DNA of 64,000 nt, taken from an uncultured Actinomycetes bacterium (lineage in GTDB: Bacteria > Actinomycetota > Thermoleophilia > Gaiellales > Gaiellaceae). Of the stretch, positions 1 to 64,000 are shown piece after piece (within the stretch, counting starts at the first letter, position 1; every line of letters begins with the position of its first letter). The notes under the pieces were generated by a model. The model did no database searches, was not told the DNA's origin, and saw only the letters and a program-made list of their open reading frames with translations. Location of the stretch: the NCBI GenBank assembly GCA_963820725.1, contig CAWGAZ010000005.1:9241-73240 (forward strand). Reading direction: 5' to 3'. Both the position numbers and the translations under genes were made by a program.

Positions 1-288
1 ACCTTCGACACCGAGGTCCTCCAGGCGGACAAGCCTGTCCTCGTCGACTTCTGGGCCGAGTGGTGCGGGCCGTGTCACGCCGTGGCGCCCGTACTCGAGC
101 GTATCGCCGACGAGCACGATCTCAAGCTCGTCAAGGTGAACATCGACGAGAACCAGGATCTCGCGATGCGGTACGGGATCCAGTCGATCCCGAACATGAT
201 GCTCTTCGAGGGCGGAGCGCCCAAGGCCTCCGCGGTCGGCGCGATGCCGAAGGGCATGCTCGAGCGGCAGCTCGGCTTCGAAAGCTGA
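1..288 (+). CDS. trxA: thioredoxin (5' end outside window)
   Basis: Frame 1 reads TFDTEVLQADKPVLVDFWAEWCGPCHAVAPVLERIADEH... with the WCGPC active site. Stop TGA 286-288. ORF-track 82..288 is its 3' part. Confidence 0.9.
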   Translation, partial: TFDTEVLQADKPVLVDFWAEWCGPCHAVAPVLERIADEHDLKLVKVNIDENQDLAMRYGIQSIPNMMLFEGGAPKASAVGAMPKGMLERQLGFES

Positions 289-317
289 GAGAGCGCGGCG
301 GCACTCGCCGCGCTCTC
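289..317. terminator. hairpin between convergent trxA and a small minus-strand ORF
   Basis: Perfect 12-bp stem GAGAGCGCGGCG (289-300) / CGCCGCGCTCTC (306-317), loop GCACT. No clear T-run, which is common at high GC. Confidence 0.5.
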
Positions 318-337
318 ACACCCTCGAGGGATGCGTG

Positions 338-499
338 CTACTCCGCCGGCTGTGCGGGGTCGTGATCTTCGACGAAGCGGATGAAGTCGGCGTGCTTGGC
401 GAGATACGCCTCGAGCTCCCCGAGGCCCGCGCCCGCCCAGTCCTCGAGCCAGGTCTCGGCGATGTCGTCCTCGATCCGATGGAACCCTCGCTCGCTCAT
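338..499 (-). CDS. hypothetical small acidic protein (53 aa)
   Basis: MSERGFHRIEDDIAETWLEDWAGAGLGELEAYLAKHADFIRFVEDHDPAQPAE. Composition is unlike Arg/Ala-rich shadow ORFs. Start taken at internal ATG 499 of ORF-track 338..553. No family recognised. Confidence 0.35.
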   Translation of the reverse strand: MSERGFHRIEDDIAETWLEDWAGAGLGELEAYLAKHADFIRFVEDHDPAQPAE

Positions 500-644
500 T
501 CCTGCGCATGATCGACACGGAATCGGACAATGCCTATGGGCCGTTCGGCTCAACTTCGCGGACGGCAGGACCTAAGCGATTCGAGGAGGAGGAGTAGCTA
601 CGCCGCGCCGTTCTGCCACCCAGCACGAGCTCGCGCGGATCGAG

Positions 645-971
645 TTGCTCGCCGGGTTGCCGGGCGAGACGCTGACCCGGCTCGGGCAACGCATGGAGCG
701 CGCGGAGGTCGCACCCGGAACCGTGCTCGTGCGGGAGGGCGAGTCCGACGATCGCTTCTACGTCCTCCTCACCGGGCTCCTTGCCGTCAGCCAGCGCGAC
801 TTCGGCGCGCGCGGTGTCCTCCGCCCCGGTGACTACTTCGGCGAGGTCGCTCCCGCGATGTCCATGCCGCGCACTGCGACCGTGTCCGCGATGACTCCCG
901 CGGTCGTGGCGAGCTGCGACCGGGCGACCTTCGACGAGCTGGTGCGGCCGCTCTTCGCCGACGACGACTAG
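645..971 (+). CDS. cyclic-nucleotide-binding (CAP effector-like) domain protein, start uncertain
   Basis: The pattern FYVLLTGLLAV...GVLRPGDYFGEVA...RTATVSAMTPAVVASCDRATFDELV resembles a cNMP-binding beta-barrel with a phosphate-binding cassette. The first canonical start is TTG 645, but the frame is open from 576. Confidence 0.7.
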   Translation: MLAGLPGETLTRLGQRMERAEVAPGTVLVREGESDDRFYVLLTGLLAVSQRDFGARGVLRPGDYFGEVAPAMSMPRTATVSAMTPAVVASCDRATFDELVRPLFADDD

Positions 972-1771
972 AGCTCGGCGAGCACGGCGTCGCTGAAGAC
1001 CGGCCAGGCGTCCTTCGCCCAGTCCCCGAACCGCCGGTCGGTGAGGACGCCACACGCGACTCCCACATCGGGATCAACCCAGAGAAACGTCCCGCTCGCG
1101 CCGAAGTGACCGAAGGTGCGCCCGGAGTTGCGGGAGCCGGTCCAGTGCGGCGACTTCGCGTCGCGCAGTTCGAACGCGAGACCCCAATCGTTCGGTTCCA
1201 TCCGACCGAGACCCGGCAGGACACCCACCAGACCCGGAAACTGGACGGCTGTCGCCTCGGCGAGCGTCTCGGGCGCGACAAGCGTTGGCCGGACGAGCTC
1301 GCGGCCGAGCGCGAGGAGGTCGTCGAGCGGTCCGCCGTAGCCGTGAGCCGGTGAGCCGACGAACCGTCCGGCGAGGCCGAGCGGTTCGGCGACAGCCTGG
1401 GCGAAGTAGTCGGTGAACGGCATCTCCGCGCGCTCCCGGAGCAGGCGTGCGGCGAGCTCGATGCCCGTATTCGAGTAGATGCGGCGCCGCCCAGGCTCCG
1501 AGATCGGCTGGTCGCCGTCGACCGGGAGGCCGGATGCGTGCGAGAGCAGGTGACGCAGTGTCGCGCCGGGCGGGCCTGCCGGCTCGTCGAGGTCCACCGT
1601 TCCCTCCTCGACCGCGACGAGTACGGCAAGACCGGTCAGGAGCTTCGTGACGGACGCCCACGGGAGCACGACGTCCCGCGGCCCGCGAGTTGCGACCACT
1701 CCGTCGGCGCGCGCGACTCCCGCGGCAGCCACGCCTGCGTTCCAGCCGTCGATCGCCCGGAGCGATTCCAC
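968..1771 (-). CDS. serine hydrolase, beta-lactamase/PBP-like family
   Basis: 267-aa ORF with an N-terminal S-x-x-K motif (ASVTKLLTG) and LRHLLSHASGLP, typical of class C beta-lactamase-related esterases. Confidence 0.8.
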   Translation of the reverse strand: MESLRAIDGWNAGVAAAGVARADGVVATRGPRDVVLPWASVTKLLTGLAVLVAVEEGTVDLDEPAGPPGATLRHLLSHASGLPVDGDQPISEPGRRRIYSNTGIELAARLLRERAEMPFTDYFAQAVAEPLGLAGRFVGSPAHGYGGPLDDLLALGRELVRPTLVAPETLAEATAVQFPGLVGVLPGLGRMEPNDWGLAFELRDAKSPHWTGSRNSGRTFGHFGASGTFLWVDPDVGVACGVLTDRRFGDWAKDAWPVFSDAVLAEL

Positions 1772-1790
1772 CGCGCGGGATACTAGGAGC

Positions 1791-2165
1791 GTGGAGCGCG
1801 CAACCGTCCCCGCGGTGTCGCCCTTCGCGGAGACGGTCGGCTACTGCCGCGCCGTGCGCGACGGGCGGCACATCTACGTCTCGGGGACGGCTCCGGTGGG
1901 GATCGACTCGGACGACGCGTACGAGCAGGCGAGGCGCTGCCTCGCGATCATCGTGGACGCGCTTCGAGAACTCGGCGCCGGCCCCGAGCACGTCGTCCGC
2001 ACGCGCATCTACGTCGTCGACCCGGGCGACTGGGAGCCGGTCGGGCGAGCGCACGGCGAACTGTTCGGCGAACACCCACCCGCGTCGGCGATGCTCGTCG
2101 TCGCCGGTCTGCTCGATCCGTCCTGGAAGGTCGAGATCGAGGCCGACGCGCTGCTTCCCGAATGA
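1791..2165 (+). CDS. RidA/YjgF-family protein
   Basis: GYCRAVRDGRHIYVSGTAP...ARRCLAIIVDALRELGAGPEHVVRTRIYV...PASAMLVVAGLLDPSWKVEIEADA. The upstream part of ORF-track 1647..2165 overlaps the hydrolase and looks non-coding. Start GTG 1791; alternative GTG 1815. Confidence 0.75.
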   Translation: MERATVPAVSPFAETVGYCRAVRDGRHIYVSGTAPVGIDSDDAYEQARRCLAIIVDALRELGAGPEHVVRTRIYVVDPGDWEPVGRAHGELFGEHPPASAMLVVAGLLDPSWKVEIEADALLPE

Positions 2166-2189
2166 GACCGAGGGGATAATCGTCAGAAC

Positions 2190-3410
2190 ATGAATGATTC
2201 GTTGATCCCGCCGTCGATCACGGGCAAGGGCTCGACCTTCCCGCCGGGCGGGAGCGTGCTCGACCACAAGTTCGGCGCGAGCGACCCTTACACGCTCGGG
2301 GTCGAGGAGGAGTACATGCTCCTCGACAGCGAGACCTTCGACCTCGTCCAGCACATCGACACCGTGCTCGCCGCCGTCGCAGGGCACGAGCTGGAGCCTC
2401 GCATCAACTCCGAGCTGATGCAGTCGGTGCTCGAGGTGGCCACGCCGGTCTGTCACACGCCGGCCGGCGTCCAGCAGCAGCTCCTCCGGATCCGCCGCTA
2501 CGTCACCGACATCGCGCGAGAGAAGGGCCTGCGCGTCGGCTCGGCCGGCACGCACCCGTTCTCGCTCTTCGAGACGCAGCGGATCACCGCGAAGGACCGC
2601 TATCGCGCCCTCGTCGACCAGATGCAGTACATCGCACGGCGGGAGCTCATCTTCGGCATGCACGTGCACGTCGCGGTCGACGACCCGGAGAAGGCGATCC
2701 AGGTCGTCAACGGCCTCATCGCCCATCTCCCCGAGCTCGTCGCGCTCTCGGCCAGCTCGCCGTTCTGGCGGGGCGAGCCGACCGGACTCCGCTCGTCGCG
2801 CCACATGGTGTTCGCCGCCTTCCCGCGCTCGGGACCCCCGCCGCGCTTCCGCGACTACGCCGACTACGCGCAGGTCGTGAACCAGCTCGAGAAGACCGGC
2901 TGCATCCAGGACTACACGCACATCTGGTGGGACATCCGGCTGCACCCGCGGTTGGGGACGATCGAGATCCGGATCTGCGATGCGGTAACGCGGCTCGAGG
3001 ACGTGATCGCGATCACCGCGTACTGCCAGGCGCTCGTCAAGCACTACGCGGGGCTCGTCGACCGCGGCGAGGAGATCCCGTCGTTCCACCGCATCCTCAC
3101 GACCGAGAACAAGTGGCTCGCCGCGCGGTACGGGCTCTCGGCGCCTGTGATGGACCTCCACACGGGTCGCCGCAACCGGCTGCCGGTGGCCGCGCTCGTC
3201 AGGCGGACGCTGCAGACACTGCGCCCGCATGCTCGCGATCTCGGCTCCGAGGACGAGCTCGCCGGCATCGAGGAGATCCTGCGCCGCGGGAACGGCGCCG
3301 ACCGGCAGCTCCACGTCTTCAACACGAACCGCGACATCGTCGAGGTGACGAAAGCGATCGCCGACGCGACGGAAGTCGCACCGGAGCCCGAGCCCGCGGC
3401 CGCTGCGTAG
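2190..3410 (+). CDS. carboxylate-amine ligase, glutamate-cysteine ligase family 2 (YbdK-like)
   Basis: 406-aa ORF with GCS2-type blocks TLGVEEEYMLLD, GTHPF, ELIFGMHVHVAV and WWDIRLHPRLGTIEIRICD. Confidence 0.85.
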   Translation: MNDSLIPPSITGKGSTFPPGGSVLDHKFGASDPYTLGVEEEYMLLDSETFDLVQHIDTVLAAVAGHELEPRINSELMQSVLEVATPVCHTPAGVQQQLLRIRRYVTDIAREKGLRVGSAGTHPFSLFETQRITAKDRYRALVDQMQYIARRELIFGMHVHVAVDDPEKAIQVVNGLIAHLPELVALSASSPFWRGEPTGLRSSRHMVFAAFPRSGPPPRFRDYADYAQVVNQLEKTGCIQDYTHIWWDIRLHPRLGTIEIRICDAVTRLEDVIAITAYCQALVKHYAGLVDRGEEIPSFHRILTTENKWLAARYGLSAPVMDLHTGRRNRLPVAALVRRTLQTLRPHARDLGSEDELAGIEEILRRGNGADRQLHVFNTNRDIVEVTKAIADATEVAPEPEPAAAA

Positions 3411-3420
3411 GATCGATTCG

Positions 3421-3882
3421 ATGCTGGAGGTCGGGGAGAAAGCGCCGCTCGACGCGGTCGTGTGGACGACGCCGCGCGAGCGTGCGAGCGTCGGCGACCT
3501 GATCCACGACCGGCCGTTGCTCCTCCTCTTTTACCTCTTCGACTGGTCCTCGACCTGAACGAACGAGCTCGAGCTCCTGCGTGACAGGAGAGCGGAGCTG
3601 CAGGAGGCCGGGGTCGAGCCGTTCGCGATCTCGCGTGACTCGCCATACACGCACGTCGCCTGGATGCAAGCACTCGATCTCGACTTCCCGCTCCTCTCCG
3701 ACTGGAACGCCGACGCGACCCACGGCTTCGGCGTCGCCTACGAGCACAACGGCATGCGCGACGTCTCGCGTCGCAGCGCGTTCCTCGTCGATGTTGAGGG
3801 CGTCGTGCGCGGTGCGTGGGCCTACGAACCGAGCGAGTTGCCGGACCTCGACGAGCTGATCGCAGCGGCCCACGACTTGTAG
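3421..3882 (+). CDS. BCP/AhpE-like peroxiredoxin with in-frame UGA (3556-3558) at the peroxidatic-Cys position; candidate selenoprotein (alternative: nonsense pseudogene)
   Basis: ATG 3421 ... LLLLFYLFDWSST-[TGA]-TNELELLRDRRAELQEAGVEPFAISRDSP...DFPLLSDWN...RRSAFLVDVEG... reads in one frame to TAG 3880-3882. It aligns by eye with the Bcp stretch [20 protein letters not shown]...GISTD...LLSD...R.SFLID. The ORF track shows only the last 72 aa (3664..3882). Confidence 0.6.
3566..3599 (+). promoter_or_regulatory. SECIS-like stem-loop downstream of UGA 3556-3558
   Basis: Lower stem AGCUC (3566-3570) / GAGCU (3595-3599), then an internal loop. Upper stem CUCCUG (3574-3579) / CAGGAG (3585-3590). Apical loop CGUGA, starting 21 nt after the UGA. 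Confidence 0.4.
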
Positions 3883-3912
3883 TCGTCCGCCCGATCGCGT
3901 TTACTCGCGCGC

Positions 3913-4503
3913 ATGGATACCCCGCACGCCACCGAGCCGCCTGCCGAGCGCGGGCTGCCCTCGGGACCAGTCACCGCCGCGGTCGGTCTCACGGTCGCGA
4001 TCGTCACCCTCATCTTCCTGTTCGAGTCGAACCTGGTTCCCTCGAACTGGTACGGGTTGTTCAAGGTCGTGCACGTGATCGGCGCCGTCGCGTGGGTCGG
4101 CGGTGGGCTGATCCTGACGATCCTTGCGATGCGGGCCGAGCGCTCGTCGGATCCCCGCGAGATGGCAACGATCGCGAGACAAGCTGCGTTTGCGGGCGAA
4201 CGGGTCTTCGCCCCCGTCGGCCTCCTCGTCTTCCTGATGGGGATCGCCATGGTGATCAACCTGCACCTGGGCTTCGGAACGTCGTGGATCGTCATCGGTC
4301 TCATCGGCTACGCGATCACGTTCTTGACCGGCCTCCTGGTGCTCGGGCCGCTGGCGAAGCGCATCGGGCAGCTGATCGAGACCAAAGGCCCGGAGGCGCC
4401 CGAGACGCAGGCGACCATCCAGCGCATCCTCCTGCTCGCGCGCGTCGACATTGGCGTGCTCCTGCTCGTAGTCGCCGACATGGTCTTGAAGCCGTTCACG
4501 TAA
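3913..4503 (+). CDS. integral membrane protein (about 4 TM helices), function unknown
   Basis: 196-aa ORF with hydrophobic spans VGLTVAIVTLIFLF, VIGAVAWVGGGLILTIL, VGLLVFLMGIAMVI/WIVIGLIGYAITFLTGLLVL and IGVLLLVVADMVL. TTTACT (3900-3905) lies 7 nt before ATG 3913. Confidence 0.7.
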   Translation: MDTPHATEPPAERGLPSGPVTAAVGLTVAIVTLIFLFESNLVPSNWYGLFKVVHVIGAVAWVGGGLILTILAMRAERSSDPREMATIARQAAFAGERVFAPVGLLVFLMGIAMVINLHLGFGTSWIVIGLIGYAITFLTGLLVLGPLAKRIGQLIETKGPEAPETQATIQRILLLARVDIGVLLLVVADMVLKPFT

Positions 4504-4510
4504 GCGTCGG

Positions 4511-4540
4511 TTGACATGTGACCTTTTGGTCACGTAAGAT
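4511..4540 (+). promoter_or_regulatory. arsR promoter with an operator palindrome in the spacer
   Basis: TTGACA (4511-4516), 18-nt spacer, TAAGAT (4535-4540). The spacer is filled by the inverted repeat GTGACC-TTTT-GGTCAC (4518-4533). GTG 4548 lies 7 nt after the -10 box, a leaderless geometry. Confidence 0.5.
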
Positions 4541-4547
4541 TCGGCGC

Positions 4548-4865
4548 GTGGACGACGACCAGGTCTTCAAGGCGCTCGCCGATCCAACGCGGCGGCACCT
4601 CCTCGACCGGCTCTTCGAGCGCGACGGCCGCACGCTCACAGAGCTCGAGTCCGAGCTAGAGATGTCTCGCTTCGGCGTCATGAAGCACCTCCGCGTCCTC
4701 GAGGACGCCGGACTCGTCGTCACCCGCCGGGAGGGCCGGGAGAAGCTCCACTTCCTGAACCCGGTGCCCATCCGGCTCATCCACGACCGGTGGATCGACA
4801 AGTACACCGAGCACCGCGTCGCGGCGCTCGCAGATCTCAAGCACGAACTGGAGGACAGCGCATGA
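4548..4865 (+). CDS. ArsR/SmtB-family transcriptional regulator
   Basis: VDDDQVFKALADPTRRHLLDRLFERDGRTLTELESELEMSRFGVMKHLRVLEDAGLVVTRREGREKLHFLN is a winged-HTH ArsR signature. GTG 4548 is preferred over ORF-track GTG 4518, which lies inside the promoter. Confidence 0.85.
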   Translation: MDDDQVFKALADPTRRHLLDRLFERDGRTLTELESELEMSRFGVMKHLRVLEDAGLVVTRREGREKLHFLNPVPIRLIHDRWIDKYTEHRVAALADLKHELEDSA

Positions 4866-5299
4866 CCACATTGACCGCACAGGCGACGCAGGTCTACTCC
4901 GTCTTCATCCGCGCCACGCCGGAGCAGATCTGGGACGCAATCACGCAACCGGAGTTCACGCAGCAGTACTTCTTCGGCGCGCGCATCGACGTGCGCGACG
5001 GCCGCCGCTTCTGCGCGGTCGGCGATGCCGAGTGGAACGAGGAGGTGTTCGAGGCCGACCCGCCGCGCAGGCTCGTGCACGGCTGGACGGCGGGCTACGA
5101 CGCCGATCTGGCAGCAGAGGCGGAGAGCCGCGTCACCTGGGAGATCGAGCCCCAGGACGGCGGCATCACGAAGCTCACCGTCGTGCACGACCAGCTCGAG
5201 GGTGCGCCGAAGACGGCGGAGAGCGTCGCCGGCGGCTGGATGTACGTGATCAGCGGCCTGAAGACGCTGCTCGAAACCGGCAAGCCGCTCGTCGGCTGA
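4862..5299 (+). CDS. SRPBCC / AHSA1 (activator of Hsp90 ATPase-like) domain protein
   Basis: MTTLTAQATQVYSVFIRATPEQIWDAITQPEFTQQYFFG...RVTWEIEPQDGGITKLTVVHDQL. ATG 4862 overlaps the arsR stop (ATGA). ArsR plus SRPBCC is a common operon pairing. Confidence 0.85.
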   Translation: MTTLTAQATQVYSVFIRATPEQIWDAITQPEFTQQYFFGARIDVRDGRRFCAVGDAEWNEEVFEADPPRRLVHGWTAGYDADLAAEAESRVTWEIEPQDGGITKLTVVHDQLEGAPKTAESVAGGWMYVISGLKTLLETGKPLVG

Positions 5300-5315
5300 A
5301 CCGGGCTGCGCGAAC

Positions 5316-5350
5316 GCGGCCGCCGGGAGCGATGAGTTTCCGGCGGCCGC
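5316..5350 (+). terminator. hairpin after the arsR-SRPBCC operon
   Basis: Perfect 11-bp stem GCGGCCGCCGG (5316-5326) / CCGGCGGCCGC (5340-5350) with a 13-nt loop, followed by ACGGTCTTCTTCC. Confidence 0.45.
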
Positions 5351-5425
5351 ACGGTCTTCTTCCCAGAGAGGTCGCCGGATCGGCAACACTCTCGCCAAGT
5401 CCCACGAACGCCGAGGAGTGAGTCG

Positions 5426-6499
5426 ATGCCGAAGACACTGCTGACCGTAGCTACCCGCAAGGGCACCTTCCTGGCCGAGAGCGACGACCGTCGCGACTGG
5501 ACGATGCGAGGCCCGTACTGCGAGGGATGGCCCGTCTACCACGCTGTCTACGACGCCACTAGGGGGGACATCTACGCGGCCGCCGCCAGCGAGTGGCACG
5601 GCTCGGCTGTCTGGCGCAGCAGCGATCTCGGCGAGACGTGGGAGCACTCGAGCGAAGGCCTCTCGTACGGCGACGGCGACGGCCGCAAGATCTCGAAGGT
5701 CTCGACGCTGGCACGGGCGGGCGACCGGTTGCTCGTCGGCGTCGAAGCGCCGGGCATCTTCGAGAGCCGCGACGACGGCAAGTCCTGGTCGCTCCTGTCG
5801 ACCCTGTCCGGCCAGCATGGCAGCGAGAGCTGGGACGATCCCGCGAACCAGCCGCCGGGGCACCTCGGGATCTCCGGCTTCGTCACCGAGCCGAACGACT
5901 CGGACCGCTTCTTCGCGATCGTGCAGGGGATCGGCGCGTTCGAGACCGAGGACGGCGGCTCTTCGTGGACCCCGCGGAACAAGGGTCTTCGTCGTGACTG
6001 GCCCGCCGACTACGAGGACGTCGGCTTCTGCGTGCACAAGCTCGTCCGCTCCTCCGACCCGCAGCGCATGTACCAGCAGAACCACGTCGGCATGCACCGC
6101 TCCGACGATGCCGGGCAGTCGTGGAACGAGATCACCGAGGGCTTGCCCGGCGACTTCGGCTTCGCGGCGGCAGTCCATCCGCACGACCCCGAGACCTTCT
6201 ACGTCGTCCCGGTCGACGGGGGCCACGGTCGGACGATGCACGACGGCCAAGCCGCCGTCTGGCGCACGCGCGACGGCGGCTCGAGCTGGCAGGACATGCG
6301 GCAAGGCTTGCCGCAGGAGAACGCGCATCTCGGCGTCCTGCGCCAGGGGATGACGATCGACAAGCACGACATCCCGGGGGTCTACTTCGGCACGAGCACC
6401 GGGCAGGTCTTCGCGAGCATCGACGAGGGCGACACCTGGACCGAGATCGCGAGCTACCTGCCGTCGATCTCGTCCGTCGACGTGGCGATGCTCGACTGA
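5426..6499 (+). CDS. Asp-box (BNR) repeat beta-propeller protein, sialidase/Ycf48-like fold, no signal peptide
   Basis: Six S/T-x-D-x-G-x-(T/S)-W Asp-boxes: SSDLGETW, SRDDGKSW, TEDGGSSW, SDDAGQSW, TRDGGSSW, SIDEGDTW. GAGGAG Shine-Dalgarno before ATG 5426. Confidence 0.8.
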   Translation: MPKTLLTVATRKGTFLAESDDRRDWTMRGPYCEGWPVYHAVYDATRGDIYAAAASEWHGSAVWRSSDLGETWEHSSEGLSYGDGDGRKISKVSTLARAGDRLLVGVEAPGIFESRDDGKSWSLLSTLSGQHGSESWDDPANQPPGHLGISGFVTEPNDSDRFFAIVQGIGAFETEDGGSSWTPRNKGLRRDWPADYEDVGFCVHKLVRSSDPQRMYQQNHVGMHRSDDAGQSWNEITEGLPGDFGFAAAVHPHDPETFYVVPVDGGHGRTMHDGQAAVWRTRDGGSSWQDMRQGLPQENAHLGVLRQGMTIDKHDIPGVYFGTSTGQVFASIDEGDTWTEIASYLPSISSVDVAMLD

Positions 6500-6500
6500 C

Positions 6501-6764
6501 GTGGCGGACGTCAGGCTTCCCGGGACCCTGACGCCGCTCTTCCCCGGCCTGCCACGCCGGGTCGAGGTCGATGCCCCGACGGTGCTCGCGGCGATCGACT
6601 CGCTCGAGGCGCAGTGGCCCGGGTTGCGCGACCGGATCGTCGAGGAGGGGCCGGCCCTGCGCCGGCACCTCCACGTCTACGTCGACGGCGAGCGCGCCGG
6701 ACTGGAGACACCGGTCGCGGAGCGCTCGCGCCTCGACGTCATCGCCGCGATCAGCGGCGGCTAG
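6501..6764 (+). CDS. MoaD/ThiS-family ubiquitin-like small protein ending in Gly-Gly
   Basis: 87-aa ORF starting 2 nt after the propeller stop. The C-terminus ...VIAAISGG-stop and the ...HVYVDGERA... pattern fit beta-grasp sulfur carriers. Confidence 0.7.
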   Translation: MADVRLPGTLTPLFPGLPRRVEVDAPTVLAAIDSLEAQWPGLRDRIVEEGPALRRHLHVYVDGERAGLETPVAERSRLDVIAAISGG

Positions 6765-7248
6765 CTCTGGGTCGCTGCGCCGCGGCATCGACCGCACCGC
6801 GAAGCCGGGCAGACTGCATCCGCACGACGATGACGGCATCGCCGTTGGCGATGCGGATCGCCTGGCTGCCTCTCACGATGAGCGTGCCTGCAGCCGTGCT
6901 GCTGCACCTCGTGCAGAGCACGCGCGTCACTGCGGGCGCACTGTTCGTGGCGCGGATCCTGAGCAACGTAGCCGCCGGCCCTCGGAGCGCCGGCAGGCGC
7001 AGCTGCCAGGCCAGTCGCCAGTGATGACCCCTCCGAGGAACAACACCGGTCAGCCTCGTTCCGCCGACGCTCGTTGCGAGCGTCCCGTTGAAGTCCCCGT
7101 TCGCCGCGGTTCCAGCCACCGGTGCGAGACGGGCGTGGAGACGGAACGAGAGCGTCGGCATGGCCGCCGCCGCGCTTCCGGACGCAATCGCCGCAACGGC
7201 GAGCCCGGCCAGCAGCACCCTCGTCCGCGCGCTTCGTGTCCTGTTCAT
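6751..7248 (-). CDS. secreted hypothetical protein
   Basis: N-terminal signal peptide MNRTRSARTRVLLAGLAVAAIASGSAAAA followed by a non-repetitive 135-aa domain. Its 3' end overlaps the MoaD-like gene by 14 nt (convergent). Confidence 0.5.
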   Translation of the reverse strand: MNRTRSARTRVLLAGLAVAAIASGSAAAAMPTLSFRLHARLAPVAGTAANGDFNGTLATSVGGTRLTGVVPRRGHHWRLAWQLRLPALRGPAATLLRIRATNSAPAVTRVLCTRCSSTAAGTLIVRGSQAIRIANGDAVIVVRMQSARLRGAVDAAAQRPRASRR

Positions 7249-7442
7249 GGCACCTCCTCCTGCGAGCGGTACCTGCGCCGTACCCGATCGTACGCGAGCT
7301 CAAGCCGCTAACCATCGCGACGTTGTTCGGAATGTTTTAGGATCGCCCGGCTGAGCGAAGGGGTGTCGCCGGCTGCGGGGTGACCCGCGACCGGCTTACG
7401 GCCTGACACCGAAACAGCAGGACCGACCGCCTGGGAGGAAAT

Positions 7443-9155
7443 ATGAGGCGATTCACACCTCCGCGTCGCGTCAGCGCGGCGCTGGTGGGTCTCCTCCTCG
7501 TCGTCGGAGCAGCCGTCATGTTCAGTGGATCGGCTGCCGGAGGCTCGACGACGCCGGAGGCGAGGGGCGCGCTGGATTGCAACGGGTGGAGCAAGATCCA
7601 GCAGACCCTCAAGTCCACAGGAGCCTGTACGGACGTTCGCGGTTTCGCGGGCGTCAGCAACGCGAACAACGACGACGGGCGCTTCTACGACAACGGCCAC
7701 TACATCGGCCACGACGAGCCCGACCTGACGTTCCTGTCGAGCAAGGCGGGATCCGGCAACAACGTGACCTGGAACGAGACGTTGCCGCGGGATCCGGCGA
7801 GCCGTCCGACGGCCGACAGTCCCGGCAACGACGTGACGCACTTCTTCGATCTCTCGGTTGCGCCGTGGTTCTCGATGGCGCTGTGCAACCCGAGGTCGTA
7901 TCCGCTGAATCCGTGCACGCCGAACTCGGACAGCAATGCCCCGAAGGGTCAGTTCACCGGCGGCGGCAGCTCGTTCCTCGAGGTGCAGTTCTATCCGCCG
8001 GGCGAGGCGCCGTTCTTCGACAACGTCAGCTGCGACAACTCGCACTGGTGCGCCTCGCTGCACATCAACGACCTCGAGTGCACGTTCGGCTTCGACAGCT
8101 GCAACGCAGGCTGCGAGGAGCCGACGAACTTCGCGTTCATCCAGAAGAACGGCGTCCCGACGGGTCCGCCGAGTCCTCAGGAGGCAACGCTCGCGACCTA
8201 CACACCCAACAGCCACACGCTGCTGATGAACCCGGGCGACAAGCTCAAGGTGCATATCTGGGACGCACCCGCTCCGGGGGGTGGTCACGCGCTCGAAGTG
8301 CAAGTCGATGACGCGACGACGGGGCAGACGGGCTTGATGCAGGCCTCGGCTGCGAACGGCTATCAGGCGACGGGGATCGCGGACTGCTCGGGCAGGCCGT
8401 TCAACTACGAGCCCGCGTACAACACCGCCTCGAAGGGCAACTACGTGCCCTGGGCGGCGCTCCAGACCGACATCAGCACCCAGTTCGAGATCGGTCACGC
8501 CGAGCCGTGCAAGAACCTGTCGAATCCTGCCACCGACGGACTGCTCGACTTCACGGCCGGGGATCCGTTCTGGCTCACCTGCAATGGGCCGTACGAGTCG
8601 TCGACCTCGAGTGACAGCTCCTCGGGCAACCCGGAGGGCTTCGGCGGTGACGCGTTCTGCTATCCGCGAGGTGACACGCACCCGGCGCTCAACCAGTTCG
8701 GGATCCACTCCGACCCGAATACGCAGACGTTCTGCCTGGCCGAGCTCAACGGCGGCGACCTCGACTTCGACGGAACGCCCTACTGGCCGGATTGGCCGAC
8801 TCAGATCAATCCGACGCAGAAGAACCCGGGAAGCTTCGTCCAGTCGGCGCCGTTGTCGAGCGGCGGGAAATACGCGCAGTCGTTCTTCCAGACGGACGTC
8901 GCGCTCAGCGAGGAGCCGTGTGCGGAGAACTCCCCGGCCGGCTGCACGGTTCCGCCGGACGGGCCTGGCAAGTTCTATCCGTACTGGAGCACCCAGGGAG
9001 GCGGCGCGAACTGCAAGATCCTGTTCGGGAACGTTGCCAGTGGTAACGAGGTGAAGAACTACGGCAAGTCCGCGCAGTACGGAAAGGATCTCGTCGGTGA
9101 CATCGGATACGACGAGTTCGAAGGCAAGATAGGCCCGGCGGTCTGCGGAGCCTGA
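7443..9155 (+). CDS. large Cys-rich secreted protein, function unknown
   Basis: 570-aa ORF. GGGAGG Shine-Dalgarno before ATG 7443. Signal/TM segment VSAALVGLLLVVGAAVMFSGSAAG. About 20 Cys are spread through a low-Arg, Asn/Thr/Pro/Gly-rich mature region, unlike shadow ORFs. Confidence 0.75.
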   Translation: MRRFTPPRRVSAALVGLLLVVGAAVMFSGSAAGGSTTPEARGALDCNGWSKIQQTLKSTGACTDVRGFAGVSNANNDDGRFYDNGHYIGHDEPDLTFLSSKAGSGNNVTWNETLPRDPASRPTADSPGNDVTHFFDLSVAPWFSMALCNPRSYPLNPCTPNSDSNAPKGQFTGGGSSFLEVQFYPPGEAPFFDNVSCDNSHWCASLHINDLECTFGFDSCNAGCEEPTNFAFIQKNGVPTGPPSPQEATLATYTPNSHTLLMNPGDKLKVHIWDAPAPGGGHALEVQVDDATTGQTGLMQASAANGYQATGIADCSGRPFNYEPAYNTASKGNYVPWAALQTDISTQFEIGHAEPCKNLSNPATDGLLDFTAGDPFWLTCNGPYESSTSSDSSSGNPEGFGGDAFCYPRGDTHPALNQFGIHSDPNTQTFCLAELNGGDLDFDGTPYWPDWPTQINPTQKNPGSFVQSAPLSSGGKYAQSFFQTDVALSEEPCAENSPAGCTVPPDGPGKFYPYWSTQGGGANCKILFGNVASGNEVKNYGKSAQYGKDLVGDIGYDEFEGKIGPAVCGA

Positions 9156-9174
9156 ATCGACGGAAGACCAATAC

Positions 9175-9200
9175 GGAGGGCCTGCAGACGCAGGCCCTCC
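9175..9200. terminator. bidirectional hairpin between convergent genes
   Basis: Perfect 11-bp stem GGAGGGCCTGC (9175-9185) / GCAGGCCCTCC (9190-9200), loop AGAC. It lies 20 nt after stop 9155. Confidence 0.6.
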
Positions 9201-9307
9201 GTACTTCGCAATCCGGTAGGCAATGAGTCACATGTGAGGTTGCGATCGGCCCCTCGCGAGTAGGTCGCTCCGGGGGGCCGTCGCCCATTCAGGGCGCCGA
9301 CGTCCCG

Positions 9308-11950
9308 CTACCAACCCTTCGTGCGGTGCGCGTGTGGCCGCCCCGCCACGCGCACCCTGGCGTCGACCGCCAGACAGCGTTCGGGCAGTGCGAGCACGGG
9401 GTTCAGGTCGAGCTCGACCACCTCTGGCAGCTCGTCGACCAGCAGGGAGAGACGCAGGAGGAGGTCGACGAGCGCGCCCTCGTCGGAGGCCGGAGTTCCT
9501 CTGAAGCCGGCCACGAGGCGGCCGGCCTTGCCGGAGCGAACGAGCTCCTCCGCATCGCGGTCGGTGAGGGGCGCGAGCCGGAACTGCGCCTCTCCGATCA
9601 GCTCGGCGAGCACGCCGCCGGGACCGAAGGCGACGAGGGGGCCGAAGACGGGATCCTGGACGGCGCCGGCCAGCAGCTCGGCGCCGCCGCGCACGAAGGG
9701 CTGCACGAGCAACGGCCCGCCGATCTTCTCCGCTGCGGCGCGAACCGCGTCGTCGTCGCCGAGGTCGAGGATCACACCGCCCTCCTCGGTCTTGTGGGCT
9801 CCCGGCGCAGCCGTCTTGAGAACGACGGGATGACCGAGCTCGCGGGCCGCCTCGATGGCAGCGTCCGGAGTCTCGGCGAGGCGCTCGGGTACAAGCGGAA
9901 GCCGGTAGGCGTCGAGCAGGCTGCGCGTGCGATCCGGATCCAGCCAGCCGCCGCCGGCCGCGACTGCGTCTCGCACGACAGCCTTTGCTGCGTCGAGGTC
10001 GCACTCGAGCTCCGGTGCAGAACCGGCCGGTTGCCGGAGCCACTCGCCGCGCTCGGCCGCACGCCCCAACGCCCGCGCTGCAGCCTCCGGATAGTCGAAG
10101 GCCGGTACGTTCGCCGCACTGCGCAGGCTCGGCGGCCCCCCGTTCGCGCTGACGAAGACGCAGAGAACGGGCTTGTCGACGGCCGTCGACGCCGCGCGGC
10201 TGATCGCGGCCCCCACCTCGTCCTCGTTGGTCCCGACGGTCGGTACGAAGAGGACGATCGTGGCGTCGAAGGCGGGGTCGGCGAGAACGTGCGGCAATGC
10301 GGCGGCAAAGCTCGCGGCCGTCGCTCCGCCCAACAGGTCGATCGGGTTCGCGCTGCTCCCCTCGACCGGCATGACCTCGGCCAGCGCCGCGCGGGTCGCC
10401 TCGCTCGGCTGCGGCAGCTCGAGTCCGGCAGCCTCACACGCGTCTGCGGCGAGAATGCCGAGCCCGCCGGCGTTGGTCACGAGCGCGACGCGGCGCCCGC
10501 GCGGCACGGGCTGGGCGGTGAGGAGCGCGGCCACGTCGATCAGCTCGTCCAGCGTCCGCGCGCGAATCACGCCCGCCTGGTGGAAGAGCGCGTCGACGGC
10601 GACGTCCGATCCTGCGAGCGCAGCCGTGTGCGAGCCTGCGGCGCGACTGCCGGCGCGCGTGCTGCCGCCCTTCAAGGCGAGGATCGGCTTGCGTCGCGCC
10701 AGCCGTCGCGCGATGCGCGAGAAGGCTCGCGGGTTGCCGAACGACTCGAGGTAGAGGACGACCATCTCGGTCTCCTCGTCGTCCTCCCACCACTCGAGCA
10801 GGTCGTTCGAGGAGACGTCCGCCTTGTTGCCGACCGACACGAACGAGGTGACTCCGAGACCGGTCGCCTCGGCCCGCTCGAGCAGCGCGAGCCCGAGCGC
10901 GCCGCTCTGGGAGGAGAAGCCGATCTTGCCGGGCGGGAAGCTGCGCGGCGCGAAGGTCGCGTTGAGGTGAACCGACGACGAGGCGATGCCGAGGCAGTTG
11001 GGCCCGAGCAGGCGGGCTCCGTGCTCGCGGACGAGCGCGAGCAGCCGCTCCTGCCGCTCGGCGCCCTCGCTGCCCGTCTCCGCAAAGCCGGCGGAGATGA
11101 CGACGAGGGCGCGAACGCCGGCGGCGAGCGCATCCTCTGCGGCCGGGAGCACCTGCTCGCCGGGCACGCAGATCACCGCCAGGTCCACCGTTTCCGCGAT
11201 CTCCGCGACGCCGCTATAGCCGTGGACGCCGGCGACGGAGTCGGCCTTTCGGTTCACCGGGTAGACCGAGCCCGCGAAGTCGCCGGCGAGGATGTTGCGG
11301 AAGAGCTCTCCGCCGATCGAGCCGCGCCGCTTCGACGCTCCGACGACCGCGACCGAACCCGGACGGAAGAACGGCTCGAGCGAGGCGCGCACGGCGACGT
11401 GGTCGCGGGCGGCGACCTGTTCGCGGTAGCCGCTCGTCGCCGCGATCGGGAACCGGATCTCGAGCTCGCCACCCTCGCCGGCGCGTGTCACCGTGAACCC
11501 GGCGTCGCGAAACACCCTGAGCATCGCGTTGTTCTCGTGCAGCACCTCGGCGACGAACTCCTCGATCCCGGCCGCCGCAGCCCTGGCCGCGAGCTGCTCG
11601 AGCAGGCGCGTCCCGACCCCGCGCCCCTGATACCCGTCGGCCACGGCGAAGGCAACCTCGGCGGCGCGCGGATCGCGCAGCCGGACCCAGTTCGCAACGG
11701 CCACCGTGCGGCCGTCGAGCGACGCGAGCAACGCGCCGCGCTCCTGCCAATCGGGGGCGAGCACCGGCTCGACGAGCTTCGGGCCAAGGGCGGGGAAGCC
11801 GTGGAAGCGGAGGTAGCGGCTGTGCTCCGAAAGGTCGGAGAAGAACTCGATCAGCGCCTCGGCATCCTCCACGGCGGGCGCCCTCAGCCGGAGCGTCGAC
11901 CCGTCGCGGAGGATGACGTCGGTCGCGTCGACCTCGGTGGCGGCGGTCAC
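9308..11950 (-). CDS. protein acetyltransferase-like fusion: N-terminal GNAT + NDP-forming acyl-CoA synthetase (CoA-binding, ligase-CoA, ATP-grasp)
   Basis: GNAT block ...VAFAVADGYQGRGVGTRLLEQL..., then SVAVVGASKRRGSIGGELFRNI (CoA-binding), ...LLGPNCLGI..., and a C-terminal ATP-grasp. GTG 11950 overlaps the USP stop (GTGA). The first 78 codons of ORF-track 9308..12184 overlap the USP gene and are rejected. Confidence 0.85.
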   Translation of the reverse strand: MTAATEVDATDVILRDGSTLRLRAPAVEDAEALIEFFSDLSEHSRYLRFHGFPALGPKLVEPVLAPDWQERGALLASLDGRTVAVANWVRLRDPRAAEVAFAVADGYQGRGVGTRLLEQLAARAAAAGIEEFVAEVLHENNAMLRVFRDAGFTVTRAGEGGELEIRFPIAATSGYREQVAARDHVAVRASLEPFFRPGSVAVVGASKRRGSIGGELFRNILAGDFAGSVYPVNRKADSVAGVHGYSGVAEIAETVDLAVICVPGEQVLPAAEDALAAGVRALVVISAGFAETGSEGAERQERLLALVREHGARLLGPNCLGIASSSVHLNATFAPRSFPPGKIGFSSQSGALGLALLERAEATGLGVTSFVSVGNKADVSSNDLLEWWEDDEETEMVVLYLESFGNPRAFSRIARRLARRKPILALKGGSTRAGSRAAGSHTAALAGSDVAVDALFHQAGVIRARTLDELIDVAALLTAQPVPRGRRVALVTNAGGLGILAADACEAAGLELPQPSEATRAALAEVMPVEGSSANPIDLLGGATAASFAAALPHVLADPAFDATIVLFVPTVGTNEDEVGAAISRAASTAVDKPVLCVFVSANGGPPSLRSAANVPAFDYPEAAARALGRAAERGEWLRQPAGSAPELECDLDAAKAVVRDAVAAGGGWLDPDRTRSLLDAYRLPLVPERLAETPDAAIEAARELGHPVVLKTAAPGAHKTEEGGVILDLGDDDAVRAAAEKIGGPLLVQPFVRGGAELLAGAVQDPVFGPLVAFGPGGVLAELIGEAQFRLAPLTDRDAEELVRSGKAGRLVAGFRGTPASDEGALVDLLLRLSLLVDELPEVVELDLNPVLALPERCLAVDARVRVAGRPHAHRTKGW

Positions 11951-12444
11951 GCGACCGCCACGACCTCGTGCGACTGCTGCCCGCGCGTCGGCAGCCCGCG
12001 GCCGCGGACGACGAGGACCGGGCACGGCGCCGTGTGAACGAGCCGGGTCGAGACACTCCCGGAGAGGAAGCGATGGGTGGCGCCCCAGCCGTGCGAGCCC
12101 ACGACGATCAGCTGCGCATCGCGCTCGCCTGCGATCCGGCAGATCTCCTCGACTGTGAACCCCTCGGCGAGAACGGTCGAGCACGGCACGTCGGCTGCGC
12201 GCGCGGCTGCGTCGACGCTCGCCAGGAGCTTCTGCACGCGACCGCGCTCGACCTTGGTGAGCTCTGCGACGACGTTCGAGTAGCCATAGCCGGCGTAGCC
12301 GACCGCAGGCACCGCCACATGCGCGACGGAGACGACGAGCAGCGGCGCGTCGAGCCTCAGTGCCAGTTCGAACGCCTCGTTCTGCGCCTCCAGCGCCGAG
12401 GGCGAGCCGTCCGTTGCGAACAGGATCGGTCTCCGATCGCTCAT
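11947..12444 (-). CDS. universal stress protein (UspA family)
   Basis: MSDRRPILFATDGSPSALEA...LIVVGSHGWGATHRFLSGSVSTRLVHTAPCPVLVV carries the USP ATP-binding motif G-x2-G-x9-G-S. AAGGAGG Shine-Dalgarno before ATG 12444. Confidence 0.85.
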   Translation of the reverse strand: MSDRRPILFATDGSPSALEAQNEAFELALRLDAPLLVVSVAHVAVPAVGYAGYGYSNVVAELTKVERGRVQKLLASVDAAARAADVPCSTVLAEGFTVEEICRIAGERDAQLIVVGSHGWGATHRFLSGSVSTRLVHTAPCPVLVVRGRGLPTRGQQSHEVVAVA

Positions 12445-12529
12445 CTCAGCCTCCTTGTCCGAATTCATGCACACAGTGTCCGGCCGCGCCTGGGTGGTCG
12501 CATCCGGGCGAGACACTTGCGCGCTGCGG

Positions 12530-12583
12530 AAAAACCGCATGGAGAGGGCGGCGCCCGAACGTGCGACGCCGCCTCTCCCGCGG
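12530..12583 (-). terminator. intrinsic terminator downstream of the ADH gene
   Basis: On the minus strand: CCGC-GGGAGAGGCGGCG ... CGCCGCCCTCTCC-AT-GCGG followed by TTTTT (plus-strand A-run 12530-12534). 12-bp core stem with one bulge plus a 4-bp extension. Confidence 0.6.
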
Positions 12584-12589
12584 AAGGAG

Positions 12590-13681
12590 CTACGCGGTGA
12601 CCGGCACCTCGTGCTCCTCGAGCAGCTCATGGCCGACCTTCGTGGCCTCGAGCACGACCTTGAGCGCGTGGCTCTCGGCCGCTGCTCCGAACACGTCGTA
12701 CGCCTCCTCGGCTTCCGCAAGCGCGAAGCGGTGAGTGGCGAACGGCGTCGGGTCGAGACGTCCCGTCTCGATCAGCTTGAGGAGTTTCGGCGTCGTGGTC
12801 GTGTCGACGAGACCCGTCGTGATCATGACGTCGCGGATCCACAGCTTCTCAAGGTGGAGCGTGGCGGGATGGCCGTGGACGCCGACGTTGGCGACGCGGC
12901 CGCCCGGCCGGATCAGATCGGTGCAGAGCTCGAACGTCTCGGGCACGCCGACCGCCTCGATCGCGACATCGGCGCCGAGGCCGCCGGTGAGCTCCATGAC
13001 CTTCGCCACCGCGTCCTCCTGGCCGTTGTCGATCGCCACGTCCGCGCCGAACTCGATCGCTTTCTCGAGCCGTGACGCGTCGAGGTCGATCGCGACGATG
13101 CGGCCCGGCGAGTGGAGCTTCGCGGTCATGATCGTCGCGAGCCCGATCGGGCCGGCGCCGACGACCGCGACCGTGTCGCCCGGCTCGACGCCCCCGTTGA
13201 GGACGCCGACCTCGTAGGCCGTCGGGAGGATGTCCGCGAGGAACAGGACCTGCTCGTCCGACAGCTCGGGCGGCACCTCGTACACCGACGTGTCGGCGAA
13301 CGGCACGCGGGCGAGCTCCGCCTGCAGGCCGTCGATCAGGTGGCCGAAGATCCAGCCTCCACCGCCGGTGCACAGCCCGTAGCGGCCTTCCTTGCAGAAC
13401 CGGCAGCGACCGCACGACGTGATGCAGGAGACGAGCACGCGGTCTCCCGGCTCGAGCGTCGTCACGGCATCTCCGATCTCGACGACCGTGCCCACGGCCT
13501 CGTGGCCGAGAATCGTCCCCGGCGTCACCTCCGGCACGTCTCCCTTGAGGATGTGGAGATCCGTGCCGCAGATCGTCGAGGAGCTGATCCTCACGATGGC
13601 GTCCGTGGGCGCCTGGATTACCGGGTCGGGCACGTCCTCCCAGGCTCGTTGCCCCGGGCCGTGATACACAAGCGCTTTCAT
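12590..13681 (-). CDS. zinc-dependent alcohol dehydrogenase (MDR family)
   Basis: MKALVYHGPG...ICGTDLHILKGD...GHEAVG...CGRCRFCKEG (structural Zn Cys cluster)...VAVVGAGPIGL (Rossmann). AGGAGG lies 6 nt before ATG 13681. Confidence 0.9.
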   Translation of the reverse strand: MKALVYHGPGQRAWEDVPDPVIQAPTDAIVRISSSTICGTDLHILKGDVPEVTPGTILGHEAVGTVVEIGDAVTTLEPGDRVLVSCITSCGRCRFCKEGRYGLCTGGGGWIFGHLIDGLQAELARVPFADTSVYEVPPELSDEQVLFLADILPTAYEVGVLNGGVEPGDTVAVVGAGPIGLATIMTAKLHSPGRIVAIDLDASRLEKAIEFGADVAIDNGQEDAVAKVMELTGGLGADVAIEAVGVPETFELCTDLIRPGGRVANVGVHGHPATLHLEKLWIRDVMITTGLVDTTTTPKLLKLIETGRLDPTPFATHRFALAEAEEAYDVFGAAAESHALKVVLEATKVGHELLEEHEVPVTA

Positions 13682-13783
13682 GTCGCGCCTCCTTTCTCAC
13701 CGAGTCTCGTCCGGCGCCAGGTCGGCGGCATCGGCGGCGTCGCGGAGCGCACATGCGGCTTATTCGGTATCGCCGGCCGAGGT

Positions 13784-13789
13784 TAGGCT
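13784..13789 (+). promoter_or_regulatory. -10-like box TAGGCT 6 nt upstream of the kinase ATG (leaderless geometry)
   Basis: gaggtTAGGCTcccctcATG. It matches the TANNNT actinobacterial -10 consensus. There is no Shine-Dalgarno. Confidence 0.35.
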
Positions 13790-13795
13790 CCCCTC

Positions 13796-15442
13796 ATGGA
13801 CGCGCTTTCGGTCAGCGAGGGACGTCTGCGCGCATTGTTCGCGGCCGGGCTCGCGGTCACCTCGGAGCTCTCGCTCGATGCGCTGCTGCACCGTCTCGTC
13901 GAGGCGGCGGCCGAACTGACGGGCGCGCGGTACGCCGCGCTCGGAGTGATCGACGCGAGCGGCACGGAGCTCGAGCAGTTCGTCACCCACGGTATCGACG
14001 CCGACCTGCGCGCAGAGATCGGGGCGCTGCCGCGCGGGCGCGGCGTCCTCGGCGTCTTGATCCGCGAGGCCACGCCGCTGCGCCTGCACGATCTCGCCGA
14101 GGATCCGCGGTCGGTCGGATTCCCGCCGGGTCATCCACCGATGCGGAGCTTCCTCGGAGTCCCGATCTCGCTACGAGGCGTTGCCTACGGCAATCTCTAC
14201 CTCACCGAGAAGGGGGGTGGCGAGGACTTCACCGACGAGGACGAGGAGCTCGTCACGCTCCTCGCCGGCCAAGCCGCGGTGGCGATCGAGAACGCCCGCC
14301 TCTACGAGGCCTCGAACCGCTGGTCACGTCAGCTGCAGTCGTTGCAGGAGGTCGGCAACGCGCTCGCCACCGAGACCGACCTCGATCGCCTGCTCGATCT
14401 CATCGTGCGGCGGCTGCGCGAGCTCCTCGGAGCACGAATCGTCGCGCTCGGGCTGCCGAGCGGGAGCGACGAGCTGCGCTTCGCCGCCGTCGCCGGCGCC
14501 GGCGCCGAAGAACTGCTCGGCACGACCATCTCCCGTTCCGAGTCGAAGAGCGGCGCGGTTCTCGAGCGCCGGCGAAGCGAGCGCATCGACTCGGTGATCG
14601 ACGATCCGGAGGTGCACCAGGAGACCTCGAGGCGGCTTGCAGCCCGCACCGGCATGTGGGTACCGCTGATCGCGCGCGACCAGGCGATCGGCGTGCTCGA
14701 GATCCACGACAAGGAAGGTCCCGACGCGCGCTTCTCCCACGACGACTTTCGTCTGGCCGAGACCTTCGCGGCCCGCGCCGCCGTCGCGGTCGAGTTGTCG
14801 CAGCGCGTGGCGCGAGATGCTGTGCGCCGTGTCGTACAGGGCCAGGAGCTCGAGCGTCAACGGCTCGCACGCGAGCTCCACGACGAGACCGGTCAGGCAC
14901 TGACCTCGATCCTGCTCGGGCTGAAGCCACTCGAGGACGCGCTAGCCGACCACCCCGCGCGCGCCGCCCTGGCCGAGCTCCGCGAGCAGGTCGTGAGCGC
15001 GCTCCAGGACGTACGCCGCCTCGCCGTCGAGCTCCGTCCCGCGGTGCTCGACGACTTCGGCCTCGTACCGGCGCTCGAGCGGTTGGTCGACTCGTTCGCC
15101 GAGCATTCGGACGTCCGGATCGACTTCCACTCCGCGCTCGGCGAGACGCGGTTGCCGAGCGAGGTGGAGACTGCGCTCTACCGGGTCGTGCAGGAGTCGC
15201 TTACGAACATCGTCAAGCACGCCAACGCTGAGAACGTCAGCGTGTCGATCACTCGACGCGGGTCGGACGTGGCCGCCGTGATCGAAGACGACGGAGCCGG
15301 GTTCGACCCGAGAACCGTGCGCGCCGAGGGGATCGGTCTGCTCGGCATGCGCGAACGGCTCGCCCTCGTCGACGGACAGCTGGAGGTCGAGACGCGTCCT
15401 GGCGCCGGCACGACGGTCGTGGCGAAGGTGCCGCTCCAGTGA
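13796..15442 (+). CDS. GAF-GAF sensor histidine kinase (DevS/DosS-like, HisKA_3 + HATPase)
   Basis: GFPPGHPPMRSFLGVPISLRGVAYGNLYLTEK...AIENARLYE (first GAF), a second GAF, then ERQRLARELHDETGQALTSILL (H-box, NarX/DevS type) and a C-terminal ATPase ...DDGAGF...GIGLLGMRER. Confidence 0.9.
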   Translation: MDALSVSEGRLRALFAAGLAVTSELSLDALLHRLVEAAAELTGARYAALGVIDASGTELEQFVTHGIDADLRAEIGALPRGRGVLGVLIREATPLRLHDLAEDPRSVGFPPGHPPMRSFLGVPISLRGVAYGNLYLTEKGGGEDFTDEDEELVTLLAGQAAVAIENARLYEASNRWSRQLQSLQEVGNALATETDLDRLLDLIVRRLRELLGARIVALGLPSGSDELRFAAVAGAGAEELLGTTISRSESKSGAVLERRRSERIDSVIDDPEVHQETSRRLAARTGMWVPLIARDQAIGVLEIHDKEGPDARFSHDDFRLAETFAARAAVAVELSQRVARDAVRRVVQGQELERQRLARELHDETGQALTSILLGLKPLEDALADHPARAALAELREQVVSALQDVRRLAVELRPAVLDDFGLVPALERLVDSFAEHSDVRIDFHSALGETRLPSEVETALYRVVQESLTNIVKHANAENVSVSITRRGSDVAAVIEDDGAGFDPRTVRAEGIGLLGMRERLALVDGQLEVETRPGAGTTVVAKVPLQ

Positions 15443-16080
15443 GCATCCGCGTCCTGATCGTCGACGATCATGCCGTCGTCCGCAGCGGCCTGGGGCTACT
15501 CCTCGCTGCGGAGGACGACATCGAGCCGGTGGGCGAGGCCGGCAACGCGCGAGATGCCGTGTTCCAGGCACGGGCGCTCAAGCCCGACGTGATCCTGCTG
15601 GACATCGTCATGCCCGAGCAGACGGGCCTCGACGTGCTGCCGCAACTGAAGCACGAGAGCCCGGACGTGAAGGTGCTCATCCTCTCGATGCAGGACGAGC
15701 CGCGCTACGTCCGCGAGGCGTTCGCGGCGGGTGCGAGCGGCTACGTCCTCAAGGAGGCCGCCGACATCGAGGTCGTCGCGGCCGTGCGCGAGGTGGCAGG
15801 CGGCGGCCGCTACGTGAACCCCGAGCTCGGCGCGCGGCTCGTCTCCGCCGACGCCGAGGCGGCGAAGCTGGCCGAGGCGGATCCCCTCTCGGATCGGGAA
15901 CGCGAGGTGCTGCGCCTGCTTGCGCTCGGGCACACGAACCAGGAGATTGCGAAGCAGCTCTACATCTCGGTGCGCACGGCCGAGACGCATCGAGCGCACA
16001 TCATGCAGAAGCTGCGGCTGCAGACCCGGGCCGACCTCGTCGCCTACGCGCTCGATCGGGGGCTCCTCGAGGCCGAGTGA
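15439..16080 (+). CDS. NarL/LuxR-family response regulator (DevR/DosR-like)
   Basis: IRVLIVDDHAVVRSGL...DVILLDIVMP (receiver domain) and LSDREREVLRLLALGHTNQEIAKQLYISVRTAETHRAHIMQKL (LuxR HTH). Its start overlaps the kinase stop (GTGA). Confidence 0.9.
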   Translation: MSIRVLIVDDHAVVRSGLGLLLAAEDDIEPVGEAGNARDAVFQARALKPDVILLDIVMPEQTGLDVLPQLKHESPDVKVLILSMQDEPRYVREAFAAGASGYVLKEAADIEVVAAVREVAGGGRYVNPELGARLVSADAEAAKLAEADPLSDREREVLRLLALGHTNQEIAKQLYISVRTAETHRAHIMQKLRLQTRADLVAYALDRGLLEAE

Positions 16081-16092
16081 CCGGCCGCGGGC

Positions 16093-16362
16093 TTACTCGT
16101 CCGCCCCGTTGAGCAGGTGGTGGAAGGCGGCGCGGATGGCACGGTCCTCCTCGACCGTGCTCGCAGCCTCGAGCCGCCGGCGGATGTCGAGCAGCCACGA
16201 CGCCAGGGCGGCATCGGCCCGTACGCCCAACCGCTCGAACGCACAGCGCCCGTCGAGTGCGGCACCGCCGGGCTCCCAGAACGGGCACGCATCCTCGGGG
16301 CAGGCTTCGGACTTGCCGACCGCTGCTGCGAGCGAGCAGAGCTGCGTCTCTCGAGTCTCCAT
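16093..16362 (-). CDS. hypothetical small protein with four Cys (C-x11-C-x4-C-x13-C)
   Basis: METRETQLCSLAAAVGKSEACPEDACPFWEPGGAALDGRCAFERLGVRADAALASWLLDIRRRLEAASTVEEDRAIRAAFHHLLNGADE. This is the 3' part of ORF-track 16093..16956, after the terminator at 16439-16466. Alternative start GTG 16383. Confidence 0.4.
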   Translation of the reverse strand: METRETQLCSLAAAVGKSEACPEDACPFWEPGGAALDGRCAFERLGVRADAALASWLLDIRRRLEAASTVEEDRAIRAAFHHLLNGADE

Positions 16363-16438
16363 ACGGCCATGGTCGCCGTCCACGCGGCGGGAGGCGTCGT
16401 ACGGGGCGCGGATTCTCTGTGCGGCTTTTCCGAAAGGC

Positions 16439-16466
16439 GTGAGGGCCGCCTCGCGGCGGCCCTCAC
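16439..16466 (-). terminator. hairpin downstream of the membrane-protein gene
   Basis: Perfect 12-bp stem GTGAGGGCCGCC (16439-16450) / GGCGGCCCTCAC (16455-16466), loop TCGC. On the minus strand it is followed by GCCTTTCGG. Confidence 0.55.
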
Positions 16467-16490
16467 TGTCCTGCGGTGGAGTCGGGGCTC

Positions 16491-17162
16491 TTATGCCACT
16501 GGCACCGCGGGAGTCTTTTCGATCTTCGCCTTCTTCGCGAACGAGAGGACCGTCTGCGGATTCCGGAGCGCCCCGAGGCCCGCGAGGATCCCGAAGCCGA
16601 TCCCGGTGAGGAGAAGGGCGATCCCGACCACGATCCCGAACAGTGCGATCCGCGAAGCCATGAAGCTCATGTTCAGGGCGTTCGTGAGTGCGGTCTCGCT
16701 GATCCAGACCTGCCGAGCGCCGTTCTGCATCGGCTGCTTCGTCTGGGGATCGATCGCGGCGAACTTGGCGTTGTCCGTGCCGCCGCCCACCATCAGCTGT
16801 GACTTCGGCGTTCCGGGCTTCGCCGTGTAGATGCCCATCTGGGCGTACGTGTAGCCGCCCGTTGCCTCGAGCGCGTGGATGTGCATGTACTGCGCCATCG
16901 CCTGCGCCTCGGGGCCGGTGTTGATCGTCTTGCCGGCGATGTTCATGGTCGGCCACTGCTGGACCGCCGACGCGATACCCGCCTTCTGTGCCTCGGCCTT
17001 GATCGCCGAGGGCGTCATGTCCGATCCCGCGACGATGTACTCGTGCGAGAGGCTGTTGTTGACGGTGTTCTTTCCGTTGACCCCCATCGCGATGGCGACG
17101 ACGCCAAATACGACGAGGATGGCGGCTGCGATGAACCCGCCGATCTCCAGTGCCTTGCGCAT
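16491..17162 (-). CDS. membrane protein with N- and C-terminal TM helices flanking an exported domain, function unknown
   Basis: MRKALEIGGFIAAAILVVFGVVAIAMGV...(about 150 aa polar domain)...IALFGIVVGIALLLTGIGFGILAGLGAL... AAGGAG lies 8 nt before ATG 17162. The upstream Arg-rich part of ORF-track 16491..17405 is rejected. Confidence 0.65.
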   Translation of the reverse strand: MRKALEIGGFIAAAILVVFGVVAIAMGVNGKNTVNNSLSHEYIVAGSDMTPSAIKAEAQKAGIASAVQQWPTMNIAGKTINTGPEAQAMAQYMHIHALEATGGYTYAQMGIYTAKPGTPKSQLMVGGGTDNAKFAAIDPQTKQPMQNGARQVWISETALTNALNMSFMASRIALFGIVVGIALLLTGIGFGILAGLGALRNPQTVLSFAKKAKIEKTPAVPVA

Positions 17163-17304
17163 GTCCCGACTCCTTTCGAAACCGTTCTGCATTTCGGTCA
17201 GTTTCGGGCGAGGGCGCACGACCGCCATCCGGGCGGCCACCGAAGTCGCCGTCAGGACTTCCCTCGGCTCACTTGCGGGGAATCCCGGATGCGAGAAGAC
17301 AGAG

Positions 17305-19626
17305 CTACGGCGTGACGGCCGCCTCGGGCGGCCAGCGCCACTCGGCGACCTCGGGCGAGTCCTCGCCGTTCTCGCGCGCGTAGGCGCGCGCCCGGAGCCG
17401 GGCATCCTCCATCTCCTGGCGCAGATGCCCCGCCCGGTCGGCGAGCCCCGGCACGCGGTCGATCACGTCGACGACGAGGTGGTAGCGGTCGAGGTCGTTG
17501 AGCATGACCATGTCGAACGGCGTCGTGGTCGTGCCCTCTTCCTTGTAGCCGCGCACGTGGAGGTTGGCGTGGTTCGTGCGCCGGTAGGTGAGCCGGTGGA
17601 TCAGCCACGGGTAGCCGTGGTAGGCGAACACGACCGGGCGAGAGGTGGTGAAGAGGGAGTCGAACTCGTGGTCGGGCAGCCCGTGGGGGTGCTCGCTCTC
17701 GGGCTGGAGACGCATGAGGTCGACGACGTTGACGACGCGCACCCGGAGCTCGGGCAGCCGCTCGCGGAGAATCGCGGCCGCGGCGAGCGTCTCGAGCGTG
17801 GGCACGTCGCCGCAACAGCCGAGGACGACATCCGGCTCCCCGGCGTCGTCCGATGACGCCCAGTCCCAGATCCCGATCCCGCGCGTGCAGTGGAGGATCG
17901 CCTCGTCCATGGTCAGGAACTGCAGCGCCGGCTGCTTGCCGGCGACGATCACGTTCACGTAGTGCCGGCTGCGCAGGCAATGGTCGGCCACCGAGAGGAG
18001 GCAATTCGCGTCGGGCGGGAGGTAGACGCGGATGATCTCGGCCTTCTTGTTCACGACGTGGTCGATGAAGCCAGGATCCTGATGCGAGAAGCCGTTGTGA
18101 TCCTGCCGCCAGACGTGCGAGCTGAGGAGGTAGTTGAGCGACGCGAGCGGCCGCCGCCACGGGATCCCGTGCGTGACCTTCAACCACTTCGCGTGCTGGT
18201 TGAACATCGAGTCCACGATGTGGATGAACGCCTCGTAGCAGTTGAAGAGCCCGTGCCGTCCCGTGAGGAGGTAGCCCTCGAGCCAGCCCTGGCACTGGTG
18301 CTCGGACAGCATCTCGACGACCCGGCCGCTCGGCGCGAGGTGCTCGTCGATCGGTTCAACGCGCGCGTTCCACTGCTTGTCCGTGACCTCGAAGACGCCG
18401 CCGAGCCTGTTCGACGCGGTCTCGTCGGGCCCGAAGATGCGGAAGTTGTCGGGATTCGCGCGCACGACCTCGGTCAGCCAGCTCCCGAGCACGCGGGTCG
18501 CCTCGGCCGTCGTCTCACCGGGCTTCTCCACCGTGACCGCGAAGTCGCGAAAGTCCGGCAGGTCGAGGTCACGCAGCACGAGCCCGCCGTTCGTCTTCGG
18601 GTTGCCCGACATCCGGCGCTCGCCCTCGGGCGCGAGCGATACGAGCTCCGCGCGGAGCGCGCCGTCGTCGTCGAACAGCTCCTCGGGCCGGTAGCTCCGC
18701 AGCCACTCTTCGAGCTGCTGGAGATGCCCCGGGTTCGTCCGGACCTCGGCGAGCGGGACCTGATGTGCCCGCCAGGTCCCCTCCACCTGCAGCCCGTCGA
18801 CCTCGCGCGGGCCCGTCCAGCCCTTCGGCGTACGGAAGACGATTGCGGCGCGCCGGTCGTCGAGCGCGCGGTCGAGCAGCTCGGCGAAGCGGCCGTGGAT
18901 CGAGAGAAAGTCCTCGTCGTCGAAACCGGCCGTGAAGACGAGCGGCTCGTGCCCGTAGCCGCGCAGGAGCGACGCGAGCTCGTCGTCGGGGATCCGCGCG
19001 AGCACGGTCGGGTTCGCGATCTTGTAGCCGTTGAGGTGGAGGATCGGCAGGACGCGTCCGTCCCGCTCCGGATTCATGAACTTGTTCGAGTGCCAGCTGG
19101 TTGCGAGCGGCCCGGTCTCCGCCTCGCCGTCGCCGACGACGCAGGCGACGGTCAGGCGGGGATTGTCGAAAGCGGCCCCGTACGCGTGCGAGAGGGCGTA
19201 GCCGAGCTCGCCGCCCTCGTGGATGGAGCCGGGCGTCTCGGGCGCGGCGTGACTCGGGATCCCACCCGGGAACGAGAACTGCCGGAACAGCGCGCGTAGA
19301 CCGGCCTCGTCGCGCGACACGTGCGGATAGAGCTCGCTGTAGGTGCCCTCGAGATACGACTGCGAGACGACCGCAGGGCCTCCGTGGCCGGGCCCACAGA
19401 CGAAGATCGTGTCGAGGTCACGTTCCCGGACCGCGCGGTTCAGGTGCGTGTAGAGGAAGTTCAGGCCCGGCGTCGTCCCCCAGTGGCCGAGCAAGCGCGG
19501 CTTCACGTGCTCGGGCCGCAGCGGCTCGCGCAGGAGCGGGTTGTCGAGCAGGTAGATCTGCCCGATCGAGAGGTAGTTCGAGGCGCGCCAGTACGCATCC
19601 AGCGCGCGCAGCTCGTCGTCGGTCAC
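17305..19626 (-). CDS. xfp: phosphoketolase (xylulose-5-P/fructose-6-P)
   Basis: 773-aa ORF: ...[24 protein letters not shown]...[12 protein letters not shown]...GPGHGGPA...EGGELGY... Confidence 0.95.
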
Positions 19627-19640
19627 GAGAATCCCCTTCC

Positions 19641-20561
19641 ATCGACGTCCTGGTTGTCAACGCGGGCTCCACGAGCCTCAAGCTTCACCTCGTCGCCGGG
19701 AACGAATCCCGGCAGGTGGACGAGTTCGTCGCGGCGGACGCGGTCGGCCACCGCGTCGTCCACGGCGGGCGCCGCTTCGTCGGCCCGACGCTCGTGGACG
19801 GCGCGGTAGAGCAGGCGATCGAGGAGCTCTCGGTGCTCGCGCCGCTCCACAACCGGCGCGCGCTCGAGGAGATCCGCCGGGCACGCGAGGCGCTGCCGGA
19901 CCTGCCGCACGTGGCCGTCTTCGACACCGCCTTCCACCGCACGCTGCCGGCGGCTGCCTCGACCTACGCGATCCCTGGGCGGTGGCGCGACGAGTGGGAG
20001 GTGCACCGCTACGGCTTCCACGGGATCTCCGTACAGTGGGTCGCCTCGCAGCTGGCAGTCGAGCGCCTGGTCGTCTGCCACCTCGGCGGCGGCTGCTCGG
20101 TGACGGCGGTGCGGGACGGACGTTCCGTGGACACGACGATGGGATTCTCACCGCTCGAGGGGGTTCCGATGGCCACCAGGTCCGGCTCCGTCGATCCCGC
20201 CGCGCTTCTCTATCTGCTGCGCGAGCGGCTGCTGACGGAGGCGGAGCTCTCGCAAGCGCTCGAGCACGAGTCCGGGCTGGCCGGACTCTCGGGCGGCGGG
20301 TCGGGAGACGTGCGGGAGGCCTCGGCGCTCGCCCTCGACGTCTTCGTCCACCGTGTCGCGGCCGCCGTGGGGGCGATGGCGACGGCCTGCGGGGGGATCG
20401 ACGTCCTCGCCTTCACCGGCGGGGTCGGCGAGCACGCCGACGGTGTGAGGGAGCGAATCGTCGAGCGCGTCCGCTTCCTCGGCGACTTCCAAGTCCAGGT
20501 CGTCGAGTCGCGGGAAGAGCGCGTGATCGCAGCAGAGACCCGCCGCCTGCTCGAAGCCTGA
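19641..20561 (+). CDS. ackA: acetate kinase (compact form), start codon unresolved
   Basis: [15 protein letters not shown]...HRVVHGG...APLHNRRAL...VAVFDTAFH...YGFHGIS...[10 protein letters not shown]...GFSPLEG..MATRSG..DP...FTGGVGEH. There is no ATG/GTG/TTG in frame at or upstream of the conserved VVNAGS motif. ATC 19641 is the nearest AUH codon. Confidence 0.75.
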
Positions 20562-20572
20562 GACCCGCTCGC

Positions 20573-21046
20573 TCAGGCCGAGGCGAAGGTCTCGCGGGGC
20601 CCGAGGCCGGCCGCGATCGCGCGGGCGATGTCGAGGGTGGAGATGACGCCAATTGGCCGGTGAGAGCCCGGGTCGGTCACCGCCAGATGCGCGATCCCGT
20701 ACTGGGCCATCAGGCTGCCGGCCTCGGCGATCGAGCTGTCGGCCGGGACGCTGACCAGCGGAGTCACCGCGGTCCCTCCGGCGGTCAGGGAATCGAGGTC
20801 GAGCTGGGTGGCGGCGACGAGATCCAGGTCGGAGACGACGGCCCAGAGCCGCGGCTCCTCACCGGGTTCGTCCGCGTGCTCGAACACGAAGACCGCGTGT
20901 ACGCCGAACGTCGCCATCATCCGCGCCACGACCCGGAGCGGCGTCTCGGGCGGGCAGCTGATGACACCGCGGCTCATGGCGTCTGCGACGGTCGCCGCCT
21001 CGAAGGCGACGGGCAGCTCCTCGCGGCGTTGTTCTGCGTACAGCAT
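20573..21046 (-). CDS. CBS-pair domain protein
   Basis: 157 aa with two CBS motifs (VADAMSRGVISCPPETPLRVVARMMATFGVHAVFV... and ...VTPLVSVPADSSIAEAGSLMAQYGIAHLAVTD...GVISTLDI). Confidence 0.85.
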   Translation of the reverse strand: MLYAEQRREELPVAFEAATVADAMSRGVISCPPETPLRVVARMMATFGVHAVFVFEHADEPGEEPRLWAVVSDLDLVAATQLDLDSLTAGGTAVTPLVSVPADSSIAEAGSLMAQYGIAHLAVTDPGSHRPIGVISTLDIARAIAAGLGPRETFASA

Positions 21047-21105
21047 GGGCGGATCGTCGCCGCGCGCCGCCGAAGCCGCATCCGGGTGAACTACGGAACC
21101 GGGGC

Positions 21106-21303
21106 CTAGCTGAGTCCGGCGTTCCTGCGGTCCGTGAACCAGCCCCAGATGAGCGCCAGCAAAGCGAGCACCAGGAACGCGGCGAGGAAGCCCCAGGCGT
21201 AGATCGCCTTGAGGAAGATGAACATCACGATGAAGAGCACAATCGCGCCGGCGACGAAGAGGCCCGCCATCTTGAACCAGAATTTCGCTCCACCTTCGTC
21301 CAT
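21106..21303 (-). CDS. small membrane protein (65 aa, 2 TM)
   Basis: MDEGGAKFWFKMAGLFVAGAIVLFIVMFIFLKAIYAWGFLAAFLVLALLALIWGWFTDRRNAGLS. Phe/Ile/Trp-rich, which is atypical for GC-driven shadow ORFs. Confidence 0.5.
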   Translation of the reverse strand: MDEGGAKFWFKMAGLFVAGAIVLFIVMFIFLKAIYAWGFLAAFLVLALLALIWGWFTDRRNAGLS

Positions 21304-21353
21304 CTCAGCCTCACGATCTCCGGCGTAGTCGCGGGCGGCATCACCCGCTCGGG

Positions 21354-22094
21354 ATGATCCGGTCCACGGCGCGGAGCCGTGTCGACGGTGCGATAATCGG
21401 CGCTGGCGTGTCCGCTCAGCAGCCGCCTGCACCTGCTACCCCGGCGTCGTTTCGCCGACTGCGGTGGTTTGTCCTGGGAGGGGCCCTCGTCGTCGGGGTG
21501 GGCCTCGGGGCAGCGATCGCCGTTCTCCGACCTTCGAACACCAGTCCGGTCGTGGCGAGCTCGGCTGTGTCCGGTCCGCCGGTGACCTGGCCGGTCGGGA
21601 GGAAGCTCGCACCAGCGTTCACCTTGCGGAGCGAGAGCGGCGCTCCGATCTCGCTGAAGCAATTCCGCGGCCGCCCGGTGATCGTGACCTTCATCGATCC
21701 GCTCTGCCGGAACTTCTGCCCGCTCGAGGCGAAGACGCTCGACCGTGTAGTCGCCGGGATGCCTGCCTCGCAGCGGCCCGCGATCGTCGCCGTGAGCACC
21801 AACCGCTGGGCTGATGCTCGCGCGAACCTCTTGCTCGACAAGACCAAGTGGAGTTTGCCGAGTGACTGGCACTGGGCCGTGGGGGCACCCGCAGCGCTCG
21901 CCCGCGTGTGGAAGGACTACGCGATCGGAGTCAGCGTCGCGACGAGGACGATCGCCGGGATCAAGGTGCACCGGATCACCCACACGGAGGCGGCCTACGT
22001 GGTCGATCCGAGCGGCCACGAACGCGCGCTCTACCTGTATCCCTTCCGCGCGCAGGACGTCGAAGGCACCCTTCGATCGCTCGCACGTGCGTAA
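21354..22094 (+). CDS. SCO1/SenC-family thioredoxin-fold copper chaperone
   Basis: N-terminal TM (WFVLGGALVVGVGLGAAIAVL), then FTLRSESGAPISLKQFRGRPVIVTFIDPLCRNFCP (C-x3-C) and ...ITHTEAAYVVDPSG (conserved His). Confidence 0.8.
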   Translation: MIRSTARSRVDGAIIGAGVSAQQPPAPATPASFRRLRWFVLGGALVVGVGLGAAIAVLRPSNTSPVVASSAVSGPPVTWPVGRKLAPAFTLRSESGAPISLKQFRGRPVIVTFIDPLCRNFCPLEAKTLDRVVAGMPASQRPAIVAVSTNRWADARANLLLDKTKWSLPSDWHWAVGAPAALARVWKDYAIGVSVATRTIAGIKVHRITHTEAAYVVDPSGHERALYLYPFRAQDVEGTLRSLARA

Positions 22095-23082
22095 GGCCGC
22101 GCTCGCACTGACGACCGCCCTCCTTGCAGCCGCCCTGGTTCCGTCGGCCGCGTCCGCTCACGTCGGCCGGGTCCCGCCGGCGGCAACCGACTATCTCGCG
22201 CGCGTCTCATCGATTCCCCCAGGCCTCACCGCCCGGGTGGTCGACGGCGACCAGGCGATCTGGATGCGCGTGAAGCCGTCCCTGACCGTCGTGGTCACCG
22301 GTCTCCGCGGAGAGCGGTACCTGCGCTTCTCACCGTCCGGCGTCGCCGTCAACACGCGGTCTGCGACCTGGTTCCTCAACCGCGTGCGTCCCGAGGTCGT
22401 CCCGCGAGGGCTCACAGCGAGCACGCCGGCGAACTGGAAGCTGCTCACCTCGCACCACTCGTGGATGTGGCACGACGGCCGTCTGCATGCAGCCGCTCTC
22501 TCGGCGCATCCGGCCGGGAACGTCTTCGTGGGCCGCTGGACGGTCCCGATCGTGGTGGACGGCCGAGGCACGTCGATCCGAGGTGGTCTCTGGCAGTCGG
22601 CGCACGCTTCGCTCCTCTGGTTCTGGCCGCTGCTCGTGGCTGCTGCGTGCATCCCCGCGCTGCTGAAGCTACGAGAAGCGCGGCTCGAGGCTCAGGTCAG
22701 CGCGATACTTGCCGCCGTTGCGCTGGTCTCCGCGACGACCGCCCGCCTCGGTCGTGAGCTCTACGGACGGCCGACGGTCTCGTCCTGGCAGCTCGTGCTC
22801 GTGGGCTCCACCTGTCTGATTGCCATCGGTCTGGCCGCTCTCTATAGCCGCCCGACCTGGCGCGCGCTGGGCGGAATCGCGATCGGGATCGCTGCGGCCG
22901 CCCAGGGGCTCGAGCTCGTCTCGACGCTGCGTGACGGCTGGGTTCTGGCTGTGGTTCCCGCCTGGCTCGAGCGAAGCGCAGCGGGGATCTCACTCGCGTC
23001 GGGTGTCGCGCTGGTTCTGATGTCGCTCACCCTCGGAATCGGCGACCGCACCGGGGAGCCCGAGCCGCTAGCGCAGCGCTGA
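22087..23082 (+). CDS. exported/membrane protein with predicted mature N-terminal His and a C-terminal multi-TM region, function unknown
   Basis: GTG 22087 overlaps the SCO1 stop. Signal peptide VRKAALALTTALLAAALVPSAASA|HVGRVPP... About 150 aa soluble domain, then 4-5 TM helices (LLWFWPLLVAAACIPALL, ILAAVALVSATTA, LVLVGSTCLIAIGLAALY, ...). Confidence 0.6.
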   Translation: MRKAALALTTALLAAALVPSAASAHVGRVPPAATDYLARVSSIPPGLTARVVDGDQAIWMRVKPSLTVVVTGLRGERYLRFSPSGVAVNTRSATWFLNRVRPEVVPRGLTASTPANWKLLTSHHSWMWHDGRLHAAALSAHPAGNVFVGRWTVPIVVDGRGTSIRGGLWQSAHASLLWFWPLLVAAACIPALLKLREARLEAQVSAILAAVALVSATTARLGRELYGRPTVSSWQLVLVGSTCLIAIGLAALYSRPTWRALGGIAIGIAAAAQGLELVSTLRDGWVLAVVPAWLERSAAGISLASGVALVLMSLTLGIGDRTGEPEPLAQR

Positions 23083-23757
23083 GCGGGCCGCACGGCGCCT
23101 GACCACGAAGAGCGCCGCAACACCCAGCAGGATCGCTGCGACGACGGCGACGATGATCTCGGCCCGACTCGTGCCGCCGCTCGGCTGATTCGCAAACCCG
23201 GGGCCTCCGCTCGTCGACGCCTTCACGCCTGACGCTGCGGCGAGCTTGACCACTGCCTTCGTCGCCGCGGTCGCCAGGCCCTCCGGAGTCGGGTCGACCT
23301 TTATCCCGGCAATTGCCCGGTAGCCGGCGGCCGGGTTGTGCTTCCACTGCGCGAAGCCGAGGCCCTGCGGCATCACCACGAGAAGCCGGGTCGTGGTCTT
23401 GAAGCGACCTCCCGAACAAGAGCCACCCCACCAGCACTTCGAGTCTTCGATATCGAGAAACTTCGCGTACCCTCGCGGCTCGCCGAAGAGTCCCGCGAGA
23501 GAGCCCAGGTCGTAGCTGCTCCAGATCAGGGCGACCTTGATCGGGAACCCTTGCTTGTTGGCCGAAGCGACCGCGGCGATGAGCTCTCGCTGCTGTGCGG
23601 GCGGGATCTTGGCGTCGTATGAGAGGAAGACCGGCTGCGAGACGAGGTAGTCGCTCGCCGGGTCGCCGTCCGCCCTCGCGAGCGGCGCCGCGATCCCGGC
23701 GAGGAGAGCGCAGAGGACGAGACAGATGCCGACGCGCGTAGCCTGCTGCCGATGTAT
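23068..23757 (-). CDS. exported protein with C-terminal TM anchor, function unknown; start codon unresolved (ATA 23757 or ATC 23727)
   Basis: ...RVGICLVLCALLAGIAAPLARA|DGDPASDYLVSQPVFLSYDAKIPPAQQRELIAAVASANKQGFPIKVALIWSSYDLG...EIIVAVVAAILLGVAALFVV. No canonical start lies near the signal peptide. The Arg-rich upstream 170 codons of ORF-track 23068..24288 are rejected. Confidence 0.55.
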   Translation of the reverse strand: MHRQQATRVGICLVLCALLAGIAAPLARADGDPASDYLVSQPVFLSYDAKIPPAQQRELIAAVASANKQGFPIKVALIWSSYDLGSLAGLFGEPRGYAKFLDIEDSKCWWGGSCSGGRFKTTTRLLVVMPQGLGFAQWKHNPAAGYRAIAGIKVDPTPEGLATAATKAVVKLAAASGVKASTSGGPGFANQPSGGTSRAEIIVAVVAAILLGVAALFVVRRRAARSALR

Positions 23758-24273
23758 CTGCGTCCCCTTGCGCTCGCGGCGGTCGTTGCCGTCTCGGGAC
23801 CCGTGCCGACGCCGGTGGGAAGCGGCCCCCGCTACCAGCCGCCTGCGAGATCGCCGGCCGCACGATTCGCCTGCCGCCCGGCGCCGCTCGATGCGGGTCC
23901 GCGTGTTCACGTCGAGTTGTTCGCTCGGCGGCGTGTCGTGATCGTCCCGGCTGCGATTGGGCTCGAGCGGGCGCATCTCCGGCTGGGCCGCGTGGTCCGC
24001 GCGGGCTGTCGCGGTCGCGTGTGGACACTCGATCCGAGTGGGATCGTCGACTACGAGGGCGCCTCGACTCTCGGTCGCCTCTTCCGCGCCTGGGGCCAGC
24101 CACTCGGCATGCGTCGTCTCGTGTCGTTTCGCGGCCTCGTTTCGGTCTACGTCAATGGGAGCCAGCGTCGGGGCGACCCGCGCAAGCTGCGGCTCCGGCC
24201 CGGTGCGGAGATCGTGCTCGAGGTCGGCGGCTACGTCCCACCCCATCGCAGCTTCCTCTTCCCGCCTCGCTGA
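23752..24273 (+). CDS. hypothetical exported protein (single N-terminal hydrophobic segment)
   Basis: MYLRPLALAAVVAV...HVELFARRRVVIVPAAIGLE...AGCRGRVWTLDPSGIVDYEGASTLGRLFRAWGQPLG...VSVYVNG...LRPGAEIVLEVGG. TAGCCT (23739-23744) lies 7 nt before the ATG. It resembles small actinobacterial proteins seen near metal/thiol clusters, from unverified recollection. Confidence 0.55.
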   Translation: MYLRPLALAAVVAVSGPVPTPVGSGPRYQPPARSPAARFACRPAPLDAGPRVHVELFARRRVVIVPAAIGLERAHLRLGRVVRAGCRGRVWTLDPSGIVDYEGASTLGRLFRAWGQPLGMRRLVSFRGLVSVYVNGSQRRGDPRKLRLRPGAEIVLEVGGYVPPHRSFLFPPR

Positions 24274-24284
24274 CCGCGGCCGCA

Positions 24285-24404
24285 TCATCCGCCTCCCAGC
24301 ACCGTGCGCAGCACATCGATCGCGACGACAGCGGCCGCGATGCCGCAGCCGAGGGCGACGAGGGCGGCAAGGAGGACGAGCGGAGCGGGCGCGGTGCGGT
24401 TCAC
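24285..24404 (-). CDS. possible 39-aa single-TM mini-protein coupled to the lipoprotein gene
   Basis: GTG 24404 overlaps the lipoprotein stop TGA 24403-24401 (GTGA). Sequence VNRTAPAPLVLLAALVALGCGIAAAVVAIDVLRTVLGGG. Ala/Leu/Val/Gly richness could also be GC-driven chance. Confidence 0.3.
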   Translation of the reverse strand: MNRTAPAPLVLLAALVALGCGIAAAVVAIDVLRTVLGGG

Positions 24405-25267
24405 GTCACGTGGAGGGTGAAGGGCGCGGTGACCACGTGTCCGTGCTGGTAGGTCAGCAGGAACATGCGCCAGTTTCCGGCCTCGGGGAGGAGCACGCCG
24501 ATTTTGAGTATGCCCGGAGCGGCCGAATGGCCCGTCACGCGCACGTTGCCGAGCGCCGAGAAGCAGTAGACGGCACCCGGTTTGCAGACATGAGTGTGCG
24601 AGTAGGCGAGCGAGCCCTGGTGGAAGAAGATCGCGTGCGCGAGCGCCCCGCGCCAGGTCGTGAAGTTCACCTTGTGTCCCGCCGGGTCGGTGACGCGAAC
24701 GACGAAGAAGGTCGGCTGGATCGCTTTCAGATGCGGGTGCCCCTGAACGGTGAAGTGGTAGCCGTCGACGACCTCGGTCGACCGGTAGGAAGGAAGCGGC
24801 TTCGGGTGGTAGTTGCCGCGCACGGTCACCCATTTGAAGAGCTGAAAGTTGAACGGGGTCGTCGGCCCGGTCACCTTCGGATAGGCGTCGACGACGATCC
24901 GATAGCGGCCGGGGGTCGGGAACGTGACGGGCACGCTGACCCGCCCATCGGCCTCTGCGTCGGCGTCGATGTACTGGACATGGCTGTCGTCGCTGCGGAC
25001 GACGATCAGATCGACTCCCGCGTGCGGGTCGCAACACTTCTTGTACCGGGTCAGCGTCTTGCCCGAAGGAGTCCGGATGGCAAAGGAGACGACGGTCCGC
25101 CGTCCCGGCATCACCGGAGCACCGGGCTTGAACCGGGTCAGCCCGAAGATGTGAGCGGGTAGGACCGTCGGGCCGGTGCTCTGTGCACCGGAGCCCCCGC
25201 CACAGCCCGCGACCACGGCAACGGCTAGGAGCGAGGCGAGGGCGATGAGCGAGCGATGGTGCGACAT
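24401..25267 (-). CDS. His/Cys-rich lipoprotein, putative metal-binding, function unknown
   Basis: MSHHRSLIALASLLAVAVVAGC|GGGS (lipobox). KKCCDPHAGVDLIVV, HPHLKA, GALAHAIFFH, YSHTHVCKPGAVYC, GHSAAPG, YQHGH. GGAAGGAG Shine-Dalgarno before ATG 25267. Confidence 0.7.
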   Translation of the reverse strand: MSHHRSLIALASLLAVAVVAGCGGGSGAQSTGPTVLPAHIFGLTRFKPGAPVMPGRRTVVSFAIRTPSGKTLTRYKKCCDPHAGVDLIVVRSDDSHVQYIDADAEADGRVSVPVTFPTPGRYRIVVDAYPKVTGPTTPFNFQLFKWVTVRGNYHPKPLPSYRSTEVVDGYHFTVQGHPHLKAIQPTFFVVRVTDPAGHKVNFTTWRGALAHAIFFHQGSLAYSHTHVCKPGAVYCFSALGNVRVTGHSAAPGILKIGVLLPEAGNWRMFLLTYQHGHVVTAPFTLHVT

Positions 25268-25305
25268 TCGTCGGAATCTCCTTCCGCTTCTTCGGATGGG
25301 CGTCC

Positions 25306-27024
25306 TCAGCCGCCGGCGCGGTCGACGACAAGGGTGGTGAACGGCTGGCCGCCTTTCGGCGTGATCGTGTAGTCGAGGCCCCAGTGGCCGACCATGACGA
25401 GCGCCGGAGCCTTGCGTGTGTAGACGCCGGGAGCGGTCTCGGCGAGCTGGTACTCCTGGCTCGGCATCTGCATGTCGAGCATCGCGAACGTGAGCGTCAC
25501 GTCCGCGCCCCTCACGGGCTTGCCGCCGCGGGTGAGCCGAAGGCCGAAGGTATCCGGCGCCGCCGCCCGGTTGGGATCGACCAGGACCTGGAGCTCGTAC
25601 GGCCCTCGGACGACGGTCTGGGCGACCTTGCCGGGGCCGACGCGCGCGATCGCCGAACCCTCCTCGGCGAACGCCGGCGGCGGCGGCGCGACACTCGACA
25701 GCACGGCCGCCGCGAGAATCGCCCCGGCCACGAGCACCGCCTCGACCGAGACGAGCGCCCGCAGCAGGCGGGCCGAAGCCTCGCTCACCTCGGGCCGCGA
25801 GAGGCCAGGCTTGTTCTTGAGGAGGTTGACCGAGGCGAGCAGCATCGCGGCCAGCAGGATCCCCGCCTTGATCAGGATCACCTTCCCGTACGTCGTGAGC
25901 CAGAGCGCGTCGAGCACAGGGAGATGGAGGACAGAAGCCCCGACGCCCGTGGCGAGCAGGACGAGGACCGAAACGAGGGCCACGTTCGAGAAACGCGGCA
26001 CGCAGACGGCGAGACCGGCCACCCGTTTCGCGGCCGGCAAGCTGGCCCAGACGACGAGCAACCCGATCAAGCCTCCGATCCAGAGCGAGCCGGAGACGAG
26101 GTGGAGCCAGTCGAGCAGGACGGCCACGCCACGCGGTGCCGTCTGTCCGGCATGGCCGACGGCGCCGGGAAGAACGGGGACAGCCGCCGCCGCCGCGAAC
26201 GCACCGCTGAGCGCGAGCAGCCCCGCGACCGAGCGGCCCTCGCGCTCGGGTCGGTCGGTCCAGATCGCGACCGTCGCAGCGAGCACGAAGAGCGCAAAGC
26301 ACAGCTCGACGTCGACGTAGCCGCGGCCGAAGGCGGTGAGCCGCCAGAGCGGCACGACGGACGTCACGCTCCAGAAGGAGTGAAGCGAGTCGATCGCGAC
26401 CGCCTGCTCGAGGTAGGCCGGAATCGCGACCAAGCCGACCGCCGCGACGACCGCAAACGCGATCGTCAACGGACGCAGACTCGTGCCGGTCACGCGACGG
26501 ACGAGCGGGCGGGCGATGGCGATCCTCAGCACGAACAGACCGATCGCGGTCATCACTGTCAGGAAGGCGAGCCACTTTGCGATCACGAGCGGCGTCGACG
26601 TCGCCGTCCCCGCGATGTGCGGGACCCTGAACTGCGGCGTCGGCCCGGCGTTCGGCCCGACGGCGAACGTGAACGCCCCCTGCACCGGATGGCCGTCGAC
26701 CGAGATCGCGCGCCAGTAGACGAGATACCAGCCCTGACCGACGTGCTTGATCGGGACGACGAGCGTGTCCGGATCGGACGGCGAGCGCGTCACCGGACCG
26801 GTCACCTCCTGGTGTGCGTCGACGTCGGTGACCGAGATGATCGCGAACCGCGGCTCGACCGCCTCGTCGTACGTGAGCTGCACGGTGCGGGGTGCAGTGT
26901 TCAGGATCACGCTCGCGGCCGGAACCGTCTTGATCAAGTAGGCGTGGGCGGACGCCGCCGCCGGCACCAGCAACGCCAGCGCGACGACGGCGACCGCAAC
27001 GGCTCCACGCCTGCGCGGTCTCAC
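25306..27024 (-). CDS. CopC-CopD fusion copper-resistance/transport protein with C-terminal YtkA/FixH-like domain (YcnJ-like)
   Basis: Signal peptide ...LLVPAAASA|HAYLIKTVPAASVIL...VSVDGHPVQGAFTFAV (CopC), then about 8 TM helices (CopD), then a soluble tail ...VRGADVTLTFAMLDMQMP...GHWGLDYTI. GTG 27024 overlaps the ycnI stop (GTGA). Confidence 0.85.
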   Translation of the reverse strand: MRPRRRGAVAVAVVALALLVPAAASAHAYLIKTVPAASVILNTAPRTVQLTYDEAVEPRFAIISVTDVDAHQEVTGPVTRSPSDPDTLVVPIKHVGQGWYLVYWRAISVDGHPVQGAFTFAVGPNAGPTPQFRVPHIAGTATSTPLVIAKWLAFLTVMTAIGLFVLRIAIARPLVRRVTGTSLRPLTIAFAVVAAVGLVAIPAYLEQAVAIDSLHSFWSVTSVVPLWRLTAFGRGYVDVELCFALFVLAATVAIWTDRPEREGRSVAGLLALSGAFAAAAAVPVLPGAVGHAGQTAPRGVAVLLDWLHLVSGSLWIGGLIGLLVVWASLPAAKRVAGLAVCVPRFSNVALVSVLVLLATGVGASVLHLPVLDALWLTTYGKVILIKAGILLAAMLLASVNLLKNKPGLSRPEVSEASARLLRALVSVEAVLVAGAILAAAVLSSVAPPPPAFAEEGSAIARVGPGKVAQTVVRGPYELQVLVDPNRAAAPDTFGLRLTRGGKPVRGADVTLTFAMLDMQMPSQEYQLAETAPGVYTRKAPALVMVGHWGLDYTITPKGGQPFTTLVVDRAGG

Positions 27025-27605
27025 GTGAGCGAACGGCCCCCACGCGAGAACAGCGCGATGCCTCCGACAAGGAGGCCGAGCCCGCCGAGGATGAGGGCGA
27101 CGATCGTCAGCGTCGACGTGCCGCCGCCCGAGACGGAACTCACGACGTCGATCGTCGGCGCCGGCGCGGCCGACGACTCCGGACCCGACCAGTCCACGAT
27201 CGACCCGTCCGAGTAGGTCTGCTGCACGTGGAACGTGTACGTCCCCGCCGCGGACGGCTGGGCGAGGAACTGGAACAGCGAGTCGTCCTCCGTCGGAACA
27301 TGGCCGCCGGACCACGTGACCTGCGTGACGACCGCGTTCTCCCCGGACCCGGTGGATTGCTCCGCGCGCTTCCAGCCGGGGCTCGGCACGAACGAGTCGA
27401 TCGAGAACCCTTTCGGCAGGGTTAGGACGATCTTCGTCGTGAACGCGTTCGCCTTCTCCGTCGGAATCGCGAGGCTGTAGAGCTGCAGCTCGTCGGCCAG
27501 CGACACCGACGGGCTCATGCGGGCATGCGCGGACGCGCTCGCAACGACAACCATCCCGACCGCGACCGCGCCCATGAGCACCGCCAAGCGGCTCGTACGC
27601 TTCAT
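27021..27605 (-). CDS. ycnI: YcnI-family (DUF1775) copper-binding protein with C-terminal TM anchor
   Basis: MKRTSRLAVLMGAVAVGMVVVASASA|HARMSP...YSLAIPTEK...VTWSGG...FLAQPSAAGTYTFHVQQTYSDGSIVDW... Confidence 0.85.
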   Translation of the reverse strand: MKRTSRLAVLMGAVAVGMVVVASASAHARMSPSVSLADELQLYSLAIPTEKANAFTTKIVLTLPKGFSIDSFVPSPGWKRAEQSTGSGENAVVTQVTWSGGHVPTEDDSLFQFLAQPSAAGTYTFHVQQTYSDGSIVDWSGPESSAAPAPTIDVVSSVSGGGTSTLTIVALILGGLGLLVGGIALFSRGGRSLT

Positions 27606-27653
27606 TCCTCTCTCCTTCCTCGACAGGGCCCGCCGCCCACCGGCGGCGGCTCG

Positions 27654-28244
27654 TCAGCCGGCGAGAAGAGGAGGTCCGCGCCGTCCCAGCCGGCGCGAGA
27701 GCAGCGAGGAGAGGGGCGGCAGCGGCTGCGCCGCCGGGATGAGCAACGGGCAGAGCGCCGGACCCAACCGTGGCGGACGAACGCGAGCAAGGCGGCGCCC
27801 GAGGCGCCTCGCCGTGCGCAGCAGGACCCGCACCACGACGAACGCAAGCGCACCGAACGGCAGCTGAAGCGCGATCCCGATCAGAAACGTCGGCTCGAGC
27901 GCTGCAGCCCACGGGAAAGAGCCCCAGGCGAGCCAGCGCTCGATGTACTCCTGAAGGCCGAACCCGACGACCGGCAAGAGCGCGAACGCCCACGGCGGAA
28001 GGGAACGAACACCACGCCCGCGGGCCGCATCGACGAGGCTCGCCGCCAGCGAGAGTACGACTACTGCTCCGGCGACACCGAGAGCCAGCGGCAGCGCGCT
28101 CAGGTAGCCGTGACCGGTCTCGACGAGGTCGTGCAGCCGGACGCCGGCCTGCGGATAGACGATCCGGTAGGCAAGCATGTGCGCGACCTGTGATCCCGCG
28201 AGCATCAGCGGGACGGCTACGAGCCACGCAAGGCCTCGGCGCAT
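27654..28244 (-). CDS. integral membrane protein, function unknown (first gene of the ycnI-copCD operon)
   Basis: 196-aa ORF with 4 hydrophobic spans (LAWLVAVPLMLAGSQVAHML, ALPLALGVAGAVVVLSLAASL, WAFALLPVVGFGLQ, FLIGIALQLPFGALAFVVVRVLL). Same strand, 48 nt upstream of ycnI. Confidence 0.55.
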   Translation of the reverse strand: MRRGLAWLVAVPLMLAGSQVAHMLAYRIVYPQAGVRLHDLVETGHGYLSALPLALGVAGAVVVLSLAASLVDAARGRGVRSLPPWAFALLPVVGFGLQEYIERWLAWGSFPWAAALEPTFLIGIALQLPFGALAFVVVRVLLRTARRLGRRLARVRPPRLGPALCPLLIPAAQPLPPLSSLLSRRLGRRGPPLLAG

Positions 28245-28313
28245 ACGCCGGATCCTGCCACAGCGCCGCCCATCGACCTCGGACAGGGGCCGGGTGGGCG
28301 GGCCCGCCGGGCC

Positions 28314-29093
28314 CTACATGCCCATCGCGTGATAGCCGCTGTCGACGTACAGCGTCGTGCCGGTCACGTTGCCCGCGCCGTCGCCGAGCAGGAAGGCTCC
28401 CGCCGAGCCGACGTCGTCCGCCGTCACGTGGCGATGAAGCGGCGAGCGCTCCTCGACGATGTCCTCCATCGTCGTGAAGCCGGCGATCGAGCGGGCCGCG
28501 AGCGTCCGCACCGGGCCGGCCGAGACCGCGTTCACGCGGATGTTCTTCTGGCCGAGATCCCAGGCGAGGTACCGGACGCAGGCGTCGAGCGTCGCCTTGG
28601 CCACGCCCATCACGTTGTAGTGGGGCACCGCGCGCTCGCCGCCGAGGTAGGTCATCGTCAGGATCGAGCCGCCGCCCGCCTTCTCCATGAGCGGCTCGGC
28701 CGCACGCGCGCAGGCGACGAGCGAGTAGGCGCTCACATCGACCGCGAGCCAGAAACGGTCACGGGGCGTGTCGGTGAACCGGCCTTCGAGGTCCTCAGCA
28801 GCCGCGAACGCGACGGAATGGACGAGCAGGTCGAGCTCGCCGCCGAACGCCTCCCCCACCTCGCCGAAGACCCGTGCCACTTCTCCGTCGGAGCGGACGT
28901 CGCATTCCGTGACGAGCGGAGCGTCGACCGAGGCAGCCAGCTCCCGCACCGTCGACTCGATCCGCTCGCCCTGGTACGTGAAGGCGAGGCTCGCTCCGCC
29001 CGCTGCGAGCTCGCGCGCGATCGCCCAGGCGATCGAGCGCTTGTTGGCGACGCCGAGCACGAGCCCGCGCTTGCCCTCGAAGGGTCCGGCCAT
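28314..29093 (-). CDS. fabI: enoyl-[acyl-carrier-protein] reductase (NADH)
   Basis: [34 protein letters not shown]...VHSVAFA...[32 protein letters not shown]...[15 protein letters not shown]. Start at internal ATG 29093 of ORF-track 28314..29231. Confidence 0.9.
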
Positions 29094-29124
29094 AGGCAGC
29101 GATCCTAGAGATAGCCTGCGCGTC

Positions 29125-29875
29125 GTGGGCCGGGTCGCGGTGGTCACGGGCGCCTCCTCGGGCATCGGCGCCGAGATCGCCCGCCTGCTCGCGGCCCGCG
29201 GCGATCTCTGCATCCTGCTCGCCCGCCGCACCGATCGCCTGCGGGCGCTTGCGGAGGAGCTCGGCGGCGAGGCCGAGACCTGCGACGTCTCGGACCGCGC
29301 GACCGTCGAGGACGTCGCCGCGACGCGTTCTCGAGCGGCATCCGGCGATCGACGTGCTCGTGAACAACGCCGGCATCCCCGGCAGAACGCGCTTCCTGGA
29401 CGGCGACCCGGAGAAGATCGAGCGGCTGATCCGGATCAACTACCTCGGATCCGTCTGGTGTCTCCGCGCCTTCCTGCCCGGCCTGCGCGCTGCGGCGCCG
29501 TCGGACGTCGTCAACATCGTCTCGGTCTCGGGAGTGGTGACCGGGCCGCCGAGCGGCCCCTACTCCGCCTCGAAGCACGCCCAGCTCGCCTTCTCGCGCT
29601 CGGTCGCGGCCGAGCTACGCGGAGAGGGGATCCGGGTGCACACGGTGAAGCCGGGCTTCACCGAGACCGAGGGCTTTCCGCAGTCCTGGCTCCCGCGGCG
29701 CGTCCAACCCGTGGTGCTCGGGCCTGAGGAGGTGGCGGCGCACGTCCTCCGTTCACTCGAGAAGAACCGCGGCGAGACGACCGTGCCCTGGTACTTCGGG
29801 CCGGCCGCGCCGCTGCAGGACGCGATGCCGAACCTCTTCACCCGCGTCCTTTCGCGCCTGTCGAAAGCTCCCTAG
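29125..29875 (+). pseudogene. short-chain dehydrogenase/reductase interrupted by a 1-nt insertion near 29323 (pseudogene or sequencing error)
   Basis: [26 protein letters not shown]...[14 protein letters not shown] lies in the frame of ORF 28768..29727. (R)[16 protein letters not shown]...[11 protein letters not shown]...VKPGF lies in the frame of ORF 29249..29875. Confidence 0.7.
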
Positions 29876-29878
29876 AAT
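29873..29878 (+). promoter_or_regulatory. -10 box TAGAAT 6 nt upstream of the marR ATG (leaderless geometry)
   Basis: ccTAGAATcgcgacATG. The box overlaps the SDR stop codon TAG. Confidence 0.4.
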
Positions 29879-29884
29879 CGCGAC

Positions 29885-30307
29885 ATGGTCGAACACGTTC
29901 AGCCGACGATCCAGGACGTGATCGCCGTGGCCGAGTTCCGCTCGGCTCTGCGGCACTTCCTGCGACGAAGCGAGAAAATCGCCCGCCAGTCGGGGCTCAC
30001 GCCGCAGCGCTACACGCTCCTGATGATGATCAAGGGCGCACCCGACGGTGGCGAGCAGTCGACCGTGACGGAGCTGGCCGACCGGATGCAGCTCGCGCAG
30101 AGCACCGTGACCGAGCTCGTGCGCCGCGCCGAGACCGCGGGACTCGTCGATCGTGAGCAGTCGCAGAGGGACGCGCGTGTCGCGCATCTGCGTCTGACGC
30201 CGGAAGGGGAGCGGCGTCTGATGCTCTCGTTCACGGAGCTCGAGACCGAGCGTGCGCAGCTGCGCGAGGCTTTCGCCAACCTCGACGGCGGCGTCACCGG
30301 ACACTAG
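29885..30307 (+). CDS. MarR-family transcriptional regulator
   Basis: ...GLTPQRYTLLMMIKGAPDGGEQSTVTELADRMQLAQSTVTELVRRAETAGLVDREQSQRDARVAHLRLTPEGERRL is a winged-HTH MarR pattern. Confidence 0.85.
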   Translation: MVEHVQPTIQDVIAVAEFRSALRHFLRRSEKIARQSGLTPQRYTLLMMIKGAPDGGEQSTVTELADRMQLAQSTVTELVRRAETAGLVDREQSQRDARVAHLRLTPEGERRLMLSFTELETERAQLREAFANLDGGVTGH

Positions 30308-31014
30308 CCCCGCGCGAGGAGGTACCAGCCGACACGCGCGGAGGCGAGGCGTGGGTCGGCGGCAGCGAGTGCTTCCGCGCGGGCGCGACGGTCTCCTTCG
30401 CAACCGGCGAGGTCGAGATAGGCGGCGAGCTCGCGCCGCTCGGCTTCGCGGCGCTCCCGGACGAGCGAGAGCCCGTTCGACGCGAAGTGCTCCCGCAGCT
30501 CGGTGTCCGTAAGGAGACCCTCGTGCGCCGGATCTCGCGCGGTCTCGAATGCGTGGAGCGCGGCGGCTTCCCGTCGGTCGTCGGGTGCGAGCTGGTCGAC
30601 GACGAGCACGTGGCCGCCCGGCCGCGTCACACGTGCCAGCTCGGCGACGACCAGATCGGGCCGTGCGACGTGATGGAGCGTGCGGTTCGTGCCCGCAAGG
30701 TCGAATGCCCCGTCGGGAAACGGCAGCGCCGTCCCGTCTCCCTCGACGAACTCGGTGTTCGGCAGCGCACGCTTTCGCGCGAGCTCGAGCAGTTCCGGCA
30801 CCGGGTCGAGCCCGAGGACCTCCCGCACGAGCGGTGCGAGCGCGAGCGCCAGCGCTCCCGCTCCGGTGCCGACGTCGAGGGCCCGCTCGTCGCCGCGCGG
30901 CCGGACGAAGTCGCGAACTTCCTGCGCGAGCTGCGCCGCACGGCGATCCTGCCGGGCCGCGACGCGCTCGGCCGTACGCGCGAAGCGGTCAGTCGACAAC
31001 GACTCGTCGCGCAC
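30304..31014 (-). CDS. class I SAM-dependent methyltransferase
   Basis: ALDVGTGAGALALALAP (motif I) ...GDGTALPFPDGAFDLAGTNRTLHHV...RVTRPGGHVLVVD. The start may lie downstream because ATG 31014 overlaps the alr 3' end by 26 nt. Confidence 0.8.
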   Translation of the reverse strand: MRDESLSTDRFARTAERVAARQDRRAAQLAQEVRDFVRPRGDERALDVGTGAGALALALAPLVREVLGLDPVPELLELARKRALPNTEFVEGDGTALPFPDGAFDLAGTNRTLHHVARPDLVVAELARVTRPGGHVLVVDQLAPDDRREAAALHAFETARDPAHEGLLTDTELREHFASNGLSLVRERREAERRELAAYLDLAGCEGDRRARAEALAAADPRLASARVGWYLLARG

Positions 31015-32002
31015 GGGCCGGATCCGAGTTGATCCCGCAGGCGATCTCGTAGCCGATCGTCCCGGCGACCTGCGCGTGGCGCTCGATCAGCCGGCCGTCG
31101 CCGACGATGGTAACCGGCGTCCCGACCGGCAGCTCCCGGTCGAGCTCGACGGCGACCGCGTCCATCGAGACCGTGCCGACCGCCCTCCGCGGCTCGCCGT
31201 CGACGAGCACCTCCGTGCCGGTCATGTCTCGACGGAAGCCGTCCGCGTAGCCCACCGGGACGATCCCGATCCACGTCGGCCGCTCGGCGACGAACCGTCG
31301 TCCGTAGCCGGTGCTCTCGCCGGGCTGCAGGAGGAAGACCCGCGCGAGTCGGCTCCGCCACGACAGCGCCGGCCGCAGATCGTGCTCGGCCGGGTCCGTG
31401 TTGAACGGCGAGATCCCGTACAGCGCGATCCCGCAGCGGGCGGCGTCGAAGCGAGCCTCCGGCAGCCCGAGCGCGGCCGCGCTGTTCGCGATGTGACGCG
31501 TCAGGTGCGGATAGGGCTCGGTGGCCTCGCGGAAGCGCTCGATCTGCTGCCGCGCAAACGCAGGGTCGGTGTCGGCGGTCGCGAGATGGCTCATCAGTCC
31601 CACCACGTTGGCCGCCGGCTGTGGCAGCTCGGCGAGCCCCCAGCGACCCATCCCGGTGTCGAGCTTCAGATGGATCGGGGTGGCGTCGGGGAGCTCGCCG
31701 CTGACGGAGACGACGAGCTCGAGCCGCGCCTCGCGCGCCTCGGCGAGCTCTTCCGTCGGGCACATCGCGATGATCCGCGCCTCCGGGAACGCCCGGCGCA
31801 GCTCGACTCCTTCGGCAACGGTCACCACGCAGAGGGCCGACGCGCCGGCCTCGAGCGCCGCTCCGGCGACGTCGCGCGCGCCGTGGCCGTAGCCGTTCGC
31901 CTTCACGACGGCCCAGAGCTCGGCTCCGTCGAGCGTCTCGAGGAGCCGCCGCGCGTTGTGGCGAACCGCGCCGAGGTCGATCGTGATCTCGCTCCGGTGC
32001 AT
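30989..32002 (-). CDS. alr: alanine racemase
   Basis: ...ELWAVVKANGYGHGA (PLP-Lys motif)...HLKLDTGMGRWG...SHLATAD...ANSAA...GIALYGISP...GYGRRF...VPVGYADG...VSMD... Confidence 0.9.
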   Translation of the reverse strand: MHRSEITIDLGAVRHNARRLLETLDGAELWAVVKANGYGHGARDVAGAALEAGASALCVVTVAEGVELRRAFPEARIIAMCPTEELAEAREARLELVVSVSGELPDATPIHLKLDTGMGRWGLAELPQPAANVVGLMSHLATADTDPAFARQQIERFREATEPYPHLTRHIANSAAALGLPEARFDAARCGIALYGISPFNTDPAEHDLRPALSWRSRLARVFLLQPGESTGYGRRFVAERPTWIGIVPVGYADGFRRDMTGTEVLVDGEPRRAVGTVSMDAVAVELDRELPVGTPVTIVGDGRLIERHAQVAGTIGYEIACGINSDPARARRVVVD

Positions 32003-32006
32003 GCAC

Positions 32007-33330
32007 CTAGTCTCGCGCGAGGACCCGGGGGAGTGCCTCGATCAGGTCGCTCGCAACGAGGCCAGAGCGCTGCGGGGCTTCGCGCGCAGCGAGCTGCTGC
32101 ACGGCACACGCCGCGGCGGCCGCCGTCTGCGGCTCCATCCCCTTGGCGAGGAAGGCGGCCGTGATGCCGGTGAGCACGTCGCCCGTTCCCGCCGTCGCGA
32201 GCGACGGGAGGCCGAGCGCGCAGACCAGTACACCGCGGCCGGGCGCCGCGACGAGGGAGTCCTCACCCTTGAGCACGACGACGGAGCCGAAGCGTTCCGC
32301 GGCGTCCCGCACCGACGCGAGCCGATGCGCGGCGATCTTCTTCGAGTCGCGGTCGAGAAGGCGCGCCAGCTCGCCCTCGTGCGGGGTCAGCACGCGCGGC
32401 GCCGGCCACTCGCCGGGCTCGAGCTCGAAAAGCGCGTCGGCGTCGACGACCGCGGGCAGCTCGACCTCGGCCAGGAGGCGGCGGACGAGCGCCTTCGCCT
32501 CCTCCTCCCGACCGAGGCCGGGACCGACCGCGAGCGCCCTGGCCTTCGCCGCTGCGGCGAACGCCTGCTCGAGCGGCCGCTTCACCGCCTCCAGCACGAG
32601 CGTCTCGAGAACGGGTAACGCCTCGGCCGGAGCGGCGATCGTGACGTAGCCGGCGTCGGCGCGAAGGGCTGCGCGGGCGGCGAGTGCCGGCGCGCCGGTC
32701 ATGCCGCGCGAGCCACCGACGACGAGGACGTGGCCCGCCGTGTACTTGTTGTCGCCCGGAGAGCGGCGCGGCACCTCGGCGAGGATCTCCGGCGTGACGA
32801 GCCGGTGCTCGGTCTCCGCCGGCGCGAGGCCGATGTCCGCGACCGCGACCTCGCCCGCGTGGAAGCGTCCGGGCGCGACCGCGAGACCGACCTTCGGGCC
32901 ATGCATCGTCACGGTGACGTCGGCTTGCACCGCCGCGCCCGCGACCTCACCGGTGGACGCGTTCACGCCCGACGGGATGTCGACCGCGACGACCGGAACG
33001 CCCCGCCGCGTTGATCTGCTCGATGACGTGCGCGGTCTCGTCGCGCGGCGCGCCGTTCAGCCCGGTGCCGAGGAGCGCGTCGATCACGACGTCGGGTTTC
33101 TCCTCGACGAGCTCGCGCCCCTGCGTGCCCAGGATCTCGGCGGCGATCCGCCCGTCTCCACCGTTTGCGCCGCCGCCGGCGTGAAGCGCGAATCGCCGGG
33201 CGTCGGGGAACCGGCGCATCAGCTCCTCCGCCACAGCGGCTCCCGCGCGCTGCATCATCGCCTCGACGTCGTGACCCGCCTCGGCCGCGCGCATCTCGTC
33301 CGCTGTGTAGAGCGGCTCGAGCTCAGCCAT
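32007..33330 (-). pseudogene. nnr: bifunctional NAD(P)H-hydrate epimerase/dehydratase interrupted by a 1-nt insertion near 32997-32998 (pseudogene or sequencing error)
   Basis: YjeF_N part (ORF 32947..33330: ...GGGANGGDG...VIDALLGTGL...IEQINAAGR) and the continuation (P)VVAVDIPSGVNASTGEV... plus the carbohydrate-kinase part (ORF 32007..32966: ...KYTAGHVLVVGGS.GMTGA...GTGDVLTG) are in frames offset by one. Confidence 0.8.
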
Positions 33331-33691
33331 CGGACGCGACCGCGACCGCCTGCGCGAGCTCGCGCGAGTGCGTCATCGAGAGGTCGACGGAAGCGATTCC
33401 CAGTGCGGCGGCCCGCTCGGCAAGGCGGCCGGAGAGCCGCACCGCCGGCTTCGGACGCCCGACGATCTCGATCTCCCGCCACGCGAAGGCGCGCGCTACG
33501 CCGAAGCCGAGCGCCTTGCCGACGGCCTCCTTGCCGGCGAAGCGGCCGGCATAGCTCTGGGCCGGATTCGCGCGCGAGTCGCAGTAGGCGCGCTCAGCCT
33601 CGGTGAAGCAGCGCTCCCGGAACCGCACGTAGCGCGTGAGCGCGTTCCGAATCCGCTCGATCTCGATCAGGTCGGTGCCGACGCTGATCAC
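33323..33691 (-). CDS. acpS: holo-[acyl-carrier-protein] synthase
   Basis: VISVGTDLIEIERIR...FTEAERAYC......YAGRFAGKEAVGKALG...WREIEIV....KP...LSMTHSRELAQAVAV. GTG 33691 overlaps the HAD stop (GTGA). Confidence 0.85.
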   Translation of the reverse strand: MISVGTDLIEIERIRNALTRYVRFRERCFTEAERAYCDSRANPAQSYAGRFAGKEAVGKALGFGVARAFAWREIEIVGRPKPAVRLSGRLAERAAALGIASVDLSMTHSRELAQAVAVASDG

Positions 33692-34467
33692 GCGATGTGC
33701 TCCTCCAACCACTCCGGCAGGTGCGCGATCGAGGAGACGATCCCGTCCGGCTTGATCCGGGACGCTTCGACGGTGTCCGGCCGGAACTTGCCCGTCCGCA
33801 CGAGCACGGCGCGCATCCCCACGCCGCGCGCCCCGACCACGTCGGTCTCGAGATCGTCGCCGACCATCCAGGCCATCGACGGCTCGGCGTCGAGCGCGTG
33901 GCAGGCGGCGTCGAAGTACGCGGCGCTCGGCTTGCCGAGCACGTTCGCCGTGGTCTGTGCCGCGTACTCGAGCCCGGCGACGTAGCAGCCGGAGTCGAGC
34001 AGCGGGCCGCGCGCCGTCTGCCACCAGCGGTTGCGGTGCAGGCAGTAGAGCTCGGCGCCCATCTCGAGCTCGGCGAAGGCGCGCGCAAGATTCATGTACG
34101 AAAAGACGAGGTTCGTCTCGGGCGAGTCGTCCGCACCGCCGATCAGGACGGCGTCGACGTTGTCGCCGACGAGCTCGATCCCTTCGAGGTCGCCGACGAG
34201 CGCATGCATGACGAGCGCGAGGACGCGCCGCCCGCGCAACGCCTCGACAGCCGCGTCCGCAGTCGTCTGCACCTCGCCCACCTCGAGCTCGATCCCCATC
34301 GCCTGCAGGCCCGCGGCGAGGTCGGCCTTCGAGCGAGTCGTCGTGTTGGTGACGAAGCGGAGCCGGTGACCGCCGTCGCGGAGGCGCCGCACTGCGGCGG
34401 CCGCACCCGGCAGCGGCTGGCCGGAGACGTGCAGGACGCCGTCCACGTCGAGCAGAATCGCGGCCAT
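33688..34467 (-). CDS. HAD-superfamily hydrolase, subfamily IIA (NagD-like)
   Basis: MAAILLDVDGVLH (motif I DxDG)...RFVTNTTT (motif II)...GKP...MVGDDLETDV (motif IV). Start at internal ATG 34467 of ORF-track 33688..34797. Confidence 0.85.
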   Translation of the reverse strand: MAAILLDVDGVLHVSGQPLPGAAAAVRRLRDGGHRLRFVTNTTTRSKADLAAGLQAMGIELEVGEVQTTADAAVEALRGRRVLALVMHALVGDLEGIELVGDNVDAVLIGGADDSPETNLVFSYMNLARAFAELEMGAELYCLHRNRWWQTARGPLLDSGCYVAGLEYAAQTTANVLGKPSAAYFDAACHALDAEPSMAWMVGDDLETDVVGARGVGMRAVLVRTGKFRPDTVEASRIKPDGIVSSIAHLPEWLEEHIA

Positions 34468-34873
34468 GAACGGGGACTCTATTCGTGTCACGCGCTCGGT
34501 CGTCCTGCCGCTGGCCGAGGTCGAGCTGCAAGTGTCCCGCTCGAGTGGTCCCGGCGGGCAGCACGCACAGAAGTCCGAGACGCGGGTCGTCGCGGTCTTC
34601 GACGTCGAAGCGTCGAGCGCGCTGACCGAGACACAAAAGCGGCGCGTCATCGCGAAGGCCGGACCGGTGCTGCGAGCGGTGGCGCAGGACGAGCGGAGCC
34701 AGACGCGCAACCGCGAGCTCGCTGTCGAACGACTCGTGGCGGCGTTGCGAGAGGCGCTCCGCGTCCAACGGAAGCGCGTGGCCACGAAGCCGACCAAGGC
34801 GTCCCGCGAGCGACGGCTCGAACAGAAGAAACGGCGCTCCCAGACGAAGCGACTGCGCCGCGAGCTCGACTAG
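34466..34873 (+). CDS. arfB: alternative ribosome-rescue factor / peptidyl-tRNA hydrolase ArfB
   Basis: ...VELQVSRSSGPGGQHAQKSETRV (GGQ motif) and a basic C-terminal tail KRVATKPTKASRERRLEQKKRRSQTKRLRRELD. Confidence 0.85.
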   Translation: MNGDSIRVTRSVVLPLAEVELQVSRSSGPGGQHAQKSETRVVAVFDVEASSALTETQKRRVIAKAGPVLRAVAQDERSQTRNRELAVERLVAALREALRVQRKRVATKPTKASRERRLEQKKRRSQTKRLRRELD

Positions 34874-35295
34874 CGCGCGGTCAGCAGCTCGGCGTTCGCA
34901 CGCGCGAGCTGGCGGCGCGTGGGGTGGGCGCGACCGAACCAGACCCACAGGTAGTGCTCGATCCCCTTGCTGCGAATGAACCACTGCGCGTACCCGACGC
35001 GCCTGGGGATTCCTTCGCCACCTCCTTTGCTCACGTCCTTCGGCCGGATCCGCGGCGGCCACTCGGCCGGTGACGCTTGTGGTGGACGCTCAGCGCGGAA
35101 GTTCCCGAGTTGGATCAGGACTCCGCCTGGCGGGAGATGGGCGAGCGTCCCGTGTGGAGGCACGCAGTCGGGGCAGTCCCGGTACGGGACGGTCGACGCC
35201 CAGCCCCACGAGGTCCCGGAGCCGACGTGCCAGCCGGGCGCCGTCCCGAAGTGCGGCGGCGAGACGATCAGAACGAGCGCGAGAAGCCCGAACAC
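34870..35295 (-). CDS. hypothetical protein with N-terminal hydrophobic segment
   Basis: MFGLLALVLIVSPPHFGTAPGWHVGSGTSWGWASTVPYRDCPDCVPPHG...WFIRSKGIEHYLWVWFGRAHP. Trp/His/Tyr-rich and not shadow-like. No family recognised. Confidence 0.45.
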   Translation of the reverse strand: MFGLLALVLIVSPPHFGTAPGWHVGSGTSWGWASTVPYRDCPDCVPPHGTLAHLPPGGVLIQLGNFRAERPPQASPAEWPPRIRPKDVSKGGGEGIPRRVGYAQWFIRSKGIEHYLWVWFGRAHPTRRQLARANAELLTAR

Positions 35296-35319
35296 GTCCC
35301 CTCTACGTCCGGCGGGCTC

Positions 35320-37467
35320 TCAGAGGTCCGCGACCGGGCGCTCGACCTCGACGTGCGGGAGCCAGTCGAGCCAGCGCGGCAGGTACCAGCTGCGCCGGTC
35401 GAGCAGGGCGAGCGTGCTCGGCAGCACGACCGAGCGGATGACCGTGGCGTCGAGCAGCAGCGCAATGGCGACGCCGAAGCCCATCTGCTGGAACATCACG
35501 AGCTTCCCGGCCGCGAAGCCGGCGAAGACGACGACGATGATCAGGGCCGCGCCGGTGATGATCCGCGCCGTCGAGGCGACTCCGCCCACGACCGCGTCGC
35601 GCGTCGAGCCCGTCGCGTCGTAGCGCTCCTTGATCCGGCTCATCAGGAACACCTGGTAGTCCATCGAGAGCCCGAAGAGCACCGAGAAGAGGAAGAGCGG
35701 AACCCACGCGTCGATCACCTGCGTGTGCTGGAACCCGAACAGGCTCGCGCCGTGGCCGTCGAGGAAGACGAGCGTGAGCAGCCCGTACGCCGCGCCGACG
35801 GAGAGCAGGTTGAGCAGCACCGAGACGAGCGCGACCATGATCGAGCGGAACGCGACCGTGAGCAGGATGAAGCTCAGCCCGAGCACGAAGAGGAGGACGT
35901 ACGGAGTCGGGTTCGTCACCGCGTCGAAGTAGTCGACGTTCTCTGCGGTGACTCCACCCACGTAGACCTCCGCCCCGCTCCCGGCGAAGATGGAGGGGAT
36001 CACGTGCGCGCGCAGGTCGCGCACAGTGCTGACGGCCGGGCCGCTGGCCGCGTCTCCACCCATGGGCGACGTGAGCAGCTCGACGTTCTCTCGGGAGGAC
36101 GTTTGGATCTTCCCCGGACTGAACCTGCCGCTCGCCGCGAGTTGCCTGTTCAGCTTCTCGAGGTCGCTGCGAACCTCGGACCGGTTGCCGCCGACGGCCA
36201 CGATCTCCACGGGCACCGGGCTCTGCACGGGGAAAGTGCGGTGGAGGAGGACCTGGCCCTGCTTCGACGGCAGGCTCAACGGCAGCGTCTCGACGCCGTT
36301 CGCGCCGATGTGCATGCCGAAGATCGGCGCCGCACAGGCGAGCATCCCGGCGACGGCGACGGCGAGCCACAGCGCCGGCCGCCGCAGCACGCCTTCGACG
36401 ATCCGCTTCCAGAAGCGGCCCTCCGCCGTGTCGGCACGGCCGAGATTCCGGCCGAGGTACGGCACCCGGCCCGAGTTGACGCGGTCACCGATGAGGCTCA
36501 GCAGCGCGGGCAGCAGCGTGAGCGCCGCCGCCACGGAGACGATGCCGACGAGGATCGCGCCGAGCGCGAGGCTCCGCATGATCGAGGTCGGCACGATGAA
36601 CATGCCGAGCAGCGCGATCACGAAGGTGCTGCCGCTGAAGAGCACGGCCCGGCTGGCGGTGGCGCCGGTGGCGGCGATCGCGTCCTCCTTGGCGAGTCCG
36701 TGCCCGCGCTCTTCTCGGTAACGGGATACGACGAACAGCGAGTAGTCGATCCCGAGGGCGAGGCCCATCCCCGTGAGCATGTTCACGATGAACACCGAGA
36801 GCGTGAACTCGAGGGAGATGAGCGCCACGAGACCGAGCGCGACGATGATCGAGAGGATCGCCATCAGCACGGGCACGAGCCCCGCGAGGAGTGCCCCGAA
36901 GACGAGCACGAGGACGATGAGCGCAGCGGGCAGGCCGAAGGCGAGCTCACCCGTCTCGAGGTCGCTCTGCGACTGCTTGCCGAAGTCGTGGTTCGCCGTG
37001 CGGTCGCCGGTGATGCCCACCTCGAAGCCGTCGCGGTTCGCGTTCTCCACCACCTGCTCGACCTGCCCTGCGCCCGAGTCGCTCTTGATGCCGACGAAGC
37101 CGAGCGCGGCATGGTGGTCGGGCGACTGGGCGATCTCGTGAAGCGCGAACACCTGCCCGGTCTGCCGGAGATCGTGCTCGAGCTGCTTGGCGAACGCCTG
37201 GAACTGCGGTGAGTCGACCGTGTAGCGGCGCGAGGCGACGACGACGACGTCTCCCTTCCCGTTCGGGTTCTGGTTCGGGAACGCGCGTGCGACGGCGTCC
37301 TCGGCCTTTGTCGACTCGGGGCTGCCGACGACGTGCGAGTTCGAGGTCAGCCCGTGCAGCGAGGTCGCCACGAGCGCGAGTGCGACCAGCACCGCAGCGC
37401 CCCAGAACGCAAGCGTCAGCCGCGGCCGCGCCGCGCAGCCCCGAGCCAGCCGCTCGGTCAAACCCAT
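35320..37467 (-). CDS. MMPL-family (RND superfamily) membrane transporter
   Basis: 715 aa with two 6-TM bundles, each preceded by a soluble loop. Typical ...YSLFVVSRYREE... and ...DYQVFLMSRIKERY... MMPL motifs. Confidence 0.9.
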   Translation of the reverse strand: MGLTERLARGCAARPRLTLAFWGAAVLVALALVATSLHGLTSNSHVVGSPESTKAEDAVARAFPNQNPNGKGDVVVVASRRYTVDSPQFQAFAKQLEHDLRQTGQVFALHEIAQSPDHHAALGFVGIKSDSGAGQVEQVVENANRDGFEVGITGDRTANHDFGKQSQSDLETGELAFGLPAALIVLVLVFGALLAGLVPVLMAILSIIVALGLVALISLEFTLSVFIVNMLTGMGLALGIDYSLFVVSRYREERGHGLAKEDAIAATGATASRAVLFSGSTFVIALLGMFIVPTSIMRSLALGAILVGIVSVAAALTLLPALLSLIGDRVNSGRVPYLGRNLGRADTAEGRFWKRIVEGVLRRPALWLAVAVAGMLACAAPIFGMHIGANGVETLPLSLPSKQGQVLLHRTFPVQSPVPVEIVAVGGNRSEVRSDLEKLNRQLAASGRFSPGKIQTSSRENVELLTSPMGGDAASGPAVSTVRDLRAHVIPSIFAGSGAEVYVGGVTAENVDYFDAVTNPTPYVLLFVLGLSFILLTVAFRSIMVALVSVLLNLLSVGAAYGLLTLVFLDGHGASLFGFQHTQVIDAWVPLFLFSVLFGLSMDYQVFLMSRIKERYDATGSTRDAVVGGVASTARIITGAALIIVVVFAGFAAGKLVMFQQMGFGVAIALLLDATVIRSVVLPSTLALLDRRSWYLPRWLDWLPHVEVERPVADL

Positions 37468-37477
37468 GGAGGAGTTC

Positions 37478-39305
37478 TTACTCCACCGTGACGGTCTTCG
37501 CCAGGTTCCTCGGCTGGTCGACGTTGAGGCCGCGCAGCCGCGCGATCCGGTAGGCGAGGAGCTGGAGCGGGATCACGGCGAGGGATGCCTGGAGGAAGTT
37601 CGGCGTCCGCGGCACGTAGATCACGTCGTCGGCGTGGTGCTGGATGTCCTCGTTGCCGTCGGTCGCGATCGCGATCACGTGCGCGCCGCGCGCGCGCGTC
37701 TCCTGGATGTTCGAGACGATCTTGTCGTAGACGTGGAGGTTGGTGGCCACGACGACGACCGGTGTCCCCTCCTCGAGCAGCGCGATCGGACCGTGCTTCA
37801 TCTCACCGGCCGAGTACGCGTCGGTCGGGATGTACGAGATCTCCTTCAGCTTCAGCGCGCCCTCGAGCGCGACGGGCAGGCCGATGTGGCGGCCGAGATA
37901 GAGGAAGAACGGGCTCTCGTAGAACCGCTGGGCGATCTTCTCGATCGGATGGTCGCCGCAGAGGAACTCCTCCATCTTGTCCGGCAGCTCGTGCAGCCGG
38001 TCGAGGATGAAGTCGATCTCGTCCTGCGGCAGTGTGCGCCTGATCTCCGCGAGCTTGAGTGCCAGGAGGCTGAGGAGCGCCACCTGGGCGGTGAACGTCT
38101 TCGAGGCGGCGACGCCGACTTCCATCCCGCAGCGCGTGAAGAGCGTCGCCTCCGCCTCCCGCGTGATCTGCGTCCCCATCAGGTTCGTGATCGCGAGGGT
38201 GCGCGCGCCGCTCTCGCGCGCGAGCTTGACGGCGTTGACGGTGTCGCGCGTCTCGCCCGGACTGGGAGATCCCGATCACGAGGGTGTCCTTCGACAAGAC
38301 CGGATTCCGGTAGATCCACTCGCTCGCGATGTCGGGCTCGACCGGGACGCGCGCCCACTCCTCGAGGATGTAGCGACCCACGACGCCCGCGTGGTAGGCC
38401 GTGCCGCAGGCGACGATCACGACTCGGCGCAGGTTCTGGATCTCGAGCTCGGTCATGCCGAGCGCTTCGAGCACGAGCTTGTGGCCGCGCACACGGTCGC
38501 CGATCGTCTCGGCCACGGCGTCGGGCTGCTCGAAGATCTCCTTGAGCATGAACGTCTCGTACCCGGCCTTCTCGGCGCCCTCCTCGTCCCAGTCGATCTC
38601 CTGCCGCTCGGGCACCTCGATCTCGGCGCCGCCGACGAAGAACCGAACTCCTTCCGGCGTGACCTCGACGATGTCGCCGTCGCGCGGGTGCAGCACGGTC
38701 CGGGTCTCGCTGAGGAAGGCGGCGATCGAGGAGGCGAGGAAGTTTTCGCCCTTGCCGAGCCCGACGACGAGCGGGGTCTGATGCCGGACGCCGACGAGCA
38801 CGTCGGGCTGGTCGTGGTGGATGGCGACGATCGAGAAGTGGCCCTCGAGCTGCGGGTACATGCGGACGAACGCCTGCACGAGATCGCCCTCGTACGCTTC
38901 CTCGAGGAGGTGAACCACGACCTCGGCGTCCGTCTCGGACGTGAGCGTGTGGCCGCGCTCGGCGAGTTGCTCGCGCAGGTCGACATAGTTCTCGATGATC
39001 CCGTTGAGGACGATCGCCAGCCGGTCGGGCTCGCAGCCGGTGAGCGGGTGCGCGTTCTGCTCGGTCACGGCGCCGTGCGTCGCCCAGCGCGTGTGGCCGA
39101 GCCCGTGATGCGAGTGGGAGGCGTTGGTATCGGCTGCCTCGACGAGGTTCCCGAGGGTGCCGACGGCCCGCACGTAGTCGAGCGCGTCCTCCTCGCGCAG
39201 CGCGATCCCGGCCGAGTCGTAGCCCCGGTACTCGAGCCGGCGCAATCCCTCCAGGAGCAGCGGCTTCGCGTCGCGCGATCCGACGTATCCGATGATTCCG
39301 CACAC
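37478..39305 (-). pseudogene. glmS: glutamine--fructose-6-phosphate aminotransferase interrupted by a 1-nt insertion in a G-run (plus-strand CCC 38256-38258); pseudogene or sequencing error
   Basis: N-terminal part V-CGIIGYVG...HTRWATHG...VIGISQSG is in the frame of ORF 37803..39353. ETRDTVNAVKLARESGARTLAITNLMGTQITREA...AKTVTVE is in the frame of ORF 37478..38179. GTG 39305 is preceded by AAGGAG. Confidence 0.85.
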
Positions 39306-39396
39306 GACCCGCTCCTTTCCCCGCTGGGCGCGTAAAACCCTCCCCGAGAACACGAAGAGCCCGGCCTCATGGCCCGACCGCGTCGTTGCGGGCGGG

Positions 39397-40662
39397 TCAG
39401 CCGAGCTCGCGTGCCACCAGGTCGGCGATGCTAGCAGAGAGTTCTTCCGCGGCCTCCTGCGTCTCGGCCTCGGCCAGCACGCGGACGACCGGCTCGGTGC
39501 CGGACGGCCGGACGAGAACGCGGCCCGCGCCGTCGAGCCCTGCGTTGACTTCTTCGACCGCCTCCAGAAGCTCGTCTGGGAGCGGTCCGCGACCGACGCG
39601 CGGCAGGTTCCGCATTACCTGTGGGAAGCGCGGCATCGCCGCGACCGCTTCGGAGAGGCGACCGCCGCCGAGCGCGCGGCAGAGGAGGAGTCCCGCGACC
39701 AGGCCGTCGCCGGTCACGTGGTCGTGGAGCCAGATGAGGTGTCCGGACTGCTCGCCGCCGAGTCGCATCCCCTCGCGCTGCAGCGCTGCCAGGACGTACC
39801 GGTCGCCGACGTCGGTGACGACGACGCGAATGCCTCGCTCCTCCATCAGGCGGTGGAAGCCGAGGTTCGTCATGGTCGTGACAGCGACGGCGTCGACCTC
39901 GAGGTCGAGCGCGAGCACGGCGAGGATCTGGTCGCCGTCCACCGGCTCACCCCGCTCGTCGACGGCGAGCATCCGGTCGCCGTCGCCGTCGAAGGCGATG
40001 CCGAGGTCGAAGCCGCCGTCGCGGACGACGTCGGCCAGCGCATGGAGGTCGGTCGCCCCGCAACCCACGTTGATGTTGGTCCCGTCCGGGGCGTCCCCGA
40101 TAGCGGTCACCTCGGCGCCGAGCTCTCGGAACGCCCCCGGCGCGAGACCCGCGTAGGCGCCGTTCGCGCAGTCGACGGCGATGCGGAGGCCGGTCAGGTC
40201 GGTGCCGAAGCGCTCGAGCACGTGCTCGAGATAGCTGTCCGCCGCGACCTCCACCCGGTCGATCTCCCCTCCGCCGGAGGCCGGCGCGTCGAGGAGCGCC
40301 TCGATCGCCTCCTCGGCCTGGTCGGTCAGCTTGCGGCCGTCGCGATCGAAGAACTTGACGCCGTTGTACTCCGGCGGGTTGTGCGACGCGGAGATGACCG
40401 CGGCGAGATCGAGGCGGAGCAGCGCGACCGCGGGCGTCGGCAGCACACCGCCCAGGACGGCGGTTCCTCCCGCGGAGGCGACCCCCTCCGCGAACGCCTC
40501 CTCGAGCTCCGGGCCGCTACCGCGCGTGTCACGCCCGACGAAGACGCGGCCGCGCTCGCAGCGGAGCGCCGCCGCCTTGCCCAGCCTCTCGACGAGATCG
40601 GCCGTGAGCGTCTCGCCGACGACGCCGCGGACACCATCCGTTCCGAAGTACTGCCGCGCCAC
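39397..40662 (-). CDS. glmM: phosphoglucosamine mutase
   Basis: ARQYFGTDGVRG...AAVISASHNP (active-site Ser)...FDGDGDR...GGEQSGH... 421 aa. Confidence 0.95.
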   Translation of the reverse strand: MARQYFGTDGVRGVVGETLTADLVERLGKAAALRCERGRVFVGRDTRGSGPELEEAFAEGVASAGGTAVLGGVLPTPAVALLRLDLAAVISASHNPPEYNGVKFFDRDGRKLTDQAEEAIEALLDAPASGGGEIDRVEVAADSYLEHVLERFGTDLTGLRIAVDCANGAYAGLAPGAFRELGAEVTAIGDAPDGTNINVGCGATDLHALADVVRDGGFDLGIAFDGDGDRMLAVDERGEPVDGDQILAVLALDLEVDAVAVTTMTNLGFHRLMEERGIRVVVTDVGDRYVLAALQREGMRLGGEQSGHLIWLHDHVTGDGLVAGLLLCRALGGGRLSEAVAAMPRFPQVMRNLPRVGRGPLPDELLEAVEEVNAGLDGAGRVLVRPSGTEPVVRVLAEAETQEAAEELSASIADLVARELG

Positions 40663-40686
40663 CGCGGGAGGGTAACGGCGCAGGCG

Positions 40687-41082
40687 CTAGCGCTTGGAGA
40701 ACTGCGGCGCCTTGCGCGCCTTGTGCAGGCCGGCCTTCTTGCGCTCGACCTGGCGCGCGTCGCGCGTGAGGAAGCCTTCGCGCTTGAGCGGCACGCGGAG
40801 CTCCGGGTTCGCCTCGACGAGGGCGCGGGCGATGCCGTGCCGCACGGCTCCCGCCTGTCCGGTCAGCCCGCCGCCGTGAACGCGAACGCGAAGGTCGTAC
40901 TGGCCCTCGACTCCGGCGGTCTTGAACGGCGAGACGGCGATCGTCTGCCAGACGGAGCGCGGGAAGTACTCCTCCAGCGTGCGACCGTTGACCCACGTCG
41001 CGCCGTCGCCCGGCCGCAGGATCACGCGCGCGACCGAGGTCTTGCGCTTGCCGGTGCCGCGGTACTGCGCGATCTGGCTCAC
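40687..41082 (-). CDS. rpsI: 30S ribosomal protein S9
   Basis: [20 protein letters not shown]...[21 protein letters not shown]...[29 protein letters not shown] 41082 overlaps the rplM stop (GTGA). Confidence 0.95.
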
Positions 41083-41513
41083 TGGTCGGACTCCAGGGGC
41101 TTGGGGTTCTGGGCCTCGTGCGGATGCTCGGGCCCGGCGTAGATCTTGAGCTTCGTGATCTGCTGTCGAGCGAGGCGGTTCTTGGGGAGCATTCCCTTCA
41201 CGGCGACGCGGAGCACCTCGGTCGGCCGGCGCTCGAGCTGGTCGCGGAGCGTCCGGCTGCGCAGCCCGCCGGGATAGCCCGAGTGGCGGTAGTACCGCTT
41301 CTGGTCGAGCTTGTTGCCCGTGACGTGGATCTTCTCGGCGTTGACCACGATCACGAAGTCGCCGGTGTCGACGTGCGGCGTGAACTGCGGCTTCCGCTTG
41401 CCGCGGAGCGTGTCGGCGATCTGCGTCGCGAGCCGGCCGAGCGTCTTGCCCTCGGCGTCGACGAGATACCACTCGCGCGTGATCTCTCCCGGCTTGGCGC
41501 TGTAGGTCTTCAT
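41079..41513 (-). CDS. rplM: 50S ribosomal protein L13
   Basis: [65 protein letters not shown]...[12 protein letters not shown]... Confidence 0.95.
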
Positions 41514-42058
41514 AGAAAGCGGCGGACACCGGCCCGCCGGCGGCCGATTGTAGCGAATGCCCGGCGCAATCCTTCCTCGAACGCCACGGCCCCGCCGTGC
41601 GACGGATGGCGGACGTAGGGCGCTTCGAGCGCCGCTGCGGCAAGTCGCCCGACGCCGATCGCGATGCGTCCACGCGTGAGCTCGTCGAGGAACGGCGAGG
41701 CAGCCGCGATCTCGGCTCGCGTCGGCCGGCGATTCGAGGTCTCGGTGCCGGGATGCGTCGGGACGACGTTCCAGAGCAGCACCTCGTCCTCGACGCCGAG
41801 CGTTGCGAGCACGCGATGGACGATCGTCGCCGTCGCCTCCGCAGGCCCGGAGCCCGTGAGCTGGCGCTCGGAGGTGAACGGAATCCCGCTGACTCGCGCG
41901 CCGCGATAGCCGGCGGCCTCGCCGACGAGGACGATCTCCGCCGCGCCGCGAGTCTCGAGATAGGAGTCGAGACGGTCACGGAGGAGCGCAGAGGCCGCGT
42001 ACTGGTTGAAGGTCTCGCCGATCCTCGCCCCCGCGAGCCGGCTGACGAGATCCTGCAT
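41510..42058 (-). CDS. uracil-DNA glycosylase superfamily protein
   Basis: ...[23 protein letters not shown] (motif A-like GEAxG...G.PF)...LWNVVPTHP...VRHPSHGG (motif B HPS). The stop overlaps the rplM start (ATGA). Confidence 0.7.
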
Positions 42059-42064
42059 CCCTGC

Positions 42065-45000
42065 TCAGGCGGGGACTTCTGCCGGCGCGCCCGAAGCGAC
42101 AGCGTCCACCCGCTCGAGCCATGGCTGTGCCTGAAGCCGTTCGAAGGTCTCGCGCGCCTCGGCCAGCAGCGTCTTCGCGTCGTCCAGACGACCCCGTTCC
42201 GTGAGCCACCCTCCGTGCTCGAGCTCGACGACCGCGAGCAGGAACGGCAACTCGAGACTGCGCAGTTGAGCGGCGGCTGCGCTGAAGTGGCGATCGGCAC
42301 CTGGATCCTCGCCCGCCAGATGAGCGCGGAAGCGATGAGCGGTCGCCTCGAGGAGCGGCGGACGTAGCCCCGGCGGCAGCGCCTCGAAGACCTCGAGCAG
42401 CTCGTTCACCTTGGCGGTGTTGCCGAGCGCGAGCGCGGCCTCGAGGGCATGGATGAGGCCGAACTTCGCACTCTGCGCGGCGATGCCGAGCGCTTCGCGG
42501 GTCGCGAACGCCTGCTCGGCAGCTGTCAGAGCTTCGCGATTGTTGCCTTCCGCGAGCCGAACAGCGGCAACGGCAGCCTGATAGTTGCCCACCATCTGTC
42601 GGTCACTCGAGCGGGCGAGTTCCTCGAAGCGGGCCACGAGTTCCCGCGCCTCGCTGAGTTGGCCGCGGTGGAGATAGAGCTCGGCCACGCTGTTGAGCAG
42701 GCCGCCGACGTCGATGATCGTGCCGATCTGCTCGTCCGGGATTTCCGCGAAGCGCACGAGCGCCTCTTCCCAGCGCCCCAGCATCGTCAGGGCATACGGC
42801 ATCTCGCTCAGTGCGAACCACTCGTACGCGCGATCACCGATCCGACGGGCGAACGCGAGCACCTGTTCGAGATGGCCGAGCGAGTCGGCGTAACGGTCCC
42901 ATTGAAAACCGAGGTCGGAGAGGTTGGCGGAGGCGCCCGACGCCCTGCGGTACAGCTCATGCGCCAGCGCGGTGTCCATTGCGAGCCGGAACAGGCCGCG
43001 TGCCTCCGCGGGCCGGCGCGGCGAGATGAGCGTCGCCTTCGCGGTCCAACCCTGTGCAAGCAGTTCGGCGTGATGGAGGGCCTCGGCTAGATCGAGGCCG
43101 CGCTCTATCAGTTCTGTGGCGCGCTCTCGATTTCCGGCGAAGTTGTGCGCCTGGCCGAGGCGCAGGATCAGGAAGGCAAGATCCGCGTCCGGCTCGTCGT
43201 CACCCACCACTGCATAGGTGTTCTCCATCCGCTCGATCGCTCGTTCGGGTTGGCCGAGCTGTTGCTCCCCCAGCGCAACCCAAGCGGAAACACGAGCAGC
43301 GGCGTGGGTGTCGCCGGCAGACCCGTAGAGCGCGATTGCCTGCTCGAACAAGGCGAAGGCGTGCTCGGTCTCGCCCACGGCCATTGCCATCTCCCCGGCG
43401 CGGCTCAGACTTGCAGCCTGATCGAGCGGCTCGGGGGCAAGCTCGGCGGCGTTCTTGAAGTAGCGTTGCGCCTCCGCCGAGGCGCCGAGGGAAGCCGCGC
43501 GCTCCCCGGCGCGTAGGAGCGCTTGGTAGGCCCGTCGACGCAGCAGTTCGCTTTCGGCACCGTCGGAGTCGAGCCGGTAGGCGTCGAGCAGGTGTGCCGC
43601 GATCACCTCGGCTACTTCGTCCTCACCGAGGCTCGCCGCCAGGTGTTCGGCAGCTGCGAGGTGCTTCTCCCGCCGCTCTCGCTTCGGCAGCGTCTCGTAG
43701 GCGACATGCCGCAGCAGGTCCTGCAGGAACGTGTACTGCCCCTGCTCGGGCGAGCGCGGGTCGGATTGCAGCCCGAGCACCTCCCGGCGCACCAGGCTCG
43801 TGAGGAGCTCCTCCAGCCGTTCGCCGTCGAACCCGCTCAGAGCAGCCACCGCTTGCGGCGTGAAGGTCTTCCCAAGCACGGCGGCATCGCCGAGCAGCCG
43901 ACGTTCGTCAGGCGACAGGCCGTCGAGGCGCGCGGCGATCAGGGCATGCAGGGTCTCGGGCACCTCGAGCGTCTCGACCTCGCCGACGACGTTGTAGGCG
44001 GAGCCGTCCTCCACGAGCAGGCCGCGGTCGAGCAGCATCCGTACCGTCTCAACCGCGTAGAGCGGAACGCCTTCAGCCCGCTCGAGGATCTGTTTGCGAA
44101 GGGTCGACGGCAATCCCGGCACGAGCCCGACCAGAAGCTCCTGCATCGCCTGCTCCGACAGCGGTTCCAGGTAGAGCGAGGTGAAGTTGCGATGCCCCGC
44201 GCCCCAGGTAGGCCGCTTCTCGAGCAGCTCGGGGCGCGCGAGGGTGAGGACGAACAGCGGCTTGTCGCGCGACCACTCCAGAAGGTATTCGACGAAGTCG
44301 AGGAGGGAGGCGTCCGCCCACTGCATGTCCTCGAACGCAAGGATCGTCGGGTAGGTGTCGGCGAGTCGCTCGAAGAACAGTCGCCAGGCGGCGAACAGGT
44401 CTTGCCGGTCGTGCGTCGCGCCTTCGCCGAGGGCAAGCAGCTGAGCCAACCGCGGCTCGACGAACCGTCGCTCCTCCGAGTCGAGCAGGTGCTCCTCCAG
44501 CGCCGCGTTCAGCTTGCGCAGCGCCTCGTCGGGCTCCTCGTCCTCGACGATCCCGCACCGCCAGCGGACCATGTCCGCGAGCGCCCAGTACGTGACGCCC
44601 TCTCCGTAGGCGAGGCAGCGGCCACGGTGCCAGTAGATCGTCTGGACGATGCCGTCGAAGTACTTGTAGAACTCCCACGCGAGCCGCGACTTGCCGATGC
44701 CGGCGATCCCGGTGACGGAGACCAGCTGCGCCCGCTGCTCCTCGGCGCACACGTGGAACAGATCCTTGATCTGGCGCAGCTCGCGGTCGCGGCCGACGAA
44801 CGGCGCCTCCAGCCCCTCTGACTTCAGGGAGCCGGCACGGCCCGAGACCACTCGCAAGGCGCACCAAAGCGGCGTCTCACCTTCCTTGCCCTTGAGCTCG
44901 AAGCTGCCCGCGGGTTCGTAGACGATCGTGCCCTCGGTCGCCCGCCGCGCCGCCTCGCCGACGAATACCGATCCGGGCTCGGCCACCGACTGCACGCGCG

Positions 45001-45592
45001 ACGCGGTGTTGACGAGATCGCCGGCGACCATTCCCTCACCGACTGCAGCGGTATTGACCGCCGCCTCACCTGTCAACACTCCGGCGCGTGCCCGCAAGCC
45101 GTCGACACCGGCCTCCTGTCCCAGCGCCTGCACCGCCGCGACCAGATCGAGCGCTGTGCGAACGGCCCGCTCGGCGTCGTCCTCCGTCGCGACCGGCGTG
45201 CCCCAGACGGCCATAACCGCGTCCCCGATGAACTTCTCCACGACGCCGCCGTAAAGCTCGACGAGCCGCCGGCAGGTGTCGAAGTAGCGCGAGAGGAGTT
45301 CCCGCACCTCCTCCGGGTCACGTCCCTCCGAAAGCGTCGTGAAGCCGACGAGGTCGGCGAAAAGGACCGAGACGAGCCGCCGTTCGGCGACCACCGGCTC
45401 CGCTGTGGGCGTCGGAGCCACCGCCGGCGCCGCCACGAGGGCTGTCCCACAGTCGCCGCAGAAGCTCTCGTCGGGCTCGTACGGCGCGCCACAGGAGGGG
45501 CAGGCGAGCTCGACCGCGAGGGATTGGCCGCAGCCCACGCAGAACTTGCGACCCTCGCGGTTCTCGCGTCCGCAGGAAGCGCAGAGAACCAT
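42065..45592 (-). CDS. multidomain signalling protein: double zinc-ribbon + class III adenylate/guanylate cyclase + AAA/STAND ATPase + TPR repeats
   Basis: [22 protein letters not shown]...[19 protein letters not shown]; [15 protein letters not shown]...[14 protein letters not shown]...GEAAVN (cyclase); [14 protein letters not shown] (Walker A); long C-terminal helical TPR-like region. 1175 aa. Confidence 0.85.
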
Positions 45593-45629
45593 CGCCAGAG
45601 CCTAGTCCGAGATGTGGGCGGTTACCAAG

Positions 45630-46235
45630 CTAGGAGCCCCAGCGGTTCCACCGCACGACTTCGTCGTCTGCGCGCCGGCGCTGCGAGAAGACGCTCGAGG
45701 CGCGATCCCAGTCGGGATCCTCGGCCGGGTGACCGACGGTGACCCCCGTCACGATCGTGAGGTCGTCGGGAATCGCCAACAACTCGCGCACCCGCGCGTC
45801 CTCCTCCACCGGGACGCCGTAGACGCCGGCGCCGAGGCCCTCTTCGATCGCAGCGAGCCACAGGAGCATGAGTGCGGCGCCCGCATCGACGTGCCAGAAC
45901 GGCACCGGCCACACGACCTCGACCCCACCGGTGACGGCGAGCTTGTCGGCCTGCGTGTAGCGGTCGTGGTAGTCCTGCTCGCGGGTGAGCACGAAGATGT
46001 GCGCGGCGGCCTTGAGGAACCAGGCCTGCTCGCGCTCGTCGGCTTCGGACTCCGTGAACGCCTCGATCGTCGCGGGATCGTCGACGACGAGGATCCGCAG
46101 GCCCTGGCTGTACCCGGCGTTCGGCCCGCGGCGGGCGGCGCGCGCGATCCTTTCGAGTGTCTCGCGCGGCACGCGCTCACCGGTGTAGCTGCGAACGGCG
46201 CGGCGCTTCTTGAGGAGGTCGTAGTAGGAGCCCAT
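45630..46235 (-). CDS. nitroreductase-family protein
   Basis: ...LLKKRRAVRSYTGERVPRETLERIARAARRGPNAGYSQGLRILVV...VDAGAALMLLWLAAIEEGLGAG... Confidence 0.8.
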   Translation of the reverse strand: MGSYYDLLKKRRAVRSYTGERVPRETLERIARAARRGPNAGYSQGLRILVVDDPATIEAFTESEADEREQAWFLKAAAHIFVLTREQDYHDRYTQADKLAVTGGVEVVWPVPFWHVDAGAALMLLWLAAIEEGLGAGVYGVPVEEDARVRELLAIPDDLTIVTGVTVGHPAEDPDWDRASSVFSQRRRADDEVVRWNRWGS

Positions 46236-46249
46236 CTCGGGCTCCTACG

Positions 46250-49394
<3,145 letters not shown>

Positions 49395-49421
49395 CTAACA
49401 GCGCGCAGCTACCGTCCTGCC

Positions 49422-50525
49422 GTGCGGGCTCTCCTCGCTACTGCGGGACTTCTTGTCCTCGCCGGCTCCGCCGTGGCTGCGAAACCGACAGCTCACACGC
49501 TGCGGAAGAGCGCGAGCGGTCCCATCGTCGCCGTCGCGCAGGACAGCACCACCGCCGCCTGGCTCACGTCGAGCTATCCGAAAGCGTGCAACGCGGTGCA
49601 CCTGACGTCGCCCGGGAAGAAAGACCGGAGCCTGCCCCAGCCTTCGTCCCCCACCATGACCTGCCGCTGGAACGTCGCCAACACGCAGTCGGGGCAGTCG
49701 CAGCTCGCCGTCGCGTCCAAGATCTCCACCGCACTCTGGACGCTGCACGAAAACGGTCCGTACTTCGACCAGGTCGTCGCCGCCGCCGCCGGCGGACCCG
49801 AGCGCCAGATCGAGCGGCTCTCCCACGCGAGCGACGGGACGGGCGACTGGCTCGGCGGCGTCGCCGGTGCGGGCAAGACGCTCGCCTACTCCTGGGACGA
49901 CGTCGAGTACGTCGACCCGATCGCCTGCCTCTCGAAGGGGGGCAAGTGGTGCAAGGAGAAGATCGCGGACGGCGGCATCCGCCTCGTCGCGCGTACAACC
50001 GACAGTCCCGGGACGCCGCTGCCGGGGGCAGGACCGGCGTTGCTGCTCGCTGCGTCCGCCGGGCGGATCGCCTACGTTCCTGCGACGACCGTCCACGGTG
50101 GCCGCCCGTACACGAGTGCCAACAACACGCTGCAGATCGTGGACGCCACGAGTGGAACCCTCGCGGGCCAGGCTTCCTTGCACGGGTTCCCGATCGCGAT
50201 GGCGCTATCGCCTCACGTGCTCGCCGTCCTCACGACACAAGGCACTCCCCACGACCGCATCACCTGGTTCTCGGCGGCGGACGGGACGAAGCTCGGCAGC
50301 GTCGTCGTCTCGGGATCGGCCGCACCGCAGCTCGCGGCGAGCGACCGCCTCATCGTCTACCGCGTCGGCCTTCTGCTGCGCGACGTCGCGACGCGCAACG
50401 GCCACATTGGGAAGCTCGTGAAGACGGGTCAGAACTACGTCGGCCTCTCGCTCGCCGGCCGCCGGCTCACGTGGGCGGAGAATCACAACGGCGCCGGCCG
50501 TCTCCGCGCCCTCTCGGTCGGGTAG
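49422..50525 (+). CDS. secreted hypothetical protein
   Basis: GTG 49422: VRALLATAGLLVLAGSAVA|AKPTAH... followed by about 340 aa of non-repetitive sequence. This is the 3' part of ORF-track 47733..50525, whose 5' part is antisense to guaB. TACCGT (49410-49415) lies 6 nt before the start. Confidence 0.6.
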   Translation: MRALLATAGLLVLAGSAVAAKPTAHTLRKSASGPIVAVAQDSTTAAWLTSSYPKACNAVHLTSPGKKDRSLPQPSSPTMTCRWNVANTQSGQSQLAVASKISTALWTLHENGPYFDQVVAAAAGGPERQIERLSHASDGTGDWLGGVAGAGKTLAYSWDDVEYVDPIACLSKGGKWCKEKIADGGIRLVARTTDSPGTPLPGAGPALLLAASAGRIAYVPATTVHGGRPYTSANNTLQIVDATSGTLAGQASLHGFPIAMALSPHVLAVLTTQGTPHDRITWFSAADGTKLGSVVVSGSAAPQLAASDRLIVYRVGLLLRDVATRNGHIGKLVKTGQNYVGLSLAGRRLTWAENHNGAGRLRALSVG

Positions 50526-50532
50526 CTAAGGC

Positions 50533-51486
50533 CTACGCCTCGACCGGTGCCAGCTCGACGACTTCGACGCCGGCCGCGAGACGGGCGGCCTCGCGCGGCT
50601 CGAAACGTCCCGCGCCGAGCTCGACGACCGATGCCGCCGCGCAGCCGACCGCCGTCCGCAGCGCGTCTCCGACCGAGCGGCCGTTGAAGCGCTCGGAGAG
50701 ATAGCCCGCGAGCAGGACGTCCCCGGCGCCGACCGGAGCGATCGGCTCGACGCGAGGGATCGACGCGCGGAAGCGCTGCACCCGCCGCTCCTCCCGCACG
50801 AGCGCGAAGCACGCAGTCTCCTGGGTGATGAGAACGTTGCGCGCGCCGAGGTCGGCAATCGTGTCGAGCGCCATGACGAAGTCCTCCTCGTCCATGAACT
50901 CCTGCCCGACGAGGCTCTCGGCTTCCTGCTGGTTCGGCGAGACGAGATACGGCTCCGCCGCGGCGCCGAGCCGCAACGGCTCCCCTTCGCAGTCGAGGAC
51001 ACACTTGATGCCGCGGCGCGTGAGGTCGTGGATCGCGTCGGCGTAGAAATCGTTCTCCACGTCCCGCGGCAGCGACCCGCAGAAGACGACGTAGCTCGCC
51101 ACCTGCGAGAGGTAGCGGAGCTTGTCGGACAGCATCTGCAGCTCGTCCGGCCGCACTGCGGGCCCCCACTCGTAGATCTCGGTCAGGGAACCCGCGGTCG
51201 GATCGACGACCGCGATCGAGGTGCGCGACTCGTCGGAGATCCGGACGAAGTCGCTGAGGATTCCCTCGAGGCCGAGATCCTCGACGATCCGGTCTCCCGT
51301 CCGGCCACCCGCGAGCCCTGTCGCGACGACCGGGCTCTCCAACCCCTTCAACGCGCGTGCCACGTTGATGCCCTTGCCACCCGCGCTCGTGAGGCTCTTG
51401 TTCGCCCGATGCCGGTGGCCGAACTGGAAGTTCGGGACGGTCAGCGTCCGGTCGACCGCGGCGTTGAGGGTTACGGTGACGATCAC
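50533..51486 (-). CDS. PfkB-family sugar-phosphate kinase (1-phosphofructokinase / 6-phosphofructokinase-2 type)
   Basis: VIVTVTLNAAVDRT...AGGKGINVARAL...LDCEGEPL...VSPNQQE...PVGAGDVLLAGY. GTG 51486. The upstream part of ORF-track 50533..52455 is antisense to other genes. Confidence 0.8.
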   Translation of the reverse strand: MIVTVTLNAAVDRTLTVPNFQFGHRHRANKSLTSAGGKGINVARALKGLESPVVATGLAGGRTGDRIVEDLGLEGILSDFVRISDESRTSIAVVDPTAGSLTEIYEWGPAVRPDELQMLSDKLRYLSQVASYVVFCGSLPRDVENDFYADAIHDLTRRGIKCVLDCEGEPLRLGAAAEPYLVSPNQQEAESLVGQEFMDEEDFVMALDTIADLGARNVLITQETACFALVREERRVQRFRASIPRVEPIAPVGAGDVLLAGYLSERFNGRSVGDALRTAVGCAAASVVELGAGRFEPREAARLAAGVEVVELAPVEA

Positions 51487-51512
51487 TGCCGGTGCACCAC
51501 GCCGGGCGCAGG

Positions 51513-51833
51513 TTACTGGACGCGGATCCTCTCGCCGACCTGGAGGGCCGCAGGGTCGACGCCGGGGTTGAGCTGCCTCAACCGCGCGACGCTCGTCCCC
51601 GTCTTGGCCGCGATCGACGCGAGCGTGTCGCCCGACTGGATCGTGTACATGCGCTCGTGGCGCCCCTTGTGGCGATGTCCGTGCGTCTTCTTCGTCGTCA
51701 CGCTGACGGTGCTCGGCGTCTTCGCGTGATGCTTGCCCTGCTCCAGGCCGGCGCGCACGACGAGGGCGCCGATCGTGATGACGGCGAGAAAGGCCACAGG
51801 TGCAGCCCAGCGCGCGATGCGGGTCCGGTCCAC
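51513..51833 (-). CDS. LysM domain protein with N-terminal TM anchor
   Basis: ...WAAPVAFLAVITIGALVV (TM)...YTIQSGDTLASIAAKTGTSVARLRQLNPGVDPAALQVGERIRV (LysM). Confidence 0.75.
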   Translation of the reverse strand: MDRTRIARWAAPVAFLAVITIGALVVRAGLEQGKHHAKTPSTVSVTTKKTHGHRHKGRHERMYTIQSGDTLASIAAKTGTSVARLRQLNPGVDPAALQVGERIRVQ

Positions 51834-51836
51834 GGG

Positions 51837-52697
51837 TCAGCCCGGGACGGCTACGGCACGCAGCTCGCCGGCGAGGCGTTGGGCCTCGGCCGCGGCGGCC
51901 TCCCGCCAACCCGCACCGCGGTCGGCGTACAGGACCGAGCGCGAAGCCGAAACGAGCGCGCCGGCCGGGCCGATCGCGAAGGCCTCGCCGAGGTCTTCGG
52001 CGCGCGCTCCCTGTGCGCCGACCCCGGGCAGGAGGAGCACGGACCGTGGCAGCAGCTGCCGTACTTCGGCGACCTCCTGCGGAAAGGTCGCTCCGACGAC
52101 TGCACCGACCGAGGAGAGCCCGCTCTCTCCGACGAGGGCCGCTCCCCAGCGGTCGACGAGCCCGGCGACGTGCTGCCACAGGAGACGACCGTCGGCGAGC
52201 GGAAGATCCTGGAGGTCGACGCTGCCCGGATTCGAGGTCTTGACGACGACGAAGACGCCGAGCCCGTCGCGGGCGAGGAACGGCTCGAGCGAGTCGAAGC
52301 CCAGGTAGGGATTGACGGTGACGGCGTCGGCGATCGGCGCGAACGCGGCGACGTAGGCGCGGGCGGTCGACGGGACGTCGCCGCGCTTGGCGTCGGCGAT
52401 CACGAGCAGCCCCGCCTCGCGGGCGTATTCGCAGACCCCGGTGAGCGCCGCCCACCCGCCGGCTCCCTGCGCTTCGAAGAAGGCGGCCTGCGGCTTGACC
52501 GCCACCGCGTGCTCGGCCACGGCATCGATGATCCCGCGGCAGAACTCGACCACGCCGAGCCCCGCCGGCATGAGCGCGGGATCCGGATCGAGCCCGATGC
52601 AGAGCGGCGCGCCGTTGCGCTCGACGGCGGCGGCGAGCCGATCCGCGAAATGAAGCCCCCCGCTCACGCCCATCAGGATACGAGCCGGACGGGACAA
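51837..52697 (-). CDS. pyrF: orotidine 5'-phosphate decarboxylase (type 2)
   Basis: ...LCIGLDPDP...AVKPQAAFFE...VIADAKRGD...TVNPYLG.D...VVVKTSNPG...LLPGVGAQG... Confidence 0.9.
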   Translation of the reverse strand: MSRPARILMGVSGGLHFADRLAAAVERNGAPLCIGLDPDPALMPAGLGVVEFCRGIIDAVAEHAVAVKPQAAFFEAQGAGGWAALTGVCEYAREAGLLVIADAKRGDVPSTARAYVAAFAPIADAVTVNPYLGFDSLEPFLARDGLGVFVVVKTSNPGSVDLQDLPLADGRLLWQHVAGLVDRWGAALVGESGLSSVGAVVGATFPQEVAEVRQLLPRSVLLLPGVGAQGARAEDLGEAFAIGPAGALVSASRSVLYADRGAGWREAAAAEAQRLAGELRAVAVPG

Positions 52698-52700
52698 ACG

Positions 52701-52726
52701 AAGAGGCCGCCCGAAGGCGGCCTCTT
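52701..52726 (-). terminator. intrinsic terminator downstream of hup
   Basis: Perfect 11-bp stem AAGAGGCCGCC (52701-52711) / GGCGGCCTCTT (52716-52726), loop CGAA. On the minus strand it is followed by CGTTTGTCCC. Confidence 0.6.
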
Positions 52727-52752
52727 GATCCTCGGAGGAGACTGCGGTTGTC

Positions 52753-53046
52753 CTAGAAGGACGATCCCCCGCTCTTGACGGCCGACTTGAGCCCGCTGCC
52801 GGCCGAGAACTTCGGAACGGTGGCCGCGGGGATGTGCACCTTCTCGCTCGGGTTGCGCGGATTGACCCCCGTCCTGGCGGCGCGATTCGCCGTCGAGAAC
52901 TTCCCGAATCCTGTGAACGTGACCTCGCCTCTGCCCTTCAGCGTGTCTGTGATGGCGTCGAGGAACGCGTCGACGGCCTTGCCTGCGTCGCGGTTGGACA
53001 GCTGCGCGCGGCGGGCCACCTCGGATACAAACTCCTGCTTCGTCAC
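52753..53046 (-). CDS. hup: HU-family DNA-binding protein
   Basis: MTKQEFVSEVARRAQLSNRDAGKAVDAFLDAITDTLKGRGEVTFTGFGKFSTANRAARTGVNPRNPSEKVHIPAATVPKFSAGSGLK. Confidence 0.9.
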   Translation of the reverse strand: MTKQEFVSEVARRAQLSNRDAGKAVDAFLDAITDTLKGRGEVTFTGFGKFSTANRAARTGVNPRNPSEKVHIPAATVPKFSAGSGLKSAVKSGGSSF

Positions 53047-53085
53047 TCTCTCCTCCAGTCGTAGATCGCTTGCTGGGCCTGAACG

Positions 53086-53114
53086 ACCCTACCAACTCCG
53101 TGTTTGCGGCTCAA
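53086..53114 (-). promoter_or_regulatory. candidate hup promoter
   Basis: Minus strand: TTGAGC (53114-53109), 17-nt spacer, TAGGGT (53091-53086), then about 30 nt to GGAGGAG and ATG 53046. Confidence 0.45.
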
Positions 53115-53668
53115 CCATGCGGTTTTGCGGGGGTTTTCTCGCCTTCGAGCAGCTCTCCTGCCCGGAAAAGGGGCCGGAGACGGACGGCATGGCGCGCGAG
53201 AGCGTCGGCTCCTCCCTCCTCGCGATCGATCACGCAGACGGCCGTTCGGACGACCAGGCCGGCGTCGCGGACCGCCGAGATCGTCTCGAGGAGCGCGCCG
53301 CCGGAGGTCACGATGTCCTCGACGAGACAGACGAGCTCGCCCTCCTCGTAGGCACCCTCCAGCCGGTTCGCGGTGCCGTACGACTTGGCCTCGTCGCGCA
53401 CGATGACGAACGGCATCCCACCGGCGAGCGACGCGGCGGCGGCGAGCGGCACGGCTCCGAGCACCGGAGCAGCGAGGCGGCCCGCGTCCGGCTCGTGCTC
53501 GCGGACCGTGGCTGCGATCCGGTCTCCGAGCGCCGCGAGGAGGTCCGGCTGGGTCTCGAAGCGGAACTTGTCGAGGTAGTAGCGGGATCGCTTGCCCGAG
53601 CGAAGCAGGAAGTCGCCCTCGAGGTAGGCGGCCGCGATGAGCCTTTCGCGAAGCTCCGAGTCGTTCAT
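53111..53668 (-). CDS. pyrE: orotate phosphoribosyltransferase
   Basis: ...GDFLLRSGKRSRYYLDK...LVCLVEDIVTSGGALLE (PRPP-binding)... Start at internal ATG 53668 of ORF-track 53111..53890. Confidence 0.9.
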   Translation of the reverse strand: MNDSELRERLIAAAYLEGDFLLRSGKRSRYYLDKFRFETQPDLLAALGDRIAATVREHEPDAGRLAAPVLGAVPLAAAASLAGGMPFVIVRDEAKSYGTANRLEGAYEEGELVCLVEDIVTSGGALLETISAVRDAGLVVRTAVCVIDREEGGADALARHAVRLRPLFRAGELLEGEKTPAKPHG

Positions 53669-53874
53669 GCGGGCCGAGCCGCAGTGCGAACCTGGTGCGC
53701 GAGCGGCAGCAGCCGCGCAGCCTCCGACGAGCCCTCCACGAGCGTGACGAAGGAGCCGTCGTCGAAGTAGACATCGAGCCGCTCCTCGCTGCCGCCGAGC
53801 CAGCGCCGATACGCGGCCGTGCCCGCGACCGCGCCGGCCGCGAAGCCGGCCAGGGTGACCAACCTGCGCTTCAC
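53665..53874 (-). CDS. hypothetical small protein (69 aa) with N-terminal hydrophobic segment
   Basis: MKRRLVTLAGFAAGAVAGTAAYRRWLGGSEERLDVYFDDGSFVTLVEGSSEAARLLPLAHQV... ATGA overlaps at both ends (53871-53874 and 53665-53668). Confidence 0.4.
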   Translation of the reverse strand: MKRRLVTLAGFAAGAVAGTAAYRRWLGGSEERLDVYFDDGSFVTLVEGSSEAARLLPLAHQVRTAARPA

Positions 53875-54224
53875 CCGGCACTCCCGGCATCGACCGCTGC
53901 GAGGCAGCGCTTCAGGTCGTAGAAGACGAGGCCCGGGGACACCCGCCCGGCCGTAACGGCGACGACCGTCCGGTCGTCCGCATCGGTCACCGCAAACACG
54001 TCGCCATCCGCCAGCTCCGCGTGCAGCTGGGTGACTCGGCCCTCGTCGCTGCGAAACGCGGCGGCCCCCTCCAGCAACTCCCGCACAGAGCGGGTGAGGA
54101 CGCCGGCCCGAGCCTCGGGGACGCCCACCGAGCCGGCCAGTTCCGCCTCGCCGGTCACGATCGCGGCCGCCTCGATCTGCGGCGAGATCTCCACGAGATC
54201 CGCGAGAGCCCGCGCCGCATCCAT
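53871..54224 (-). CDS. hypothetical protein (possibly Roadblock/LC7-like)
   Basis: MDAARALADLVEISPQIEAAAIVTGEAELAGSVG...DGDVFAVTDADDRTVVAVTAGRVSPGLVFYDLKRCL. The alpha-beta-alpha pattern is reminiscent of Roadblock/MglB. Weak, unverified. Confidence 0.4.
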   Translation of the reverse strand: MDAARALADLVEISPQIEAAAIVTGEAELAGSVGVPEARAGVLTRSVRELLEGAAAFRSDEGRVTQLHAELADGDVFAVTDADDRTVVAVTAGRVSPGLVFYDLKRCLAAVDAGSAG

Positions 54225-54253
54225 TGCCGTCGAGGCTATCAGCGAGGATTCAG

Positions 54254-55147
54254 ATGATGGCGATTCGACGCCGGCACCTCGTGCACAAGTTCTTCGCCGA
54301 CCGCGGCACCCATCTGGCGGCGATGCTCGCGTACTTCGCGCTCCTCTCGTTCGTGCCGCTCGTCTTCCTCGCGCTCTCGCTCTTCGGCCTCGCGCATCAG
54401 GCGCACCCGTCGGACTTCTTCATCAAGGAGCTGAAGCACGCGTTCCCCGGAACCTCGGTCGAGAGCATCACCAAACTCGTGCGCCGCGTGCAGAACAACG
54501 CGGCCGCGCTCGGGATCATCGGCGGCATCGGCCTGCTCTGGTCGTCGACCTCGTTCTTCAGCGCGCTCGAGTCGGCGTTCAACATCGTCTATGGACTCCC
54601 GAACCGGCGCTTCCTGCACGGGAAGGGGATCGCCGCCGCGTTGATGGCGAGCGTCCTGACCACGCTCTTCGTCAGCCTCGTCGTCGGCGCATTTGGTGGG
54701 AGTGTCCTCAGGCACCACCTCCGGTTCGCGGACAGCGCCGCCGTCGCCGACATCGTCTCCTTCGGCGCCTCGCTCGCCGGGGTCTTCGTCTTTCTCCTCG
54801 TCGTCTACCGCTGGCTGCCGAACACGCACGTGAGCTTCCGCGATGCATTGCCCGGTGCGGTCGCGTGCGCGCTCGTGCTCGAGGTGTCGTTCCTCGTGCT
54901 GCCGTTCTTCGTCCGCCACGCCTCCCTCAACGTGACGCTGCGGACGCTGGGCGGCCCGGCGATCCTCATCGTCTGGCTCTACGTGATGGCGAACGTGATC
55001 GTCTTCGGCGCCGAGATCAACTGGTGGTGGAGGGAACGTCGCCGAGGGCACGCAGAAGCGCACGCGCCGCACGCGCACGGTGAGAGTGCTCCGCCTTCCA
55101 CGCGTCCCCCAGTTCCGCGACCGTCCGCTCCTCACCCGCCGGAATGA
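54254..55147 (+). CDS. YihY/BrkB-family membrane protein
   Basis: MMAIRRRHLVHKFFADRGTHLAAMLAYFALLSFVPLVFL...IIGGIGLLWSSTSFFSALESAFN.VYG...VYRWLPN...LIVWLYVMANVIVFGAEIN. Alternative start TTG 54224. Confidence 0.75.
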   Translation: MMAIRRRHLVHKFFADRGTHLAAMLAYFALLSFVPLVFLALSLFGLAHQAHPSDFFIKELKHAFPGTSVESITKLVRRVQNNAAALGIIGGIGLLWSSTSFFSALESAFNIVYGLPNRRFLHGKGIAAALMASVLTTLFVSLVVGAFGGSVLRHHLRFADSAAVADIVSFGASLAGVFVFLLVVYRWLPNTHVSFRDALPGAVACALVLEVSFLVLPFFVRHASLNVTLRTLGGPAILIVWLYVMANVIVFGAEINWWWRERRRGHAEAHAPHAHGESAPPSTRPPVPRPSAPHPPE

Positions 55148-55598
55148 CGATCGGGTCGTAGCCGAATCCCTCGCTGCCGCGCGCCTCGTCGGCGATCCGC
55201 CCCTCGAGCGTGCCGGTTCCGCGCTGCTCCCGACCGTCCGGCGCCAGGAGGACGAGCTCGGAGACGTAGCGGGCGCTGCGGTCTCCGACGCCTTCCAACT
55301 CGGCGAGGAGCTTGCTCACCGCGGGCGCTCCCTCCGGTGCGTAGCGCGCCGAGTGGACGCCGGGGCGGCCGCCGAGAGCCGCGACCTCCAGGCCCGAGTC
55401 CTCGGCGAGCACCCAGCCGTCGGTGTGACCGCGGCCGAAGACGGCCTTGATCGCCGCGTTCTCGTAGTACGTCGCACCGGTCTCGCGCGGATAGTCGTCG
55501 CGGTCGAGAGGTTCGAGCGTCCACCCCGGCAGCAGCCGTTCGAGCTCCCGCGCCTTGTGGGCGTTCCGCGACGCGAGGACGGCCCTATGGGAGCTCAC
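55017..55598 (-). CDS. rdgB: dITP/XTP pyrophosphatase (Ham1/RdgB family)
   Basis: VLASRNAHKARELERLL...ETGATYYENAAIKA...LAEDSGLEVAALGGRPGVHSARY...GTLEGRI..EARGSEGFGYDPI...K...SHRARA. GTG 55598 overlaps the rph 3' end. Confidence 0.85.
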   Translation of the reverse strand: MSSHRAVLASRNAHKARELERLLPGWTLEPLDRDDYPRETGATYYENAAIKAVFGRGHTDGWVLAEDSGLEVAALGGRPGVHSARYAPEGAPAVSKLLAELEGVGDRSARYVSELVLLAPDGREQRGTGTLEGRIADEARGSEGFGYDPIVIPAGEERTVAELGDAWKAEHSHRARAARALLRALGDVPSTTS

Positions 55599-56301
55599 GC
55601 TCGACCGCCTCCGCCTGGAGGTCGGCGATCTCGCCGATGCCCGCCGCGGCCAGCGCGAGCAGCTCGTCGAGGGTCTCACGTGCGAATGGATCACGCTCGG
55701 CGGTCGCCTGCACCTCCACGAGACGCCCGTCGCCCGTCATCACGACATTCATGTCGGTGTCGGCGCCCGAGTCCTCGGAGTAGTCGAGATCAAGGAGCGG
55801 CACGCCGCCCACCACGCCGACCGAGACCGCGGCGACCGAGTCGCGGAATGCCCGCGAGAGGCCGAAGCGGTCGAGCGCGCGCATCGCGGCGACGTACGCG
55901 CCGCAGATCGCCGCACAGCGGGTGCCGCCGTCGGCCTGGAGGACGTCGCAGTCGAGCCACAAGGTCCTTTCGCCGAGCGCCTCGAAGTCGACGACCGCAC
56001 GGACGGCGCGGCCGATGAGACGCTGGATCTCGATCGTCCTGCCCTGCTGCTTGCCGCGCGCCGCCTCCCGCTGGACGCGGTCCCCGGTCGACGCCGGCAG
56101 AAGTGAGTACTCCGCCGTGATCCAGCCTCTGCCCTGGCCGCGGAGCCAGCGCGGGATGTCCTCCTCGACCATGGCCGTGCAGAGCACCTTCGTCCGCCCC
56201 TGGGTGATGACGACCGAGCCGTGCGGATTCTCGAGGAAGTCCGGCTCGAACGAGATCGCGCGCAGCTGGTCAGGTTTCCGGCCGTCCGCGCGCGCGCTCA
56301 A
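55585..56301 (-). CDS. rph: ribonuclease PH
   Basis: ...RADGRKPDQLR...GSV.I..G.TKVLCTA...GWITAEYSLLPASTG.R..RE...GRT.EIQRLIGR..R...D..LGERT...DCDVLQADGGTR.A.I.GA.VA... Confidence 0.95.
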   Translation of the reverse strand: MSARADGRKPDQLRAISFEPDFLENPHGSVVITQGRTKVLCTAMVEEDIPRWLRGQGRGWITAEYSLLPASTGDRVQREAARGKQQGRTIEIQRLIGRAVRAVVDFEALGERTLWLDCDVLQADGGTRCAAICGAYVAAMRALDRFGLSRAFRDSVAAVSVGVVGGVPLLDLDYSEDSGADTDMNVVMTGDGRLVEVQATAERDPFARETLDELLALAAAGIGEIADLQAEAVERELP

Positions 56302-57128
56302 GCGGCCGCTCCTTCGAGCGTCGCCACGGTGACGTGCTCGACCTCGCGCACCGGCAGCTGGAGGAAGCGGCGGCCGAGCTCCCGGAACGCTTCCGGGTCT
56401 CCGGTGGTGAGGAACCGGTACGCCCCTTCCCGGCCGCGCTCGTTCTCGACTCCCTTGCGCGCAAGCGTCTCCGCAACCTCGCGGGCGGTCTCCTCCGCCG
56501 AGAAGACGAGGGTCACGTCGCGACCGAACACGCGCTCGAAGATCTTGCGGATCAGCGGGTAGTGCGTACAGCCGAGGATCACGGTGTCTACCCCGTCGGC
56601 CTGCAGCGGCGCCGCGTACTTGCGCACGGCACGCTCGGTCTCCTCGCCGTACGGATCGTCACCCTCGATCAGCGGCACGAGCTCGGGGCACGCAACCGGG
56701 TGGAACGAGATGCCGGCGTCGAGCGCGTGGACGAGCTCCTCATAGCGGCCGGCTTCCACCGTCGCCGCGGTGGCGAGCAGACCGACGCGGCGGTTGCGGG
56801 TCGTCTGGACGGCCGCATGCGCCTCGGGTGCGATGACGCCGACGACCGGCACGGTCAGCTCCTCCTGCAGCTGGGGCAGCGCCGCCGAGGTCGCCGCGTT
56901 GCACGCGACGACGATGAGCTTCACGTCCTGTTGCTCGAGGTAGGCGCCGATCTCGCGCGCGAAGCGGCGGATCTCCTCGAGCGGGCGCGGGCCGTAGGGA
57001 AGGCGCGCATGGTCGCCGAGGTAGACGAAATCCTCGTTCGGCATCGTCACGAGACACTCGTGGAGGACGGTCAGCCCTCCCACGCCGGAGTCGAAGACGC
57101 CTACGGGCCGCGGATCCATTGCGACCAT
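56298..57128 (-). CDS. murI: glutamate racemase
   Basis: PVGVFDSGVGGLTVL.E......E.FVYLGD.ARLPYG......I......LIVVACNAATS (Cys1)...ILGCTHYPL (Cys2). Confidence 0.95.
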   Translation of the reverse strand: MVAMDPRPVGVFDSGVGGLTVLHECLVTMPNEDFVYLGDHARLPYGPRPLEEIRRFAREIGAYLEQQDVKLIVVACNAATSAALPQLQEELTVPVVGVIAPEAHAAVQTTRNRRVGLLATAATVEAGRYEELVHALDAGISFHPVACPELVPLIEGDDPYGEETERAVRKYAAPLQADGVDTVILGCTHYPLIRKIFERVFGRDVTLVFSAEETAREVAETLARKGVENERGREGAYRFLTTGDPEAFRELGRRFLQLPVREVEHVTVATLEGAAA

Positions 57129-57153
57129 CGTAAATGGGCGCTAGCGTCGGGTC

Positions 57154-58530
57154 GTGGGACGCCTCCGGGTCGCCGTCGCCATCGTCGCCGCTGCGCTCGT
57201 CTGCGCCGGCGGCGCCTCGGCCGCACCCGGCTGGACCGAGGTCACCATCCAGGCGTCGGACACGACCCCGCTCGCCTGCGCGTACGTCATCCCGAGCGGC
57301 ACCGCTCCGACCGGCGGGTGGCCCGGCGTCATCCTGTTCCACGGGCTCGGGCAGTCCCACACCGACATGGAGCAGTACGGGAGCGCGCTGGCGCAGTTCG
57401 GCTTCGCGGCTCTCACCTGCGACGCGCGCGGCACCGGCGCGTCGGGCGGCAAGTTCGGGCTCGATGGGCCGAGAGAGGTGCAGGACGCGCGAGATCTCTT
57501 CAGCTGGTTCGCCGGACGGGCCGATGTCTCGGACACCGCGATCGGGGCGTTCGGCCTCTCACTCGGAGGCGGCGAGGTCTGGAACGCGGCCGTAGCGGGC
57601 GTGCCCTTCAAGGCGATCGTGCCGGCGATCACGTGGACTGACCTCGGCCAGGCGCTCAACCCGAGCGGCGTGCCGAAGGGCGGCGAGATCAACGCGCTTG
57701 CCGCTGCCGTTCCGTTTTCCCGGTGGGACTCCTCGCTGACGTTGCCCGGTGATGAGGACTTCGACGTGAGCGCTGCGGTCAAGAGCGCCGAGGCGGCGCG
57801 CTCCTCACGCTCCAAGCTCCACTCGCTCACGGTTCCGACCCTCTTGCTGCAGGGCCGACACGACTTTCTCTTCGACATTGATCAGGCCATCGCCGCCTAC
57901 AAGCTCTTGGCCGGGCCGAAGCGGCTGTACCTCGGCGACATCGGCCATGCACCGGCGAAGAACCCGTCGGCCGAAGCGCCCACCTACCTCACCGAGGCGG
58001 TCGGCTGGTTCCACCAGTATCTCGTCGGCGGGCCGAAGCTCATCGGCGCCGGAGTCGAGCTCGCACATGACCCGTGGGACGGGAGGACGAGCTTCTACAA
58101 GGGCCTTCCGGCAACCCGGCGCCAGAGCGTGAACCTGCCTGGAACGAAGCAGATCGCAGGGACAGGATCGGCTCGGCGAACCGTACGACTCACCGGCGGT
58201 CCGTTCGAGACGTTCGGCGACAGCTCGCTCATCGTCCGTTATTCGGACCATCGCGCTGACCTCAAGCAGATCAGGGCCATGGTTTCCGTCAAGGGAAGCA
58301 AGACGCCGGTGACTTTCGGCGCCGCTCGCCTGACGGGCGAAGCAGGGGTAGTACGGATTCCGCTCAGCGACCAGGCCGTCCTCCTCCCACGCGGAAAGCG
58401 GCTCGTGGTCACGGTCGGTTTTACCTCGGCGGACGGCGTCTATGCCACGGTTTTCGGCGCTCCCCTGGTGGCCAAGATCGGCCGCATCACGCTGAATCTC
58501 TCGGTCCTCAAGCGCGCAGTCTCCAAGTAG
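57154..58530 (+). CDS. secreted alpha/beta hydrolase (CocE/NonD or X-Pro dipeptidyl-peptidase S15-like)
   Basis: Signal peptide MGRLRVAVAIVAAALVCAGGASA. ...PGVILFHGLGQSH...DARGTGASGG...AFGLSLGGG (G-x-S-x-G nucleophile elbow), plus a C-terminal beta-sandwich-like region. Confidence 0.7.
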   Translation: MGRLRVAVAIVAAALVCAGGASAAPGWTEVTIQASDTTPLACAYVIPSGTAPTGGWPGVILFHGLGQSHTDMEQYGSALAQFGFAALTCDARGTGASGGKFGLDGPREVQDARDLFSWFAGRADVSDTAIGAFGLSLGGGEVWNAAVAGVPFKAIVPAITWTDLGQALNPSGVPKGGEINALAAAVPFSRWDSSLTLPGDEDFDVSAAVKSAEAARSSRSKLHSLTVPTLLLQGRHDFLFDIDQAIAAYKLLAGPKRLYLGDIGHAPAKNPSAEAPTYLTEAVGWFHQYLVGGPKLIGAGVELAHDPWDGRTSFYKGLPATRRQSVNLPGTKQIAGTGSARRTVRLTGGPFETFGDSSLIVRYSDHRADLKQIRAMVSVKGSKTPVTFGAARLTGEAGVVRIPLSDQAVLLPRGKRLVVTVGFTSADGVYATVFGAPLVAKIGRITLNLSVLKRAVSK

Positions 58531-58548
58531 AGCGGTAGCGTCCGCGGC

Positions 58549-59493
58549 ATGCCCGCGACCGTGCGCATCGGCACCTGCTCGTGGGCCGACGAGGCTCTCT
58601 CGAAGTACTTCTACCCGCCGAAGCTTCCGGCCAGGGAGCGGCTCGCCTGGTACGCCGAGCACTTCGACACCGTCGAGGTCGACTCGACCTACTACCGCCT
58701 GCCGAGCGAGTCGATGGTGCAGGGCTGGGCCGAGCGGACGCCGGACGACTTCACGATGCACGTCAAGGCGTTCGGCCTCATGACGCGGCATCCGGTCAAG
58801 GCCGAGGTGATCCCGGAAGACCTCCGCGACGAGATGCCCGTCGACGAGCGCGGCCGCATCGACCGGCCGCCACGCGAGCTCCGCGGCGAGATCTTCCGAC
58901 GCTTCCTCGAGGCACTCGAGCCGCTCCGCGGTGCGGGCAAGCTCGGCGGGATCCTCTTCCAGCTGCCGCCGTACATCGTCTACAAGGACGCGTCGCTGGA
59001 GTACCTCGAGTGGGCACGCGGGCAGCTGGGTGGGGACGAGATGCTGGTCGAGTTCCGGCACCGCTCGTGGCTCGACGACGAGAACCGCGCGGCGAGCCTC
59101 GCCTTCCTCGAGCGGATCGGCGCCGGGTACGTCGTCGTCGACGCCCCGCGCTCGGACACGGCGCGCAACCTCGTGCCGACCGTGGTGGCCACGACGTCGC
59201 CGACCGCCTACGTCCGCTTCCACGGCCGCAACCTCGGCACCTGGAACAAGCGCGGCGGCTCGGCGGCCGAGCGCTTTGACTACCTCTACTCCGACGACGA
59301 GCTCGGAGAGTTCGTCGAGCCGTTGCGAGAGCTCGCCGGCCATTCGGAGCAGGCCTATGCCTTCTTCAACAACAACGCCTCGTCGGAGGATCCCGAGAAC
59401 CCGCTGGGGCACGTCTCGCAGGCCGCCACCAATGCGCGGCAGCTGCGACGGCTCCTCGACGTGAACCAGATCGCGGCCAGCGGCGGGACATAG
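58549..59493 (+). CDS. DUF72 (YecE-like) protein
   Basis: VRIGTCSWADEAL...YYP......ERL.WYAEHFDTVEVDSTYYRLP......WAERTP.DF...VKA....TH...ILFQLPP... matches the characteristic DUF72 layout. Confidence 0.85.
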   Translation: MPATVRIGTCSWADEALSKYFYPPKLPARERLAWYAEHFDTVEVDSTYYRLPSESMVQGWAERTPDDFTMHVKAFGLMTRHPVKAEVIPEDLRDEMPVDERGRIDRPPRELRGEIFRRFLEALEPLRGAGKLGGILFQLPPYIVYKDASLEYLEWARGQLGGDEMLVEFRHRSWLDDENRAASLAFLERIGAGYVVVDAPRSDTARNLVPTVVATTSPTAYVRFHGRNLGTWNKRGGSAAERFDYLYSDDELGEFVEPLRELAGHSEQAYAFFNNNASSEDPENPLGHVSQAATNARQLRRLLDVNQIAASGGT

Positions 59494-59503
59494 GCTGGCC
59501 CGC

Positions 59504-60208
59504 GTGGACGTGCTCTCGATCGTGCACGGCGAGGACGTGGGCACCGAGCTCTTCGCTCCGCTCGTCGCCGAGGCCGGCCATCGGCTCGAGGAGTGGAGCT
59601 TCGAGCGTGGGACGACGCTGCCGCGTCCGCTCGACGCCTACGACGCGGTGTTCGTCTTCGGCGGCGGCATGCACATCGACCAGGAGGACGGGCACCCCTG
59701 GCTGCGGGACGAGGCACGCTGGCTTCTCGAGCTGCTCGAGCGCCCGATCCCGACGCTCGGTGTCTGCCTCGGCTCGCAACTCGTCGCGCGAGCCGCGGGC
59801 GCCGGTGTCGGGCGGCTCGCCGAGCCCGAGATCGGCTGGAGCGAGGTCGAATTGACCGAGGCGGGTACGGCGGATCCGGTCCTCGCGGTCCTACCCGCCC
59901 GGTTCGAAGCGTTCGAGTGGCACCACTACGGGCACGAGCTCCCCGACGGTGCGGTCGCGCTCGCGCAGAACGCGGCGTCGCTGCAGGCGTTCCGCCTGGG
60001 CGAAAGCGTCTGGGGAGTGCAGTTCCACCCTGAGGTGACCGAGCTGCAGGTGGAGCGGTGGATCGGCGACGAGAGCGACCCGCCGCCAGATCCTGCAGGG
60101 CTACGCGCCGAGACGCGCGCGCAGATCGGCCGCTGGAACGAGCTCGGGCGCCGCCTCTGCCGCTCGTTCCTCACTGCGGCCGAGCGACTCGGCGCGCGTG
60201 CCGCCTGA
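59504..60208 (+). CDS. class I glutamine amidotransferase-like protein
   Basis: ...DAVFVFGGGMH......PWL..E..WL......IPTLGVCLGSQL (nucleophile Cys)...WGVQFHPEV (His-x-Glu). Confidence 0.8.
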   Translation: MDVLSIVHGEDVGTELFAPLVAEAGHRLEEWSFERGTTLPRPLDAYDAVFVFGGGMHIDQEDGHPWLRDEARWLLELLERPIPTLGVCLGSQLVARAAGAGVGRLAEPEIGWSEVELTEAGTADPVLAVLPARFEAFEWHHYGHELPDGAVALAQNAASLQAFRLGESVWGVQFHPEVTELQVERWIGDESDPPPDPAGLRAETRAQIGRWNELGRRLCRSFLTAAERLGARAA

Positions 60209-61016
60209 GGCGCTCGCTCTCGCCCTCGCGGCGGCAGGCCTGCACGCGGGCTGGAACGTGTTCCTGCGCGGGTCGGAGGACGTCGAGGCCCGCACCGCCG
60301 TCGTGCTCGGGCTCTCGGTGCTGCTCTTCGCACCGGTTGCTGCGGTGACGTGGTCGGTTTCGTGGACGGTCGCGCCGTACGTCGCCGCGTCGGCTGCGTT
60401 CGAGGGCGTGTACTTCGCGCTCCTCGTCGCCGCCTACCGTCGGCGGGAGCTGTCGGTCGTCTACCCGGTCGCCCGAGGATCGGCTCCCGTGCTGGTCCTG
60501 CTCGGAACGGTCGTCGTCCTCAGCCGCCACGTCTCGGCAGGTACAGCCGTGGGCGTCGGCCTCGTCGCGGTCGGGGTCGTCCTCGTGCGTGGGATCCGGC
60601 GGGGAGCGGAGGGCTTGCTCGTCGCGTTGGCGATCGGCTGTGCAATCGCCGCCTACACGCTCGTGGACAAGGACGGGCTGCAACATGCGGCCGCCATCCC
60701 GTATCTCGAGCTCGTGCTGGCGCCTGTCGCCCTCGTGGGGGTGTCTCTGGCAGCGGCGCGACGCGGAGCCGACACGCTGCGAGCGCAGCTGACAGCGTCG
60801 ACCGTCGTCGCAGCCGTGGCTTCGTTCGCCGCCTACGCGCTCGTCCTCGCCGCGCTTCGGCTGGCGCCGGCTCCCGACGTCGCGGCGGTGCGGGAGACGA
60901 GCGTCGTGTTCGCGGCGCTGCTCGCAGGTGCGTTCCTTCGCGAACGCGTGGGCTGGATGCGGCTCTCCGGCGCCCTGGCCGTCGCGGCAGGCGTCGCTCT
61001 GATCGCGCTGTCCTAG
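60198..61016 (+). CDS. EamA/DMT-family membrane transporter
   Basis: 272-aa ORF with about 9-10 hydrophobic helices and an internal duplication typical of DMT proteins. GTG 60198 overlaps the preceding stop. Confidence 0.7.
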   Translation: MPPEALALALAAAGLHAGWNVFLRGSEDVEARTAVVLGLSVLLFAPVAAVTWSVSWTVAPYVAASAAFEGVYFALLVAAYRRRELSVVYPVARGSAPVLVLLGTVVVLSRHVSAGTAVGVGLVAVGVVLVRGIRRGAEGLLVALAIGCAIAAYTLVDKDGLQHAAAIPYLELVLAPVALVGVSLAAARRGADTLRAQLTASTVVAAVASFAAYALVLAALRLAPAPDVAAVRETSVVFAALLAGAFLRERVGWMRLSGALAVAAGVALIALS

Positions 61017-61094
61017 TCGCGCGAGGCTTGACTCTCGGACTTGCGCCGATCAGGATCGCCGCAAAGGCGGCGTTTGCTACCGGAGGTGGCTGAC

Positions 61095-61697
61095 ATGGAT
61101 CAGATGAAGGACCTCAAACGCGAGGCGCAGGTTGTCCTCGTCTGTGGAGTGCTCTACCTCATCATCTCGTTTCTCGACTGGCAGCAGGTCTCGTTCCCGT
61201 TCGCCGGTGGCACGGTCGGACTGAGCGAGTGGCACGGCGTCGGCGTCGTCGCCGGCCTCCTCGTGGTCGCGCTACTCGTATGGGAGGGAGTACGGCTGTT
61301 TGCCCCGGACGTGTCGCTCGGCGGGGTCCATGAAGGGCTCGTCTCGGTCGTCATCGCGCTGCTGCTCGCGTTGTTCACGGTGATCACCTTCTTCAGCCAC
61401 AGCGTGGCGCGGCACTGGCCCGCCTGGATCGGCCTCATCCTCGCACTCGTGATCGCGGCCGCAGCGGTGATGCGCGCGCGCGCCGAGGAAGTCCAACTGC
61501 CGGCGGGCAAGCCTGCAGCTGAGACAGCCGGGGCGGCAGAGGCTCCCGCACCGGTTCAGGCCGAACCGGCGGAAGCCGCACCCGAGCCGGAACCGGCAGC
61601 GGATGCACCCGAGCCGGAGCCGGCAGCCGCCGCACCCGAGCCGGAGCCAGAGCCGGCAGCGGAGGCACCGGAGGCTCCCGCGGTGCCCGAGGAGTAG
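61095..61697 (+). CDS. membrane protein (4 TM) with Ala/Pro/Glu-rich repetitive C-terminal tail
   Basis: GGAGG Shine-Dalgarno 7 nt before ATG 61095. MDQMKDLKREAQVVLVCGVLYLIISFLDW...GVGVVAGLLVVALLVW...VSVVIALLLALFTVITFF...WIGLILALVIAAAAV... then ...APEPEPAADAPEPEPAAAAPEPEPEPAAEAPEAP. Confidence 0.6.
   Translation: MDQMKDLKREAQVVLVCGVLYLIISFLDWQQVSFPFAGGTVGLSEWHGVGVVAGLLVVALLVWEGVRLFAPDVSLGGVHEGLVSVVIALLLALFTVITFFSHSVARHWPAWIGLILALVIAAAAVMRARAEEVQLPAGKPAAETAGAAEAPAPVQAEPAEAAPEPEPAADAPEPEPAAAAPEPEPEPAAEAPEAPAVPEE
61578..61664 (+). repeat. three tandem copies of a 27-nt unit (GCACCCGAGCCGGARCCGGCAGCSGVW) encoding APEPEPAA(D/A)
   Basis: Copies start at 61578, 61605 and 61632. The third carries a 6-nt CCAGAG expansion. 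Confidence 0.55.
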
Positions 61698-61700
61698 CCG

Positions 61701-62489
61701 CTAGCGCTCGAGCGGTAGCTCGTCGTGGCGGCTCCACTCGTGCCAGGAGCCGGCGTAGTTGCGCGCCGCATAGCCGGCGGCACGAAGCGCGAGCGTTGCC
61801 AGGGCCGAGCGAGAGCCGGAGTGGCAATAGGCCACGACTTCCGCGCCCTCGGGAAGGCCGACGAGTTGGCGGACGCGTTCCGGCGGAGCCGGACGCCCCG
61901 GCCCCTCGAAGAGCTCCCCGACGCCGAGATTGCGCGCCCCCGGGATGTGGCCCTGGCGCGGATCGCACTGGTTCCCGCGCCGCCCCGAGTACTCGTCGGG
62001 CGTTCGCACGTCGAGGAGCGCCAGCGCCGGGTCGCCGAGCCGGGTCGCCAGCTCCTGTCGCGTCGGCAACGCACTCGGGTTCGGCTCGAGGTCCGCCTCC
62101 GCCTCCCGTACCGGCTCGAGCTCGACTGCTCCCTCCTCGAGCTCGCCCTCCCAGCCGGCGACGCCGCCGAGCAGGATCGCGACGCGTGGATGCCCCGCGA
62201 GCTCCGCCATCTGGGCCGCAGGCATCGCGCCGACGCCGTCGCCACGGTCGACGAGCACGAGCCGCTCCCGGCCCGTGATGCCGTGCCGCCGCAGCCGTAG
62301 CGCGATCTCCTGCGCCAGCGCACGCGCCGACTCCTCGTCCGCCGCCGGCGGCGGCGAGCCGAGCACGAGCGGCCGCGAGCCCGAGATGTGACCGCGCATG
62401 TGCGCGTTTGGCCCACGTACGTCTCCCACGACGAGATCGTCCTCGCCGAGGTGCTCCGCGAGCCACCCGCAGTCGACGACGGCCTTCAC
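61701..62489 (-). CDS. tandem-rhodanese sulfurtransferase (thiosulfate/3-mercaptopyruvate type)
   Basis: VKAVVDCGWLAEHL...DVRG......GHI.GS (inactive N-domain) and ...LLDVRTPDEYSG.......GHIPGA.N......VVAYCHSGSRSA (active-site Cys loop)...YAGSWHEW. GTG 62489 overlaps the GST stop (GTGA). Confidence 0.85.
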   Translation of the reverse strand: MKAVVDCGWLAEHLGEDDLVVGDVRGPNAHMRGHISGSRPLVLGSPPPAADEESARALAQEIALRLRRHGITGRERLVLVDRGDGVGAMPAAQMAELAGHPRVAILLGGVAGWEGELEEGAVELEPVREAEADLEPNPSALPTRQELATRLGDPALALLDVRTPDEYSGRRGNQCDPRQGHIPGARNLGVGELFEGPGRPAPPERVRQLVGLPEGAEVVAYCHSGSRSALATLALRAAGYAARNYAGSWHEWSRHDELPLER

Positions 62490-63064
62490 AGCGCGGCGAC
62501 AACTCCTACTTCGGCGGCGATCGCGGGACGCTGCTCGAGCCGCGCGAGCCAGTCGGCGAGGGACGGGAAGGCGTCGAGCTCGACACCGAGCATGTCGCGC
62601 GCGCGGAGCACCCACGGCACGAGGGCGATGTCCGCGAGCCCATATTCGGCACCGCTCAGATACGGCCGGTCGTCGAGCAAGGAGTCGAGCCGTCCGAGTG
62701 CGGCGTCGAGCTGCTCGCGCGCCCCGTCCTCCGCGCGGCGGAAAGCGTAGTAGGGATCGGTCAGGTCGTCGTCGCGGAAGATGAGGAGCCTGGCCGCAGC
62801 GCGGTCGGCGGGGTCGGCCGGCAGGAGTGCCGGCTCGGGGTAGCGCTCCTCGAGGAACTCCATGATCACGGCCGACTCCGGCAACGGGTCGCCTCCGTCC
62901 TCCTCGATCACGGGCACCCGGCCGGTGGGATTCTTTTCGTACAGCCAGGCAGGCCGGTCGGAGAGGTCGATCTCGACGGTCTCGAACTCGATGCCTTTCT
63001 CGGCGAGAACGATCCGCGCCCGCGCAGCGTAGGGACAGCGCGCAGCGCTGTAGAGCGTGATCAC
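62486..63064 (-). CDS. glutathione S-transferase-family protein
   Basis: VITLYSAARCPYAARARIVLAEKGIEFETVEIDL.DRP.WL...NP.GRVPV...ESAVIMEFLEERYPEP.LLP.DP... GTG 63064 overlaps the GNAT stop (GTGA). Confidence 0.8.
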   Translation of the reverse strand: MITLYSAARCPYAARARIVLAEKGIEFETVEIDLSDRPAWLYEKNPTGRVPVIEEDGGDPLPESAVIMEFLEERYPEPALLPADPADRAAARLLIFRDDDLTDPYYAFRRAEDGAREQLDAALGRLDSLLDDRPYLSGAEYGLADIALVPWVLRARDMLGVELDAFPSLADWLARLEQRPAIAAEVGVVAAL

Positions 63065-63996
63065 GGTTGCACCCCCATCGCGGCGGCGAGCTGTTCGTAG
63101 AGCTCCTGGGCGGGCGGCAGCTCGCCGGGCGACGCCGCGGTGCGCGCCACCTCCCGCACGCGCCTCGGATCGGCACCGGTCAGACGCCCGACGACCGTCG
63201 CGTTCGCGCCGAGCGCGTAGGTGTCGCCCGGTGGCAGCGGGCCGAAGTACTCGGGGACGGACAGGTACTCGTCGACGTCGGCTCCGCGGTCGAAGAGGTC
63301 GTAGCGGACTACCGCGCCGCGCTGGATACCGAGTGAGAGCGTGACACCGCCGGTCGTGTACGAGAGCTCCTTCGCGAGCGCCTTCAACCGCTCCGGATCC
63401 GCGTCGGTCGGGTCGGAGCGCACGCGGATCCAGTTGCCCTCGACCTCGACGTCCGGGTCGAGACGCAACACCTTGACCGTGTCCCGCTTGACCTTCTCGA
63501 CGTCGTCGGTCTGGACGTGGACGAAGCCGAACGTCGGCCCGTCGGCCGGCACGAGGCGCTGCTCGAGCTCGTCGATCGGGGCGGCGAGCCGCAGCTCGAA
63601 CGCCTGAAATCCCCAGCGGTTGTACGTCGCCCGGGCGCCTTCGTTCGAGGAGACCACGTCGAGCTCGACCACCTCGGCCCCGGCCTCCCGCATCTGTGCC
63701 GCGAAGCTCCGCGTCAGCTCGGTGGCGATGCCGGTTCCCCGAACGGCCGGGCGGACGTAGAGAACCTGCAACTCGGCGACGCGCTTCCCCATCATGCGAC
63801 CGGAGGCGAACCCGACCGGCTGGCCGTCGTCGTCCTCGGCGATCCAGGACGTGCCTGCCTTCGTCGCCTGGTCGAGGTCCGCGAGCTCCTCGTCGGAATC
63901 CGGGTCGCGCCACGGCGCGTCCTTGATCTCCTCGCCGAACGCGTGCAGGAGCTCGTGGAGGGCGTCGCGGTCGGCGGTCGTGGCTTGGCGGATCAC
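63061..63996 (-). CDS. GNAT N-acetyltransferase with an uncharacterised C-terminal domain of about 170 aa
   Basis: ...PVGFASGRMMGKRVAELQVLYVRPAVRGTGIATELTRSFAAQMREAGAEVVELDVVSSNEGARATYNRWGF (GNAT motif A R-x-x-G-x-G/A), then FGFVHVQTDDVEKVKRD...LSYTTGGVTLSLGI... Confidence 0.75.
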   Translation of the reverse strand: MIRQATTADRDALHELLHAFGEEIKDAPWRDPDSDEELADLDQATKAGTSWIAEDDDGQPVGFASGRMMGKRVAELQVLYVRPAVRGTGIATELTRSFAAQMREAGAEVVELDVVSSNEGARATYNRWGFQAFELRLAAPIDELEQRLVPADGPTFGFVHVQTDDVEKVKRDTVKVLRLDPDVEVEGNWIRVRSDPTDADPERLKALAKELSYTTGGVTLSLGIQRGAVVRYDLFDRGADVDEYLSVPEYFGPLPPGDTYALGANATVVGRLTGADPRRVREVARTAASPGELPPAQELYEQLAAAMGVQP

Positions 63997-64000
63997 AGGG

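Follow-up and report, generated by a model that had tools for sequence, protein, structure and literature searches.

The locus described here raises the question of whether an in-frame TGA in a bacterial gene of peroxiredoxin type is a stop codon, or the codon of the catalytic residue, read as selenocysteine (Sec). In the window (the whole stretch of DNA analyzed, 64,000 nucleotides; all features given below are on its + strand) the frame opening at ATG 3421 runs through 153 codons to TAG 3880–3882, and its sole internal stop is the TGA at 3556–3558. A preliminary description of this DNA had put forward a candidate selenoprotein, a BCP/Prx-like protein containing Sec, together with a SECIS-like hairpin, and on re-reading of the sequence its single frame, its TGA position and its quoted translation were all exact. 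The ORF list of the window contains only the C-terminal 72 amino acids (ORF 3664–3882), as had also been remarked. The closest 120 database proteins were all shortened calls of 89–107 amino acids. Public records give either 72–107-aa fragments named “redoxin domain-containing protein” or proteins with the UGA translated as Trp, and the misannotated entries include HEU5477264.1, HXR10734.1, HET8895462.1 and many JGI calls.

When Cys was put in place of the stop, the product of 3421–3882 matched Pfam AhpC-TSA (PF00578) at residues 5–130 (E = 2.8e-22; 79.4 bits, with a cutoff of 26 bits), the match covering profile positions 2–122 of 124. Aeropyrum pernix Bcp (2cx3) aligned from end to end (E = 2.2e-18), with the TGA falling on the peroxidatic Cys of 2cx3 (WSST-TGA-TNEL vs FSPVCTKEL); the same column holds Cys in 60 further database homologs. 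These matches uphold the earlier by-eye alignment with BCP/AhpE-type peroxiredoxins, in which the TGA had been placed at the peroxidatic Cys. The active-site motif (T/S)xxC/U is present as S43-S-T-U46, the UGA codon (3556–3558), if read as Sec, supplying U46 at the peroxidatic position. Arg118 (alignment column 125), invariant in 80 sequences, aligns with its Arg counterpart in 2cx3. Where the PxxxTxxC motif has its canonical Pro, at position −7, this protein has Leu39 (FYLFDWSSTU); Leu replaces this Pro in close Cys orthologs too, and Pro is found in a more distant Cys homolog (P0020). At the level of named families the protein scored 45.5 bits against the NCBIfam Bcp model (PRK09437; COG1225) vs a cutoff of 140, its three best PDB matches being archaeal Bcp proteins, and 43.4 bits against the PrxU equivalog (NF040737), below the cutoff of 270. 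Among the Sec forms 76 of 81 contain no Cys at all, and the other five have one each, at five different positions. The predicted enzyme, which would detoxify peroxide, is a complete 1-Sec peroxiredoxin of 153 residues, with an AhpC/TSA fold, BCP/AhpE-like and with no conserved resolving Cys; as there is no conserved second Cys, its selenenic acid would have to be reduced by an external thiol.

Downstream of the UGA, minimum free energy (MFE) folding recovered the SECIS-like hairpin whose coordinates, spacing and loop the preliminary description had given. The whole structure (3566–3599; −16.8 kcal/mol) comprises a lower stem (AGCUC 3566–3570 / GAGCU 3595–3599) that begins 7 nt past the UGA, an internal loop and an upper stem-loop. 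The latter is a core 17-nt mini-hairpin (3574–3590) and the presumed SelB-binding site; its 6-bp stem (CUCCUG 3574–3579 / CAGGAG 3585–3590) starts 15 nt past the UGA, and its 5-nt apical loop CGUGA (3580–3584), in which G-U occupies positions 2–3, follows the UGA at a distance of 21 nt. The published bacterial SECIS consensus calls for a loop of 3–9 nt, a stem of 4–16 bp, a G within the first two loop positions, a distance of 16–37 nt from the UGA and an MFE of at most −7.5 kcal/mol (PMC13188914). The loop of 5 nt, the stem of 6 bp, the G at loop position 2 followed by U and the spacing of 21 nt all lie within these limits, as does the MFE of the whole hairpin (the 6-bp stem alone has −7.4 kcal/mol), so the fit to bacterial SECIS geometry stated in the preliminary description holds against the published values.

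Taken from a single sequence, such a hairpin says little. The fold had a z-score of −1.47, and an equally good fold arose in 18 of 200 shuffles. Under a simplified filter, defined by an uninterrupted stem of at least 6 bp, some passing stem-loop follows about 12% of all the TGA triplets in the window, whose GC content is 70%; the hairpin at 3566–3599 itself went unflagged, because its 6-bp stem taken alone has only −7.4 kcal/mol. A hairpin in one 70%-GC sequence is weak evidence and indistinguishable from background. Rfam gave no match across the window at gathering thresholds, and a permissive Rfam scan of 3400–3900 returned only noise (Xoo5, mir-9437), with no family fitting the hairpin.

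We assessed conservation in 80 species-level Gaiellaceae/Thermoleophilia genomes, independently assembled in at least six independent MAG projects from short- and long-read data. The codon at the Sec position was TGA in 79 of the 80 and TGC in one (L063), which settles the TGC-versus-TGA comparison suggested earlier in favor of a conserved TGA; a JGI contig (L083) has TGA too. In each of the TGA genes this codon is the sole internal stop, and none has a frameshift. The pN/pS ratio was 0.45 before the TGA and 0.33 after it, and both halves of the gene are under purifying selection.

The hairpin is conserved alongside the codon. The upper stem pairs in 80/80 sequences, where the sole changes are six replacements of U-A by U-G, so that no TGA-bearing ortholog lacking the downstream structure came to light, and the loop CGUGA is invariant among the 80. 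Lower-stem pairing is found in most orthologs and not in all (75–100% per pair). Synonymous divergence dropped across codons 54–67 (pS = 0.126, with 0.37–0.38 in the flanks), and the seven hairpin codons GAG CTC CTG CGT GAC AGG AGA showed zero synonymous variation. Codon columns with six-fold degeneracy were invariant in 5/5 cases within the hairpin vs 0/30 elsewhere (Fisher ~3e-6); CGT, AGG and AGA, which are fixed in the hairpin, make up only 2–5% of Arg codons elsewhere. Because the six-fold columns are all invariant inside and none of the 30 is invariant outside, the hairpin is selected at the RNA level, beyond what the protein requires. In the co-variation test put forward in the preliminary description, the upper stem proved nearly invariant, and RNAalifold and explicit pair counts on the 80 sequences gave no significant compensatory changes in the stem; the two double changes seen there reach a level that shuffled controls reach as well. 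Support for the structure comes from conservation and wobble-compatible changes only. The comparative evidence lies far beyond chance.

Related loci with a Cys codon provided a control. Positional orthologs (L084–L088) carry TGC at the Sec codon, and their loci keep the gene order Trx ... RidA-GCS2-Prx-DUF2269. All of the TGC positional orthologs have CGC, not CGT, in the loop-encoding codon, giving a CGCGA loop, and stem mismatches occur in two of the three distinct Cys sequences. The Cys orthologs relax exactly those hairpin sites that are constrained in the Sec forms. This comparison shows an order of events on Sec/Cys exchange, in which the loop U goes first and the stem decays later. The 80 Sec genes and their Cys positional orthologs make a test case for the fate of a SECIS element when Sec and Cys are exchanged.

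The genes around the peroxiredoxin were compared in the same loci. Immediately upstream lies its operon partner, a YbdK/GCS2-family carboxylate-amine (glutamate-cysteine-type) ligase gene (2190–3410; PF04107, 2.6e-61; NCBIfam NF010039, 400 bits vs a cutoff of 371), which ends 10 nt ahead of the ATG, in agreement with the earlier account. A putative Shine-Dalgarno sequence, AGGA at 3409–3412, overlaps the stop codon of GCS2 and lies 8 nt ahead of the ATG. Of the 79 loci in which the ends of both genes could be located, 76 have GCS2 at most 13 nt upstream of the peroxiredoxin and 56 have a spacing of 9–10 nt, with a conserved ATG/GTG start. Since the pairing is equally present in the Cys-form loci, it is uninformative about Sec. 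Of the thiol/redox context proposed in the preliminary description, the conserved operon-like pairing with GCS2 therefore stands, and its bearing on Sec does not. A DUF2269 integral membrane protein gene (3913–4503; PF10027, 1.1e-17) follows; it is a frequent and not universal neighbor, directly downstream in 51 of 86 loci. Three genes upstream of the peroxiredoxin is a thioredoxin gene (1–288; PF00085, 7.3e-28) with its 5′ end cut by the window edge, and a thioredoxin occupies the equivalent position in orthologous loci L084–L087. Its position makes it a candidate reductant.

The machinery for Sec decoding was sought by tblastn with E. coli SelA, SelB and SelD and by ARAGORN. Neither selA, selB, selD nor tRNA-Sec was found in the 64-kb window or in the ±3-kb flanks of the 80 loci. 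The one tRNA reported by ARAGORN was a tRNA-Arg, in locus L036. Elsewhere in the databases, selA (TIGR00474, 529 bits), selB (TIGR00475, 369 bits) and tRNA-Sec (RF01852, 63–70 bits) were clustered on contigs of about 70% GC, whose tetranucleotide correlation with the window was 0.986–0.993; for reference, known Gaiellaceae loci gave 0.972–0.992 and all high-GC SelA loci a median of 0.943. Among named relatives, the nearest is an Actinomycetota MAG (TML14006.1, 93% identity). No selD was seen on the best-matching selA-selB-tRNA-Sec contigs, blastn found no region shared between the SelA loci and either the Prx loci or the window, and none of the Prx loci has a WGS prefix in common with the NCBI SelA contigs (WNGO01, JBKPQP01). 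The contigs are candidate Gaiellaceae sequences, an assignment based on composition and on one phylum-level name.

Several other readings of the TGA have to be set against these data. The preliminary description had offered as its alternative a pseudogene created by a TGC-to-TGA nonsense mutation, to which a sequencing or assembly error in the window may be added. A single transversion would suffice, and the ortholog L063 does have TGC; even so, pseudogene and error are both excluded by the TGA in 79/80 species genomes from short- and long-read projects, by the absence of a second stop or frameshift in any of the genes and by pN/pS below 0.5 on both sides, and the conserved synonymous sites of the hairpin speak against them as well. 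Equally little is left of a genome-wide reassignment of UGA to Trp or Gly, as in genetic codes 4 or 25. Nine JGI gene calls do show W at the Sec codon, but the one that was checked in the DNA has TGA there, translation table 11 does not give the stored protein, and an enzyme with W as its peroxidatic residue would be inactive. Reassignment is refuted within the window itself, where TGA terminates at least eight Pfam-confirmed genes at the expected protein length and where a scan of the 64 kb for other genes with in-frame TGA found none, leaving 3421–3882 as the sole read-through candidate. Elsewhere in the window TGA is a normal stop and is not reassigned.

Termination at the UGA could also be genuine; the products would then be an N-terminal peptide of 45 residues, a C-terminal fragment with a start of its own, or both, and the 72–107-aa C-terminal ORFs that alone appear in public annotations would agree with such a split gene. 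We regard this as very improbable, since no in-frame start is conserved after the TGA (the first in the window is ATG 3664, 35 codons past it), the starts chosen by gene callers vary from genome to genome, and the catalytic residue would be missing from either fragment. Moreover, the 45 N-terminal codons are under purifying selection behind a conserved start 9–10 nt after GCS2, and the stop sits precisely on the catalytic codon in 79 species. Somewhat less improbable, and still unlikely, is a SECIS-independent or non-Sec read-through, in which a near-cognate tRNA would insert Trp, Cys or Arg and the hairpin would act only as a general stimulator of read-through or pausing. The lack of Sec machinery in the 64 kb and within 3 kb of the 80 loci and the lack of stem covariation are compatible with such recoding, and conservation of UGA and hairpin shows that the codon has to be decoded while leaving the inserted residue unspecified. 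Against it, the UGA stands exactly at the residue where Sec/Cys exchange is the rule of the family, Trp or Arg there would inactivate the enzyme, and Cys, if wanted, is one mutation away as TGC, which related lineages use. The loop G-U and the 21-nt spacing agree with the SelB-type SECIS consensus, it is the Cys forms in particular that have lost the loop U, and selA-selB-tRNA-Sec occur on compositionally matching contigs.

Weighing these readings, we give a probability of about 0.9 that 3421–3882 encodes a selenocysteine-containing peroxiredoxin of a soil Gaiellaceae (Thermoleophilia, Actinomycetota) bacterium, a judgment made from comparative sequence data. The proposal of a Sec-containing selenoprotein with a SECIS element is thereby supported by the conserved UGA, the conserved hairpin and the Cys-form control. 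The scheme that follows assumes the canonical bacterial pathway; in it, the insertion of Sec, the binding of SelB and the choice of reductant are inferred. When the ribosome arrives at UGA 3556–3558, the stem-loop at 3574–3590, 15 nt downstream, would present its apical loop C-G-U-G-A; the loop would recruit SelB·GTP·Sec-tRNA(Sec), and selenocysteine would enter instead of RF2 terminating the chain. Translation would then melt the hairpin and decode it as E-L-L-R-D-R-R, the stretch after the active site. In the finished protein U46, in the S43-x-x-U46 motif and with the invariant Arg118, would react with peroxide to give a selenenic acid. Candidate reductants would be thioredoxin, whose gene lies three genes upstream, and a gamma-glutamyl low-molecular-weight thiol from the translationally coupled GCS2 ligase.

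The second candidate could be extended to a two-gene system, in which GCS2/YbdK would supply a gamma-glutamyl thiol as the direct reductant for the selenenic acid formed on a 1-Sec peroxiredoxin that has no resolving Cys. The conserved ligase-Prx pairing (≤13 nt in 76/79 loci) and the lack of a conserved second Cys speak for it, and the equal presence of the pairing in Cys forms and the thioredoxin gene nearby speak against it; we hold it to be doubtful. If it were true, aerobic Actinomycetota that abound in soil and are without glutathione would possess a selenium-dependent peroxidase that works in the manner of glutathione peroxidase and has a Prx fold.

The Gaiellaceae gene is a systematically misannotated member of the known Sec-peroxiredoxin family. 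Because its UGA “stop” encodes the catalytic residue, gene callers routinely cut the gene in half. The Gaiellaceae belong to the Actinomycetota that are common in soils, and their lineage is widespread and, for the most part, uncultured. With the annotation corrected, this lineage would gain a selenoprotein and, by implication, the ability to decode Sec, a point of relevance to estimates of how much selenium soil microbes require. What is understood of Sec decoding and of peroxiredoxins is unchanged by the finding. A literature search on selenocysteine or selenoproteins in connection with Gaiella, Thermoleophilia or PrxQ yielded no relevant text and none reporting the Gaiellaceae clade.

That Sec-containing peroxiredoxins are a known bacterial selenoprotein family, as the preliminary description had said, was confirmed in the literature. 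Those with a TxxU motif (COG1225/PF00578) have been known since 2001–2005 as an established and abundant family; Zhang, Gladyshev and co-workers counted 43 such genes for the Sargasso Sea and 12 for those genomes that were available in 2006, and the family has widespread Cys homologs and repeated Cys/Sec switches. The Gaiellaceae gene shares with it the AhpC/TSA fold, the predicted Sec in place of the peroxidatic Cys in (T/S)xxU and a SECIS hairpin directly downstream that is consistent with the bacterial consensus. It differs in its SxxU motif, in Leu replacing the motif Pro, in having no second Cys, in its conserved operon-like pairing with a GCS2 ligase and in its soil Actinomycetota host. 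The Eubacterium acidaminophilum protein PrxU (Söhling et al. 2001), as cited in PMC13188914, is an experimentally verified Sec-peroxiredoxin with the peroxidatic Sec inserted at UGA, in which respect the two would be alike. They are not orthologous, as the Gaiellaceae protein reaches 43 bits where the cutoff is 270; the PrxU model has 233 positions and is thioredoxin-dependent, whereas the Gaiellaceae protein, BCP/AhpE-like and 153 residues long, lacks a resolving Cys.

Among structures, the best matches were the BCP/PrxQ proteins 2cx3 (Aeropyrum pernix Bcp), 3hjp (Sulfolobus Bcp4) and 2ywn (Bcp1), with E = 2e-18 to 1e-14. They align over the full length and have a similar size, an S-x-x-C motif and the conserved Arg; unlike the predicted Sec protein they are Cys enzymes, and the Gaiellaceae protein scores under the NCBIfam Bcp cutoff. 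Mycobacterium tuberculosis AhpE (Rv2238c; 1xxu, 1xvw; E = 5e-12) is likewise a protein of 153 residues from the Actinomycetota, 1-Cys and without a resolving Cys, but it aligns only at residues 30–142 and uses Cys. AhpE is reduced by an external mycothiol/mycoredoxin system, and no GCS2 pairing is known for it. At the RNA level, the counterpart is the SECIS element of Escherichia coli fdhF, also a stem-loop directly 3′ of the UGA within the coding sequence, with a 17-nt apical mini-hairpin whose loop G-U is the SelB-binding determinant. The two sequences are unrelated, the upper stem of the Gaiellaceae hairpin has no bulged U, and the mini-hairpin begins 15 nt after the UGA in Gaiellaceae, compared with 11 nt in fdhF.

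The single reading frame proposed in the preliminary description, from the ATG at 3421 to the TAG at 3880-3882 on the plus strand, was confirmed: it comprises 153 codons and its sole internal stop is the TGA at 3556-3558. The mechanical ORF list holds just the 72-aa tail (3664-3882), as had been pointed out. With Cys replacing the stop, the product matched the Pfam families AhpC-TSA (E = 2.8e-22, 79.4 bits, cutoff 26) and Redoxin. The suggested alignment with BCP-type peroxiredoxins was borne out against solved peroxiredoxins along the entire length of the protein. Archaeal Bcp proteins were nearest (best match Aeropyrum pernix Bcp, 2cx3, E = 2.2e-18), with M. tuberculosis AhpE a more distant solved relative. 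The TGA aligned on the catalytic Cys of 2cx3 (FSPVCTKEL vs WSST-TGA-TNEL), and so lies at the peroxidatic position where it had been placed, within an active site of S43-S-T-U46 and the invariant Arg118. Where the canonical PxxxTxxC motif has Pro, the protein has Leu39, and the same Leu is found in close Cys orthologues.

In the protein search the nearest relatives (80-96% identity) were all C-terminal fragments of 89-107 aa, and full-length homologs shared at most 73% identity and carried Cys. Scanning one genome per GTDB species gave 80 loci; every one came from a metagenome-assembled genome (MAG) of Gaiellaceae, Thermoleophilia or Actinomycetota, and several independent projects were represented. 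When TGC was scored against TGA at the catalytic codon, as had been proposed, 79 of the 80 loci carried TGA and one (L063) TGC. Every TGA gene had exactly one internal stop. Mean pN/pS was 0.45 over the 50 codons preceding the TGA and 0.33 over the 93 codons following the hairpin described below, indicating that both halves of the gene are translated and constrained. A pseudogene created by a TGC-to-TGA mutation was ruled out by this retention of the TGA, the single internal stop and purifying selection on both sides. Sequencing error was ruled out by the recurrence of the TGA across independent projects together with the coding constraint, and a split gene by the conserved TGA and the constraint in both halves. 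Reassignment of UGA was also rejected, because TGA terminates at least eight Pfam-confirmed genes of the window (thioredoxin, ArsR, BNR protein, Alr, MMPL, GlmM-like, IMPDH and GNAT) and no in-frame TGA junction of coding-like segments other than that at 3556 was found in the 64 kb.

Nine JGI gene calls (P0001, P0007, P0015, P0017, P0028, P0031, P0035, P0091 and P0103) are full-length proteins with W at the catalytic position. The one checked in DNA, P0001 (locus L083, gene 20-553), has TGA there and its stored protein is not obtained under table 11, so an annotation artefact is the best explanation of the W calls. Among the remaining W forms, some share only 58-67% identity with the window protein yet retain the hairpin peptide ELLRDR; if these are also TGA, the Sec form reaches beyond the 80 loci studied. 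Four NCBI TPA records of Gaiellaceae MAG proteins (HEU5477264.1, HXR10734.1, HET8895462.1 and HVH50582.1; P0085, P0282, P0300 and P0330) cover the C-terminal 104-107 aa alone under the name 'redoxin domain-containing protein', leaving the selenoprotein unrecognized.

The hairpin reported downstream of the UGA was recovered with a lower stem at 3566-3570/3595-3599, an upper stem at 3574-3579/3585-3590 and the loop CGUGA at 3580-3584, beginning 21 nt past the UGA. Its minimum free energy (MFE) is -16.8 kcal/mol, with a fold z-score of -1.47. The geometry agrees with the published bSECIS criteria (PMC13188914, Fig. 2): the apical loop is 5 nt (criterion 3-9 nt), the upper stem 6 bp (4-16 bp) and the UGA-to-loop distance within 16-37 nt, and the required G within the first two loop positions, usually then G or U, is at position 2 and followed by U. 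The MFE criterion is at most -7.5 kcal/mol, compared with -16.8 kcal/mol for the whole hairpin. The 6-bp stem alone reaches -7.4 kcal/mol, and for this reason the hairpin was not flagged by a simplified bSECIS filter calling for 6 bp or more of stem without interruption. About 12% of window TGA triplets precede some stem-loop passing that filter, and no Rfam family matched the hairpin. In a 70%-GC genome the hairpin alone is weak evidence, and the verdict therefore rests on the comparison of related genomes.

Across the 80-sequence alignment, columns 23-36 (AGCTCCTGCGTGAC) were invariant. The 6-bp upper stem was paired in 80/80 sequences; the six substitutions seen in total were all U-A to U-G, which keeps the pair, and compensatory covariation in the stem was not significant. 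There was zero synonymous variation in the codons GAG, CTC, CTG, CGT, GAC, AGG and AGA. Columns of six-fold-degenerate amino acids (Leu, Arg) were invariant in 5/5 cases within the hairpin vs 0/30 elsewhere in the gene (Fisher's exact test, p ~ 3e-6), and CGT, AGG and AGA, the Arg codons fixed there, account for only 4.5%, 3.0% and 2.1% of Arg codons in the rest of the gene. Synonymous divergence was threefold lower at codons 54-67 (pS 0.126 vs 0.37-0.38 in the flanks). These patterns show RNA-level conservation of the hairpin. Around the UGA (window 3553-3561, columns 4-12 of alignment A1), the preceding Thr codon was ACC in 78/78 sequences, with ACG prevailing in other Thr columns, and the base following the UGA was always A; this flanking sequence may have a context effect on UGA decoding. 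ACC also precedes the catalytic codon in two of three distinct Cys forms.

Positional orthologues with Cys (P0004, P0005 and P0008; loci L084-L088) served as a control. Their common gene order is thioredoxin, cNMP-binding, beta-lactamase, RidA, GCS2, Prx, with DUF2269 next in L085. CGC replaces CGT in each of the three distinct Cys sequences, giving the loop CGCGA vs CGUGA, and two of the three have stem mismatches, the stem being intact in L086. The loop U is the one feature that tracks TGA perfectly; this U and the G before it make up the G[G|U] determinant of the bSECIS consensus. In L086, L087 and L088 the 50 nt after the TGC hold an intact 7-bp stem (GCUCCUG/CAGGAGC) with loop CGCGA, which looks like a fossil SECIS remaining from a Sec-to-Cys switch, as described for FdhA and HesB (PMC1794560). 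In a neighbor-joining tree an all-Cys outgroup (45 sequences) fell outside a clade of interleaved Sec and Cys forms; built on ~150 residues and of low resolution, it suggests that Sec arose from Cys and then reverted several times.

No tRNA genes were found in the window, and no SelA, SelB or SelD homologs or tRNA-Sec in the window or the flanks of the 80 loci. A metagenome collection was searched with the SelA PLP-lysine motif GDKLLGGPQ, back-translated with a bias towards GC, and several of the 120 loci returned carried selA-selB-tRNA-Sec at ~70% GC. Locus L177 scored 529 bits for SelA (TIGR00474, cutoff 268) and 369 bits for SelB (TIGR00475, cutoff 242), and tRNA-Sec (RF01852) scored 63-70 bits (cutoff 47) in L177, L121, L209, L210 and L212. 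Tetranucleotide correlation with the window was 0.986-0.993 for L209, L212, L098, L177, L121 and L155, 0.972-0.992 (median 0.986) for known Gaiellaceae Prx loci, and a median of 0.943 over the full set of high-GC SelA loci. SelA proteins closely related to that of L177 (89-100% identity) are encoded on MAG contigs of 2.99 Mb and 1.34 Mb; the sole named relative is 'Actinomycetota bacterium'. No single genome with both the Sec machinery and the TGA-Prx was found by exact look-ups, WGS prefixes or cluster names. Without a decoding system, it would be difficult to account for a functional UGA kept in 79 species.

These Actinomycetota Sec-machinery clusters have an O-methyltransferase-like gene between selA and selB (316 aa, PF08100 Dimerisation and PF00891 Methyltransf_2; L177 10851-11798, minus strand; L210 9296-10246; L212 3458-4408; a 171-aa remnant at L209 9296-9811), overlapping selA by 4 nt and selB by 4-10 nt. 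It is unusual for a sel operon to contain a methyltransferase. In L209-L212, genes for a Peptidase_M50 and a LOG-family protein (PF03641) were always upstream of selA, and the database holds one apparent LOG-SelA fusion call (P0130, 662 aa).

Cys was absent from 76/81 Sec forms and the remaining five carry one each, at five different positions; lacking a conserved Cys, the window protein is predicted to be a 1-Sec peroxiredoxin, which would need an external thiol to reduce the selenenic acid on Sec. The neighboring GCS2/YbdK-type ligase gene (2190-3410) ends 10 nt before the ATG, as previously noted. Both gene ends were placed in 79 loci; the GCS2-Prx gap was at most 13 nt in 76 of these and 9-10 nt in 56, and the ligase is probably translationally coupled to Prx. 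Thioredoxin is encoded three genes upstream, and either the thioredoxin or the ligase could supply the reductant. Cys forms have the same GCS2/thioredoxin context, which therefore belongs to Prx rather than to Sec. A ligase-coupled 1-Sec peroxidase system is a speculative possibility.

Elsewhere in the window, a 973-aa ORF (25306-28227, minus strand) joins CopC, CopD and YtkA-like domains and may be a copper-resistance fusion; no Pfam match covers its first ~420 residues. In a 958-aa protein (9308-12184, minus strand), a GNAT acetyltransferase is joined to CoA-binding, succinyl-CoA-ligase-like and ATP-grasp domains, an arrangement similar to that of a Pat-type protein acetyltransferase or an ADP-forming acyl-CoA synthetase. 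The region 42065-45592 (minus strand) encodes a 1175-aa signaling protein with double zinc ribbons, an adenylate/guanylate cyclase domain, AAA_16 and TPR repeats. Four long ORFs within 19982-25331 (19982-21109 and 21814-23082, plus strand; 23068-24288 and 24285-25331, minus strand) had no Pfam match at 1e-5 and none passed the GC3 filter. Two rhodanese domains in the ORF at 61701-63176 (minus strand) suggest a sulfurtransferase; rhodaneses are common and can handle selenium besides sulfur.

Given the UGA in 79/80 loci, the constrained halves and a conserved hairpin that fits the bSECIS consensus, the candidate selenoprotein had been correctly identified, and we place the probability that 3421-3882 is a genuine selenoprotein gene at about 0.9. 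In the literature searched, we found no text reporting Sec use in Gaiellaceae or Thermoleophilia. The finding corrects annotation in an abundant soil lineage and provides a clean Sec/Cys data set for comparative work. A Sec-peroxiredoxin in Gaiellaceae would not surprise specialists: PrxU of Eubacterium acidaminophilum was verified experimentally (Söhling 2001, cited in PMC13188914), twelve Sec-Prx genes with five Cys-to-Sec events were counted, under a T/SxxU/C definition, among genomes available in 2006 (PMC1794560), and BSepDB now lists 57,630 bacterial selenoproteins. The Gaiellaceae protein reached no NCBIfam equivalog cutoff in the profile search and is no orthologue of PrxU (43 bits vs a cutoff of 270); it is a new, systematically mis-annotated member of the established family of Sec-peroxiredoxins.
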